From: Lingula anatina
Lineage: Eukaryota > Animalia > Brachiopoda
Direction: 5' to 3'
Assembly (NCBI GenBank): GCA_051362555.1
Contig: CM120640.1
Coordinates: forward strand, 26,994,503 to 27,058,502
DNA: 64,000 nucleotides
In this document: piece by piece, positions 1 through 64,000 of the stretch
How positions within the stretch are numbered: position 1 is the stretch's first letter
How the letters are laid out: every line of letters starts with the position of its first letter
Program-made: the position numbers and the translations under genes
Notes under the pieces: model-generated
Told to the model about the DNA's origin: nothing
Seen by the model: the letters and a program-made list of their open reading frames with translations, nothing else
Database searches by the model: none

Positions 1-3000
1 CTTCACACCACCCCCAAAAATATAAAATTACCTAACCTTAGCTTGAATCCAAGAGTGAAATCTATGTCTGGGTGGTCGTTCATCATCTTCTTTGTCCTGT
101 AAAAAAAAAATGAATATCAAGATTAGATTTTTTCAATTTACCCATCCCACCACCCCCAAAAAATAAAATTTACTAACCTTGGCTTGAATCCAAGAGGGAA
201 GTCCATGTCTGGGGGGGGGGGGGGGGGGGTCACTCATCATCTTCTTTGTCCTGTAAAAAGAAATGAAAAACAAGATTAGATTTTTTCAGTTTACCATTCA
301 CACCGCCCCAAGAAAAACAAAATGTACTAACCTTAGCTTGGGTCCAGGAATGAAGTCCATGTCCAGTTGGGGTTGCTCTTCATCTTCTTTGACTGCAAAA
401 GGAAAATGAAAAAAAAGATTAGATTTTTTCAATTAACCCATTCCACTAACCCCCCAAAAAAAGAAAAACTACTAACCATAGGTTGGATCCAAGAGTAAAG
501 TCCATGTCCGGGTGGGGTAGCTCATCATATTCTTTGTCCTGTAAAAAGAAATGAAAAACAAGATTAGATTTTTTCAATTAACCCATTCCACCCCCCCCCC
601 CCCCCCAAAAAAAAAATAAAATTTACTAACCTTGGCTTTAATCCAAGAGGGAAGTCCATGTCTGGGGGGGGGGGGGGGGTCGCTCATCATCTTGTTTTGT
701 CCTGTAAAAAGAAATGAAAAACAAGATTAGATTTTTTTCAATTAACCCATTCCACACCCCCCCCTTCCAAAAAAAAAAATAAATAAATAAAATGTACTAA
801 CCTTGGCTTGAATCGAAGATGGAAGTCCATGTCTGGGGGTTGGGGGGTCGCTCATCATCTTCTTTGTATTGTAAAAAGAAATGAAAAAAACAAGATTAGA
901 TTTTTTCAATTTACCCATCCCACCACCCCAAAACAATAAAATTTACTAACCTTGGCTTGAATCCAAGTGGGAAGTCCATGTCTGGGGGTGGGGGGGGGGG
1001 GCGCTCATCTTCTTTGACTGCAAAAAGAAAATGAAAAAAAAGATTAGATTTTTTCAATTAACCCATTCCACTAACTCCCCAAAAAATAAAAACCACTAAC
1101 CTTAGGTTGGATCCAAGAGTAAAGTCCATGTCTGGGTGGGGTCACTCATCATCTTCTTTGTCCTGTAAAAAGAAATGAAAAACAAGATTAGATTTTTTTC
1201 AATTAACCCATTCCACTAACCCCCCAAAAAAATAAAAACTACTAAAAAATAAATAAAATGTACTAACCTTGGCTTGAATCCAAGATGGAAGTCCATGTCT
1301 GGGGGTTGGGGGGTCGCTCATCATCTTGTTTGTCCTGTAAAAAGAAATGAAAAACAAGATTAGATTTTTTCAATTTACCCTTCACACCACCCCAAAAAAA
1401 ACAAAATGTACTCACCTTAGGTTCGGTCCAGGAATGAAGTCCATGTCCGGTTGGGGTTGCTCTTCATCTTCTTTAACTGCAAAAAGAAAATGAAAAAAAA
1501 AAGATTAGATTTTTTCAATTAACCCATTCCACTAACCCCCTAAAAAATAAAAACTACTAACCTTAGGTTGGATCCAACAGTAAAGTCCATGTCCGGGTGG
1601 GGTCACTCATCATCTTCTTTGTCCTGTAAAAAGAAATGAAAAACAAGATTAGATTTTTTCAATTAACCCATTCCACTAACCCCCCCAAAAAATAAAAACT
1701 ACTAACCCTAGGTTGGATCCAAGAGTAAAGTCCATGTCCGGTTGGGGTAGCTCATCATCTTCTTTGTCCTGTAAAAAGAAATGAAAAACAAGATTAGATT
1801 TTTTCAATTAACCCATTCCACCCCCCCCCCCAAAAAAAAAATAAATAAATAAATAAATAAAATGTACTAACCTTGGCTTGAATCCAAGATGGAAGTCCAT
1901 GTCTGGGGGTTGGTGGGTCGCTCATCATCTTCTTTGTCCTGTCAAAAGAAATAAAAAACAAGATTAGATTTTTTCAATTTACCCTTCACACCACCCCAAA
2001 AATATAAAATTTACTAACCTTAGCTTGGATCCAAGATTGAAGTCCATGTCTGGGGGTTGGGGGGTCGCTCATCATCTTCTTTGTCCTGTAAAAAGAAATG
2101 AAAAACAAGATTAGATTTTTTCAATTTACCCTTCACACCACCCCAAAAATATAAAATTTACTAACCTTAGCTTGAATCCAAGAGTGAAATCTATGTCTGG
2201 GTGGGGTCGTTCATCATCTTCTTTGTCCTGTAAAAAAAAAATGAATATCAAGATTAGATTTTTTCAATTTACCCATCCCACCACCCCCAAAAAATAAAAT
2301 TTACTAACCTTGGCTTGAATCCAAGAGGGAAGTCCATGTCTGGGGGGGGGGGGGGGGGGGGTCACTCATCATCTTCTTTGTCCTGTAAAAAGAAATGAAA
2401 AACAAGATTAGATTTTTTCAGTTTACCATTCACACCGCCCAAGAAAAACAAAATGTACTAACCTTAGCTTGGGTCCAGGAATGAAGTCCATGTCCAGTTG
2501 GGGTTGCTCTTCATCTTCTTTGACTGCAAAAGGAAAATGAAAAAAAAGATTAGATTTTTTCAATTAACCCATTCCACTAACCCCCCAAAAAAAGAAAAAC
2601 TACTAACCATAGGTTGGATCCAAGAGTAAAGTCCATGTCCGGGTGGGGTAGCTCATCATATTCTTTGTCCTGTAAAAAGAAATGAAAAACAAGATTAGAT
2701 TTTTTCAATTAACCCATTTTACACCCCCTCTCCCCCCCAAAAAAAAAATAAATATATAAAATGTACTAACCTTGGCTTGAATCCAAGATGAAAGTCCATG
2801 TCTGGGGGTTGGGGGGTTGCTCATCATCTTCTTTGTCCTGTAAAAAGAAATGAAAAACAAGATTAGATTTTTTCAATTAACCCATTCCACACCCCCCCCC
2901 CCCCCCCAAAAAAAATTAATAAATAAAATTTACTTACCTTGGCTTAAATCCAAGATGGAAGTCCATGTCTGGGGGTTGGGGGGTCGCTCATCATCTTCTT

Positions 3001-6000
3001 TGTCCTGTAAAAAGAAATGAAAAACAAGATTAGATTTTTTAAATTCACCCTTCACACCACCCCAAAAATATAAAATTTACTAACCTTAGCTTGGATCCAA
3101 GAGTGAAGTCCATGTCCGGGTGGGGTCGCTCATCATCTTCTTTGACTGCAAAAAGAAAATGAAAAATAAGATAAGATTTTTTCAATTAACCCATTCCACT
3201 AACCCCCCAAAAAATAAAAACTACTAACCTTGGCTTAAATCCAAGAGGGAAGTCCATGTCTGTGGGGGGGGGGGGGGGGTCGCTCATCATATTCTTTGTC
3301 CTGTAAAAAGAAATGAAAAACAAGATTAGATTTTTTCAATTAACCCATTCCACACCCCACAGCCACCCCCCCCCCCAAAAAAAAAAAATATATATATATA
3401 TATATATAAAATGTACTAACCTTGGCTTTAATCCAAGATGGAAGTCCATTTCTGGGGGTTGGGGGGTCGCTCATCATCTTCTTTGTCCTGTAAAAAGAAA
3501 TGAAAAACAAGATTAGATTTTTTCAATTTACCCTTCACACAACCCCAAAAATATAAAATTTACTAACCTTGGCTTGAATCCAAGAGGGAAGTCCATGTCT
3601 GGGGGGTGGGGGGGTCACTCATCATAGTCTTTGTCCTGTAAAAAGAAATGAAAAACAAGATTAGATTTTTTCAATTTACCCTTCACATCGCCCAAGAAAA
3701 ACAAAATGTACTAACCTTAGCTTGGGTCCAGGAATGAAGTCCATGTCCGGTTGGGGTCGCTCTTCATCTTCTTTGACTGCAAAAAGAAAATGAAAAAAAA
3801 GATTAGATTTTTTCAATTAACCCATTCCACTAACCCCCTAAAAAATAAAAACTACTAACCTTAGGTTGGATCCAAGAGTATACTCCATGTCCGGGTGGGG
3901 TCACTCATCATTTTCTTTGTCCTGTAAAAAGAAATGAAAAACAAGATTAGATTTTTTCAATTAACCCATTCCACTAACCCCCCCCAAAAATAAAAACTAC
4001 TAAACTTAAGTTGGATCCAAGAGTAAAGTCCATGTCCGGGTGGGGTCGCTCTTCATCTTCTTTGACTGCAAAAAGAAATGAAAAACAAGATTAGATTTTT
4101 TCAATTAACCCATTCCACTAACCCCCCAAAAAATAAAAACTACTAACCTTAGCTTGGATCCAGGAATGAAGTCCATGTCCGGTTGTGGTAGCTCATCATC
4201 TTCTTTGTCCTGTAAAAAGAAATGAAAAACAAGATTAGATTTTTTAAATTCACCCTTCACACCACCCCAAAAATATAAAATTTACTAACCTTAGCTTGGA
4301 TCCAAGAGTGAAGTCCATGTCCGGGTGGGGTCGCTCATCATCTTCTTTGACTGCAAAAAGAAAATGAAAAATAAGATAAGATTTTTTCAATTAACCCATT
4401 CCACTAACCCCCCAAAAAATAAAAACTACTAACCTTGGCTTAAATCCAAGAGGGAAGTCCATGTCTGTGGGGGGGGGGGGGGGGGGGGGGGGTCGCTCAT
4501 CATATTCTTTGTCCTGTAAAAAGAAATGAAAAACAAGATTAGATTTTATCAATTAACCCATCCCACCACCCCCAAAAAATGAAATTTACTAACCTTGGCT
4601 TGTATCCAAGAGGGAAGTCTATGTCTGGGGGGGGGGTCACTCATCATCTTCTTTGTCCTGTAAAAAGTAATGAAAAACGAGATTAGATTTTTTCAATTTA
4701 CCCTTCACACCGCCCAAGAAAAACAAAATGTACTAACCTTAGCTTGGGTCTAGGAATGAAGTCCATGTCCGGGTGGGGTCGCTCTTCATCTTCTTTGACT
4801 GCAAAAAGAAATGAAAAACAAGATTAGATTTTTTCAATTAACCCATTCCACTAACCCCCAAAAAATAAAAACTACTAACCTTAGGTTGGATCCAAGAGAA
4901 AAATCCATGTCCGGGAGGGGTCGCTTATCATCTTCTTTGTCCTGTAATAAGAAATGAAAAACAAGATTGAATTTTTTCAATTAACACATTCCACTAACCC
5001 CCCAAAAAATAAAAAATATACTAACCTTGGCTTGAATCCAAGAGTGAAGTCCATATCTCGGGGGGGGGGGGGGTCGCTCATCATATTCTTTGTCCTGTAA
5101 AAAGAAATAAAAAACAAGATTAGATTTTTTCAATTTACCCTTCACACCACCCCACAAATATAAAATTTACTAACCTAAGCTTGGATCCAAGAGTGAAGTC
5201 CATGTCTGTGTGGGGTCGCTCATCATCTTCTTTGTCCTGTAAAAAGAAATGAAAAACAAGATTAGATTTTTTCAATTTACCCATCCCACAACCCCCAAAA
5301 AATAAAATTTACTAACCTTGGCTTGAATCCAAGAGGGAAGTCCATGTCTGGGGGGGGGGGGGGGGTCGCTCATCATCTTGTTTGTCCAGTAAAAAGAAAT
5401 GAAAAACAAGATTAGATTTTTTCAATTTACCCATCCCACCACCCGAAAAAAATGAAATATACTAACCTTAGCTTGGGTCCAGGAATGAAGTCCATGTCTG
5501 GGTGGGGTTGCTCTTCATCTTCTTTGACTGCAAAAAGAAATGAAAAACAAGATTAGATTTTTTCAATTAACCCATTCCACTAACCCCCTTAAATATAAAA
5601 ACTACTAACCTTAGCTTGGATCCAAGAGTAAAGTCCATGTCCGGGTGGGGTCACTCATCATCTTCTTTGTCCTGTAAAAAGAAATGAAAAACAAGATTAG
5701 ATTTTTTCAATTAACCCATTCCACTAACCCCCCAAAAAAATAAAAACTACTAACCCTTGGTTGGATCCAAGAGTAAAGTCCATGTCCGGTTGGGGTAGCT
5801 CATCATCTTCTTTGTCCTGTAAAAAGAAATGAAAAACAAGATTAGATTTTTTCAATTAACCCATTCCACTAACCCCCAAAAAAATAAAAACTTCTAACCT
5901 TAGCTTGGATCCAAGAGTAAAGTCCATGTCCGGGTGGGGTCGCTCATCATCTTCTTTGTCCTGTAAAAAGAAATGAAAAACAAGATTAGATTTTTTCAAT

Positions 6001-7515
6001 TTACCCATCCCACCACCCCAAAAAAAATAAAATTTACTAACCTTGGCTTGAATCCAAGAGGGAAGTCCATGTCTGGGGGGGGGGGGGGGGGGGGGGGTCG
6101 CTCATCATCTTGTTTGTCCAGTAAAAAGAAATGAAAAACAAGATTAGATTTTTTCAATTTACCCATCCCACCACCCGAAAAAAATGAAATATACTAACCT
6201 TAGCTTGGGTCCAGGAATGAAGTCCATGTCTGGGTGGGGTTGCTCTTCATTTTCTTTGACTGCAAAAAGAAATGAAAAACAAGATTAGATTTTTTCAATT
6301 AACCCATTCCACTAACCCCCTAAAATATAAAAACTACTAACCTTAGCTTGGATCCAAGAGTAAAGTCCATGTCCGGGTGGGGTCACTCATCATCTTCTTT
6401 GTCCTGTAAAAAGAAATGAAAAACAAGATTAGATTTTTTCAATTAACCCATTCCACTAACCCCCCAAAAAAATAAAAACTACTAACCCTAGGTTGGATCC
6501 AAGAGTAAAGTCCATGTCCGGTTGGGGTAGCTCATCATCTTCTTTGTCCTGTAAAAAGAAATGAAAAACAAGATTAGATTTTTTCAATTAACCCATTCCA
6601 CTAACCCCCAAAAAAATAAAAACTTCTAACCTTAGCTTGGATCCAAGAGTAAAGTCCATGTCCGGGTGGGGTCGCTCATCATCTTCTTTGTCCTGTAAAA
6701 AGAAATGAAAAACAAGATTAGATTTTTTCAATTTACCCATCCCACCACCCCAAAAAAAATAAAATTTACTAACCTTGGCTTGAATCCAAGAGGGAAGTCC
6801 ATGTCTGGGGGGGGGGGGGGGGGGGTCGCTCATCATCTTCTTTGTACTGTAAAAAGAAATGAAAAACAAGATTAGATTTTTTCAATTTACCCTTCACACC
6901 ACCCCAAAAAAACAAAATGTACTAACCTTAGCTTGGGTCCAGGAATGAAGTCCATGTCCGGTTGGGGTCGCTCTTCATCTTCTTTGACTGCAAAAAGAAA
7001 ATGAAAAAAAAGATTAGATTTTTTCAATTAACCCATTCAAATAACCCCCCAAAAAATAAAAACTACTAACCTTAGGTTGGATCCAAGAGTAAAGTCCATG
7101 TCCGGGTGGGGTAGCTCATCATCTTCTTTGTCCTGTAAAAAGAAATGAAAAACAAAATTAGATTTTTTTCAATTAACCCATTCCACACCCCCCCCTCCCC
7201 CCAAAATAAATAAATAAATAAATAAAATGTACTAACCTTGGCTTGAATCCAAGATGGAACTCCATGTCTGGGGGTTGGGGGTCGCTCATCATCTTCTTTG
7301 TCCTGTAAAAAGAAATGAAAAACAAGATTAGATTTTTTCAATTTACCCTTCACACCACCCCAAAAATATAAAATTTACTAACCTTAGCTTGGATCCAAGA
7401 GTGAAATCCATGTCTGGGTGGGGTCGCTCATCATCTTCTTTGTCCTGTAAAAAGAAATGAAAAACAAGATTAGATTTTTTCAATTTATCCATCCCACCAC
7501 CCCCCAAAAAATAAA
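1..7515. repeat. Tandem satellite array, ~145-160 bp monomer, roughly 50 copies, with higher-order blocks; runs off the left edge of the window
   Basis: The core 'aaccttagcttggatccaagagtaaagtccatgtccgggtggggtcgctcatcatcttctttgtcctgtaaaaagaaatgaaaaacaagattagattttttcaatt' recurs continuously; GGATCC falls at ~5618, 5763 and 5908 (period ~145). Length variation comes from poly-G, poly-C and poly-A runs. Confidence 0.97.
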
Positions 7516-7619
7516 TAAAAATTATTATCCTTGAATTCTTCATCCAAAAACTAGTCAATGTCTGTATGGTGTCGATCAGGAGATTAGATTTTTTTTTTAA
7601 TTTACAACCACCCCCCTTC

Positions 7620-9080
7620 CAAAAAAAACTATATAATTTCCAGAGCGATTAACCAATTTTTTCAACTGAAGGTATGTTTATGTCTCTTGCTACTTTTCTT
7701 TGTTTGAGTTCTTCAAGTTGGAGAAGTGAAAGGGACATGGTTTTCCTTTAATGGTCACTGCGGAGGCACTGGCCAAAATAGGGATGTCTTCAGTTTTGAT
7801 GCAATATTACATAATGCTTAACAGCATAATGACCATAAAGTTTTAATAATAAAATAAAAGTATAATGGATATTCAACAAATGTGACATGGAAAGGTCTTC
7901 AAGGTCATGGAAGTTCAGAGTTACACCTTCAAAATACCAATGTGTAAACAAGAGATAACTGTACTGGAATGATTTTCTTTCAATTTTCAACACCTTTTTT
8001 TTCATAAAACAAAATGAGCAATTTACTGTCATTTTTAAATGATCAACTAAGAAAATTGTTGATATAGGAAAAATATCAATAGAGCAATTTTAAATATCCT
8101 ATTTGCTCCATTCTGAGATTCTGAACATAGTGAATGATTGAATCTGACAAACTGTAAAGATATGAGTTTATTTCCATTTTTGAAACTTTATTACACAATA
8201 CACAATAACAGGTTTACCATCATTTTTATATAATCAACTAATAATATTGTTAAGATGCAGAAAATGTTAAAAGAACACCTTTTTATATCTAATTAGTTGA
8301 AAAATGAGACTGTTAATGTGCCTAAGAATTAAATCTGAAGAAAAAACACTTATATACAAAAACAAGGCATAACTTCAACAAAACTTAACCAATCAAGCTT
8401 ATTTTCTAAGTAAATCTGTATTTCAGTAAGACTGATCACTCCTGTGAATTTCTAGACAATTGGCCAATTGATTTTCCTTGAAATGTGTTATCGGTGGTGC
8501 ATATACAGTATGCCGAAAAAAGTTAAAAACCAGAATAGCTTCTATATAAATATCCTGACAATGCCAATTTTCTAACTTGACCTGTGTACTATGAATACAT
8601 CAGTTCTGTAAGTTTCAATCCAAATGTAAAAATGGTTTTCCACATATTGTGTTATGGGTGTTGCACATATGCTGGAAAAAAGTGAAAAAACAGCATAACT
8701 TTTATAAAAATGACACGATCATGTTGATTTTCGAACTTGACCTTCGTATTATAAATATTCATCAGTTCTGTAAGTTTCAAGCTAAAAGGTAAAGCATTTT
8801 TTCCCTTATTGTGTTATCAGTGTTGTATATATGCTGAAAAAAATGTAAAAAATAGCATAATTCTTTCATAAAAATGGCCTGATCAAGCTGATTTTCAAAT
8901 TTGACCTGCGTATTATGAATATTCATCAGTTCTGTAAGTTTCAAGCCAAAAGGTAAAAAGGTTTTCCACTTATCGTGTTATCGGTGAAAGTGCACAGCAA
9001 CGACAGCGACGACGGAGACGACAGAGACGACAGATGCAGGTGAAGGCTATTTGTACAGACACATGTGTCTGTACATAAAA
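7620..9080 (-). mobile_element. Non-autonomous Helentron-like element (HINE), copy A; far end not identified
   Basis: Terminal palindrome TGTACAGACACATGTGTCTGTACA followed by AAAAA at ~9052-9080, a (GAC)n-like microsatellite at ~9000-9033, and ~160 bp internal tandem repeats at ~8340-8990. The body aligns by eye with 23280-24789 and, in reverse, with 15618-17300. Confidence 0.75.
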
Positions 9081-10084
9081 ACAATACACAAAAGGGAAAA
9101 ACACTCACTCACACTTGAGAGAAAATGCACATCAGCCTTAGAAGAGAAACACGACAACCAAACAAGCGTGTCCTAAATAGGGCATATGAAGGTTTTGGTT
9201 CTAGCCTCAAAGGGCATTCAACTTTCAAGAACGACCTAGAAACATGAGCGTAACTTAAGAGGACTATGACAGAAATGGAAAAGGGAGTATGACATGGTGG
9301 TACTTACCCATCTCCAGTAGCTTGGGTTTCAGTCCATTTACGATTAATTTTTCTGCGGCGGTTATTCGAGGTCCGGGCTAAGAGCTGAGTATTATTTGTA
9401 CATGCACATTTCCCAGAGCGAAGAGTTCGCATGGATTGAAGGGTCGAATTCACAGAATCACATTCGATGTTTTGTGCTAGTAAAGAAACTATCCTCAGCT
9501 GCGATGCATTGGCGTAGGATCACATGAGATTTGAAGGCGGTTGCCCGAGAAAAAATCGCTCTCACTTCGCGTCCTTTGTACTCCTCTGGAGTGAAACGCA
9601 ACATGTCCATCCCGCTTCACAATTGCCCGCTCTTAGACTTCCAATCTTAGATTGTCGGCTGGGGGCGTTGCTGTCGTCAGCATCCTGTCAGTTTGAATGC
9701 GGGGGTGTCGTATGAGAATGAGACCCAAATTTAATTATTGCATTGTATATATACCTACATTTAAAATGCATTCAGCGTTTTCATACCTAAACTATTTTGT
9801 TTAAACAGAAAAAAACGCGCATTTACCTCGGAGGGAAGAATCAATGTACGGCTATAATAGTTTTTGGAGGGAAACCACGCATGCCTCTCCCTCAGTTATT
9901 ATTGACAGTGTCCTTGCATCTTGTTGACATGATATCAACCTGAAGTTTATAAACCTGCCCCAGGAAAATGTTTTAGTTACTTTTTACATTTGCTTAAATA
10001 TTTTAACTACTTCTTATATTTGCTTGAAAGAAGATGACATGCAGGGCTCCATAGTCCCCCTTTTCACTGTTCAGAACTGGCATG

Positions 10085-10110
10085 GTTTAAAAAAAAAAAC
10101 GATCGTGTGT

Positions 10111-10141
<31 letters not shown>

Positions 10142-10148
10142 GGGGGGA
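10085..10148. repeat. Compound microsatellite: poly-A, (GT)n, poly-G
   Basis: Directly visible low-complexity runs. Confidence 0.9.
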
Positions 10149-11069
10149 GGTAGCGAGTTACCTCCCTCAGCTCCTGTGATCTTTTATGTTGTTTAATTAA
10201 CAGGTCTGTAGACGGAAAGGGAGGGGGGCGAACCCCAGAAGAAGGTTGTTTGCTCAGGGCAACATAAGACCTACGTACACGGAGGTTTCATGGTTAAAGG
10301 TCAACTTATAGAAAAAAAAACTTCACGTTTTGATAATCTACATCTACATGTACTACAATTACCCAAATGGTCTTTTATTTAAAAAAAGATTAACAAAAAG
10401 CATACAACCATATAATGAAGAGGACATTATCAGACTGAGTCTCTAATAACTAAAATGAAAAAGTATACTTTTTGCTGAAGATGGAGTTAAATAATCTGCC
10501 TCAACGGGTTCAGGGGTTGGGGTGAGAAGTAAAAAAAGTAGAAAGCCAAAATGATGAAATAACCTTAACATGAAATTACGAAGCACATTTTTCTGACTGG
10601 CGTGGAGTTTTCATTTTTACAGCATGGAATTTAATGTAAGTGATACTTAGACTACCTGTTCAATACCTGCTAGAGATATGCAGCAAGAAAAAAAGCGAGG
10701 ACATCGTGGGATATGGTGACCAGACCATGGACAGACGGCAGAGAGTTACAGGTGGTGCCCCCTCTGAAAATGGAGGCAAGGCCAATAATCTGAGAAATTA
10801 AGTATTGGACATGTACCGTTCATTACTTTTCGATCTCAATGGTGCGATGTGCGTAGAATAGGTGATTTTGCCAATTAAATATGAAGCCTATTTACTGATG
10901 TCAATCTATGGCAAATAACGGGGGATTGTGAAAAATGGGTAATTGAAGGTCTGATCATTCCCCTTCTTCTACCCCCTTACCCTCAATAGACAAAAAACTA
11001 TGAAAACAAAAATTTTATACGATACATTTTTATATTCTTATTAAAGATAAATTTCCTAATTGATGGGAT

Positions 11070-11325
11070 CAGGGGCGGATCCACGATTATTAGAAGGGGG
11101 TCCGGAACGACAGACCTCGACAGACAAGCCGACCATCACCCCCTAGGCGTGGGGTTCGTTGCCTGCTCAAGGGCCCCGAAAATTGTTTATCTTTTTGAGG
11201 GCAAACGGTGCCCTTTGGTACGGTTAAGAACTATGATTCAGCTAGTCAAACTTTTTTTCAAGAGGGGAATATTGGTGTGATATATTTTTCAGAAACCGAA
11301 GGGGGAGGGGTCAGGACCACCCAGT
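11070..11325. mobile_element. Partial MITE of the CAGGGGCGGATCC-terminus type
   Basis: Starts with CAGGGGCGGATCCA, the same terminus class as 40678-40844. A GC-rich island in AT-rich DNA; the right TIR is not clearly preserved. Confidence 0.45.
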
Positions 11326-12112
11326 TACATGTAAAATATATTTGCTCTTTATCTTTGTTTAATGTATAACTGCTTTTAAATAATAAAAGAAAATAGTTTT
11401 CTAAACAGAGCTGTTACATAAACAAATGCTATAACATTCTATTTAATAATTGTTTTATTTTTTATGAAAAATGTCTTATTCTAAGTTTCATTTTTTTCTG
11501 TGAGCACAGTGTGTTGCTATATTTGTACAAAATATAATTTTGATGTATATTGATGAAAACTGAAACATACGGGGAATTTATTAAAATATTAATGACTCGT
11601 GTAATTTGTTATCTTTTTAGGTGAAAATAGGCCTAAGCCTGAAATTTTGCCGCAAAGCGATTGTAATTTAGCATTAAATGAATCTATATATTATAAATTT
11701 ATAGTTAATAATTAAGTCATTAAATCAACGATGCAAGACTTAGATATTTTCCTTATTAAAGATTTATGTGGCATTCTCGATTGAAAGACCAAATCTGAGA
11801 TGATCTCACATCATAATCGGCCAAGGCGGTGTAAAAGCACACTAGTCGATGGTATTGAAAGTCACAGTGGCCATTTTGGGCACTTTTTCCAGTCCTACAC
11901 AGTACATTGTAGATATAATTAATCACAATGGGACATTTCTAGACTCTTTTTTATTTTCAGTGGAGTCATACTTATCATTTTTAAAAAATGTGATTTATTA
12001 GGTTTTGAATGTTATTATAGAAATACAGTGTGTCCCTTCCATGAAACAGAACTGGGAAATTTTGATCCTTTGAGTGAAAGTTAAATTTGAATATGGGAAG
12101 CATATTATATAG

Positions 12113-15100
12113 ATGTCAGCTCATCTTCAGCATTTTCCTCTCATTCCGGAAAGCCAGACAAGGATGAGTATGTTTTTTGACATTGGAATTCCATACCAGC
12201 AGTGTGGAAAAGGTTTGTAATGTTTTAATATGATATATGTTTGAGGAATAAGGGTTGCCTTTATACATGGCTGTAAGAAAAACAATATTAGGAAAAAAAT
12301 CCGACTTTTCCACAATTTACAGTTTGAAGGATTTTTAAAAATGCATTTACCATTATGTCTTTCAGTAATAGGAGTTGCAGGAGTGAGAATCAAGCTGATA
12401 GAGGGTGCCACTGATACAATTATTTCTATTACAATGTGTAAGTTATCAGATATTTGCCTTTGATTTGAACTTTTAATATAAATTTGAATGAATATCATCA
12501 AAGCACATTTATAGTTGAAATGGTTTATTCGTTTTCAGTAAGATTTGGTTTTCTTTTGATGATACCTAGTATGTAGTAACATGTATATTTATTATGTTGA
12601 AGTACTTGTAATAAATCAATTGAAAAGGAAAAGGACTTTAGACAGAAATGTTCCTCAATATTGACCGAAATTCTTGACAAACTTGGACAAAAATATGTCG
12701 TCATATATCAATTTTGAAAATTATTCAGAAAAGTAATTTGAATGTATATGATTTAGGTCAAGATAGAATCGAAAGAGATGCCGTCATCACTGCCAAGACC
12801 AAAGAAGACATTCTGTAAGATTTTAATTAAAATCTTTTTATCAAATTTAGTAAACTTTGCCATAACAAATATAGTTCAATATAATTTTGGTATAAAAAAA
12901 AAACAACAGATTTTCTTTAATCATCAATCTGATAGACATAAATAATTTAATTGTATAAAACATATATTTTCATATTTATTAATTTATTCCTGTCACCCAT
13001 TAGATTAGGAAAATGAGTTCCAATGATATGCTCTTTCTACTGTTATAATTTGGCCTACCAAATTTCACCTATGAGCCTGAATTCAATTTTACCAGGCAGT
13101 CTCATTCTCATATTTTATGGAGTGTGCACAGGTGGATTTATTATTCAGTTATGATGGTACCTAGCTGGTTAGAGTAGGTACCACATATTGGAAGTTTTAT
13201 ATGATTTGCATATGCCTTTGTCTTTTTAGTGATGTGGTGGAGTTGATAGAGAAACTGGTGGCCATGAATTATAATGACATTGATGCATATAGGGTAAGTT
13301 GTATGTAAATCAAATTAAAAAAAGATCTGCGTTGAGAAACAACATGCATGTGTAAAATTTTGTGAGAAAAATTATGTGTTGCCTTTAAGTGATTAAACTT
13401 TTGTTGTCTCAAAATAGATTAAACTTGTAAAATTTTATGAATAAATTTTTTTGGTTTTTGTCAAAGACATCTGTAGACCGGGGCTAAACGCCCCCCTTAA
13501 GCAAGAAACATAACAATTTTCCCTGCTGAAGGTATAGACCGTTCAAAGTGGGTGTTAACTATGAAGGGCTGACTAGACTACAAACTGATACTAACACTTT
13601 TGGAAACAAACAAAAGAAAAACCTTATAGGTAAAAAATAGGTAAATTATAAAATCGGCCTTTTTGCCCCATGGCTGGGGCATTACGCCTCGCACCACGGG
13701 GCTAAACGCCCACCGTGGGCGTCTTGCCCCAAACTATAGGCGTTATGCCCCGCCTTTGTACAAAGCAAAATAAAATCAAATTATATTTCTACGAGACAAC
13801 TTAGTAAGCCTTTAAAAGCAACATATAATATTTTGGGGTACTGAGATAATAAAAATACCCATCAAATTTATTCAGAATGAGCTGTAATTCTACTCTTCAC
13901 CACAGGGCACTGTGATACTTCCAAAATTAAGTTCCTAGTACAGCCACTTGCTTTGGCTTTTCCCCATATAAGTGTTATAACTGATGATATACAATAAAAA
14001 ACATGCATGAAAGAACACTTCCGCATCTTTTTAGAATTATTTTTTATTTAAAAACGAAAGGGGGCAAAACGCCCAGTGATCAGGGCAAAACGCCCACTAT
14101 AGGCGTTTTGCCCCATATCAGCATGGGCGTTTTGCCCCAAAGTGAGATTTTGTATATTTTTTCAAAATTCGGCGGGAAAAGTTTTATACAATCTGACTTC
14201 ATCGAAACTTGTATGGAGGTCTGATACCATCCTATCTGTCACCAACAAAGTTTTTTGAATTCGTGCATTTGGTAGGTGGTGTCACTGATGTTAAGGAAAA
14301 GGCTAAATAACAGTAAACAAGGCAAAAATGAACAAATTATCATAAAATGCTTATTTTTTAGTTTGTGGTCATCTCCGTCATGGAGGATAAGTCTGCTGGA
14401 AATCGGAAGTGGAAAAAACATCACGAGACGCGTATTTATACGTAATACCTGAAAAAAAGAGGGTGGGCGTTTGACCCCGACTGGGCGTTTAGCCCAGGTC
14501 TACCCTAAGTCTGTTGAAAGAAACAAAATATTGTAAATGAATGTTTTGTATATATGTAAGTTTGCCATGGACTAGGTAAATAAAGATATTGTTGAGGTTC
14601 AGAAATTACATGTAAAACTTGAAAAAACAAGGCATATGTTCATTTTACAAAAAAAGGTGAAGTTGTCAATTTAAGTCTATGGTAGAGTTTAAACAGAGTT
14701 TAAAAATGTGCTGTACTTTGTATGGGCTACAGGCTCATGCTCTGATGCTTACTTTATTGATATTGTACAAAGCTCCTTGAGATAAATCTAACTTGTTCAG
14801 TATTTCAGGAGCAAAGAAAAACCTGGTAACAGCCTTAGATGATGTCAGTAACCAGCTCATGCTCTGATGCTTACTTTCTTGATATTGTATAAAGCTCCTT
14901 GAGATAAATCTAACTTGTTCAGTATTTTATTTATTTTTTTGTAGATGATTCAAGAAGCTCAGGACAGGAGGTTTGTTTCAGGAGCAAAGAAAAACCTGCT
15001 AACAGCCTTAGATGATGTCAGTAACCAGCTCACTGAAGGGAACTTGCGTTCCTGCAATGTCTCTCTCTCCTCAAGGTCGTGCTCTCCAAGTTTTACTGGA

Positions 15101-15247
15101 AGCCTCATGCCTTCCCCAACCCCTGATCTTAACAGTAACTATATTGTGACTAAGGACATGAGGAGTCATACCCCTGAGCCTAAAGCCCCCTTTACACTGG
15201 ACGGCGTCCTTTCTGCGTCCAGCACTACGGTGCCATTTGAGAGTTAA
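12113..15247 (+). CDS. Single type-I KH-domain protein (~198 aa from visible exons) with Ser/Pro-rich tail; further upstream exons possible
   Basis: Exons 12113-12212, 12366-12437, 12757-12814, 13230-13293 and 14945-15247 are all GT-AG and phase-compatible (1,1,2,0). The spliced product contains IGIPYQQCGKVIGVAGVRIKLIEGATDTIISITM...ERDAVITAKTKEDILDVVELIEKLV, matching the KH consensus IPxxxxGxVIGxxGxxIKxI...ER. Confidence 0.8.
13473..14505. mobile_element. ~1 kb non-autonomous TIR DNA transposon in intron 4 of the KH gene
   Basis: Left end GTAGACCGGGGCTAAACGCCC and right end GGGCGTTTAGCCCAGGTCTAC(CC). Multiple internal GGGGC(A/T)AAACGCCC sub-repeats occur in both orientations; no transposase ORF. 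Confidence 0.8.
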
Positions 15248-15617
15248 AAATTATAATACTTTACGTGCCGACAACTGGCCGATCATTGAGCATTCATTCT
15301 GATACAAAATCAATGCTCGTGCCTCCTTATTAAGACCACAGCGATGCCAAATTTCATGGTCGCAGAAAGGACGCAGAAAGGACGCCGTCCAGTGTAAAGG
15401 GGGTATAAGAATGGAATAATCGGGCATTTGCCATGTGGAGACAGCACTAAAGATATACTGGCAGATGAGACAAAGGTAAAAATGGTTAATGAAGTGTAAA
15501 TAAATGCTGATTGCTTCAACAGAGTAAATCAAATATATTTTCAAACATTGCCCTTGACCTATAAAACCCAGTGATTCACCATACCATGTATGATTTGAGT
15601 GTAAGCATAATTACTGA

Positions 15618-16283
15618 TTTTTATGTACAGACACAGATGTGTCTGTACATATAGCCATCACCTGCATCTGTCGATGTTGTCGCCTTGCACTTAAACCAAT
15701 AACACGATAAGTGGAAAACCATTTCTTCTTTGGGCTTGAAACTTACAGAACTGCTGAATATTCATAATACACAGGTCAAATTTGAAAATCAGCCTGATAG
15801 AGCCATTTTTAGTGTTGCATATATGTTGAAAAGTGAAAAAACAGCATATATGCAACACTGATATCTCAATAAGTGAGGAACTGTTTTACCTTTTGGCTTG
15901 AAACTTACAGAACTGATGAATATTCATAATACGCAGGTCAAGTTTGAAAATCAGCATGATCGGGCCATTTTTTTGGAAGTTATGTTGTTTTTTTACTTTT
16001 TTCTGCATTTTTATAACACCGATAACAAAATAAGTGAAAAACCGGTTTACTTTTTGGCTTGAAACGTACAGAACTGATGAATATTCACAATTTGCAGGTC
16101 AAGCTAAAAAATCAGCATTAAAAAATTAAAAAATTGTACTGTTTTTTTCATTTTTTCAGCATATACAACACCGATAACATGATAAGTGGAAAACCATTTA
16201 ACCATTTGGCTTGAAATTTACAGAACTGATGAATATTCATAAGTTCCAAAATCAGCTTGATCAGACCATTTTCACAAAAGTTA

Positions 16284-16337
<54 letters not shown>

Positions 16338-17996
16338 AAATATGCAACACTGATAATGCATTTTAAGGAAAATCGAGTAGCCTTTTGTCTTGCAACTCAC
16401 AGAAGTGATCAGTCTAAGGGTGATCAGCTTGTAGTAGGCGGGGCAGACGTTTAAGCCAGCTAAGCTGACAGTAATCTAGTGAGACTCCCCACAGGGATAG
16501 ATCGATCTAAAATCTATGGGAATGGGGTCTAATATACAAATCAAGTTTGAAAATAAGCTTGATCTGTTAAGTTTTTGATGCAGTTACAGTATGCCTTTTT
16601 AAATATTATATTAAGTGGTTTTTCTTCAGATTTAATTTTTAGGCATGTTAACAGTCTCATTATGGAACGAACTAATTAGATATGTAAAAGTGTTGTTTTG
16701 ACATTTTCTGCTTCTTAACAATATTGTTAGTTGTTTATATATAAATGACAGTAAACCTCTTATCGTGCATTGCGTAATAAAGTATCAAAAATGGAAATGT
16801 ACTCATATCATTGCAGTTCGTCAGATCCAATCATTCACTAAGTTAAGAATCCCAGAATGGAGCAAGTTGGACATTTAAAATTGTTCTATTGATATTTTTC
16901 CTTTGACAACATTTTTTTTAATTGATCATATAAAAATGACAGTAAATTGATTATTTTGTTTTATGTAAAAAAGGTGTTGAAAATGGAAATTAACTCTTTT
17001 CAATATCTCTTGTTATCTCTTGTTTACATTTGGGGATTTTCAAAGTGTGACTCTGAACTCTATGGGCTAGTCACATTTTTTGAATATCCATTATACTTTT
17101 ATTTTAATATTAAAAAATTGATGGTAATTATGCTGGTAATAAGCATTGTGTAATATTGCATCAAGATTGAAGACAACCCATAGTGACCGTGAAAGGAAAA
17201 CCATGTCACTTACTCTTCTCACACTTACAAGAAAGAAACATAGAACTGAAATACAGCTTCTGTTGGAAAATCTGTCTCATTAGTTAATTATCTGGAAGTT
17301 ATATAGTAATTTATTGTGTATGATAACCAATTTTGACAGCAAACTAGCCTCGGCGACTCCTCTCAATTCATGCACTCATAAATAGTTTTTTTGTGAAAAT
17401 TGTTATCTTTCACATATTGGAATTTTCAATGTGGGATTTAGAGCTCCCTTGGGCATTACCCCAGTGGTAATCAAATTTTCTTAATGTCCATGTTTTTAAT
17501 AGTAGATATTTAAAAATTGGTGGTATTTATACAGTTAATCATTATGTAATGTTGCATCAAAATTGACAAAAAACCTACTTTGTGCACTGCCACCATTAAC
17601 ATTATGGAAAGAAAACTGTTACTTTCTATTTTTTTTAACTAGTCTTACAAGAATGATTCTTAGGATTGACGTACAGCTCATATTAGAAAACCAGCTGTTT
17701 TGGATTATCATTTTTATTAAATTTATGCATTTTTTGTGAAATGTTCATTTTTCTCATTCTAGCACTTTCTAAGTGTAAACTTGAACTCTGATGGGCCTGA
17801 AGCCTTATGCTTTTACTTTCATCGGTGTTACCTGTTGTGCATAATTAAAATTTGATGTTGACTGTGCAGATAAACATAATGTATTATTGCATCAGAATTG
17901 GCAGTCTCCTATTTTGTGCACTATTATTTTCTGCTTTTCTTAAGGTGTGACAAATTTGTGTGGTCAGTCTGTAAATTCCCCTTGGGTATTCACTAG
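15618..17996 (+). mobile_element. Non-autonomous Helentron-like element (HINE), copy B, degenerate, with nested MITE fragment
   Basis: Begins TTTTTATGTACAGACACAGATGTGTCTGTACATA, then a GTC-rich tract and ~160 bp repeats (15700-16370); reverse complement of copies A and C. Probable 3' subterminal repeat GTCTGTAAAT at 17967, followed by a weak hairpin and CTAG. Confidence 0.7.
16426..16529 (+). mobile_element. Truncated copy of the 21893-22107 MITE nested in HINE copy B
   Basis: agcttgtagtaggcggg...ctgacagtaatctagtgagactccc...gatagatcgatctaaaa is shared with ~22002-22100. Confidence 0.75.
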
Positions 17997-18215
17997 GCTA
18001 AGTTCAGAGCTATTAAGTCATTTGCCTAATTAAGTGGCCATTAAATGAGATTACATAAAGCACACTTGTTGATATTTCCCTGTAAGCTCCCAAAGGTTAA
18101 GCTCAATAAGTGAAGAAGGTTAAGCTCTCTGCTAGATATCAGTGTCCATAATAAGGAAGCAGTGATAATCATACAGGTAAATTTTGTTTAATATTTCAAA
18201 TAAGTAATATATATA

Positions 18216-18381
18216 CAGGGGCGTAACCAGGCATACGCACGGATGCACCGTGCGTACAATTTTTTTTAGCCAACCATGATACTATTCTCCATAAATTCAG
18301 TGTATTTTCACGGAATATAATCGTACCTGGGAATTTTCAAAATCTGTGCGTACAATTTTAAAAGGTCTGGTTACGCCCCTG
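18216..18381. mobile_element. 166 bp MITE inserted in a (TA)n tract
   Basis: Perfect 15 bp TIR CAGGGGCGTAACCAG / CTGGTTACGCCCCTG with TA-repeat flanks. Confidence 0.85.
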
Positions 18382-18455
18382 ATATATATATATATATATA
18401 TGAACTCCCACAACTTAAAGATACTACTGTGCATGCATCAAGGTGTCAGAATCTC

Positions 18456-18593
18456 CTCCGAGCGCAGCCGAGAATTAATTACAGCTTTGGAAGTAATTAA
18501 CTGACTGCCCGTAATTACGCCGTGGGGTATTCAGGGATACCGCAAATACATTTTTAAATATTTAGAAAATAGATTTTTCATGTGAACGCAGCC
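18456..18593 (+). mobile_element. Fragment of the MITE family seen complete at 51428-51658
   Basis: ctccgagcgcagccgagaattaattacagctttggaagtaa...ggggtattcaggg...catgtgaacg matches 51494-51653. Confidence 0.8.
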
Positions 18594-19432
18594 CAAGTGT
18601 GCTAGCTATCCCCTCCACGTCCAATCAACAGTAACAATAATATGAAAAACCTCGATACCACAAACACTTGACATGACACCATGATGCTGCGAAATGTTGT
18701 TCGTCAACCTAAAAAAATGTTTTTGATGTACTTTTCAAGAATTGTTTAATCTTAGGGGATTACAGAAGTCATAATATTAATGCTTACTGTAGATGTTTGA
18801 AATGGAGCAAATGAAAACGAAAGTTTTGACAATTGTAAAATCGTCAATATGTGTTTAGAGATGAAATCTAGATGCAAGCTAGGACATGTTACTTTTTTAA
18901 TTAAAGTCTGGAATGCCAGCATTCGGATATGTACCAGACCTGCCCAATGCTGAACCCCTGTCGGACCCCCTCCTTAGAAGAGCAAGTGTCTTATGTTTTA
19001 GATTGATGAAGATGCCCATTCACTTCCCTCTGATATATCAGGGGCCCTTAAATATGGTATACATGTACAAAATTGTACCTGTCAAAGTGTACCCGTCCAC
19101 AAGTCTGAATCAATAAGTGCCAGTATCCTGACATTAGCTACATGTGATACGTTAAAAAACTGGTTGTGTTTAATCAACTATCAACAAAGAGGACCATCCG
19201 CTTATAATTTCAAAAATGTCTTTAAATATTTTGTGATCTAATTGAACAGTTGCACCCTTGAAGACTTATTGGGGTGACCTTTTGGTACTGATTGTCAGTC
19301 ATGTGATATTTAAAAAAAACGAGCTGGCGAATTTAAGAACATTAAGATATTGCATTTCTGGTACATCATAGTCATTAATGGAGTTGGTCAATTGTCCTGT
19401 GCGTATTGATTTCTTGTAACAAAATTGGTGGA

Positions 19433-19478
<46 letters not shown>

Positions 19479-19684
19479 TATGTTCAATTAATACTTTGAT
19501 GAATCTAAAGCCCTTGCCAAAAGATTTGCATCACTTTTTATTGTTAGACTCAGATCCTTCCCAATTTACAAAATAGAATAATGACAAACTACAAGTACTC
19601 AGCAGCATCTTTTTATTCTACAGCATACACATTCATTAATTACAAATGGCTTGTGGCTCAGTTCTTAGAAGACCTCTAGTGCTG

Positions 19685-20445
19685 CTACTTTTTGGGGAAT
19701 TGCCCTTGCAAGCATGCACCAATACAGTCCTTAAAGGAAGCACTACACCCGGAGTAACAATTCACCAGTTCCACCACTATTTGCCGAGATGCAACAAGGT
19801 CGAGGGGTTTGGTCTCTCTAAAGCTTGTCACACGTGTATTTCGACAGGTGTCAGAACATGCCGTGTTCACGGTAACGCATTCGCTCTGGAGCATAAACAT
19901 TGTAAAATGTGATAGTAAATCACAAGATGCAATATTAGTCATATTAAAAATTCAAAAACATTCTCTCCCCACTACTTAACTTACAGGGCAAAAAAAAAAA
20001 AAAAAAAAATGGTAACAGGTGACATGTACAATTAAAAAGAAAAGGAAAGAAAGAAAAACAAAACACAGTGAGTTATTGATTACATATCATAGAAAAAATT
20101 AATCATTTTCAAGTCATATCTGCCTTTTTTGTGTACATCCTTCAAAGTTTTAGAGGACACCTCTCTACAATGTACCGTATCAGCATACCAGATACTAGAA
20201 ACAGGCAGAGGCATTCTGACAGTAGACAGTGAGTTTCTAATGTCCTCTAAAAACTCTGAAGAAAAATACCCAGAGAATATATATAAATTGTACTTTCCAT
20301 CTTTGTTGAATTATGAGGTGTGTTTCCAGTTGCATTTTTGCTATAAAATATGCTTTCTTTTACATATTGGACTACTTACAATACAGCCAACAGCATAGGC
20401 CACAAATCCGGTAATCAAAAGTAGTGAAAACCAATAACTTGCCAT
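19685..20445 (-). CDS. Secreted cysteine-rich peptide precursor A (88 aa), 8 Cys, Cx3Cx6Cx3C-x28-Cx3Cx6Cx3C
   Basis: Exon 1 20445-20380 (MASYWFSLLLITGFVAYAVGCI, donor GTAAGT) plus exon 2 19885-19685 (acceptor CTCCAG; SECVTVNTACSDTCRNTR...VNCYSGCSASFKDCIGACLQGQFPKK*), phase 0/0. Hydrophobic signal peptide ending A-V-G, TATA box upstream and AATAAA at ~19612-19617. Confidence 0.85.
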
Positions 20446-20524
20446 CTTTGTAAGCGTTTCAGATTGTACTTTTTCACAAAAAGTGAGCAGCATCTGCATT
20501 AGTTTTTATTTCTGTGTACAAGCC

Positions 20525-20532
20525 TTTATATA
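20525..20532 (-). promoter_or_regulatory. TATA box (TATATAAA) of peptide gene A
   Basis: GGAACTATATAAAGGC on the minus strand ~80 bp upstream of the ATG; conserved in the paralog at 37094-37101. Confidence 0.7.
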
Positions 20533-20841
20533 GTTCCATTTCCCCATTACAAGGAATTGTATACAAAATAACTTTCCCTTGTTTTTAATTGGTCATAAGG
20601 ATGTGAATCTATCATTACCAATCTATAATTCCTAACTGCAGGAATTATTTTTCATCAAATTGTCATTTAAAGAAATGTTATGATTGGTTACCAGGCAAGT
20701 GAAATAAATGGATTCAATTTGGGCCCGTTAGTACCTACTTGTTAAAGGTTCATTTTCTAAACTTGTAATCCACAGTTAATACAATGATAAATGCACACAT
20801 AGTCATTTCATTAAGCAGCATTTTACCAGTCTTGAAATAAT

Positions 20842-21007
20842 GGGGCCCATTGCAATAGTCCGAAGGTTCAATAGTTCAATAGTCCAATGATTCATCGGTC
20901 CGAAAGTTCACAAGAGAACCTTCGGACCAATGAACCCTTGATTGAAAAATACGATGAAAATGTTACCATTTTTCGACCAATGAACCTTCGACTATCAAGA
21001 TGCCCCC
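20842..21007. mobile_element. ~165 bp MITE with 7-8 bp target-site duplication in the upstream region of peptide gene A
   Basis: GGGGC...AATAGTCCGAAGGTTC / GAACCTTCGACTAT...GCCCC termini. AAATAAT(G) flanks both sides, and the paralogous site at ~37441 (gaaataatgcgactc) is the empty site. Confidence 0.85.
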
Positions 21008-21892
21008 AAATAATGCGACTCATCCTATTCTACTCAAACTATTATAATTTTAGCGATGTCTGTAAGGTTTACAAAACGTGGCTCTTATGACGGCTCAAGT
21101 TTCAAATTCACATAAGGCTCAGTAAGGTTTGGTACAGAATAAATTGGACGTATGATACTATTGCTAGTACTACGGTATCTGCAACTGTTTTTGATTATGT
21201 TGTTTCAAGCTTCAAATTCACATGAGAGTCAGTCAGATTTGGGATAGAATAAATTGGGCATATGATACTATTGCTAGTTCAATCTGCAACTGTTTTTGAT
21301 CATAATAGATTGTTTTGTTGTCTCAGCAAAATATTTTTTTCTTTCACAAAGATACAGAATAATCTTATTTGGAATTTAAAAAAAAAGCTTGTTTATATCA
21401 GGGATGTTTGAGCTAACAATGCCAAGAATCCCTTTGTAAAAGATGTCAGTGATAAAAGGGATATATTTCAAACAGTTTTCCAGCAAAAGAAGCCTGTAGC
21501 CAAGGAAGGCATCTACAGCATCCTCTTTATAGGATCAGTTTTATATCAGTTTATCAGTCGGATTCGCATCCGTGCCCCCCCCCCCCCCCCCCCCCCCTCT
21601 TCAAATAATCCTGGATCCACCCTGTCAAACTTGCAGCATTTTCTTGGTGATATTTAAAGTCAATTTAAATGTATTGGTATAATTTTGAAAAAAAAAAAAA
21701 AACATATATAATCAACCTGAACGTATCTGTTCATCATCTAGCATAGAGTATTGAGTTGTTGTTGCTGTTTTTTTATTAGCATGAAATGGCTGGTGTGTTT
21801 TATATACAATCTATAGAATTCATAGAAATGCCAATTTACAAAGAACTATTTTTAAATGACTCCTCCAGAGTTATTTTGGGTGGAATATCTTA

Positions 21893-22107
21893 CACCCCAT
21901 TCTCATAGATTAGATCGACCTACATTGGATCGACCTAACTCCCTGGGGGTTCACGCTAAATAGCTGTCAGCCGGGCGAACACGAAAGTTAATTACCCCTT
22001 AAAGCTTGTAGTAGGCGGGGACGGACACTTAAGGGGGATTATCTGACAGTAATCTAGTGAGACTCCCTCCGGTGATAGATCGATCTAAAAGTTGTGAGAA
22101 CAGAGCC
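21893..22107. mobile_element. ~215 bp MITE
   Basis: Imperfect TIRs (ccccattctcatagattagatcgacct / agatcgatctaaaagttgtgagaacagagcc); a second partial copy at 16426-16529. Confidence 0.7.
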
Positions 22108-22736
22108 TTACAGTGAATGGATAATTATGATGTCAGTAGTGAATGAATTTTGTACTTGAAATGGTTGTCATTTATGTTGTGCATATTTGGTGCAATGTGT
22201 TGAAACAGTCCCTTAATGGTTAAACCTCATTTGTTTCACCTTGTGACAGATTGGATTTTATGATGGATACTCTGGGGTCATGAAGTCACTGATAGAGGAA
22301 TCAACAAACAAGAAAACAAAGTTAGAACCTGACCTGCCTACTTGTACTTTGTGTCTTTTTGAACTTTATTGTATTGGATTAAACAATGAAGATGAAGGTG
22401 AATATGTGAAAGGCACATATGGAGGTTACTTTTTAGATGAATTCATGTTCATTCCCATATAATGAAAAAGGACACATCTCTGTATAAAATTTTTATACAG
22501 TGTGCAAACATGCAATGAAAATAAACACTAAAAAAATTTGTTTATATGAAATTTATTATCTGCAATTCTTTAATTGTTAAATTTGTAATCCATTCTAGGT
22601 CTGTTCCCTTCTGAATGTTAAGCCACAGTTTCAAAACTCATCTGTGAAAGGAATATCTTTTTGATGAGGACACTCCACACGCAGTTGAGAATTTCTTTTA
22701 TGAAAGGGATGATGGCAAACAGGTATATTCTAACAT

Positions 22737-23172
22737 AACAAGGCAGCAAAGCTGTCAAATGTACAGACAAAAAAACATAAAATAAAGATGCAAATAAGTG
22801 AAAAATTAAATTTTCACAAAAAACTGTTAAATTGCCAGAAAAATCTACCAAACAGACTGCATTGCCTATTGAAGCTGTATGTTAGACCCATGTTTCTTTC
22901 CTGTAAGTTTGAGAACAGTAAGTGACATGATTTCCCTTAAATGGTCATCATAGGAGCAGTGCCCAAAATAGGGGTTTCTTCAAATTTTGATGCAACTTTA
23001 CATAATGTTGAACAGCATGATGACAATCAAATGTTATTAATAAAATATTAGTTACATGGACATTCAGAAAATGTGACAAGCAAAAGTCTTCAGGATCATG
23101 GAACTTTAAAGTCACACCTTGTAAATGCCAATATGTGAAAAATTAAATTTTCACAAAAAACTGTTTAACTGC

Positions 23173-23212
<40 letters not shown>

Positions 23213-24789
23213 CAAACAGACTGCATTGCCTACTGAAGCTGTATTTTAGTCCCAGGTTTCTTTCCTGTAAGTTTGAGAACAGTAAGTGACATGATTTTCC
23301 TTAAATGGTCATCATGGAAGCAGTGCCCAAAATAGGGGTTTCTTCAAATTTTGATGCAATATTACATAATGTTTAACAGCTTAATGACCATCAATTTTTA
23401 ATTATAAAATATTTGTATCACAGATATTCAGAAAATGTGACTAGTAAAGGTCTTCAGGCCCATGGAACTTCAAAGTCACACCTTGAAAATGCCAAAATGT
23501 AAACAAGACAGCACTGTTCTGAAATGGGTTTCTTTCCATTTTTAACACTTTTTTAACATAAAACAAAATAAACATTTTACTGCCATTTTTATATGACCAA
23601 CTAAGAAAATTGATGAGATGGGAAAACTATCAATAGAACAGTGTTAAATGTCCAATTTCCTTCATTCTGAGATTCTGAACATAGTGGATGATTGAATCTG
23701 ACAAACTGCAATGATATGAGTTTATTTCCATTTTTGACACTTTATTACACAATACATGATAACAAGTTTACCATGTTTTTTACATAATCAACTAACAATG
23801 TTGTAAAGATGCAGGAAATATCAAACAAACACTTTTAGGCATCTTATTAGTTAAATAATGAGACTGTTAACATGCCTAATAATTGAATCTGAAGACATGT
23901 GAAAAAACAGTATAACTTCTAAAATAATGGCCCGAATATGCTGATTTTCGAACTCATCCTGCGTTTTAGTAAGATTGACCACTCCTGTGAGTATAATTAC
24001 AATTGGCCAATCCGTTTTTCTTATATTGTGTTATCAGTGTTGCATTTATATTGAAAATAGTGAAAAAACAGCATAAATTCCCTAAAAATGGCCCAATCAT
24101 GCTGATTTTCGAACTTGACCTGCGTATTATGAATATTCATCAGTTCTGTAAGTTTCAAGTCAAAAGGTAAAATGGTTTTCTACTTATCGTGTTATCGGTG
24201 CTGCATATATGCTGAAAAAAGTGAAAAAACAGCATAAATTCCCTAAAAGTGACCCAATCATGCTGATTTTCGAACTCGACCTGCGTATTATGAATATTCA
24301 TCAGTTCTGTAAGTTTCAAGTCAAAAGGTAAAATGGTTTTCCACTTATCGTGTAACCGGTGCTGCATATATGCTGAAAAAAGTGAAAAAACAGCATAAAT
24401 TCCCTAAAAGTGACCCGATCATGCTGATTTTCGAACTTGACCTGCGTATTATGAATATTCATCAGTTCTGTAAGTTTCAAGTCAAAAGGTAAAATGGTTT
24501 TCCACTTATCGTGTTATCAGTGCTGCATATATGCTGAAAAAAGTGAAAAAACAGCATAAATTCCCTAAAAGTGACCCGATCATGCTGATTTTCGAACTTG
24601 ACCTGCGTATTATGAATATTCATCAGTTCTGCAAGTTTCAAGTCAAAAGGTAAAATGGTTTTCCACTTATTGTGTTATCGGTAAAAGTGCACGGCGACGA
24701 CGGTGCCGACGGCGACGGCGGCGACGACGGCGACGACAGACGCAGATGATGGCTATATATACAGACACATCTGTGTCTGTACATAAAAA
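22737..24789 (-). mobile_element. Apparently complete non-autonomous Helentron-like element (HINE), copy C, ~2.05 kb
   Basis: Read on the minus strand: T-run, subTIR ATGTACAGAC with its inverted partner (24755-24789), (GTC/GCC)n microsatellite (24690-24742), ~4-5 x 161 bp tandem repeats (gcataaatt at ~24071, 24232, 24393, 24553), ~365 bp duplicated units, 3' subTIR GTCTGTACAT (22759-22768), short hairpin GACAGC-TTT-GCTGCC and terminal CTTGTT. Confidence 0.82.
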
Positions 24790-25806
24790 TACATTAAAAC
24801 ATGAACATTAAAATAAATAAACTTTGTCAAAATATTTAGAATTTTTTCAATGGTGAAATTAATATGACTGGTTTAAGCATAACGAGCAGCAATCTGACAT
24901 TAAATTCAACCCCTAAACAATGCAGATAGACTTATCCAACACTTTTTTATTTCAGGTTGCCAGGACTGGCACAGCTGAAGGTGAAACCAAGCTCTGGCAG
25001 ACGTGCAAAATTTGCATACATTGACAGTGTTTATAAATAACAGCTTTTTTACATTGAGACTTGAAGTATAGATCTGAAAACAACACCAACAACAAACAAA
25101 ACAATAAAAGCTCATGTCTTAACTGTTTACTAGAACAATAAACTTCCAGCACATTTTCACAACATTGGTCAATAGCGTTTTTTTTTTTGGGGGGGGGGGG
25201 GGAATTGGTTAATAATTACGTATGTACAGTGAAAAGGAATCTGCTGGAATTGTCCACCAGAGAAATCCAAGCATTTCGTGGATTTATCTCTCAATTTCCC
25301 TCATCTGAATTTAGTAATGCTATGAATAATAATGTTGTAGCAAATTTAAAGCTTTCAGGAGTTGGTAGACCTTAAATGTGTGTCATATTGACTGTTTGTT
25401 GATTTTGAAACATCACATGTATATTACAAAAAATTCCTCCCACCAAAACCACTCTTCATTTTATTTTGAATGTTCCTGTGAACATCCCTGAATTGATTCT
25501 GGTGTCCTACTTGTGTCTGAAACAATTTATTAACAAGTTATCATGTCAGCCACAGTTAAGTGCCAGCCAGCAATCTCTTTTCCCATAAAAAGTGGAACTT
25601 TCACCTATTTATGCCAGAGCAGACCTTCTCCCGGTAAAAGGGCAGTTCGTTTTAACCCCAAGAAACCCTCTGGCTTTGGGCCTGAAGTGACTTGATTCCT
25701 ACTTGCATTCTGTCTATTGCATATGTAAGCTGAGCATTATCTCACACATGTTATTTTTAAGCTGATATTACAGGAGAATTGGAATCTTTTGACTATGTTG
25801 ACAGAC

Positions 25807-28800
25807 TTAATTTTTTTTCAACTTCTTCCTTGGAGGTTGTTCTATGTCTGAAAGTAACAAAAATGTCATTCAGTTGTGTCACAAACATTTCTGTTGGACT
25901 TTTTTAAGTGTTAATTATGTGTACTTGTAGCTATTGCGAAGAAGTTTGTCCAAGAAATTTTTCCAATCAATGTCCAAGCCGTTCTTTTAAGTATGTGTGC
26001 ATTTTCTGTGATGTAAATGGCTAATTATGAGTAAAAGAAAGAAAATGTTTAGATAATGTTGACAATTGCCATATACCTCCAGTGCTGGACTCCTCGACTG
26101 ACACTTGCTGGTCATGCTCTTGGTAATGCAAGGGAGGACAAGAAACTCTTTTCTCTTTGTAGTTCTACATAATAAAAAAGGAATGGTATCAGGAAAATGT
26201 TCACCTTGCTGGTGTTTGTTAAACACAATGTAACAATGAACCTCTTATTAATTCTTTTGTTACAGATGTGCTAGAAGAAAAATTATAAGAGTAATAAAAT
26301 GATTTTTACCGCAATAATTTGCTTGGCCTGTAACATCTCCTCTTCTCTACCTAAAGTTTCTAATGTTGGCAATATGTCGCTTTCAATCTTCTGGAATTCA
26401 AAGTCGTCTAATTCAAGACCTTCAGTAGGTGGCGCTTCATTCATCAGCTCCAGTAGGGGTATCATCTGCTGTCTGGTCTCTTCCAGGTACGATAATCTGT
26501 CCCCTGATGTATCATTATAAAAATATACTGTAAATGGATGCCCTATCAAGTTACTGAAGAATTGCAACAGATGGCTTGTAGAATGTAATCCAGTTCTCTT
26601 TAAAATTGGCCCTTCTTCACTACAGTTTATAGGCATTTTCAGTGTGATTTTAAACAAGTTGTTTTACTTGCTTCAGAAAGTAGAGGTTTTATTTTTAAGA
26701 CCATACATTATCTTACAATAAACGAGACTTATGCTATTTAATATTCAATGTACAAGCTTTATATTGATAAAAATTGTGATCTTTCATTTTTTTTTTTTTT
26801 TTTTTGATTAGACAAAAAATTCCAGTTACATGCACCTTCAGCTTCTTCTTTCCTCTTTGACATGAGCTGCAATATGTATGCTCTGAAAATCATAAAGCGC
26901 ATTCGATATCCCTGGTAGATGGAAGTATATTTTAGACCCATTTCCAGAGCATCAGTTGCCCACTTCAGAGCAATGGCAAACATATCTCTGCTGGACACGG
27001 ACCCTTCTGATTCCTGGAAAAACAGATTTATTTGCTTTGTGAAATAGCATGTCAATCTGATACTAATATAAAGTACAAGTATCATTGAAACTGATAGAAA
27101 ACTGTAAGGAGAGATGTCATTAACAAAATTGCCATTGTTTGAATACAAATAAAATATTTTTTAAATTCTTTAGTGGAATAACAACAATACAATGTAAATG
27201 TAGAAGTTGAATATGTTTTCAAGAACACCTATAATTACAGCACTCTGCCCTTAACCTATAAATCTAACCTTTTCACCATGTATGGCTCTCTCCATGTGGA
27301 GTTGTGCATACGTTTTCATGTGGAGGGCTAAATTAAAGTTTCTAACATTCCATTTACTGTTCAATTCAATTGCTTTCTTGTAGAAATCTGCAGCTCTCTG
27401 CCAATGTTCCATTGCTGCTTTCTGATCACTGTAATTTCGATAATGCTGGTAAATACCATGTTCTGCTGTGGCTATATTGACCAAGAACTGTGGGATATCA
27501 TGATGATTTTTTACTTCTTTGCTAAGAATATCATAACTTTCAGTGTGGAGTTTTAAAGCTGTGGTCTGGGACTCCAAGGTTTGCTCATCAAAATATGCAG
27601 ATGCCAGCAAACTGATGGCTCTTGCTATATGAGCTTGTGATTTGCCACCGAATCGTTTGAAAATGTCTACTGATTCAGCCAAAGCCTGTTTTGCCTTTTG
27701 TGTGTTCTTGAAGTAGTGAAGTTGCAATTTGCCTTCAATGAATCGAAAGAAAGCATACAGCAACAATGATGCTGTGTTTCCTTCACCCTCTGCATGGATT
27801 TTCTCAACTTCAGCTTTGATGTCATCTAAGCTCTCTATCACACAACTATATTTGTCCAAATCTGTTGCACTTGATGCTTTCCACAGTGTCATGAAGCAGT
27901 ATGTCTTCCTATGGTTTTTCTTCTTTGCTTCTTCAGCCTGCTGGTCAAAGAACATAAACCGTTTCAAGGTTACCTCAAATGTTTCCATTATCATATACTG
28001 ATAAAAGAGTTCCATGAACTGTTTTTTATCTGAGATTTCATAAATATTTCTGTAGGATGGAGATAAAACAAAAAATGTATTCAAGTAAACTAAATTCTTC
28101 TGTATTTCTGCATTCAGTGCAACATATCCAGTTTTACGTGCCATTTTAGCAAATTGGCAGAGTTTTCTTTCACAAAACTGTACAATATTTGCTCTTGATT
28201 GTTTTCCCTCTGGATAAAGGTCCTTTTCTGCTGGATCCCAGGCTCTTTGATCAGCAAAATCTTGCACCAATGGATGAAGATAATATCGTAACTCTCTCCT
28301 CCGGTTCCCATAGTACATAATGGGGACCAACTCTTCCTTAAAGCTGCTGTCATAATCATCAACCTCTACTAGATGGTGACACTTGAGAATATGAAGGTCT
28401 AGTTGCACATCATAATCATGGATGTTGTTCCCTCCCATAATGGCCTTTGCAGCATCAAAATCAAAACTTCCGCTGAATACAGACAGGCGGACCAAGCACT
28501 TTTGCAAGCGGGCATGTAAGGCTGAAAACATTTCTTCCAAGCAACAATTCACAAGCTGAAGAATTTCCAATTTTGACCCACTGTATTTGTGCAACCTTTT
28601 GATCATCTCTGCTGGGGCAACTTCACCACACTGCATTTCACCACTTATTATCTTCAGTGCCTGAGGACTACAGCCACATTTTTTGGCCAGCTTTCTACAC
28701 TCTTTGTCAGTCATCTTAACCTGTATTTAAATGAAAATTTGAAGCATGAATTCAATTTAAATGCTGTGTCAAAACAAAAACACAATGTTATCACTGATAA

Positions 28801-29529
28801 TTTGTTTAATTCTTGAAGAAAAAGCATGAAACTTCAACATCAATAATCAAATAAATAAATATCACACACATATCCAAACTATAACTTTTCAGTTATACTG
28901 TGCCACTCTGTTCCCAAAATACGTGACTGTTCTCAACTTAATGCATGCAACATTTTTTTTTACAAATCCACATTGCACATCTCAGTTTATACCTTTGGGG
29001 TACATTGCCTGAGCAATTTCATAGCATCTGGTAGATCTAAAGGCTGTAACTCAAACTCCTGTAGTTGGCCTTCAAATCTTGACACCTGAATGTGGTTGAT
29101 AATGGCTTGCTGTGAATCCAGCTCATTCTCAATAATCAGCTTCTCACGGGTTGTCATTATAACCTTGAACTAAAGCAATATACAAAAATCATCAATGTTT
29201 TTATTTCATCAATCTTGGCACATAATAACATTTGAAAATAACATTACTTGATTTTAATTGGGCAGTATTAATACTGTGAAGAGAGTGTATTGTGAAGCAA
29301 AGTACCTTTGTGTTTTTGATTTGTTTCAAGAGGTTGTCAATAGCATGCAGAAATGGTCCTTTAGATTTCTTCATTAGCTCATCACAGTCATCAAGAAAGA
29401 GAATGGTCTCTGTAAAAACAGATTTCAAATGTGATTGATTGATTTCATATAGTACAAATTTAAATAGACTAGTCCTGTAGGTAACTGTGAAATATGTTTC
29501 TAGCTCTTCAACCTCCACCTCCTCCCAAA

Positions 29530-29560
<31 letters not shown>

Positions 29561-30771
29561 ACTAGCCCTTTTTCCATATAAAAAAAATGTTTTAATAAAA
29601 GTATCAAATTTGTAACAGACAAACTTGATTACCTCTTGTTTCCATTTGAATAATACTATACAGTTTACTAGCCATGTCTTCTTCACTGTAGAATGTCATG
29701 CTAAGACCCGTTATGCCCTCTGTATCCCCTGCTTTAGTTGTCAAAACCTGCAGCACATTTCCCAAAAACTCTTTCACAGTTTCTTTGGATCTACAAAAAA
29801 GTTGTTCTTAGACGGTTAAAAAAATATATATATTTTTAATAAACAAAAGTTTTGATAAAAGTTTTGCATGACTAATTTAAATGTTTTTAAAGTCAATATC
29901 CATACTCACCTGAGTTCTACTTTCTTGATTCTACATTTCATTTGCCAGCATATTTCGGTTGCTAAACTTGATTTTCCAATACCACCAAAACCACAAATAC
30001 ACACAGCTGAAAGTAGAATAATTCTGTTATTGCAACTTTCTGTAATGTACTGTATTTACATACAGGCGTATTACTAGTAGGTCCTAAAATATTTCAAAGT
30101 TGACAAACAATAAAGGTAATTTACTGAACCTCCAGTACTTTTCTCACTTTAGAACCTGCAGTTTTATTCTATGCAATTACTGATAAATTTGAGACAGTTT
30201 TACCCCTCAAAATGGTTGCTACATGTGCTAGTATTGCCATTAAAATTGGGGGTAGTGTAAATAAAGAAATTGTATTGTAGAAGTGTTGATTGTTGTTGTT
30301 TGACCTATGTGTCCATGAGCTTGCCAGAAACAGCAAGTGACAAAACTTCATACCTTTGGTTTTATTAGTTTCTTCATTCATTATCAAACTTCCAATAATA
30401 TTGTCAACATAACCCCCTCTTCCAACAAACAGTTTATCCCTCTTCACTCTTTCAGTCTCAAGTTGCTTTTGATATTCATCCAATAAATTGCTGAATGCAA
30501 CACTGCCAAGATCCACGTGAATTCTTAAGACATTTACAAAGTCCTTCAAAAGTTCAACAAAGTCCTCTTCATCTGCAAACTGGTTGTATAAAGAACTAAG
30601 GAAAGAAGAGGCAGTGTGTGTTTTGTAATATTCTTTCCCCAGCCTATCCTTTGCAAGTACTTTCAACTTCTCTAAATCATCGTCTTGTAAGTGTTCACTT
30701 AATTCGTACAACAGTTCCCGAAGTGGGTAGACCTTTGTGGTGCCAAAACCTACTGACATGCTAGTTGACAT
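25807..30771 (-). CDS. NLR-like STAND ATPase: N-terminal death-fold (DED-like) domain, NB-ARC, TPR-like repeats, C-terminal basic NLS-like motif (~965 aa, 10 coding exons)
   Basis: Exons approx. 30771-30354, 30006-29910, 29790-29633, 29409-29306, 29163-28993, 28720-27269, 27013-26836, 26503-26310, 26164-26077 and 25847-25807 splice in frame. Motifs: LRELLYELSEHLQDDDLEKLKVLA (DED start), LFVGR, Walker A GFGGIGKS, Walker B ILFLDDCD, sensor-1 VIMTTRE, LQPLDLPDAMKLL, GxP-like CGCSPQALKII, winged-helix RLSVFSGSFD, MHD-like YYLHPLVQDF, then Ala/Tyr-patterned TPR helices. Confidence 0.85.
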
Positions 30772-31523
30772 TTTCTTGGCCTAAAATCCCCGATTACTGA
30801 GCTTCATTTGGACAGTACACAATATGAACCAGTAACCAGGAAGTTTTTGTTTTAATGGGAAATAGTTGGTCGCCGATACAGTGGCAGCGCAAGCTGGGAT
30901 GCAAACGTGGCTGCATGGATATCATTGAAATTGTAACGTTAAAAATACAAATATATAAATTATTAGTATCAGTTTTAACACAATACAAATAAAATACACA
31001 CGCAATAAATAAATAAATAGATAAATAAATAAATACCCTGCGAGCAGGAAAAAAAAAGCAGATCATATGCCTGTGCTAGTGTACCGTGCCCCTTATGCTA
31101 GTGTCATTTTTCAGGAAGTAATGTGGTATCACTTTAGGTTGAACTGTTTGAAACTATATAGGGCCCTACATGATAGCATTTTGTCAAGTTAAGTGGAAAT
31201 GATAAAATAAAAGAATTCTCTAAATATGCATCTAAACTTGTAGGCCTATTGTGAGAAGTTTTAACAAAATAATTATAAATGTTTAAAACCCCTTTTCAAA
31301 TAGTTAAAAATAGGATGGCTGAAGTAACTGAAAAGTTTGAACAACACAATCAGCAAGGAGGGGCAATTAGGCCAAAAAGACGGGGGTGAAAAGATCACTG
31401 ATATATGCCTTACATGCAGTCATTCGAAGATTTTAAGGTATTGTAATGAAATTTGGATTAATTTAGAAAAAAAGTGTTTTTAATAAATGCTGATATTTTG
31501 ATAAACCACCCTTGTTTGTTTTG

Positions 31524-31586
31524 GCACACACACACACCCACGCGCGCGCGCACGCACGCACGCACACACACACACACACACACACG
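31524..31586. repeat. Compound (CA)n/(CG)n/(GCAC)n microsatellite
   Basis: Directly visible. Confidence 0.9.
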
Positions 31587-33226
31587 AACATCTTCGGATC
31601 AAGTAAGAAAGAATATAAAAGACAAGTGAAGAATGCTTAATTTAAATCATTTTTTCTAATTACATCACATAAAGAGTGATGTACTTTTTGTGCACCCTGC
31701 ATCGTCAAAAATGGATGAACAGTCCTATTAGCCTATTTTACGTTAGGAAGCGACCCAATATTGTATCCCCAAAAGTAGTTTTACTCATTTGCGATGATAA
31801 TTTCACAAACGCTATGCACATTCTAGAAGAAAAGGGAGCGCTGAATGTAAGACAACCAGCTATTACACCACAATAAATATTCTTGCTTGTCACATTAGAT
31901 AGAATACTGAATGCAAAACCGACTGAAATAGGAGAAAAAAGCGAATTTGTATGCATTAATTAATTTACAGTCAACCTGCAGGCAAAACATTTGAACCTGG
32001 AAGCACTGTATATACTTCCATGATTTGATGGAGGAAAATGCTTACTCATCAAATCCGCTTAAGGCTGCCTTTTTCATTTACATATTTTTATGGGTCATTT
32101 TTTTTTTGCAAAGTGCAGTGTTGGTGTGTATGTGTATGCTTGTAAATGAGCTTGCATTAAATATTGCTTGTCGACACTCATCAAATAGCAGACGAGTAGG
32201 AATCAAATTAAAAATTATCCGAGGAACCGATGTGAAAAAGCTAAGAGCTAGCCCCTCTAATAGCTAATACACCTATGAAAAGTAACCAACCATCACTATA
32301 GTGCTCTAACCTCTAAGTTACAATATGCAGACCTATATGGGTTTTTGAGGTTACCTCTGGCTTAAGACAAATAATGTTTTTCACATCACGTAAATTGTTG
32401 TTTTTGAGCGCTTCCAATTTAGCACTTCGCAAGACGTAATGCACATTTTATACGCAAGAACAGTGAATTAAATGATGTGACAGTAGGGATATCTAAGACG
32501 GTAAAAAAAATCCGGGAACAGTCTCTTTAAAACCCTCGAGCGATTACCCGAGGCTTGTTAGTAGTTTTATATGGGTGTTTTTATCACTTTAGAAACAACT
32601 TTTCCACACAGTACCGTTATATTTTTGTAAGTGAAGGTGCCTTATATTGGTGTATCATCAAAACGGGGGAAAACAAAAGGTAAATGGCAATTTTCAGTAA
32701 TTTTTCTTGTTAACTTGTTGGAAATGCCTTTTTAATAACTGTATTTCTTTGTAAGGTGGCCAGTTTGTTTCATTTGAATTGTAAGCTCACTTTCACTGAC
32801 TACAAAGCTTGTTTTGTGTAAGGAATGAAATACTGTTAAGTCATATGTGAAAATAGTTACAGTGGATCTCAGTTTTGATAGACAGAAAGTTTTCATTTAT
32901 GATAGATCCAGATATTTGAGCTATCATAAATGACTGTTTCTTGTGATAATGTTCAGTCCCACAGTGAATTCACGCATATTGTTATCTTCCTGTCTGTGGT
33001 CTTAATGTCTATGTTAATGAGAGAGAAGTATTTTTATTTCCATTCCTCGCCGCGTGAAATACGTGCTCTTCCTCTTCTATATCGCGTAGCTTCTTAGAAG
33101 AAAACATCTTCTTGTGGTGGACAGCAATCAAGGACTTTGTAAGATCCATTATTGTAAGTTACTACTGTACGGTCTTATTTGCATCATACCTTTAAACTTC
33201 CTACCTGAGTAAATGACGCACGTATG

Positions 33227-33227
<1 letters not shown>

Positions 33228-33273
<46 letters not shown>
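33228..33273. repeat. (TAT)n microsatellite upstream of the GT92 acceptor site
   Basis: Directly visible. Confidence 0.9.
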
Positions 33274-33274
<1 letters not shown>

Positions 33275-33380
33275 GCATATTTTCTTGTATTTTCACCATT
33301 GTTATCATTTATAGTGTTTCTGTTTAACTGATCAGTTATCCAATATTTTTTTCAGACATATTGTCTAATACAAACCAAAA

Positions 33381-34781
33381 ATGAGACCGCCACTGGTGAT
33401 ATTTGGTCTATTGCTGTTGGGTCTCGTATTTTACCTCGTACTTTACAGAGAGGAACTGAAAGGCGGACTTCCTCACTTAAAACAACTGCTAATTATAACA
33501 GAGAAAACACCATTTCTAACACCAAAACTTGAAAGACACGACAGAAACATAACAATAATGAAATGGCTGAATCCAAAAATGTTCACTGAAATCTATGTTC
33601 TGTCAGCGTATTATGACGACAGACCGACGCTAGACCCGAAAACGAAACCGGTTGTGCGCATAATCGGAGTAGCAGATAAAGGAACCATTGAGGACAGAGG
33701 CGAAAAGCTGTTCTGTATAGTATGGCATGACGTTTCGCACAACGACAGTGTCTTGATAGAAATGGAAGTGACTCACCTCGGATCTGGCGCATATAGCCAT
33801 GGTAGATACTTTCGCCAGTACATATTTATTTGCCCATTAACTAATATTACCATTATTAAACCGTCTACTGTCTCAGTGACAGACGGTTTATTCCATAAAC
33901 AATTTGATTGGAAACTCATGAAAAAAGTTTTTCCCAGGATTCCAGTAAGGTATCCAGAGAAACCCACAAAAAAGATGGATTTCGGCCAATGCACAAGTAT
34001 AACATATTGGACAGTAGATCCATACCGCGTTGTGGAGTGGGCAGAGCTGCATAGGATTTGGGGAGTGAAAGAGATGAACATATACGGTAGCATGGTTAGT
34101 GAAAAAACGGAGAAAGTGTTCAGACATTACCATCAGGAGGGTTTCCTCACGTACACGATTGTAGAAAGGCCAATGAATCAAACCGATGAGGCGATATTTT
34201 TTCTCATGTCATCACCGGTGATAAATGACTGCATATACAGAAATATGTACCGATATAATAAGATTATAGTAGTGGATTTGGATGAAATGATCGTGCCTCG
34301 TGGGAATCTGTCAAATTATCCCCAGCTTTTAGATGCGATAGAATCGTCAGTTGAAACCAGGCATCCATATCGTATGTATAATTTCCGAAACCTATACTTT
34401 TTTTTCGAATTACCTCAAAATGAGAAATATCCAATACAACTGAGAACGCTGCGACAAATTGGTCGTTTGAGGGATATAACTCCCTATGGGACTGCAACTA
34501 AAAGCATAATAGATCCCATGGCATGCACAAATATGCACAATCATTTCTGTTGGCGCTTGACAAAACTGAGTGATACCCATGGCCATTCCATTGACGTGCA
34601 TCCCGGTTTTGGTTTAAATCAACACTACAAAAAGTGTCATTTTGATCAGTATATGGTGACATATAATTTACCACCTTGTAAAGAAGCCCTGAAAAATTTC
34701 TCGGTCGATTATACCATGCTTCATTATAAGGACCTGCTTCTACCCAATGTCGAATCACAATGGATTAAATTGGGGCTGTGA
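33381..34781 (+). CDS. Glycosyltransferase family 92 (DUF23 / GALT-1-like beta-1,4-galactosyltransferase-like), 466 aa type II membrane protein, single coding exon
   Basis: Short cytosolic N-terminus plus TM helix, YVLSAYYDDR, EWAELHRIWGV..MNIY, INDCIYR, DxD motif VVDLDEMIVP, KSIIDP..C..MHNH and terminal HY motif typical of GT92. A splice acceptor (ttttcag, ~33355) lies just upstream in the 5' UTR. Confidence 0.88.
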   Translation: MRPPLVIFGLLLLGLVFYLVLYREELKGGLPHLKQLLIITEKTPFLTPKLERHDRNITIMKWLNPKMFTEIYVLSAYYDDRPTLDPKTKPVVRIIGVADKGTIEDRGEKLFCIVWHDVSHNDSVLIEMEVTHLGSGAYSHGRYFRQYIFICPLTNITIIKPSTVSVTDGLFHKQFDWKLMKKVFPRIPVRYPEKPTKKMDFGQCTSITYWTVDPYRVVEWAELHRIWGVKEMNIYGSMVSEKTEKVFRHYHQEGFLTYTIVERPMNQTDEAIFFLMSSPVINDCIYRNMYRYNKIIVVDLDEMIVPRGNLSNYPQLLDAIESSVETRHPYRMYNFRNLYFFFELPQNEKYPIQLRTLRQIGRLRDITPYGTATKSIIDPMACTNMHNHFCWRLTKLSDTHGHSIDVHPGFGLNQHYKKCHFDQYMVTYNLPPCKEALKNFSVDYTMLHYKDLLLPNVESQWIKLGL

Positions 34782-36002
34782 ATCAATTGAATAGTTTTTT
34801 CTTTGATCAGGTACCTTAAAGATTTAAGTGTGATATTCCATTCACGTCCAATCAACAGTTAGTTCCCAACTGAATTAAAACAATAGTTAACAAAATGGGA
34901 CCAGATGCTGCGGCAAGTTGTTCGATTTATGAAATATGTATTTGATGTATTTTTCAAGAGTCGTTTAATCTTGGAAGATTATAGAAGTCTTAATATCACC
35001 CCGTCTGCCTCCCTCTACCAGGGCGACAGATTGATTTTCAACAGATATTCACAGATATGTCTCTAGATAAAAAGACGGTCATTTTGGTCTGTTGTTCCCG
35101 TTCACTACCCTCTGAAATCAGGGGTCTCTAAAATGGTAAACGAAATAAGTATTAAATATATTCGATTCAAAAATAATTTTGTAACAAATTACTATCGGAT
35201 CCTATGGTCAAAGTGTACCCGCCCGCAAGCCTGAATCAAAAAGTAATCTCACATTTGCTACATGTGCCACGTTAAAGTAACTGGTTAATCAATACGTGTT
35301 TAATCAATTATCGACGAAATGACTGGTGCCTAAATGTGTTCTCAGATGGGCCTACCACTCTCACGCTTATATTTATCAATATGATTAATTTCTAAAAAAA
35401 TATCAGGTTCATTGTAAATTAGTTCGGCAAAAAGTAGCTAAAATCACACTTAAACTCTGGGAATTTTATCAAAAATTAAAAGTAAAAAGAGAACAGGTTT
35501 TTATTTATTTTATCTAATTACCATCCGCCAATTAATTATCTCAAAAACGAAGGCCCTATTTATAAAAATATATCCCGTGTAGGGAAGGATTGTAAAGCTG
35601 CACCCTTGAAGACTAATCGATGGTGACCTTTTGGTACTGATTACCAACAATGTAATAATAAACCCAAAAGAAAAATAACAAACTTAACAAATTTAAGTAA
35701 AGATTTTGTATTTCTACGTATACAAGTGGAGTTGGCCAAATGTCTTGTGCGTGTTGATTTATTGAAACAATATTCGTGGATATATATGTTCAATTGGCAC
35801 CTCAATGAATCTAAAACCCTAGATAAAAGATTTGTGTCATTTTCTACTGTTAGCCGCAGAAACTTCCTAATTTACAAAATGGAATAATGACAAAACACAA
35901 GTTTTAAGTGGCATATTTTTATTCTAAACGGCATACAAATCCATTAATCACAAATCACTTAGAAGACCTCCAGTGTTGGTACTTTTAGGGGAATTGCCTT
36001 TG

Positions 36003-37015
36003 CTAGCATGCATCAATACAGTCCCTCAAGGAACCATTACATCGGGAGAAACAATTCACCACCTCCAAGTCTAATTGGCGAAAGACAGCGTGGCTGAGGA
36101 CTTTGGCCGTTCTTAGGCTTGCTGCACGTCTTTCTCGACAGGTGTCAGCACATGCCATATTCGCAGTACCGCATTCCCTCTGGAACATGAACATTGTATT
36201 TTAAGTTAATCACGAGATGCGATATTAAAAACCCCAATACAAAGCTTTCTCTCTACTGCAACACGAGTTTCACACAGGATCTGCCTACTCTACTTAACTC
36301 ACAGGGCGAAAAACGGTAACAGGTGACGCCATTAAAAAAAGAGAAATAATAAAACAATGGCATTGTGAGTTATAGACTATATATCCGAGAAAAAAATTAT
36401 CATTTTCAGCAGTCAAACATGTCTTTTTTGTGCACAACCTTTAGAAGGAAAAAAACGTTTGAAAACTGGAAAATTAATCTTAAATGATAGTCTTTTTGAA
36501 CGTTTTTAAATAACATATCCATCTTATATAGGAAATAAAGATATGGAATTCAGAATATATATATATTTTTTCAATTTTACAAAATTGCCTGCAAACCAAA
36601 TTTGACTATCACAATAACAATAATATTTGAGAGAAAATAATGGCCAGTGTCAATTTGTGGACCAAAAAGGAAATAAATCAATTTTAAGCCACCTGTAAGT
36701 ATATTTCATGCTTACAGACATCACCTTGAGTTTCAGAGAGCTCAGGAAAGTCCCCTCTCTACAGGCCAGTTTCTGATGTTCTCTGAAACTTTGGGCAACA
36801 GACATTCACCCTGAAGAAAAATACCCAATGGTGTTTGAATTATACTTCCTATCTTATTGATAAATAGAATTCGAGTAAAGGGAACAATAATGTCTTTTCA
36901 GTTGCATAATTGCTATAAAATGTTACCTTTTACACATTGGACTACTTACAATACAGCCAACAGCATAGGCCACAAATCCGGTAATCAAAAGTAGTGAAAA
37001 CAAATTAGGTGCCAT
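36003..37015 (-). CDS. Secreted cysteine-rich peptide precursor B (80 aa), same 8-Cys framework as precursor A
   Basis: Exon 1 37015-36950 (MAPNLFSLLLITGFVAYAVGCI, donor GTAAGT) plus exon 2 36179-36003 (acceptor TTCCAG; RECGTANMACADTCRERR...VNCFSRCNGSLRDCIDAC*), phase 0/0. TATA at 37094-37101; AATAAA at ~35918-35923. Confidence 0.85.
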
Positions 37016-37093
37016 CTTTGTTAGCGTTTCGGACTGTACTTTTTCAATAAAGTGAGCAGTACCCAAATAAGTTTTTATTTCCACGTAAACGCC

Positions 37094-37101
37094 TTTATAT
37101 A
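37094..37101 (-). promoter_or_regulatory. TATA box (TATATAAA) of peptide gene B
   Basis: Same sequence context and spacing as in paralog A. Confidence 0.7.
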
Positions 37102-37902
37102 GTTCCATTTCCCCATTACTAGGAATTATATACAAAATAACTTACCCTTGTTTTTAAACGGTCATAAGGATGTGAATCTATCATTACCAATCTACAATTC
37201 CTATCTGCATATCCAGAAATTATTGTTCATCAAATCGTCATTTAGAAAAATATTAGGGTTGATTACCAGGCAAGAGAAATAAGTGTATTCAATCAAGGAG
37301 TTATAACAGAATTCCTTGATTCAATTTCAGTCTGTTAGTTCCCACTAGTTAAAGGTTCATTTTCTAAACGTGTAATCCACAGTTAATACAATGGTAAATG
37401 CACAGACAATAATTTCACTTGGCAGCATTTTACCGCTCTTGAAATAATGCGACTCATCCCATTTTACTCAAGCTATTCTGAATTTAGTGACGTTGGTAAG
37501 GTTTACAAAACATGGTGACTCAAGCTTCAAATTCGCAAAAGGCTCAGTCAGGTTTGGGAAAGAATAAATTGGGCAGCTGCTTTTGATTTAAATAATTATG
37601 ATATGTTGTTTTGTTTTACATTGAATCTCAGCAAAAGCTTTTTTCTTTCACAAAGATAAAGAATAATCTTACGAGACTTTCAAAACAAAAAAAGTTTATT
37701 ATAATCTTCTACTGGATTTTCAAAATAAAACAAAAAAGTTTATATCAGCAATGTTTGAGCTAACAATGCCAAGAATTCCTGTGTTAAAGATTGTCAGTGA
37801 CAAAAGGGACGTGTTTCAAAAAGTTTTCCAGTAAAAATGGGCTGAAGCCAAGGAAGGCATCTACAGCATCATCTCTATAGAATCAAGTTCTACATCAGTT
37901 GA

Positions 37903-40900
37903 TCACTGCCCAGTGGCAGGGACTGCAGATTTCTTGCACAGTTTTGCTAAAAGTCCTGACATCTGTAGTAATGATTCCACTCCTTCTGCTATCCTCATGT
38001 GTGTATATCCAATTTCCTATAAATAAAACAATAATACTTTATTTTTCTGATTCAAATTATTGTTTTTCTTTTTATCAAGAGCTTGTAAAATATGTGGGTA
38101 TTACCTCCAATATTTCTGTGACTGTCAGTCACCATCATCAGGGAGTATTTTACATATTTTACAAGCTCTTGATAAAAAGAAAAACAATAATTTGAATTTA
38201 TACATACAGAGCTAATGAAACTGTTCTCTCATTTATTTTTCTGGTCTTTATACCGATACACTTGATAAAACATGTCATGAAGAGTGAGACTCTAGAAACA
38301 CAGACCTCTTATAAATATAAAAATACAAGTTCATGGATTTTGAATCCATAACCGTCTAAATTTTGTTTGAACATGATTTTACAAATTAAAGGCCCAAAAT
38401 ATTCCACAATAACAACCTTATTGTCATTCTGCTAAATCACCATGCAATATGGTGAAAGCAAACCATGCTGCTTTAGAATAATTTAAAAATTTTCCTAACC
38501 TTAATATATTCCAACTTCAAATACTCAGGCATATTGTGTGTTTTGCAGACCCGGAACACAATTGTAATGATGTCCTCTGGAGAGTAACCTAATTTCCACA
38601 GGGAGTGCATTATCTTGTAGGCTTCATCAATGTTTCCGTTCACACAGTGATCAAGTATGTTCTTCACATGAAGTGGGTGAGGTTCATCACACACCTGGAC
38701 AATGAACACAATATGTTTCGTCATTAGTTAAAATTATACAGGTATTTCAAAGGTAGAAAGAAAGAGAAAAAGAAAGAAAAAAAGAGAAAGGAGTGAAAGA
38801 AAAAAAGTGAATCCCAAAATTTTCATCTTATAGACACTTTAATAATTAAACTTTAAATATACAGTATATACATTCTTTGGCAAAGATATAAGGTTAGGTT
38901 ATATCTATAGGAATATTTTTCATATCCCTTTCCCTCTAGAATGCTCTTGTAGATTCATTCTTTATCAGTCTGACTCCATATTTTGAGGAAAACTTACCTT
39001 AAAAACATTTTCACTATTCACATGCCCAAAGCCTTGGAAAGTGGACTGTAAATTGTTTATGCCCTAATAAAAAGACACAAAAGCTGAATAAAACCAAAAT
39101 AAATGCAGAAACTATATATTCTGCCCGAAATTTGTTTTAATCCTTATAAAAACTGTATTTATTTTGCATGTCAGCAATTACAAAGAAATCCAGTTGAATT
39201 AACCTAAAGTCATTCATACATGTGGCAAAACCAACTCTTTAACACAATATGAACAATCCTAACTTAAATTCACTGTCATCTAAACAAACAAAACGGTAAC
39301 CATCAATTTATAAAATAACCACAGACCACAGGCACAGGAGTTCCGGAAAAAAAAAAATTACTCAATTAATATTGAAATTGACCATGGAGTCCTTGGTCTT
39401 TCTCACCTGTCTCATGTCCCCCTGGGCTGTGAAAACTACAGCTTCTAGGCCATCATCTGAATAACTCACATTTTCCTTTTCACATACAGTTAGTAACCTG
39501 TCCAACACCTGTTTGTCAGAGAGTTTGGAATACCTTAAGACAGCACACCGAGACTGGATAGGTTCTGTAATAACATAAAATGCTGTTGATATACACGTGG
39601 AGGGTTTCCAAAAAAAAAACAAAAAAAAAAACAAAAAACATGTTTTAAGGGGTCATCCATTCTTGACATCATTTTCACAAGTTTATTATTATTTTTTTTA
39701 CCTTAAACTTGAAACCATAGATAGATAACATAATTTACCAATAATCTTGTCCGATGCATTGCAAGCTAGAGCAAATCTGGTGGTTTTAGAGTAAATCTCC
39801 ATGGTTCTCCTCAGGGCCTGCTGAGCACCATCAGTCATGCTGAAATAAAGAAGGGGTCATTTTGTACCTGTGGTGTCATTTTCAAAGAAAACAGTTAAAA
39901 AACCCATTGCTTTATTGTAGCATGATGTGAGTGTACAGCAAAAACCAAGGGAGTATCTGTAAGTGACTGATATAACACGGAGAGATGTAAGCATTCTATT
40001 CTCTTGCATATTTACCTGTCTGCCTCATCCAATATGATTATTTTATGTCTTCCTTTTGGCAGAGTGACCTTCTGCTGGGCAAACATCTTGATCTTGTTCC
40101 TAACAACATCTATACCCCTAAGAACAAAATTAAACAGATATTTGTCTGTACAGTACAAAACCTAATGGTATCTGCTATTGTAATTTTGCCTAATGATGAA
40201 TTGTCAAATTCAAGTGAAACTAAGCTACTAACAAATCCAAACAATCTTGTGTATTTTGCTAATTTTAGTTTCCAAAAGAATTCTACCTAAGTGTAAATAA
40301 AAGTGTAATAATATGACAACACAAAAGAGTAAGACATTTATTAATGTATTTTCATATAATGCTTTTATTTAAATATTGCTATGTTCTAGTACAATCTTTA
40401 TATTAGTTTTCTACCTGTCATTAGAGGCATTTAACTCCATAACTGCATCTCTGAAAGAAGGTCCTAATAAAGCTCTGGCCAAGCACAAAATACTAGTCGT
40501 TTTGCCTGTGCCTGGTGGACCCTGTAAACCAAAAGACTGATTTAAAAGTTTAAGTGACTTCAATATTAGTTTTTATGCATCAACATAATCTAGTTAATAA
40601 CAGCAAATATATCATAGACATTTGAATGCATTAAAGCCTAACATGCTGTTGAGACTGATGTGAAAATGAACTGCACACAGGGGCGGATTTAGGCCGTCTT
40701 CTGGGTCTTCCGGAAGACGGTCAGATTTTCAAGTTTACATTGACGGGTATCTATTTTTTCTGTCGGAAGACGGTCAAAAATGGAGGTTGGATCAACAAAG
40801 ATAATTTGGAAGACTGTCAGAAAATATCTCTGAATCCGCCCCTGTGCACATGCTACTGGAAATTAACTTACCGCAATTATTACATTTGGAACATTGCCTT

Positions 40901-41394
40901 CTTTTGCAAACACTTCTAATCGACTGATAGTTTCTGTATTTCCAACTATATCATGTAGTTTCAAAGGACGATATTTCTCTACCCTGCAATGTAAAGCATG
41001 CTTGTTAAAGATACAGAAGTACCTGTACGTACTGTACATTCATTACATAAAAAATATGTATCTCATATTGTCAAACTCTTAAAATCAGATTGTTTTAAAT
41101 GCACCACGTCCAACTGAAATGGAATATTCAATTTTGAAATGTACAAAAAAATGCTGTGTAAATCTATTGTACCGTTCTTCAACCTACCAAACAAATTGCC
41201 CCCCCCCCCCCCCAACACGTCACACATGCAGTTTCTACACCCTAAAAGAACTAAGTCAACATTTCTCACCACGGTAGTTCATAGCCAGATGTTTTGCTTT
41301 CACTGGGCTTTCCTTTAATACTACCACTACTGTCATCTCCAGTGTCTTTCGTCTTCTCAACTTCAATTTCCATGTCTTCTTCACCGCCAGCCAT
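37903..41394 (-). CDS. RFC2: Replication factor C subunit 2 (clamp loader AAA+ ATPase), multi-exon
   Basis: Spliced product contains [89 protein letters not shown] and ends [27 protein letters not shown]...*, matching RFC2. Confidence 0.97.
38050..38197. repeat. Perfect 46 bp inverted repeat with 56 nt spacer in the last RFC2 intron
   Basis: 38050-38095 is the exact reverse complement of 38152-38197. Confidence 0.9.
40678..40844. mobile_element. 167 bp MITE in an RFC2 intron (second copy at 51008-51175)
   Basis: TIR CAGGGGCGGATT / AATCCGCCCCTG with TGCACA on both flanks; a near-identical copy lies in a CHFR intron. Confidence 0.88.
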
Positions 41395-41620
41395 GTTGAC
41401 AAAATTTGTTTCCCGCGAAATCTCGCAGCCTAATTTATTTTACAAACTTCACGTTGATTGGTAAACTTGTAAACAAACCAATCGGGGCAAGGCTTACATT
41501 TGTCTAACCACGTGACATGCCGGGAATTAAGAAAAATACTACGTAAACCGCTCAGAAAAGCCCAGCAGTGAGGGTAGCACAGAGGTGATGTTATGATATT
41601 AAATTTAAGGAAAACTAAAC
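41395..41620. promoter_or_regulatory. Bidirectional promoter RFC2/CENP-Q with E2F-like site, two CCAAT boxes and an E-box
   Basis: Start codons are 226 bp apart head-to-head. TTTCCCGCGAAA at 41409-41420, ATTGG at ~41457, CCAAT at ~41478 and CACGTG at ~41509. Confidence 0.7.
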
Positions 41621-44600
41621 ATGGCACCAAAAAGAAAAAATTCAAAACAGGTAAGATACAAATAATGCGGTGCATAATCGTGACTTGCCTGTTACACTTG
41701 CAGTGCAATGTACATGTACGTCCAATCCAAGTGACAGCTCTAGCCAATCGTTATTATTTACAACCAGGGTATTGTTACTTGTTTTGCAAGCTTTGCTTCA
41801 TTCCTTAGCATTCCCATTTACTTTCTCCGGTATGTAATATAATGCCAGGGACCAAGGAAATGTAACTGTGAGTGATATACCTTCTTTGCCTGGGGCAATG
41901 TAAAGAATCTAAGTGCAAAAGTATCTTGATAATTTTAATGAAACTGAAATTTGTGTCTTCAAGGTGACATCAGAAGGGCGAGGCAAATCCCAGAATAAAA
42001 GAAGAAAAAGATCTAAAGGTAAAATTCCAATTACATCAAGTTTAAGTGGTTTGTTTCATTATACATTTCATGTATCAAATGGGACTTCACTAAAGAGGTG
42101 TTGATGATATTTCAGGTGAAAGACCTCCCAGTGATGAAGGTTCTGATGATCAGTTCTGCAACAAAAACCTGACGGGTAGAGCTTTTGCCAAATGGAAGCC
42201 AATTCACAGGGCAACCAGGGATTTTCTAAGTCAAATGATGGAGTCCACAATAAGGTGTGACATAACATAAGTGTGTGAGTGTGCATGCAAGTCTGTGTAA
42301 AAGATTACATCTTAATTATTTACATTTTTAGTTAATTGAAAGTTCTCTTGGATAACTACATAAGGTCACTATTACCCGTTCATACTATAGTCCTTTATTC
42401 AAATAAATAGCGGATTTGGTCTCGATTAGAATAATTGTAATAGTCTGAACGCATGAGGATTTTTGTTAACCGGTTTCTCAAAATTCTGCTAGCGAGCTAG
42501 ATTTTCTTCAGCTATACGAATAACTTACCGGAACCGACACCTGTTTAGATCTTACTGTGCATATGCGCAGAAAAGTGCGAGTATCTATGAACAATTGTTT
42601 ATCACTTATGTGATTGCACCAAGAGCATTTGGAGGTCACCCCTCACTACAACATGAAGAAATGTAAACTCATTTTGCCATCTGATATGTTCCAAGAATGC
42701 TGTCCAGAATGTCTTTTGAGTTGCATTTACCATCACAAATAAAAACAGAGGACAAAAGCTGAGTACCATTAGAGCTGTAAATGGCCCCATATTTTTGTTT
42801 GGCATTTTGAGTTTTCCTGTGCAGCCCATGCATGAGTGTTCAAAACAGGAAGTTAAACCTGAAATTTTTCAATGTGGGATTTGGTTTTAGATGACAGCGT
42901 GAACGGGGTATATAATATTGTTGATATTGGCTGGGGTTAGAAGCTGACAAACAGGTGAGCAGTTCACTTGATTGTGGACTGCAGCAGCGAAGTGACCATT
43001 TTGCGCTTTAGTCAGTTATTTCATCCTTTTAGTTTATGTAAGCAGATATGCTATAATCTATACCTGTATCTTAAGGATAATTTCTTTAGTCTTTTAGTAA
43101 CTTAGGGTTCATTCTTGATGAAACAGGTGACCAGATGAAACAGATGAACTGGCATTAAGTAGAATACTAAAAGCTGGTGATTATACAAGTGCTTTAACAA
43201 GTGGAGGCGTGTAAATCTGTTAAACTGATTGCATTCAGTGAGAGTCCTCATAAAATTGGATCGATCTACAAAGAATAATATTTCATTAAGAATGAGCCCT
43301 TATTTTATTTTTTCTTTTTTGCTGTACCATGAAATGTAACTGAAATTTCGGTGCGCGGTTTCCCCTGGGGTTGCATGCTATTACTTGACATCTGTGTCCT
43401 TTCTGAATGCCAGAGGGGTCCTGTCACTTCACACATAATAAAGATAATAAGTTTCAAGTTTTAGGTACATTTGTAAAATTTTGTATTTTAAAAGGTTCTT
43501 TCAGTGTGTAGTATTTTTGTAGGTAAAGTGACTCCTTTTACAAACTGCTTATTTGTGAATAAAAATGTTTTTTCTTCTTGTATTTTTAGCTCTGTGTTGG
43601 CAAATACCAGTGCAACAAGCTATGATGATGTGCAAGACCACCTCATTGCATTGAAATCAAGGTAAACTAAGTCATTTGTCTGTGAAATCCCCTGATCTTA
43701 CACAAACAGGCTCCCATTTCACAAAAAAACTTAAGTTGGTTTCCCTGACTAAGAGCTTGGTTACCAACATAATAAAGTCGTTACGTCAATAAGTCTCGTT
43801 TCACAAAGAATCTAAAAGGTCGCTTACGTCGTTTTTTTCTTTGCTGCTAGTCGATGATGTCTAGTCTCCTTGGAAGGAGACTTAAGTCGGCAAGCTCAAC
43901 TAAAAGTCGGTAAATTACATCATAAACAACAAAAATTTGAAAAGAACATACCTCCTTCAAGATAAAGTGTTATAATGTCCTTGAATAGCACTGACATTTA
44001 TTGAATATTTAAATAAAAAATAAAATACACCTTCACCCAGCTGATCGCAAGTTTATGTTTTTGATCGCTAGATGTGCGACAGCAGTGTTACAAGACAAGC
44101 TTATGTTTTACTGTTGCTTTGAAGTTGAATCAATAAAGTTCAAAAACAAACTTTGTTTATGTTTTGACTGATCTTTATTGTTGATAAACGATTGTTCTTG
44201 GACAACTACAGTAAGCACGCCAAGCTAAGACGTTAGAATTCTTTGTGAAACACTTCTAGTCGACTGCAGCGTAGTCGACCTAGCTAGGTCACTCAGCTCA
44301 AGCTAGTCAACTACGGATTTAAGATTCTTTGTGAAACGGGGGGCCTGGTACCAAGTTTGGATTAACTTATCTTCTCATCTTTATGGAATGTCATTACTAT
44401 GGGTGTAATAATTATTTTTATCTTTGTTCATTTGATATTTATATTTTAAAAGTGTCATGAAAAAACTGGAACAGATGAAGGCTCCTGCAACCAGAGCTGC
44501 AGATTACAAGAATCTGGAACAGCTTGCAGTAAGTTCATGGTTTGATGTCCCTAAACTTACAAGTAAAACTTATTTGGAGAGACAGATTAAAAAAAAAGGT

Positions 44601-45698
44601 TAGCAAAACTTTTTAAAGGTAAAGAAAAACTTGATGATCATCTATGAGTAATGGTTTAATGTTAGAAATGGACCTTTGTATGAAGTTTACATATCGTTTC
44701 CATATTACTCGATGCCAACCAGTCCAAGGGAACTGAGTCATTTCAATTGGTCTCTTGCAGCGTAACATAGAAGGTACTCTAGTGAAGAGTTCAAACAAGA
44801 TGGAAAAATTAGAAAAAGAAGTTCAATTATATGAGAGGTAAGTGCTATTAGATCTAGACTATGGAATGGTTTGCTTATCCTTGGGGTCATTTTTATATTT
44901 TTCAAACATGTATTCAATTTCGCCATGTATTCACTATTTAAAAATGTTCTTGCTGGTATTTTGTCAATTTGCATTGCATATATGATATTTACAGTTTAGC
45001 CTTCCAAGCAGAAGAAGATCTTGACAATTACAAAAATGAAGTCACACAGCTGGATGTTCAAACTGATGAGGTAATGCATTACCAAAGGAACCATAGGGTA
45101 TTCTCTGAATGATTTCCAAAATACACTAACATTGCATTAAAATGATGAAAAAAAGCACCTTGAAATTTGACAGCGTTTGTGAATTTTCTGATTTAAGCCA
45201 GTATTCAGGCATATAGACATCCTTGCAGAGCCATTTTCTTGGTAGTTAAAAACTATTTTTATAAACTTGAGTGTATGATATTGGACCATTTGAAAAGAAA
45301 ATTCTCTTATATCATGTTTCTCATTTCAGTTGCATCCTCTCCTCCAGAAAATTGAAGATCCTGTCCTTAACATTCCTGCACTCCCCCAGATAAGTAGCAC
45401 CAAGACTTCACGGGTAAATACTTCCTTCATGTTAGTGCTGCAATATCTCCTTGGCTGACCATTTTTGCATTATAAATTTGGGCACAAATAAGACAAGTAG
45501 TATAATGGTAATTTCAATGGCAATTTTAAAAAAGTTTTTCTTAAATTTTTTTTCTTTCATTTCTTTTAGATCATCAATCCCAGAGTTCTGCCACAAAATT
45601 TAACAGAGATTCTAGACTTCTTGTCAAGTTCCAAAAACAGTCATTTGCAAAAGTTTGTGGAAACACTATCACATTATGCTGGGAAGTTGGATAATTAA
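41621..45698 (+). CDS. CENPQ: Centromere protein Q homolog (CENP-O/P/Q/U complex), 9 coding exons
   Basis: Exons begin near 41621, 41964, 42116, 43590, 44453, 44761, 44995, 45330 and 45570 and splice in frame. Basic N-terminus, WKPIHRATRDFLSQMMESTISSVL...DVQDHLIALKSSVMKKLEQMKAP, coiled coil, LHPLL..VLNIPALP and C-terminal YAGKLDN*, resembling vertebrate CENP-Q (WQPLSKSTRDHLQTMMESVI...AYKKLD, recalled). Confidence 0.78.
42372..42910. mobile_element. Probable MITE (possibly composite) in a CENP-Q intron
   Basis: Short inverted termini TACCCGTTCA.. / ..TGAACGGGGTA around a non-coding interior. Confidence 0.5.
43707..44347. mobile_element. ~640 bp MITE in a CENP-Q intron
   Basis: Inverted termini CAGGCTCCCATTTCACAAA / TTTGTGAAACGGGGGGCCTG, with internal repeats of the GTTTCACAAAGAAT motif at ~43798 and, inverted, at ~44237. 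Confidence 0.72.
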
Positions 45699-45779
45699 AG
45701 ATTGTTTAGTTTACAGATATATTTCTACATCCAAATATGTATGTACACTTACTTTCAGAATGTATGTATGTATTGACTA

Positions 45780-45827
<48 letters not shown>

Positions 45828-46642
45828 ATGTTGAATTGTAAATTGTCTGACAATATTGTTGGGATTTGTTATTAGAGACAGAGAACTGCCATTTTTTTTG
45901 TTGATGTTTTTTGTTCACAGCTACATAGTCTTAAACATCTTTTCTGCAGGGTAATAAAAAAATTATCAATAAAATTTTATTTAATTTTTTTATCGGATCA
46001 AGCTGAATAATACTATGAAGGAGTGTTGGGTGAACATGAAGAAAAATTGAAAATAATTTTTATATTCATTTCAAGTTATAGGTATCTTTCATTTTTGCAT
46101 CATTATTTATTAAAAATCTGCATGTTAAGGCAATTAATATGTTTTATGTATGTGAGGAATAATGAAGATAAATAAACAAAATCCAAATTTGCTGTATTGT
46201 TGGAAAATATTTTCATTAATGATACTTGTCAAGAGATGACTTCTTAAAATTAAATAACAGACAAAAACTTGTGCATCTTTTGCTATATTTCTCATGTCAT
46301 GCAGTTGTCCAATAACGGCGCTATTTCGTGACGCGGACTCACTGAAAAGTTTCAAATAACCGCCATGACGTTACGTTTTTCAGCCAGTTGCCATCTGACT
46401 GATGCTGTTATTAAAACTTCGTTTGGCGAGATATAGCTTACAAAATAAACCAATTGGCTGAAATGACTAAGATAAAATTTCTCAGTTGACATTTCATGTC
46501 TCATTTACTAAAAATGACAAAATTGCAAAATTTATTTCTAGATTCCAGTCTTTCACTTTAACAAAGTTTAATATTAATATTCTGCATTCTTGTGGTCTTG
46601 CATGCATGGAATATTTGCCTCTCCACAAAAAATATGCCAATA

Positions 46643-49600
46643 TCAGAGTGTCCTGGTTTGCTCACAGATGTGGTTGAATCTCCTACAAAAAATTAGATAC
46701 ACTTTTGAAAGCAAGAATAATTTGAAAAGTACATTTATGTTGAACCGAAAAAAAATGCAATTGTTTAGAATATTAATTTCATAAATGGATATATTTCATC
46801 AGCAAAAAGTTTCCATATAGTAAATTAAAAATTTACATAATTTTACCTTAAAATAAAGTAAGGGCATCCTCATTTAATAATATTTGGGAAAAAATAAAAC
46901 ATTCAGGATATTTAAGAGGGGGAAATCATAAGCCTGTCTATTCTCATTATCAAAGAAAAATGTTTTCTCATTTTACCCATAAATTTAGCACTCCACTATA
47001 AATAAATTAATCTGGGGCAAATGTCCAGGTTGCTGCAAATAACCATATAAATACACTTACTGAGCATGAAGTGGCTTGTGTCTCTGTGTTCTGCAGTTTC
47101 GGCCCCAGTAGCAGTTGGGTCTGGCAGTTACAGTTGCTGTGAAATTAAAATGTGTATTATGGATACCAATTCTCTAATGCATAGGAGCAAACTTATTGAA
47201 TCAGTTTAAAGCAAGTTTTGTAACAGATTCACACCATTTGACCTGACTATTGTTTCAAATTCCGACTTGAATATGTAATATTTACGACTAAAATTTAAAA
47301 TTTTGCAATTTTTGATAGGAATGAGTATTAGTTATGCTGAATGAAAAAAAAAAAATGAATGACCCAGAAAAGGGACTTACAAACTTTTATGAATTAGAAG
47401 GTGACTATCACTTTGGGTAGTAAGGGAAATATAAAACAATCAAAATTTGTTTACATCAACAAATGGGAAATTTCTTGTCACATATTTTCTAACAGCTATT
47501 TGGCATCTGGATCTTTAAACACATTTTCAATATTTCTTTCACAAAAAAATTGAAACTGAAGAGGGACTTACCTGGCAGTTTGTCTGCAGGTATATCCCTT
47601 CTAAATTCATAGGCAAGTTCCTTGAAATTGCGCAAGCCACAAGAATAGCATATGTAAGTTTCTGATGTCAGGTGCTCCAGCCTTGCATTGTCTGGAAAAA
47701 TATTGTCAGCATTTATATTATTCAAAGTATATAATTTTATAAATCCAAATAAAGGTAGTACAATGAGGACTAGTCGCGCGGTGCAGATGATGTACCCTCT
47801 ACCAGGGTGGCAGATCATATAGGGAAAAGCCGAAGAATCAACAGAGCCAAATGACTGTATTTATCTAGAGATATATCTGTGAATATCTGTGAAAAAACAA
47901 TCTGTCGCCCTGGTAGAGGGTACAGATGATGTGACATGCACCTGGAATTTAGGCATATAAAACTGATCTTTTAAAACCAAATGATTTGTCTCTACACCAA
48001 TTATTTGAAGCAATATTTTAACAAAGTTATATGTCTAATAGAAGTACCTGGACAAGTGTAGTCTCTGGCATCCAGTTTGGTTAAACATTTGCGGAGAACA
48101 TCGTGGACACTTAAATTCTCAGCTTGCAAATACTCCTGCAAAATAAAATAATTAAATAGCAAAAATGTAACATTTTTCTTCATTTTTTAAAGCTCAAAAC
48201 ATAAAAAGTTATCTACTAGCCATCTGTCACACCCAATTTCACTTGTTTTGTATTGAAGGCGATTCATGTCATATCACTGTTGACCATGTTAACCTGGTCA
48301 ATGTATAAATTGTGCTCTCAAAAGAGTTTCCAAAAGAGACTGCTACCACTGACCGATTACTATAGACAAGATTTTGATGAAACAAATTCTAACATGGCTT
48401 TCAATAGGTTGTGTATAGGTTCAACTTTCATGAAGATTTAGAGTGGCAATATGATATTTGCCAATGAATTTTACATAAAATATATATTATGCTAAAAATT
48501 TTTACAGCAAGTAACCTTCAGATATTTCACAATAAAACTAAGCTATCAAATAGCCATGTAGAAAAAGTTAGTGTAGATTATTTCAATAGTAACCTTGAAT
48601 ATCCTCGACTCATAGGCATTGTCCAATATAATGTGATCTAGGCATTGTTGACCCAAGTTCAAATCTGAAAATATCATGCATGGTTGATGGCATGTTAAAA
48701 AATATTTTATTTTATTTATTTTTTCAGACTAATCAATATAAGATAGAATTACATGTGATTGAAAAAAAAAACATTATAACATAGTTGTATTGTCACATTT
48801 ATTGGCTGCATCTAAAATGGCTGTAATCCAAATAGAAAACTTGTGCCAAAGGTTACAAGAATTACCTCTAAACCTATCGAGACAACCAAGACATGCTGCT
48901 CTTCTACAGCCCCAGTATGCATGACAAAATGTCCTGTGACATATGGCACCTACCAAGAGAGATAAATAAATATTATACTATTGAATCACATGTATGATGA
49001 GCATAAAACCTAGCAAACTAAACATTCTAACAATTTGCATCTTGTCCATTCTAACTAAGTAACTAACTAACTAACTATGTGTGTGTGTGTGTGTGTGCGT
49101 GTGAGTGTGTGTATTTCTTTTCATCTGGGTAAATGTTTTCCTTCCTTTTGCTACTTTTTATCATGGATATGGTTCAAACTGTTGATTTGACTAAAATCGT
49201 ACAGCTCAAATCATTCATTTGGCTGAAATATACAAACTATCCTAGAGTGAATCCAGAATGATACTCAAACACAAGATTCCATAGATGATAGGCATAATAT
49301 AAGACAACTTAGAGTACACTGAAATGAAACTTACACTGCATTCTTGGCATTTCCGGGTCAGTGAACTGCAAATGCCGTCTATCTGGCATGGGCTCAAAGC
49401 AACACTGGCATAAGATGTGGTTTTGCTGAGGAGTGCATATATAGACAGGTGCCTGAGGCATTCGCTTCACATCTGCAGAAGCTGCTGTGGATGGACCAGC
49501 CCCTGAAGAATTGATCTTCAAATCAAAACTTGACTATGTGCTAATATAACTGTCTAAACATGATATTGTGGATCATGGGATTAAATACTAACAGGCAATT

Positions 49601-52600
49601 CTGATTCCAAAAGTTGAAGTGAAAACAAGAGAGTTTACCCCCAGCACTGGAAGAGGTTCCTTCACTAGCACTGGTTCCTGGTGTGGAATGTAATTGGTTT
49701 TGAGGGGAACTAGTAGCATTCCCTTGGGTGGCTGCATTACAATCCCCAGAAGCTGCATCAGTTGGAGCTGAGACAGCGGCTGTCTGAGGAACTGCTGTAG
49801 TAGCAGCAGGCACTGTGGCAGCTGGGGTCACCATTTGCAAAGGTCTGTGCCCGGGACAGGACCTACACATGGCTCTTGGTGGCCTGAAATGTCCAATGTG
49901 TGCTTGTATTTGGTTCAACTATAAAAGTACTATACTTAACACATATATTAAAAAAATAAACAATACTGTACATTTAAAAGTATGTTCAGTGTGGGGAAAA
50001 TGGGGAATTTATTGTTCACTAGCATCTGGTTAATGTAACTGGTTACTGGGAAATAAAGAAGCAGGCCCTACCCATCACCTCCAAAGACAAATCCTCCAAT
50101 GCGAGCTATGGGAGCAGGAAAGGCAGGGGTAGTAATATCACTATCAATATCAGACTGGCTTCCAGAGCTGGACAAAAACAATAGTACCATACTATCAGAG
50201 TTGTATCTAAGGAATGTCAATACATGCCATGCTTAAATAACTGTCAGATTCTATATAAGAATGTACTTTTTGGTCATTTAATACAAACCTGAAATTTGAA
50301 ATTCATAATCATTATCAGAAACTGTAATATAGGAGACTCCACAAAACTCATTACTTTATAACTCAAATTATCACATATAAATCTCACATAATCTCACGTA
50401 AATCCTGTGGAGCAGATTTTTTTCCTATGGCCTGAAACTTATGAACATTGCACAACTTGAATAAAATTCCAGGCCTAAAAGTGTCACAGTTATGCATAGT
50501 CCATAATAAAAGTGAGTCATCTTCTACACAGTATACCTTCAAAATAAAATTTCACCTGACAGTAGTAAAAGAGATAGGGAATGCTCTTCATACCTGTCAG
50601 AATACTGCTCATCCTCATCATCACTGTACCTCTTCTTACGTGGTGGATATAGCTATGGATATATAAATAATAGATATGGTGGATATAGGATGGATAATGG
50701 GTATATGAATAAAGCTTTGGTGGATATAGCTATTAGTATAATATAAGGAAAGCAACCTTTCAAATTGATCAGGTAAATAAGTACAATGAATGCACTCAAA
50801 CAGTGCCAAACAAAAACTTCCTTTCAAATCTAGAGGAATTTTTAAAAAATTCAATGATGGGAATTACCATGTCCTTTGTAATTTTGTTTTTAGCATCCAA
50901 TTCTTGCAAATCTTCTGCAGATCTTCTTTTTTCTAGAAAGAAATATTTCAACATAAAAGTTTAAGTGCATATATGTCATCAGACTTAATAACAGTTACAC
51001 AAAGTAGCAGGGGCTGATTTAGGCCGTCTTCTTGGTCTTCCGGAAGATGGTCAGATTTTCAAGTTTACATTGACGGGTATCTAATTTTTTCTGTCAGAAG
51101 ACGGTCAAAAAATGGAGGATGAATCAACAAATATAATATGAAAGACTGTCAGAAAATATCTCTGGATCTGCCCCGTGCACCGTGACCGTGCACATAACAA
51201 TTAGGATACATCTGGCTATTCAAGACATTACCTGGATGGGCCTTCAGGTAAGCATCCACAAGATTGTTTACAATATGATTTTTGTTGATCCTCTCTACCT
51301 TGTACCGACACTAAAAGCAAAGAAAATGCAGAGTCAGAGAAGTAAGGTGAGAGTGACTTCTATTAAAACCAAATAAATTGTACAAACTGGTCTTCATATC
51401 TATGTAAAAATATCAGATACAGACTCAGACTCCGTTCACATGAAAAGTCTATTTTCTAAAAATCTATTTTCTATTCGCGGTAACTTATGATCACTCCGAG
51501 CGCAGCCGAGAATTAATTACAGCTTTGGAAGTAACTGGCTCGCGCTGCCAGTAATTACGCTGCGGGGTATTCAGGGCACAGACCATGATCATAAGATACC
51601 GCGAATAGAAAATAGATTTTTAATTTTTAGAAAATAGACTTTCCATGTGAACGAAGCCTTAATGAAACATTTTGTTTTGACACAACCTGAATATGACACA
51701 AGGAGCACTGATTGAGATAACCACTAAATGTATTTATATAAAAAAGTTTCTGTTCCTACTTATAGTCTCAATTCCAAAATGAAACACAAATACATACTGA
51801 AGGGCATTCATGTGACCTCTCCATCCAATCCGAATAACAACCAGCGCAAAAGGAATGCATGCAGGGCTGGAGGCTGAAGTAAGTAAAAGATGCATGTTCA
51901 AAATATCACAGGTGTTGAGTAAATGTTGCCATACCATAACCCCAGATTAAGAACGCATAAAATGTTTTTGGAGTTCATTGACTGCATAAATTCCATAAAC
52001 TTATAAACTTTGTACTTATGAACTTGAAAACTGGTGGAAACCAATGAAAAATGGTTAAAACTGGTGAACAATGATGGAAAACCTAAAACAACATGGGACT
52101 GGGATTCCGTGACACTAAACTAATTGAATGTACCATAACAAGGCAGGAGTTTGAATGTATAGGACAAGTCATGTGACACATGTGAACACATCTCCCTGTA
52201 CAATTACTCTGACCTAGCGTGTGTGGCAGTTACAGTCCAACTGTTAAAAATTATTTTTCTAGATATCAGAAATAAAAGAAATAGATATACATAACTACAC
52301 TGCATAAAAATTACTAGTCTAGGGTTACTGTTCTTTTCATATTAATGGAGCATAGTTAAACTCACCTAACACAGTCATGTAAAATATCCTGACATATGGA
52401 ACACAACAACGTTTCTTCTATTTCATCCCTAGCTAACTTCTTTACCCTCATTTCCATATCATCATCCTGTTCTTTATCATAAGTATGCAGTGCTGACTGC
52501 TCATGCCATCTGGATACAGTATCTACATTATAGGACTTATGTCCTCCACCTGAAATCTCAGTCTCAGAGTGTTTCTTTTTTGAGGGTTTGTTCTCAAAGT

Positions 52601-55164
52601 GATCATTGGAATCATTTTGTAAATCCTCTCCAACTTTTCCCGGTTTGATTTTCTTTGGTTCTGTTGAATCATCACTGCCAAATGCTTCCTAAAAATTGCC
52701 GTAACAATAATAAAGATTAAATTTCATAATATGAGCATTAAAATGCGCAGCAGGGCCTGTAGCATATGCTATAAGGTCATGAATAAAAAGACTAAAACTT
52801 GGTGTTTTTTTTATTTTTAATATTACACAAATGTACTCTGATGTATTAACCAAAAACCCTTGGTTGTACCTGATTTCATTTATTTCAAACCCATAGCTGC
52901 ATGAGGTAGAATTCCTACAACCCGGCTTCTTTTGTTTAGTGATGGTGATTAATTTAAAATGTCAGAATTTCCCTAAAACTCTTTCTTATTATATCTATAA
53001 GTCAATATAATTTCAACTCATGGAAATCCCTACCTCTGCAGATCTCTTTTGTACATGCACTGGCTCTTCATCTGAGTCTAGATGAAATATGAAATCATCT
53101 GTCAGTATTGCTATTCACAAATATATGTATTCTAACAGCCATATAACTAGTAAAAAAATAAAACCAGTTGAAATTAAACATATTTATGATGTATGAACAC
53201 AATGAAAATTTCAAACTAATTTACAGTTATATCTTATCATGTGATTTGTAACTTTATAATCATAAGAGATTTACCTTCCCTGATATCACTAAGATCTGCA
53301 GTATACTCCTGGGTTTCATCTAACATTTCACGTTCCAACTCTGCGATGGACTGGTACAGGTAACTAACATCTGAAACACAAAAAATAATAATAGATAAAA
53401 TAAAAATGAAATAATATAAAATAAAATAAAAAAGGACAATTTTGACAAAAAGAGTAATATAAACAAATTTAGCAACCATTTGCTGTGGCTAAAAAACAAG
53501 TTGCCCCTATATTGTTCAGCAGGCTGTAACTCTAGTGGTAATTGCATTATAATGCTAAAAAGCACTAAATCTTTTAATATACATTTCCACCATATATCAT
53601 TTGACTTTCAGAGTGTACAATATCAGACAAGTAGCAACTTGGACAATGTGGAAAATGGTAGAAAATGTCAAAGAAACTGGCATATGCTTAGTGCAATATC
53701 ACTAATGTAACATATGTTACATGCTCAGAAAGACAAAAATACCTCTGTCCATCATGTTTCTCTTCTTTTATATTTTAAGTATCAGAGCAAGACGTATAAC
53801 AAATGACGTGACAACATCTAGTAATCTCATAGTTAAATTATTGTACAAATGGTGAATTTTTTCTAAAAAAACTTTACTGTTTGATCAAACTACCCAGCTA
53901 ATGAGCATTTTTGTTTATTAACAAGTAGTCTGTAGTAAAGAAATGTTCATTAACGAGAATCTGTAGCAAAGAAATTGACTTAGGCTACCACAATACAGTG
54001 ACACTTTAACAATGCATAAAATTTTACAAAGGTCTTCATGCTACCTTTGTGTATTTAAAGAACTTACTCTGTTCTTCATCTCCCTTTTTGAAAACTACAT
54101 GAATCTCATCTCCATGATTCAGCTCAGTGCTCTGAAATAAGATAAAAATATAATAACTCATATAACTATGTTGATTCTCAAAGTTATATACCTTTGTATA
54201 TGTACCTATATATATTTGCTTGTAAAATGTCATCAAAAATGAAAAAATAACTTACTTCTCCTTTTGATATTTTAGCCTTGTTGTTCACTAATGTTCCATT
54301 AGTACTGGAATCAGAAGAAATGTTTCAAGTTAAAAGATTAAACATTGTAAACATGTGTCTACACTATTTGTTATATATAAGCATAGAAAAAGCTACATCA
54401 CAAATACTGGACAAATTTGACTGCTATTGTAGTGTTTTTGTAACAGGGAGTCAGAATTTTAAACTTGGAGAAAAGTTCTTAGCTGCATATGATATTTTGT
54501 TGTAGAGTTGAGGTGTAAAATATAAGAACAAAATGCAATCAAAAATTCACTGCTTAATGTATATAATGTACAGCTGAGGTGAGAAATTCTGACATTCTTT
54601 CCTTCACTCAAATCAAAATAGAAGTTATTTTACAGTACCTTGTATCATACAACCAAACTCTCCCAGATCCATCTTTTTGTATGAAACAGTGCTTTCCAGA
54701 GACCAGGCGGTTTGCAGGCATAGAGAGATCACAGTCTGAAATAAAGCCACTTCATGTTAATGGTCAAAGTATTTATTTGATAACAAATCTAAAAGAATGT
54801 TATCACTCCTGTGGACGTTTATTTGGTATATCGTACATGTAACTATAAAAAAAAGTCAATGGAAGTGTTAACGCATTAACTTCGTGCCAATGAAAATTGA
54901 GCTTAGGTGGAGTCCGGATAGGTGCACTGAAAATTATTCAATTTCAACTGTGCCCAGACTCAATCTTATTACTTCTTGCTATTACAAATAGGGATGCCAC
55001 TCAGTTTCTAGGCTCTTTCATGTTTTGCCTTAGCAAACAGAGTAGCGGCCTGTACCTTTCGCTCTTCCAATCGTAAACTTATCTTTGTCAATAGTAATGG
55101 GTTCCGAATCTGTATCTGTGGTACACACAAGCTGAGCCCACGGTTTGCATTCAGAGGAAGTCAT
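46643..55164 (-). CDS. CHFR: E3 ubiquitin ligase CHFR (FHA, RING, Cys-rich region, PBZ), multi-exon
   Basis: N-terminus MTSSECKPWAQLV...FTIGRAK, FHA (LVSGKHC, STNGTLVN), RING (EETLLCSICQDILHDCVSLQPCMHSFCAGCYSDWMERSHECP), HILCQCCFEPMPDRR, ICYSCGLRNFKELAY and PBZ (CYWGRNCRTQ...FNHICEQTR). Confidence 0.96.
47793..47922. mobile_element. 130 bp MITE with 9 bp TSD (Mutator-like signature) in a CHFR intron
   Basis: TIR TACCCTCTACCAGGG / CCCTGGTAGAGGGTA; CAGATGATG at 47784-47792 and 47923-47931; truncated inverted copy at ~35011-35100. Confidence 0.88.
51008..51175. mobile_element. Second copy of the 40678-40844 MITE
   Basis: Near-identical interior (ggccgtcttc...gtcagattttcaagtttacattgacgggtatct...gaagactgtcagaaaatatctctg). 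Confidence 0.88.
51428..51658. mobile_element. ~230 bp MITE with long TIRs (PIF/Harbinger-like termini)
   Basis: CGTTCACATGAAAAGTCTATTTTCTAAAAAT...CTATTCGCGG mirrored by CCGCGAATAG...ATTTTTAGAAAATAGACTTTCCATGTGAACG; fragment at 18456-18593. Confidence 0.82.
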
Positions 55165-55687
55165 TGTAAATCTATAGATTTGATATAATCAACAGCAAAG
55201 TACTAGTTCTATAGGTACTCCGTACAGCATACATCAGGAAGTCAATCAAATAAACATCAGCTGGTAAAAATTCAGGACCAGTGTTACGTTACTTGCCACG
55301 ATATGAAACACTGTAATTAAAATTTGTCAAATATTTTTGTATCTTTAAAAATAAAATACGTAATTCATATTTAATTTTGGTACATATAGTATAAAATAAC
55401 ATTTATGAAAACATATTGTTAATTTCGACAGATATGTGATGACAGGAATCGGGTGTCGCATTCCACATTTTACTTTGCCCACATAGTTTTCTGTGAAAGG
55501 AGATTGTAAAATAACCCGGAGGTGGGAACGTGGATAAATAACTCACTCTGTTGTGATAGAATCTACAAGTACTCGAAATACACTTTCACGGGCCCATTAC
55601 ATAAATTCTATCTCGCGCGAAGTTGGAATGCTGTCAAGCTGTTGCATGCCGTTCATTTTACAAAACCTCGATTAAACGAACAAAACA
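55165..55687. promoter_or_regulatory. Bidirectional promoter region CHFR/WDR76
   Basis: Start codons ~520 bp apart head-to-head. ETS-like CAGGAAGT at ~55235 and a CGCG-core motif TCTCGCGCGAAG at ~55611-55622. Confidence 0.55.
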
Positions 55688-58600
55688 ATGATTGGGTTAA
55701 GAAAACGTGATAGATCTTTGTCAAATGATGGCAAATCGGGATCTTCTGCATATTCTGGAAAACGACTAAAGGTTTGTCTAGTGAACTATACCTGCACTGA
55801 TAAATTTATAAAGTTGTTTTCGTTGTTAAGTAACTTTAACAAGCTGGAATTTTTACTCTTGTGTAGCAAATTATTGTGCTTAAAATAAATCGAAAGGACT
55901 AAGTCCAGTTGCAATGGTAAGATCTAAAACAGTTTTGTCAGTGCTTGGCTTTAAATTAAAACTACACGTACAATCATTTGTTCTTCGCCAACTAGCACTA
56001 AGTTTTATGCGTTAGCACTCCTATTTACAGTTTCTGAAATTTACTGTTTGTGATTGTGCATGAAAGACATAAATGCACATTACTTGAAATAACAGTACTA
56101 GTCTTTAATATGGTTCATGTTTAGGTAGAAGACACCAGAGGGAATGAGGCAGAGCATAGATCCTTAAAAACAGAAGAAATAAAAACTGCAGAGGACACTG
56201 AAATTCTGGTAAAGTTTGTATTGGTCAGAGTATTATTCATTAAGTATTGTGATAAAAACCAATCAGTTTATTTGGTCTTTGGTCATTCCCCTTAGTATTT
56301 TGATTGCTGTGGAGATAAAGAAAGATATTTTCGTTTTCCTTGTAGCTCTGTGCTATGGTTTTAATGACATTTTTTTCATTGATAAATTATGTTAAAATAT
56401 GTAACCTGTTCTGTTGCAGATACAGAAGTTTTTCTTGTTGTCAGTTTACCAAGATCATAGGTGGTCATTGCATGTATCTTTCTTGACATTGTCAGTAATA
56501 TATAAGGGTTTCCTGGTATATGTAAGAATTAATGTGTTTTAATTTATACTAATAGCCAGGAGAAGAGGGGCTATCGGAATTTGAAAGAAGAAGACTTAAA
56601 AATCTCAGAGACAATGCAAAGTTCTTTGAAGAAATGGGTATTTTCAAAGTAAGTGGAAAAAAGGCTATTACATATCTGCCTATTTGATATTATATTCTCT
56701 ATAATCAGCTTTTTATTTATGAATGATAATATGTAATATTTTAATTCTACTGTAACAGTTGAGATATTTTCATGTTCATGTAAAAAACTTATCCTTTCTA
56801 GGAAACATTAAGACTTTTTAATTATTCAGGCAAAAGATGCTTTCAGAGAGTTGAGTGAAAAACCAAAGGTTAAACCTACAGAAAGAGGTCTGAAGAGGTA
56901 AATTTTAATTCATGCTAGATTTAATGTTAAACACATAACAATAATTACATGGTTATTATTTTCCTTTTTATGATCAGAAATGAATTACTGGATTTAATAA
57001 TCAGAAATGTCAGCATAATTTCACTTTTTAAATTGGAGCATTAAATATAAGAACCTCAATTCAATCAGGGGTGCTGTGAAACCTGAGCCTCTGCCAAGAA
57101 GAGCACCTAGTTTGCGGTTACAGAATAAAGATCCAGCAGGAGAAGAATTGCCAGAGAGGCCTACCGTTTTTGTGGAACCCACAGAAGAGCATGTGAGTTG
57201 AATGTCACTGAATATGAGGCATAAGATCTAGAAAAATCAATTTAGACTGATGGTAACTGGTAGATCATGTGAAATAAATTCTTTATTAATCAGAAAATTT
57301 TTTAAAAAATAAGTTAATTCTGCTCTGATATATCTTTTTGCAGCCTCGCAAAGCATCAGGACCTCTAACCATGTGTGAAACATTAAAGAATGCAGAAGAA
57401 AATACTGAAACCTCACACAATAATTTTTTGTCCTCCCTGAAGACACTTGGTGAGGGAAAAGAGAAAAAAAGTGTGAAAGTTGAATCATCCTTAGAAAAGT
57501 AAGTAAAATGCAGAAAAACAAACAGAAAGTAAAAAATTAAAATTTTTGTAGGAGGGTATTTTATTAAATTTTTTACTATATATGAAAATGAATTTGGTAG
57601 AATATTATGCAGAAAAGTGGTATCAGTTTAATGAAGGTTCATTTATTATACACTTCAGCTTTCTAAAGGCATGTAAACGCATGAAACTTCACGAGGATCG
57701 TGTAGCAAAAGTTGTCAAAGACAGAATTTTCTCAGTAGCAGTCCATCCTTCAGAGACCAGGGTATTTGTGTGTGCAGGGGACAAATGGGGGAAGATTGGG
57801 CTCTGGGATGTGGTAGGTGTCAATGGCAGCCATATTGTTTCTCTCAAAATGCAAAAAACAAGGATATCTGCTGGGTGGTTTTCATTTCATCAAAAATATG
57901 TTTTAAGGATATACCAATGAAAAGTAAAGGAATTAAATAAAACCTACATTGTTAGGACTTGACAGGAATGATTAAGTTCACAGTGATGATATTTGTGCTT
58001 GCAGGAATCGAAGGAAGGGGATGATGGTGTATTTCTGTATGAGCCCCACAGTCGCCCAGTGAATTGTATGTTCTTTGACCCTAGCAATGCCTCGCGACTG
58101 TACTCCTGCAGCTATGATGGAACTATCAGAAGATGTGACTTCAACAAAGCTGTGTTTGATGAGGTGAAAGTATTAAATTTTACACGTTTTCAAAGATAAA
58201 CTGTTTATAAAAACACAAATTACTTTAAGTGTAACTGTGCCCTTTTTTCCTTTCTAGCATTTTATATAAGTATTTGATTAATGTTTTGTGGTTGACTGAC
58301 TGTTCCTGAATGAGAGTTGTTTTGATAAGATTGAGTTAATTGCATTTTGTAGCTCTATGCCACACCAGAGGAGGACTCAAACAGGTGCTCTGGTTTTGAT
58401 TTTCTGGATGCAAGCAATTTAGTAGTGTCTCACAGTGATGGGGATGTTGGATTGGTGGACATAAGAACCAAAGGGTTGGTGGTCCAGTAGCAACTGTCAT
58501 TAAGTTAATGAACGAAAAAACAAATAAATTACAACTATGAATGAACTTTTTGCATACTTTTTCACCAGAAAGTCCAGCAGTTTCTTTCCTTCAGCTCTTT

Positions 58601-60268
58601 TGGTTTAAAGCAAGAGGTACAGCAGTGCAATGGATAATATTAGATTCAGTATTTGTATTATCCTGTTGTTTTTAAATTCATTTCTAGGTTAGCAGCAGAA
58701 CACATGTATCAGTGTCACCGCAAGTCTGTGAAGACTATAAATGTCCACCCAGTGAAAAAGCATTACTTTCTCACTGGAAGCACTGACGGGTATGTTGTAC
58801 CACTGTACTGCATAGCTCAGACTTATTTTCATTAGTCCATATCTCAGGTCTTTCTCAGATAAATTCTGTTGTTTGCATTGACATTACTATAACTACTGCT
58901 ATCTCAATCTTTCATAGGGTAAAAATGTTAATATAAATAAATCTACAGATTGACCATTATTGGTCGTTATTTTGATTATTTATTAAAAAGGAAAAAAAAA
59001 AAAAATGAGCATATTGCATATTACTAAGGCATTTCATTTCTTTGTCATTTCATTACAATACATGTTGTTTCATAATTTAGGAATGCTTGCATATGGGACA
59101 TAAGACAAATGAAAGACAAGAAGCCAGTCAGTGTAGACACATTGCCACATGGTAGGAATCTCAGCTCTGCCTTCTTTTCACCACAGACTGGGAAGTTTAT
59201 TGTGACATGTTGCGTTGATGACAGACTTAGGTAAAATACAAATGCTAAATGATTATGATATATGAGTTTGGCCACAAGTAAAATAGAGAATTTGGTCTTG
59301 TGTAGTCAAGTGAAAAAATTAAAATTAAGGGTGTCAGGTGCATACTGTAGTAAATATGATTAGCATATTTTAAAGTTAGTTCTCCAACCGGGTCTTTGGT
59401 GTAAGTTTGCATTGCTACAAGGAGCTTAATTTCATCATTTACAGAATTTTTGAAGGCAGTACTCCAGGAGAATACAAACAAAGATGTTCAACAAGGTATT
59501 GACGTAGGCCTCTCTTTTACTATTTCTGGATACATTATACATTGGGCAAAGAAGCAACAAAGACAAAATTATTGAGAATTTATCATTTAGAGTCTGAGTA
59601 AAGTCATAGGTTTAATGAAATTTTATCATTTGAGAGTTTGCATATTTTGCGCCATGCCCACTTCTTAGAAAACATACCAAATCAGTCAGTGTTTTCTTTG
59701 TGTAAGGTGTACAGAAGCATAAATATTTGATAATTATTCTTATTCTATTATTTCTAAAATATAGGTGTAATCATGGTTTCTGAACAAAACATGTTTATAT
59801 TTTTTCCAGACACAACAATCATACTGGCCGTTGGTTGACTCCCTTCAGGTTTATGTGGCACCCAAGTAGAGAAGATGTGATAGTAACGGGAAGCATGGAC
59901 AGGCCTAGAAGGGTGATACACATATAATGAAAATTATTTTTGACACTGGGTTACATCTTTGCTGCTTGACAGTATGTGATCTCGGCATTTTCACAAAAGA
60001 AAATATTAGAAATCCCATAAACATGTACATTTTTATTTTTATTTTTATTTATTTATTTATTTATTATTATTTTTTTTTTTTTGCATAAATTTTATTAACT
60101 TGGATACTGTACTTTCAGATTGAGCTGTTTGATACAAGTGGCCATTTGATTCATACTTTTACTGATGGGGACTACCTTGGATCTGTTTGTTCCATTAATG
60201 CATTCCATCCAACAAGAAACATCCTAGTGGGAGCAAATTCAAGTGGACGCCTGCATGTGTTTATGTAA
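55688..60268 (+). CDS. WDR76: WD repeat-containing protein 76 (Cmr1 family), multi-exon
   Basis: Spliced product contains LSEFERRRLKNLRDNAKFF, KVVKDRIFSVAVHPSE...AGDKWGKIGLWDV, LYSCSYDGTIR, HNNHTGRWLTPF and ends NAFHPTRNILVGANSSGRLHVFM*. Confidence 0.95.
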
Positions 60269-60384
60269 ATTGTGCAATATGTCACAATAGCAAATGCAAC
60301 ATAATATATTTGAGGTGCCTTGTTTGCAAGAAGACACTTTTCCTTGCATGTAAAAATCACTTAACAGTTTTGTTCTCATTTGAT

Positions 60385-61415
60385 TTTAGAGCTCACCAGT
60401 TTAGCCCAATATTTTGCTTTTTTGAGGTAGTTATAAAAGTAAATTATAGGAATGAAAGTTTTTTGTAATTGGTAAATAAAGGTAGGGTGAAGAAGGCTGT
60501 GTGCATGGTGAGGAAGGCATCAAAAGCTAAATCAAATTTGGTTTCATGAACTATTTCAAATTACATCAAGAAACTGCACCCTCTGTTAGTTAGGATAAAA
60601 ACTAAGACACTAAGAGAACTATGTTAGGCAAATATTATTTCAAAAACTTATTTCAGCTCAAGTTCAGCAATAGTTATCTGTTTTAGAAAATTGCTGCACA
60701 AGTTTTTTAAAAGTGCAAAGTTGGCACAAACAAGAACCAGTTTTAGAGAAGTATATTTAAAGTTACTTTATATTATTCTATGTTTTGACAATTGAGTTCA
60801 TCGGGTTAGCCAAATATTATATTTTGCTTTTTTGAGGCAGTAATTTAAATACATTATTGGAATGAAAATGATAAAGTTCTGTAATTGGTAGATATACATA
60901 GGGTGAAGACTATGAAAAGCATCAAAAGAGAGATCAAAATTGGTTCCATAAACCATTTTACATCAATAAACTGCACTCTCTCTTTAAGTTATAGGATAAA
61001 AAACTATGGCCACATTCACAACCAAAGTTGATCTGTGGACTAACAGATCCACATATCAAATATGGCCCAACCACTTGGAAGCCTACTGTGCAAATCCTGT
61101 GGAAAATCTATTTGATGTCTATTAGGGGGCTTTATGACAAGCTTTCAAGTGGGCCAGCCATATTTCCTCATAATATTATCTGTTAGTTCATGAATCGACT
61201 AGTGTTGAATGCAACCAGTAATACTAATAGAAATATAAGTCTATGTTATGCAAACATTATTAAAATTATTTTGTATTTAGTTCAACAATAATTATCTGAT
61301 TTGAGAAAAATGCTACACGAGCTCTTTAGAGGTGCCAGGTTGGCACAAACCTATAATCAGTTCTAGAGAAGCCTTTAAAATTACATATATATATATTTCT
61401 ATGTTATGGCAATAA
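60385..61415. repeat. Diverged ~410 bp tandem duplication downstream of WDR76; second unit interrupted by a ~205 bp MITE-like insertion (~61008-61216)
   Basis: attttgcttttttgagg at ~60411 and ~60821, tagggtgaaga at ~60483 and ~60899, gttggcacaaac at ~60720 and ~61339. The insert has imperfect inverted ends (ggccacattcaca..ctaacagat / atctgttag..gttgaatgcaacc). Confidence 0.7.
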
Positions 61416-63002
61416 ATTTTTAACACTATCTTTTGTCTTCTGAATGTTTGCCAAAAATCCCCTTTGGTTTGTCATTTCTTTGCCTTTTTAATTAATTAAT
61501 GGAGGATTTTGAAATTACAGGTATATATGAGTTAAAATCAATTTCAAATGAAATGCATGTTTTAACTTGACAAATGACTTTTCTTTATTTCTTTTCTGCC
61601 TGCCCACACGCACTAGAGTGTAAATTATCTTCTAGCAAACATGGCTGGTTGATTTCACATTTTTTGTCGATTAAACAAATTCTTACTCTTGAAAAAGAAA
61701 GGAAAAAACTCAGTTGTCCACCCCTTTTTTGTCCTCGATAACATACGGGTAAGACTATCTTGAATGCAGCGCTTCTGTAGTCTTCTGCAGATGAAGTCCA
61801 GAAAGTTAGATGCTTCCGTCACATGATGTGAAAAAGGGACGAACGACTTTTGTTTTCTCGTTGTACTAAGTGGAGTATGGTGGAACTATATTCGTGACTT
61901 TCACCTCCACACCTGAGCTGTCAAAAGGTAATAAGAAAAGTTAACCCATGTGTATCGACAGTAAACATAGCTAGGCGAAAGCACTTGCAGTACGTCCAAG
62001 ACTTGTTCATTATGATTTTATCAAAGTGTGTATCGATAGTCAACTTGGTTTTTATTATGGAAATGAAAATTTATTTGATTCATGGCTTCATAACTTTAAA
62101 CTCAAAAAGTTGGTGATTTTAGAGCAAACAAGCCCTGTTATCACATTGTAGAAATTTAGAACAAGTGGTTGTAAAATTACGTCCTAAAATGATTACTAAT
62201 AGACGGCGGCTACCACTAGTAGATATTAGGGAAATTGTTTCCTGTTCTTATTTCCTTTTGATGCCAGAGTGTATAGCATTGTCACATGAAATGAAAAATA
62301 ACAGAGAGAGCAGGTGTTTAAAATATATACATGTTGGTGATGGAGATAGACATCTCAGGCTTTGAAGTTCACCCCTTTTATGAAAATGGTTATTGTAAAT
62401 TGGATTTTGCTGATACTTCTTGCACATTTGTAACAAGGTTGATGTAATGCCAATTTCTTCTACTTGGTGATGATGTATCAAAGCCTTATATAGCTGTTAA
62501 CACTGTTGCATATTGCTGTCAATATCTTACACAAAAAATATAACGTAGTGTAGCAGTTTATCAAATAATGTTGCCCTAAATTATACATGTAGTATCAGTA
62601 AATAAGGGGGTCAATATAGATAACATGTCTTAGTTGTAAACAAACTCGGGAGATATAAGTTCAATGTTTCTATATAGTTTGGTCACCAGGTAGGTTGTCA
62701 TACTGCATTTAAAGGATAAAGAAACCATTGGTCATGTAAGTTGGTGAATTGGATGTACAAGCAAATACCTTGGTTAATTAACAATAATAAAGCTTTAAAA
62801 TGGTTAATTGATTAATTTATTTATTAGGTTAACCATATTACATGTCTTTCTTGTGGGTATTGTTTTATGTACTAAAATATTTGTTGAATACAAAACTTAA
62901 AATACAGAGCAAGTTATTCATACTTAAAGACAAGCAGGTCTTGAGTGGCTGCCAGCATGACTGTGATCTAGTGTACAGCTAGGAAAGAAACAACTGACCA
63001 GC

Positions 63003-64000
63003 ATGCCTGATGAGGCAGTGACCCCAGTGGTTACTAACCATACTGCTGAGGCCTCCCAAGGGGAACCAACAGACTGGAGTCATGTGCTGGCAGAGTTTAC
63101 TGGGATGGAGGAACTGCAAGCCCCTATAAGGGCTTCTGCAAGGATCAAAGTAAGTTGTCATTTCTTGTTTAAAACAAATATATATCTATTATATAGATAT
63201 TTTATTGGTTTGAATTTCTAAAAAGAAAGAAATTTATAGTCATATATAAAAAAATAGTATCAAGGACATTTGATGTCTTATGATAGTTTTTGATCAGCTT
63301 GATAAAAGGTGAACTTTATAGTTTATATTCATAAATTGTTTCAATTGGTAAAAACCAAAAATGTATTCATGATAATCCAGGGCTGGTCTGTTAGAATAAT
63401 GTCATGTGCTTGCATGTCTTCTTCCAGTACACCAGTTTGTCTGTTTCAAAGCAGTACATTGCCCTGGGATCCACCACTGGTGCTGTATACATCTTCCAGA
63501 AGAGTGCATTGAAATACCTCCAGTTGCTGTCATCAGAAACTGTAAGATATGACACAATTAATGATATGCTTCTTATTTAGCCTACATGTGTTGTATAGCT
63601 GTTGCTTTAATATACCTATACCATGTTATTCACAGTAAGATGATTGCAAATGAGATTAGAAGTACTGCTGTACATTCAAACTAAAATATTTCACTAATTT
63701 TATATTATATTATATATATTATATTATCATCATAGGAAGGCTCCGTGATTAAAGTGGAATTTTCTCCTGATGATGAAATATGTGCCTATGCAACCAGGTA
63801 AATGCAGTAATACACTTTGAAGACTTAAAGGCAGCCATAGTTGCAAATCATGCCAATTTGTTGGCTGTTGTTGATACTCATTAAAAAGTTCAAAGTGCTC
63901 ATTCATAAGTATACATGATCAGTCAGCATTTTATAGGAATGCACATGTGATAAAAGAAAATTTGTTTGTTTTATAGCAAAGGATATGTTGTTGTCATGGA
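63003..64000 (+). CDS. HPS5: Hermansky-Pudlak syndrome 5 protein homolog (BLOC-2 subunit), 5' part; continues beyond the window
   Basis: Exons ~63003-63149, 63428-63541, 63736-63797 and 63977 onward give SHVLAEFTGMEELQAPIRASARIKYTSLSVSKQYIALGSTTGAVYIF...EGSVIKVEFSPDDEICAYATSKGYVVVM, matching the HPS5 N-terminal beta-propeller. Confidence 0.88.

What the first reader, a model, noticed from the sequence alone, without database searches (positions are those of the whole stretch)
19685..37015. Two unannotated secreted peptides with a symmetric cysteine-ladder framework resembling nemertean neurotoxin B-IV
Seen: joining the signal-peptide exon to the second exon at the GTAAGT donor yields mature peptides that start at Cys, with exactly Cx3Cx6Cx3C-x28-Cx3Cx6Cx3C in both paralogs. 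The ORF track misses this because the first Cys is on exon 1. Both genes have a TATA box, intact splice sites and AATAAA. Established: i,i+4,i+11,i+15 Cys spacing puts all four Cys on one helix face. Cerebratulus neurotoxin B-IV is a helical hairpin with four ladder disulfides and spacing Cx3Cx6Cx2C...Cx3Cx6Cx3C (recalled from memory, with a shorter linker). Inference: a possibly undescribed family of disulfide-stapled helical-hairpin toxins, antimicrobials or pheromones. The similarity is in the framework only; I see no residue-level homology to B-IV.
Basis: partly seen in the sequence, partly recalled or inferred. Interest (0 to 1): 0.85.

Follow-up and report, generated by a model that had tools for sequence, protein, structure and literature searches.

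The report
Orphan brachiopod cysteine-ladder hairpin peptides
A lamp shell (Lingula) carries two duplicated two-exon genes of a spliced, expressed family of small eight-cysteine peptides with no relative in the databases searched; they are predicted to be secreted two-helix hairpins held by four disulfide rungs and likely serve in defence, resembling ribbon-worm neurotoxin B-IV in shape but probably not by descent.

Summary
Observation confirmed. Two minus-strand paralogs (20445-19685, 37015-36003) each have a 22-codon signal-type exon ending Cys-Ile, a GT-AG phase-0 intron, and a second exon completing Cx3Cx6Cx3C-x28-Cx3Cx6Cx3C. The window is Lingula (neighbour 99% identical to an L. anatina protein), a filter-feeding brachiopod, not a nemertean. 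RNA reads splice at the predicted junctions in 3 of 7 runs laid. Those reads are mostly 85-95% alike to the window, so they show the family is expressed (other alleles or paralogs), not these exact copies. AlphaFold2 gives a clean two-helix hairpin for gene 2 (pLDDT 87.7 in one of five models) whose turn sits at the cysteine symmetry centre; gene 1 is low-confidence. Between paralogs all cysteines are kept and the signal exon is 94% identical, while the mature exon has dN/dS about 1.1. No homolog was found in any protein library searched. B-IV membership fails on loop length (28 versus 10 or 16), absence of Trp and of the N-terminal arm, and no detectable sequence similarity. Best reading: a lineage-restricted secreted defence-type peptide family on a convergent scaffold; function untested. 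The scan noted similar ladder hairpins on unrelated DNA.

The parts
20380..20445 (-). Gene 1 exon 1 coding part: predicted signal peptide plus Cys1-Ile
   Evidence: reads of a family member end at 20380
19886..20379 (-). Gene 1 intron, 494 nt, GT-AG, phase 0
   Evidence: joint 19885/20380 in 9 reads of X7, from a related copy
19685..19885 (-). Gene 1 exon 2: mature region with Cys2-Cys8, 8-residue C-terminal tail, stop
   Evidence: AF2 pLDDT 62
20481..20530 (-). Gene 1 core promoter: TATAAA (20530) and Inr-like TCACTT (20486)
   Evidence: consensus match only
19612..19617 (-). Gene 1 polyadenylation signal AATAAA
36950..37015 (-). Gene 2 exon 1 coding part: predicted signal peptide plus Cys1-Ile; 62 of 66 nt identical to gene 1
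36180..36949 (-). Gene 2 intron, 770 nt, GT-AG, phase 0
   Evidence: joints in X7, X8, X9 from related copies or alleles
36003..36179 (-). Gene 2 exon 2: mature region ending at Cys8; predicted helices 2-24 and 30-57
37050..37099 (-). Gene 2 core promoter: TATAAA (37099), Inr-like TCACTT (37055); 5 molecule ends at 37043 in X7
35918..35923 (-). Gene 2 polyadenylation signal AATAAA
19081..21556 (.). Daughter duplicated block carrying gene 1; includes a 71%-identical copy (21197-21556) of the 3' UTR of the RFC-subunit gene that lies just upstream of gene 2
35207..37905 (.). Likely parent block carrying gene 2; ends at the stop codon of the RFC small-subunit gene (about 37905)

Best explanation
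These are two duplicated genes of a Lingula peptide family with no homolog found, spliced and expressed in some samples, whose products are predicted to be secreted two-helix hairpins likely stapled by four ladder disulfides (C1-C8, C2-C7, C3-C6, C4-C5) and likely act as host-defence effectors. Shown: exon structure, splicing of the family at these junctions, cysteine conservation, no detectable homolog. Predicted: the signal peptide is cut at or two residues before Cys1; helix 1 runs through C1-C4, a turn near residues 25-29 of exon 2 reverses the chain, helix 2 carries C5-C8. Inferred: the four disulfides lock the base into a protease-resistant rod, and the unstapled 28-residue tip, where basic residues cluster (5-6 K/R against 3 D/E; R15, R18, R23, K26, R34 shared), binds a microbial, parasite or predator surface or protein rather than lysing membranes, since net charge is only about +2. 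The likeness to B-IV is most likely convergent use of an i, i+4, i+11, i+15 helix face.
For: Splice joints at the predicted sites. Sample-restricted expression: 62, 20 and 25 joint reads in X7-X9 against 1-3, 0-3 and 2-8 per joint of the neighbouring RFC gene, and 0 in X2 where RFC joints have 26-54; 0 in X1, X3, X4. Conserved signal exon versus divergent mature exon: 4 of 66 against 43 of 174 nt differences, Fisher p=0.0009, the pattern typical of defence and venom peptide families (established knowledge). 7 of 7 exon-2 Cys kept (p about 0.002 at the non-Cys rate) with dN/dS 1.08 overall, 1.21 without Cys. Of the 17 listed read differences in exon 2, none hits a Cys and 14 of 15 codons change residue. 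AF2 hairpin H2-24/H30-57, pLDDT 87.7; Cys pair sums all 57, centre 28.5, inside the predicted turn. Known ladder hairpins are mostly defensive or offensive. A DED-TPR gene, possibly an immune receptor, lies between the paralogs.
Against: No activity, tissue or protein evidence. dN/dS is not significantly above 1 (p=1.0 and 0.84; reads 15 N against 2 S, p=0.37, with 217 variant rows hidden), so relaxed selection fits as well. Net charge +2 and pI 8.2 are low for a marine antimicrobial. Only 1 of 5 gene-2 models is confident (others 56-64), and the gene-1 model breaks helix 2 at 46-50, which allows another pairing for C5-C8. Both models lack Cys1. The exact window copies were not seen spliced with their own letters. 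Gene neighbourhood says little in animals.
Confidence: 0.45

Rival explanations
1. Water-borne or paracrine signal (pheromone, gamete attractant or recognition peptide, neuropeptide-like ligand) on the same hairpin scaffold.
For: Mild charge; sample-restricted expression; high divergence among copies or alleles also fits reproductive proteins. An acrorhagin ortholog is reported in sensory neurons of Nematostella (passage, PMC11896702). Disulfide-stapled helical pheromones such as Aplysia attractin exist (recalled).
Against: Neuropeptides are usually conserved across phyla; no homolog was found. Tissue of the expressing runs is not known.
Confidence: 0.22
2. Two-chain product: the precursor is cut at the R-x-x-R directly after Cys4 (and perhaps before Gln35), leaving two short helices joined by four interchain disulfides, as insulin-type or 2S-albumin-type precursors are processed.
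For: R15 and R18 are shared by both paralogs, a full R-x-R-R in gene 2; these codons and R34-Q35 are not among the listed read differences.
Against: Gene 1 has only the minimal R-x-x-R; the site lies inside a predicted helix; the second site lacks a helper basic residue at P4, P6 or P8; the linker is as conserved as the rest (11 of 28 against 11 of 23), unlike a disposable connecting peptide.
Confidence: 0.1
3. Extracellular-matrix, shell or mucus binding protein (for example collagen binding).
For: Lingula has many novel, basic, small shell matrix proteins (supplement passages of PMC4595640). The lowest-rmsd whole-chain match among small secreted proteins is the collagen-binding anopheline antiplatelet protein hairpin 4okv (Z 7.3, rmsd 1.6, 58 aligned, 16% identity).
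Against: Z 7.3 is tied with many unrelated coiled-coil hairpins. The described novel shell proteins are alanine-rich, 100-200 aa; the signal motif was not found in that supplement's text.
Confidence: 0.12
4. True distant homolog of nemertean neurotoxin B / beta-nemertides, acting on arthropod nerve sodium channels as an anti-predator toxin.
For: Eight Cys, about 6-7 kDa, ladder hairpin as in B-IV. Loop 4 already varies (10 or 16) within the nemertean family. Brachiopods and nemerteans are related lophotrochozoans (recalled).
Against: No sequence hit in the PDB library at E<=10 or in Pfam. Loop 28, no Trp, no N-terminal arm. B-type toxins were not found even in a hoplonemertean (passage, PMC9132205), so the family looks lineage-restricted.
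Confidence: 0.07
5. Metal-binding helical peptide using cysteine thiols, like copper-storage four-helix bundles.
For: Weak DUF326 match to gene 2 residues 1-16 (E 3.7, far below cut-off).
Against: A signal-type exon sends the peptide through the oxidising secretory path; an even, symmetric Cys set fits disulfides; the hit is at chance level.
Confidence: 0.04

Closest known systems
Neurotoxin B-IV (Cerebratulus lacteus, PDB 1VIB) and beta-nemertides
   Same: Secreted, eight Cys, about 55-65 aa, helical hairpin with ladder disulfides (section 12 of PMC6410017; passages of 10.1101/2020.05.26.118075). The Cx3Cx6 spacing of B-IV is recalled, not seen in a call.
   Different: C4-C5 loop 28 against 10 or 16 (PMC11126048); no Trp, no N-terminal arm with Tyr-9/Hyp-10; weakly basic; brachiopod; no detectable sequence similarity.
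Turgencins A/B (ascidian Synoicum turgens antimicrobial peptides)
   Same: Marine invertebrate, nested ladder connectivity, helix-loop-helix, pI 8.3-9.2 (passages of PMC7024374).
   Different: Six Cys, shorter chain, C-terminal amide; no amidation glycine after Cys8 in gene 2 here.
Acrorhagin I and octocoral U-GRTX-Esi20/21
   Same: Disulfide-stabilised helical hairpins with three or four bonds, under 20% identity among themselves (passages of PMC11896702, PMC11722136).
   Different: Cnidarian venom peptides from intronless genes, shorter; one acrorhagin bond links helix to loop.
Alpha-hairpinins and vicilin-buried peptides (plants), scorpion kappa-KTx
   Same: CxxxC motifs on two antiparallel helices with ladder pairing.
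   Different: Two disulfides, 25-45 aa, other kingdom or phylum; here four CxxxC motifs.
Anopheline antiplatelet protein C-terminal hairpin (PDB 4OKV; SG7/30-kDa family)
   Same: Secreted disulfide-linked hairpin of the same length; model aligns over 58 residues, rmsd 1.6, Z 7.3.
   Different: Four Cys, part of a larger mosquito salivary protein; the score is tied with generic coiled-coil hairpins.

Membership tests
Nemertean neurotoxin B / beta-nemertides | Eight cysteines in a secreted peptide of about 6 kDa | tested here: met
   8 Cys; predicted mature length about 60-68 aa; signal peptide judged by hydropathy only
Nemertean neurotoxin B / beta-nemertides | Antiparallel helical hairpin | tested here: met
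   Prediction only: gene 2 best model H2-24/H30-57, pLDDT 87.7; gene 1 model low-confidence with a third helix
Nemertean neurotoxin B / beta-nemertides | Ladder disulfide connectivity | tested here: inconclusive
   Register symmetry fits; no coordinates or chemistry
Nemertean neurotoxin B / beta-nemertides | Loop between Cys4 and Cys5 of 10 or 16 residues | tested here: not met
   28 here against 10 or 16 (PMC11126048)
Nemertean neurotoxin B / beta-nemertides | Detectable sequence similarity to B-IV | tested here: not met
   No hit at E<=10 in all PDB chains with single sequence or profile, none in Pfam; queries were exon 2 only, and no direct pairwise alignment to B-IV could be made
Nemertean neurotoxin B / beta-nemertides | Activity residues: aromatic at Trp-30, Tyr-9 and Hyp-10 on an N-terminal arm, Arg-17, Arg-25 | tested here: not met
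   No Trp in either exon 2; mature chain starts at or two residues before Cys1. Residues from PMC6410017; mapping onto Cys numbers uses recalled B-IV positions
Nemertean neurotoxin B / beta-nemertides | Structural match to 1VIB | tested here: inconclusive
   Fold lists are filled by generic hairpins
Nemertean neurotoxin B / beta-nemertides | Crustacean paralysis, nerve-membrane binding | not testable with these tools
   needs assay
Alpha-hairpinins / vicilin-buried peptides | Single CxxxC-xn-CxxxC unit with two disulfides, from plant precursors | tested here: not met
   four CxxxC motifs in an animal gene
Turgencins | Six Cys, C1-C6/C2-C5/C3-C4, amidated C-terminus | tested here: not met
   eight Cys; gene 2 ends at Cys8; features
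Classical cationic membrane-lytic antimicrobial peptides | High net positive charge and a free amphipathic face | tested here: inconclusive
   net about +2, pI 8.2, hydrophobic moment up to 0.45-0.52, partly explained by helix-helix packing

The most novel reading that the evidence does not exclude
An undescribed, fast-diversifying brachiopod effector family on a long four-rung hairpin, with copies or alleles at this locus differing by about 10% in the mature exon while the neighbouring RFC gene differs by about 1%. It would be either cut after Cys4 into a two-chain, four-disulfide molecule or a deep relative of nemertean B-toxins, which would place the origin of that toxin scaffold in a defence peptide older than the ribbon worms.
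Probability: 0.15. Interest if true: 0.75.

Novelty: new variant of a known kind. Interest (0 to 1): 0.45.

Why it matters
No brachiopod peptide of this kind turned up in the paper searches, and the genes are missing from protein sets that do hold their Lingula neighbour. The family gives a concrete, testable candidate effector for a phylum whose secreted defence peptides are barely known. It also adds a longer four-disulfide member to the helical-hairpin scaffolds that peptide chemists use. If the read variants are alleles, the locus is unusually polymorphic. The interest is tempered because orphan cysteine-rich peptide families are common in marine invertebrates, the fold is generic and no activity is known.

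Tried and rejected
No whole genome is held, so family size genome-wide was not counted; tblastn finds only the two copies in the window. Word-seeded protein search with gene-1 exon 2: no candidate; with a 40-residue frame holding the signal exon, longer proteins: 1 candidate, none at E<=10. HMMER over 1.84 billion representatives with the two-sequence profile: 3 hits at E<=0.001, all summed from 4-6 repeated short stretches in unrelated repetitive proteins, rejected on inspection. ESM Atlas: no usable hit for gene 1; gene 2 could not be run. PDB sequence: only CcmM at E about 1, no Cys match; none with the profile. Pfam: only DUF326 at E 3.7. Metagenome contigs: 198 pattern matches, 0 confirmed. 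Foldseek on both models: no E<=0.001; VIA best Z 6.6 and 7.9, generic helical bundles and hairpins; 1VIB was not among the listed rows, which does not exclude it. No RNA holder was listed by the word index; 7 of the 9 raw-read runs offered were laid, at 6-30% of each run, X5 and X6 not at all. The exact motif CX3CX6CX3C was in none of the papers searched. A recalled 2018 paper on the Lingula immune gene set is not held and could mention such peptides. The beta-nemertide alignment (supplement of PMC5864730) is a picture and was not readable. Lingula shell-protein tables were only text-searched. Upstream in-frame ATGs of gene 1 (20499, 20493) were rejected as starts: they precede the Inr-like site and are absent in gene 2. 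Artefact or pseudogene reading rejected: intact frames and splice sites despite 35% intron divergence and spliced family reads.
Full report
Observation. Gene 1 has a 22-codon exon (20445-20380) ending Cys-Ile, a 494-nt GTAAGT...CCAG intron and exon 2 at 19885-19685. Gene 2 has the same layout (37015-36950, 770-nt intron, 36179-36003). Exon-2 cysteines are at 3, 10, 14, 43, 47, 54 and 58 in both, which with the exon-1 Cys gives Cx3Cx6Cx3C-x28-Cx3Cx6Cx3C. The pattern occurs nowhere else in six frames and is expected 6e-8 times by chance. TATAAA, an Inr-like TCACTT and AATAAA are present for both. Exon 1 is hydrophobic (Kyte-Doolittle peak 2.62) with small residues at -3/-1 before Cys1; a site two residues earlier fits the rule too. 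SignalP was not available.

Organism. The glycosyltransferase-92 gene next to gene 2 is 99% identical to Lingula anatina LOC106159139. The animal is a filter-feeding brachiopod, which lowers the prior for a predatory neurotoxin.

Expression. Seven of nine offered RNA runs were laid, each read in part. On gene 1, run X7 gave 9 reads across 19885/20380, and X1, X3, X4 none. On gene 2, joints to 36950 that map to 36179 once the 2-3 letters between are counted had 62, 20 and 25 reads in X7, X8, X9 and none in X2. The RFC-subunit gene next door showed the opposite pattern (1-3, 0-3 and 2-8 reads per joint in X7-X9, 26-54 in X2), so the family is expressed in some samples and not others. The spliced reads are not the window's own copies: 54 of 63 X7 reads on gene 1 were 90-95% alike, and on gene 2 nearly all reads carry another letter at the listed sites (71 of 73 at 36163). 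Two spliced forms are present, starting exon 2 with Ser or Met. RFC exon reads in the same runs differ from the window by as little as one letter, so the animals are the same or a very close species. Unspliced X2 reads that run on from the RFC 3' end across gene 2 share some of the variant letters (4 of 5 at 37004-37009). The expressed forms may therefore be divergent alleles of the gene-2 locus or further paralogs; the tools cannot tell which.

Evolution. Between the paralogs exon 1 differs at 4 of 66 nt, exon 2 at 43 of 174 (Fisher p=0.0009), the intron is 65% identical and the 400 nt upstream 87%. Exon 2 has dN/dS 1.08 (1.21 without Cys), not significantly above 1. All seven exon-2 Cys are kept, p about 0.002 at the non-Cys rate. 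Of 17 read differences listed for exon 2, none hits a Cys and 14 of 15 codons change residue; the excess is not significant (p=0.37) and 217 rows were not shown. The duplicated block (35207-37905 against 19081-21556) ends at the stop codon of the RFC gene and carries its 3' UTR (71% identical copy at 21197-21556), so gene 1 is likely the daughter copy.

Homologs. None was found: word search of 5.8 billion clusters, HMMER over 1.84 billion representatives (3 hits, all repeat artefacts), Pfam, PDB sequences, ESM Atlas for gene 1, metagenome contigs. Short queries limit sensitivity, but the neighbour's Lingula model is in the same collection, so the family appears to lack gene models there.

Fold. 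AlphaFold2 on exon 2 of gene 2 gave one confident model (pLDDT 87.7, pTM 0.66; the other four 56-64) with helices 2-24 and 30-57. The four ladder pairs all sum to 57, centre 28.5, which lies in the predicted turn, and each Cys quartet spans 60 degrees of the helical wheel. This supports C1-C8, C2-C7, C3-C6, C4-C5 by geometry, without measured distances. The gene-1 model is weak (62.2) and breaks helix 2 at 46-50, so a local C5-C8/C6-C7 pairing is not excluded. Fold searches return generic antiparallel hairpins (best Z 7.9); the closest small secreted chain is the anopheline antiplatelet protein hairpin 4okv (Z 7.3, rmsd 1.6 over 58 residues), tied with unrelated proteins.

Mechanism. I commit to a secreted host-defence effector (0.45). 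The rigid stapled base is inferred to give stability in seawater or mucus. The unstapled tip holds 5-6 basic against 3 acidic residues, with R15, R18, R23, K26 and R34 shared, and is inferred to be the binding surface. Net charge is only about +2, so target binding is more likely than membrane lysis. Support is indirect: constant signal exon, fixed Cys frame, free inter-Cys residues, duplication, restricted expression, and the known uses of the scaffold. Rivals: a signal or gamete peptide (0.22), matrix binding (0.12), a two-chain product cut at the R-x-x-R after Cys4 (0.10), a true B-toxin homolog (0.07), metal binding (0.04).

Comparison with known families. B-IV is a 55-residue, four-disulfide helical hairpin toxic to crustaceans, with Tyr-9, Arg-17, Arg-25 and Trp-30 important (section 12 of PMC6410017); its family has a C4-C5 loop of 10 or 16 (passages, PMC11126048) and was not found in a hoplonemertean (passage, PMC9132205). 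The Lingula peptides have a loop of 28, no Trp and no N-terminal arm, so they are built like B-IV but fail membership. B-IV's exact Cys spacing is recalled; the alignment figure was not readable. Ladder hairpins recur in plants, scorpions, cone snails, sea anemones, octocorals and ascidians, and are described as convergent (passages: PMC11722136; 10.1101/2020.05.26.118075; PMC11896702; PMC7024374). I saw only passages of these papers, plus a text search of the Lingula genome paper and its supplement (PMC4595640), which did not show this family. Paper searches for the motif and for brachiopod defence peptides listed nothing on it; subscription papers, including a recalled survey of Lingula immune genes, were not searchable.

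Verdict. A real, apparently undescribed, lineage-restricted peptide family on a known, convergent scaffold: new variant of a known kind, interest 0.45.

Noticed in passing
window 26283-30780, minus strand: Multi-exon gene between the two paralogs with an N-terminal death effector domain (Pfam DED, E 1.9e-7), a Walker-B-like stretch in the 29201-29695 frame (no Pfam hit) and C-terminal TPR-like repeats; looks like a DED-NTPase-TPR immune receptor.
   Followed up: partly
window 33369-34781, plus strand: Single-exon glycosyltransferase family 92 gene, 99% identical to L. anatina LOC106159139, one of at least five Lingula paralogs; barely covered in the four runs laid.
   Followed up: partly
window 37778-39652, minus strand: RFC small-subunit gene (RFC2-like by recall); its transcripts end near 37778 and low-level stranded reads in X2 run on over the promoter and intron of peptide gene 2.
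   Followed up: partly
window 1-7560: Satellite of about 145-bp units, about 48-50 copies.
   Followed up: no
window 7696-9081, 15617-17922, 22788-24790: Dispersed repeat family with internal 161-164-bp tandem units, in both orientations.
   Followed up: no
window 35011-35094 and 38050-38228: Short, partly palindromic repeats (MITE-like) that attract hundreds of RNA reads from elsewhere in the genome.
   Followed up: no
window 47489-53488, minus strand: Exons resembling a CHFR-type E3 ligase (zf-CRD, E 3e-4; RING-like start); name by recall.
   Followed up: no
window 57552-57920, plus strand: Exon resembling a WD40 protein (WDR76-like by recall); no informative Pfam hit.
   Followed up: no
window 36036-36038 region (gene 2 exon 2, residue 48): N-glycosylation sequon N-G-S in gene 2, absent in gene 1.
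   Followed up: no
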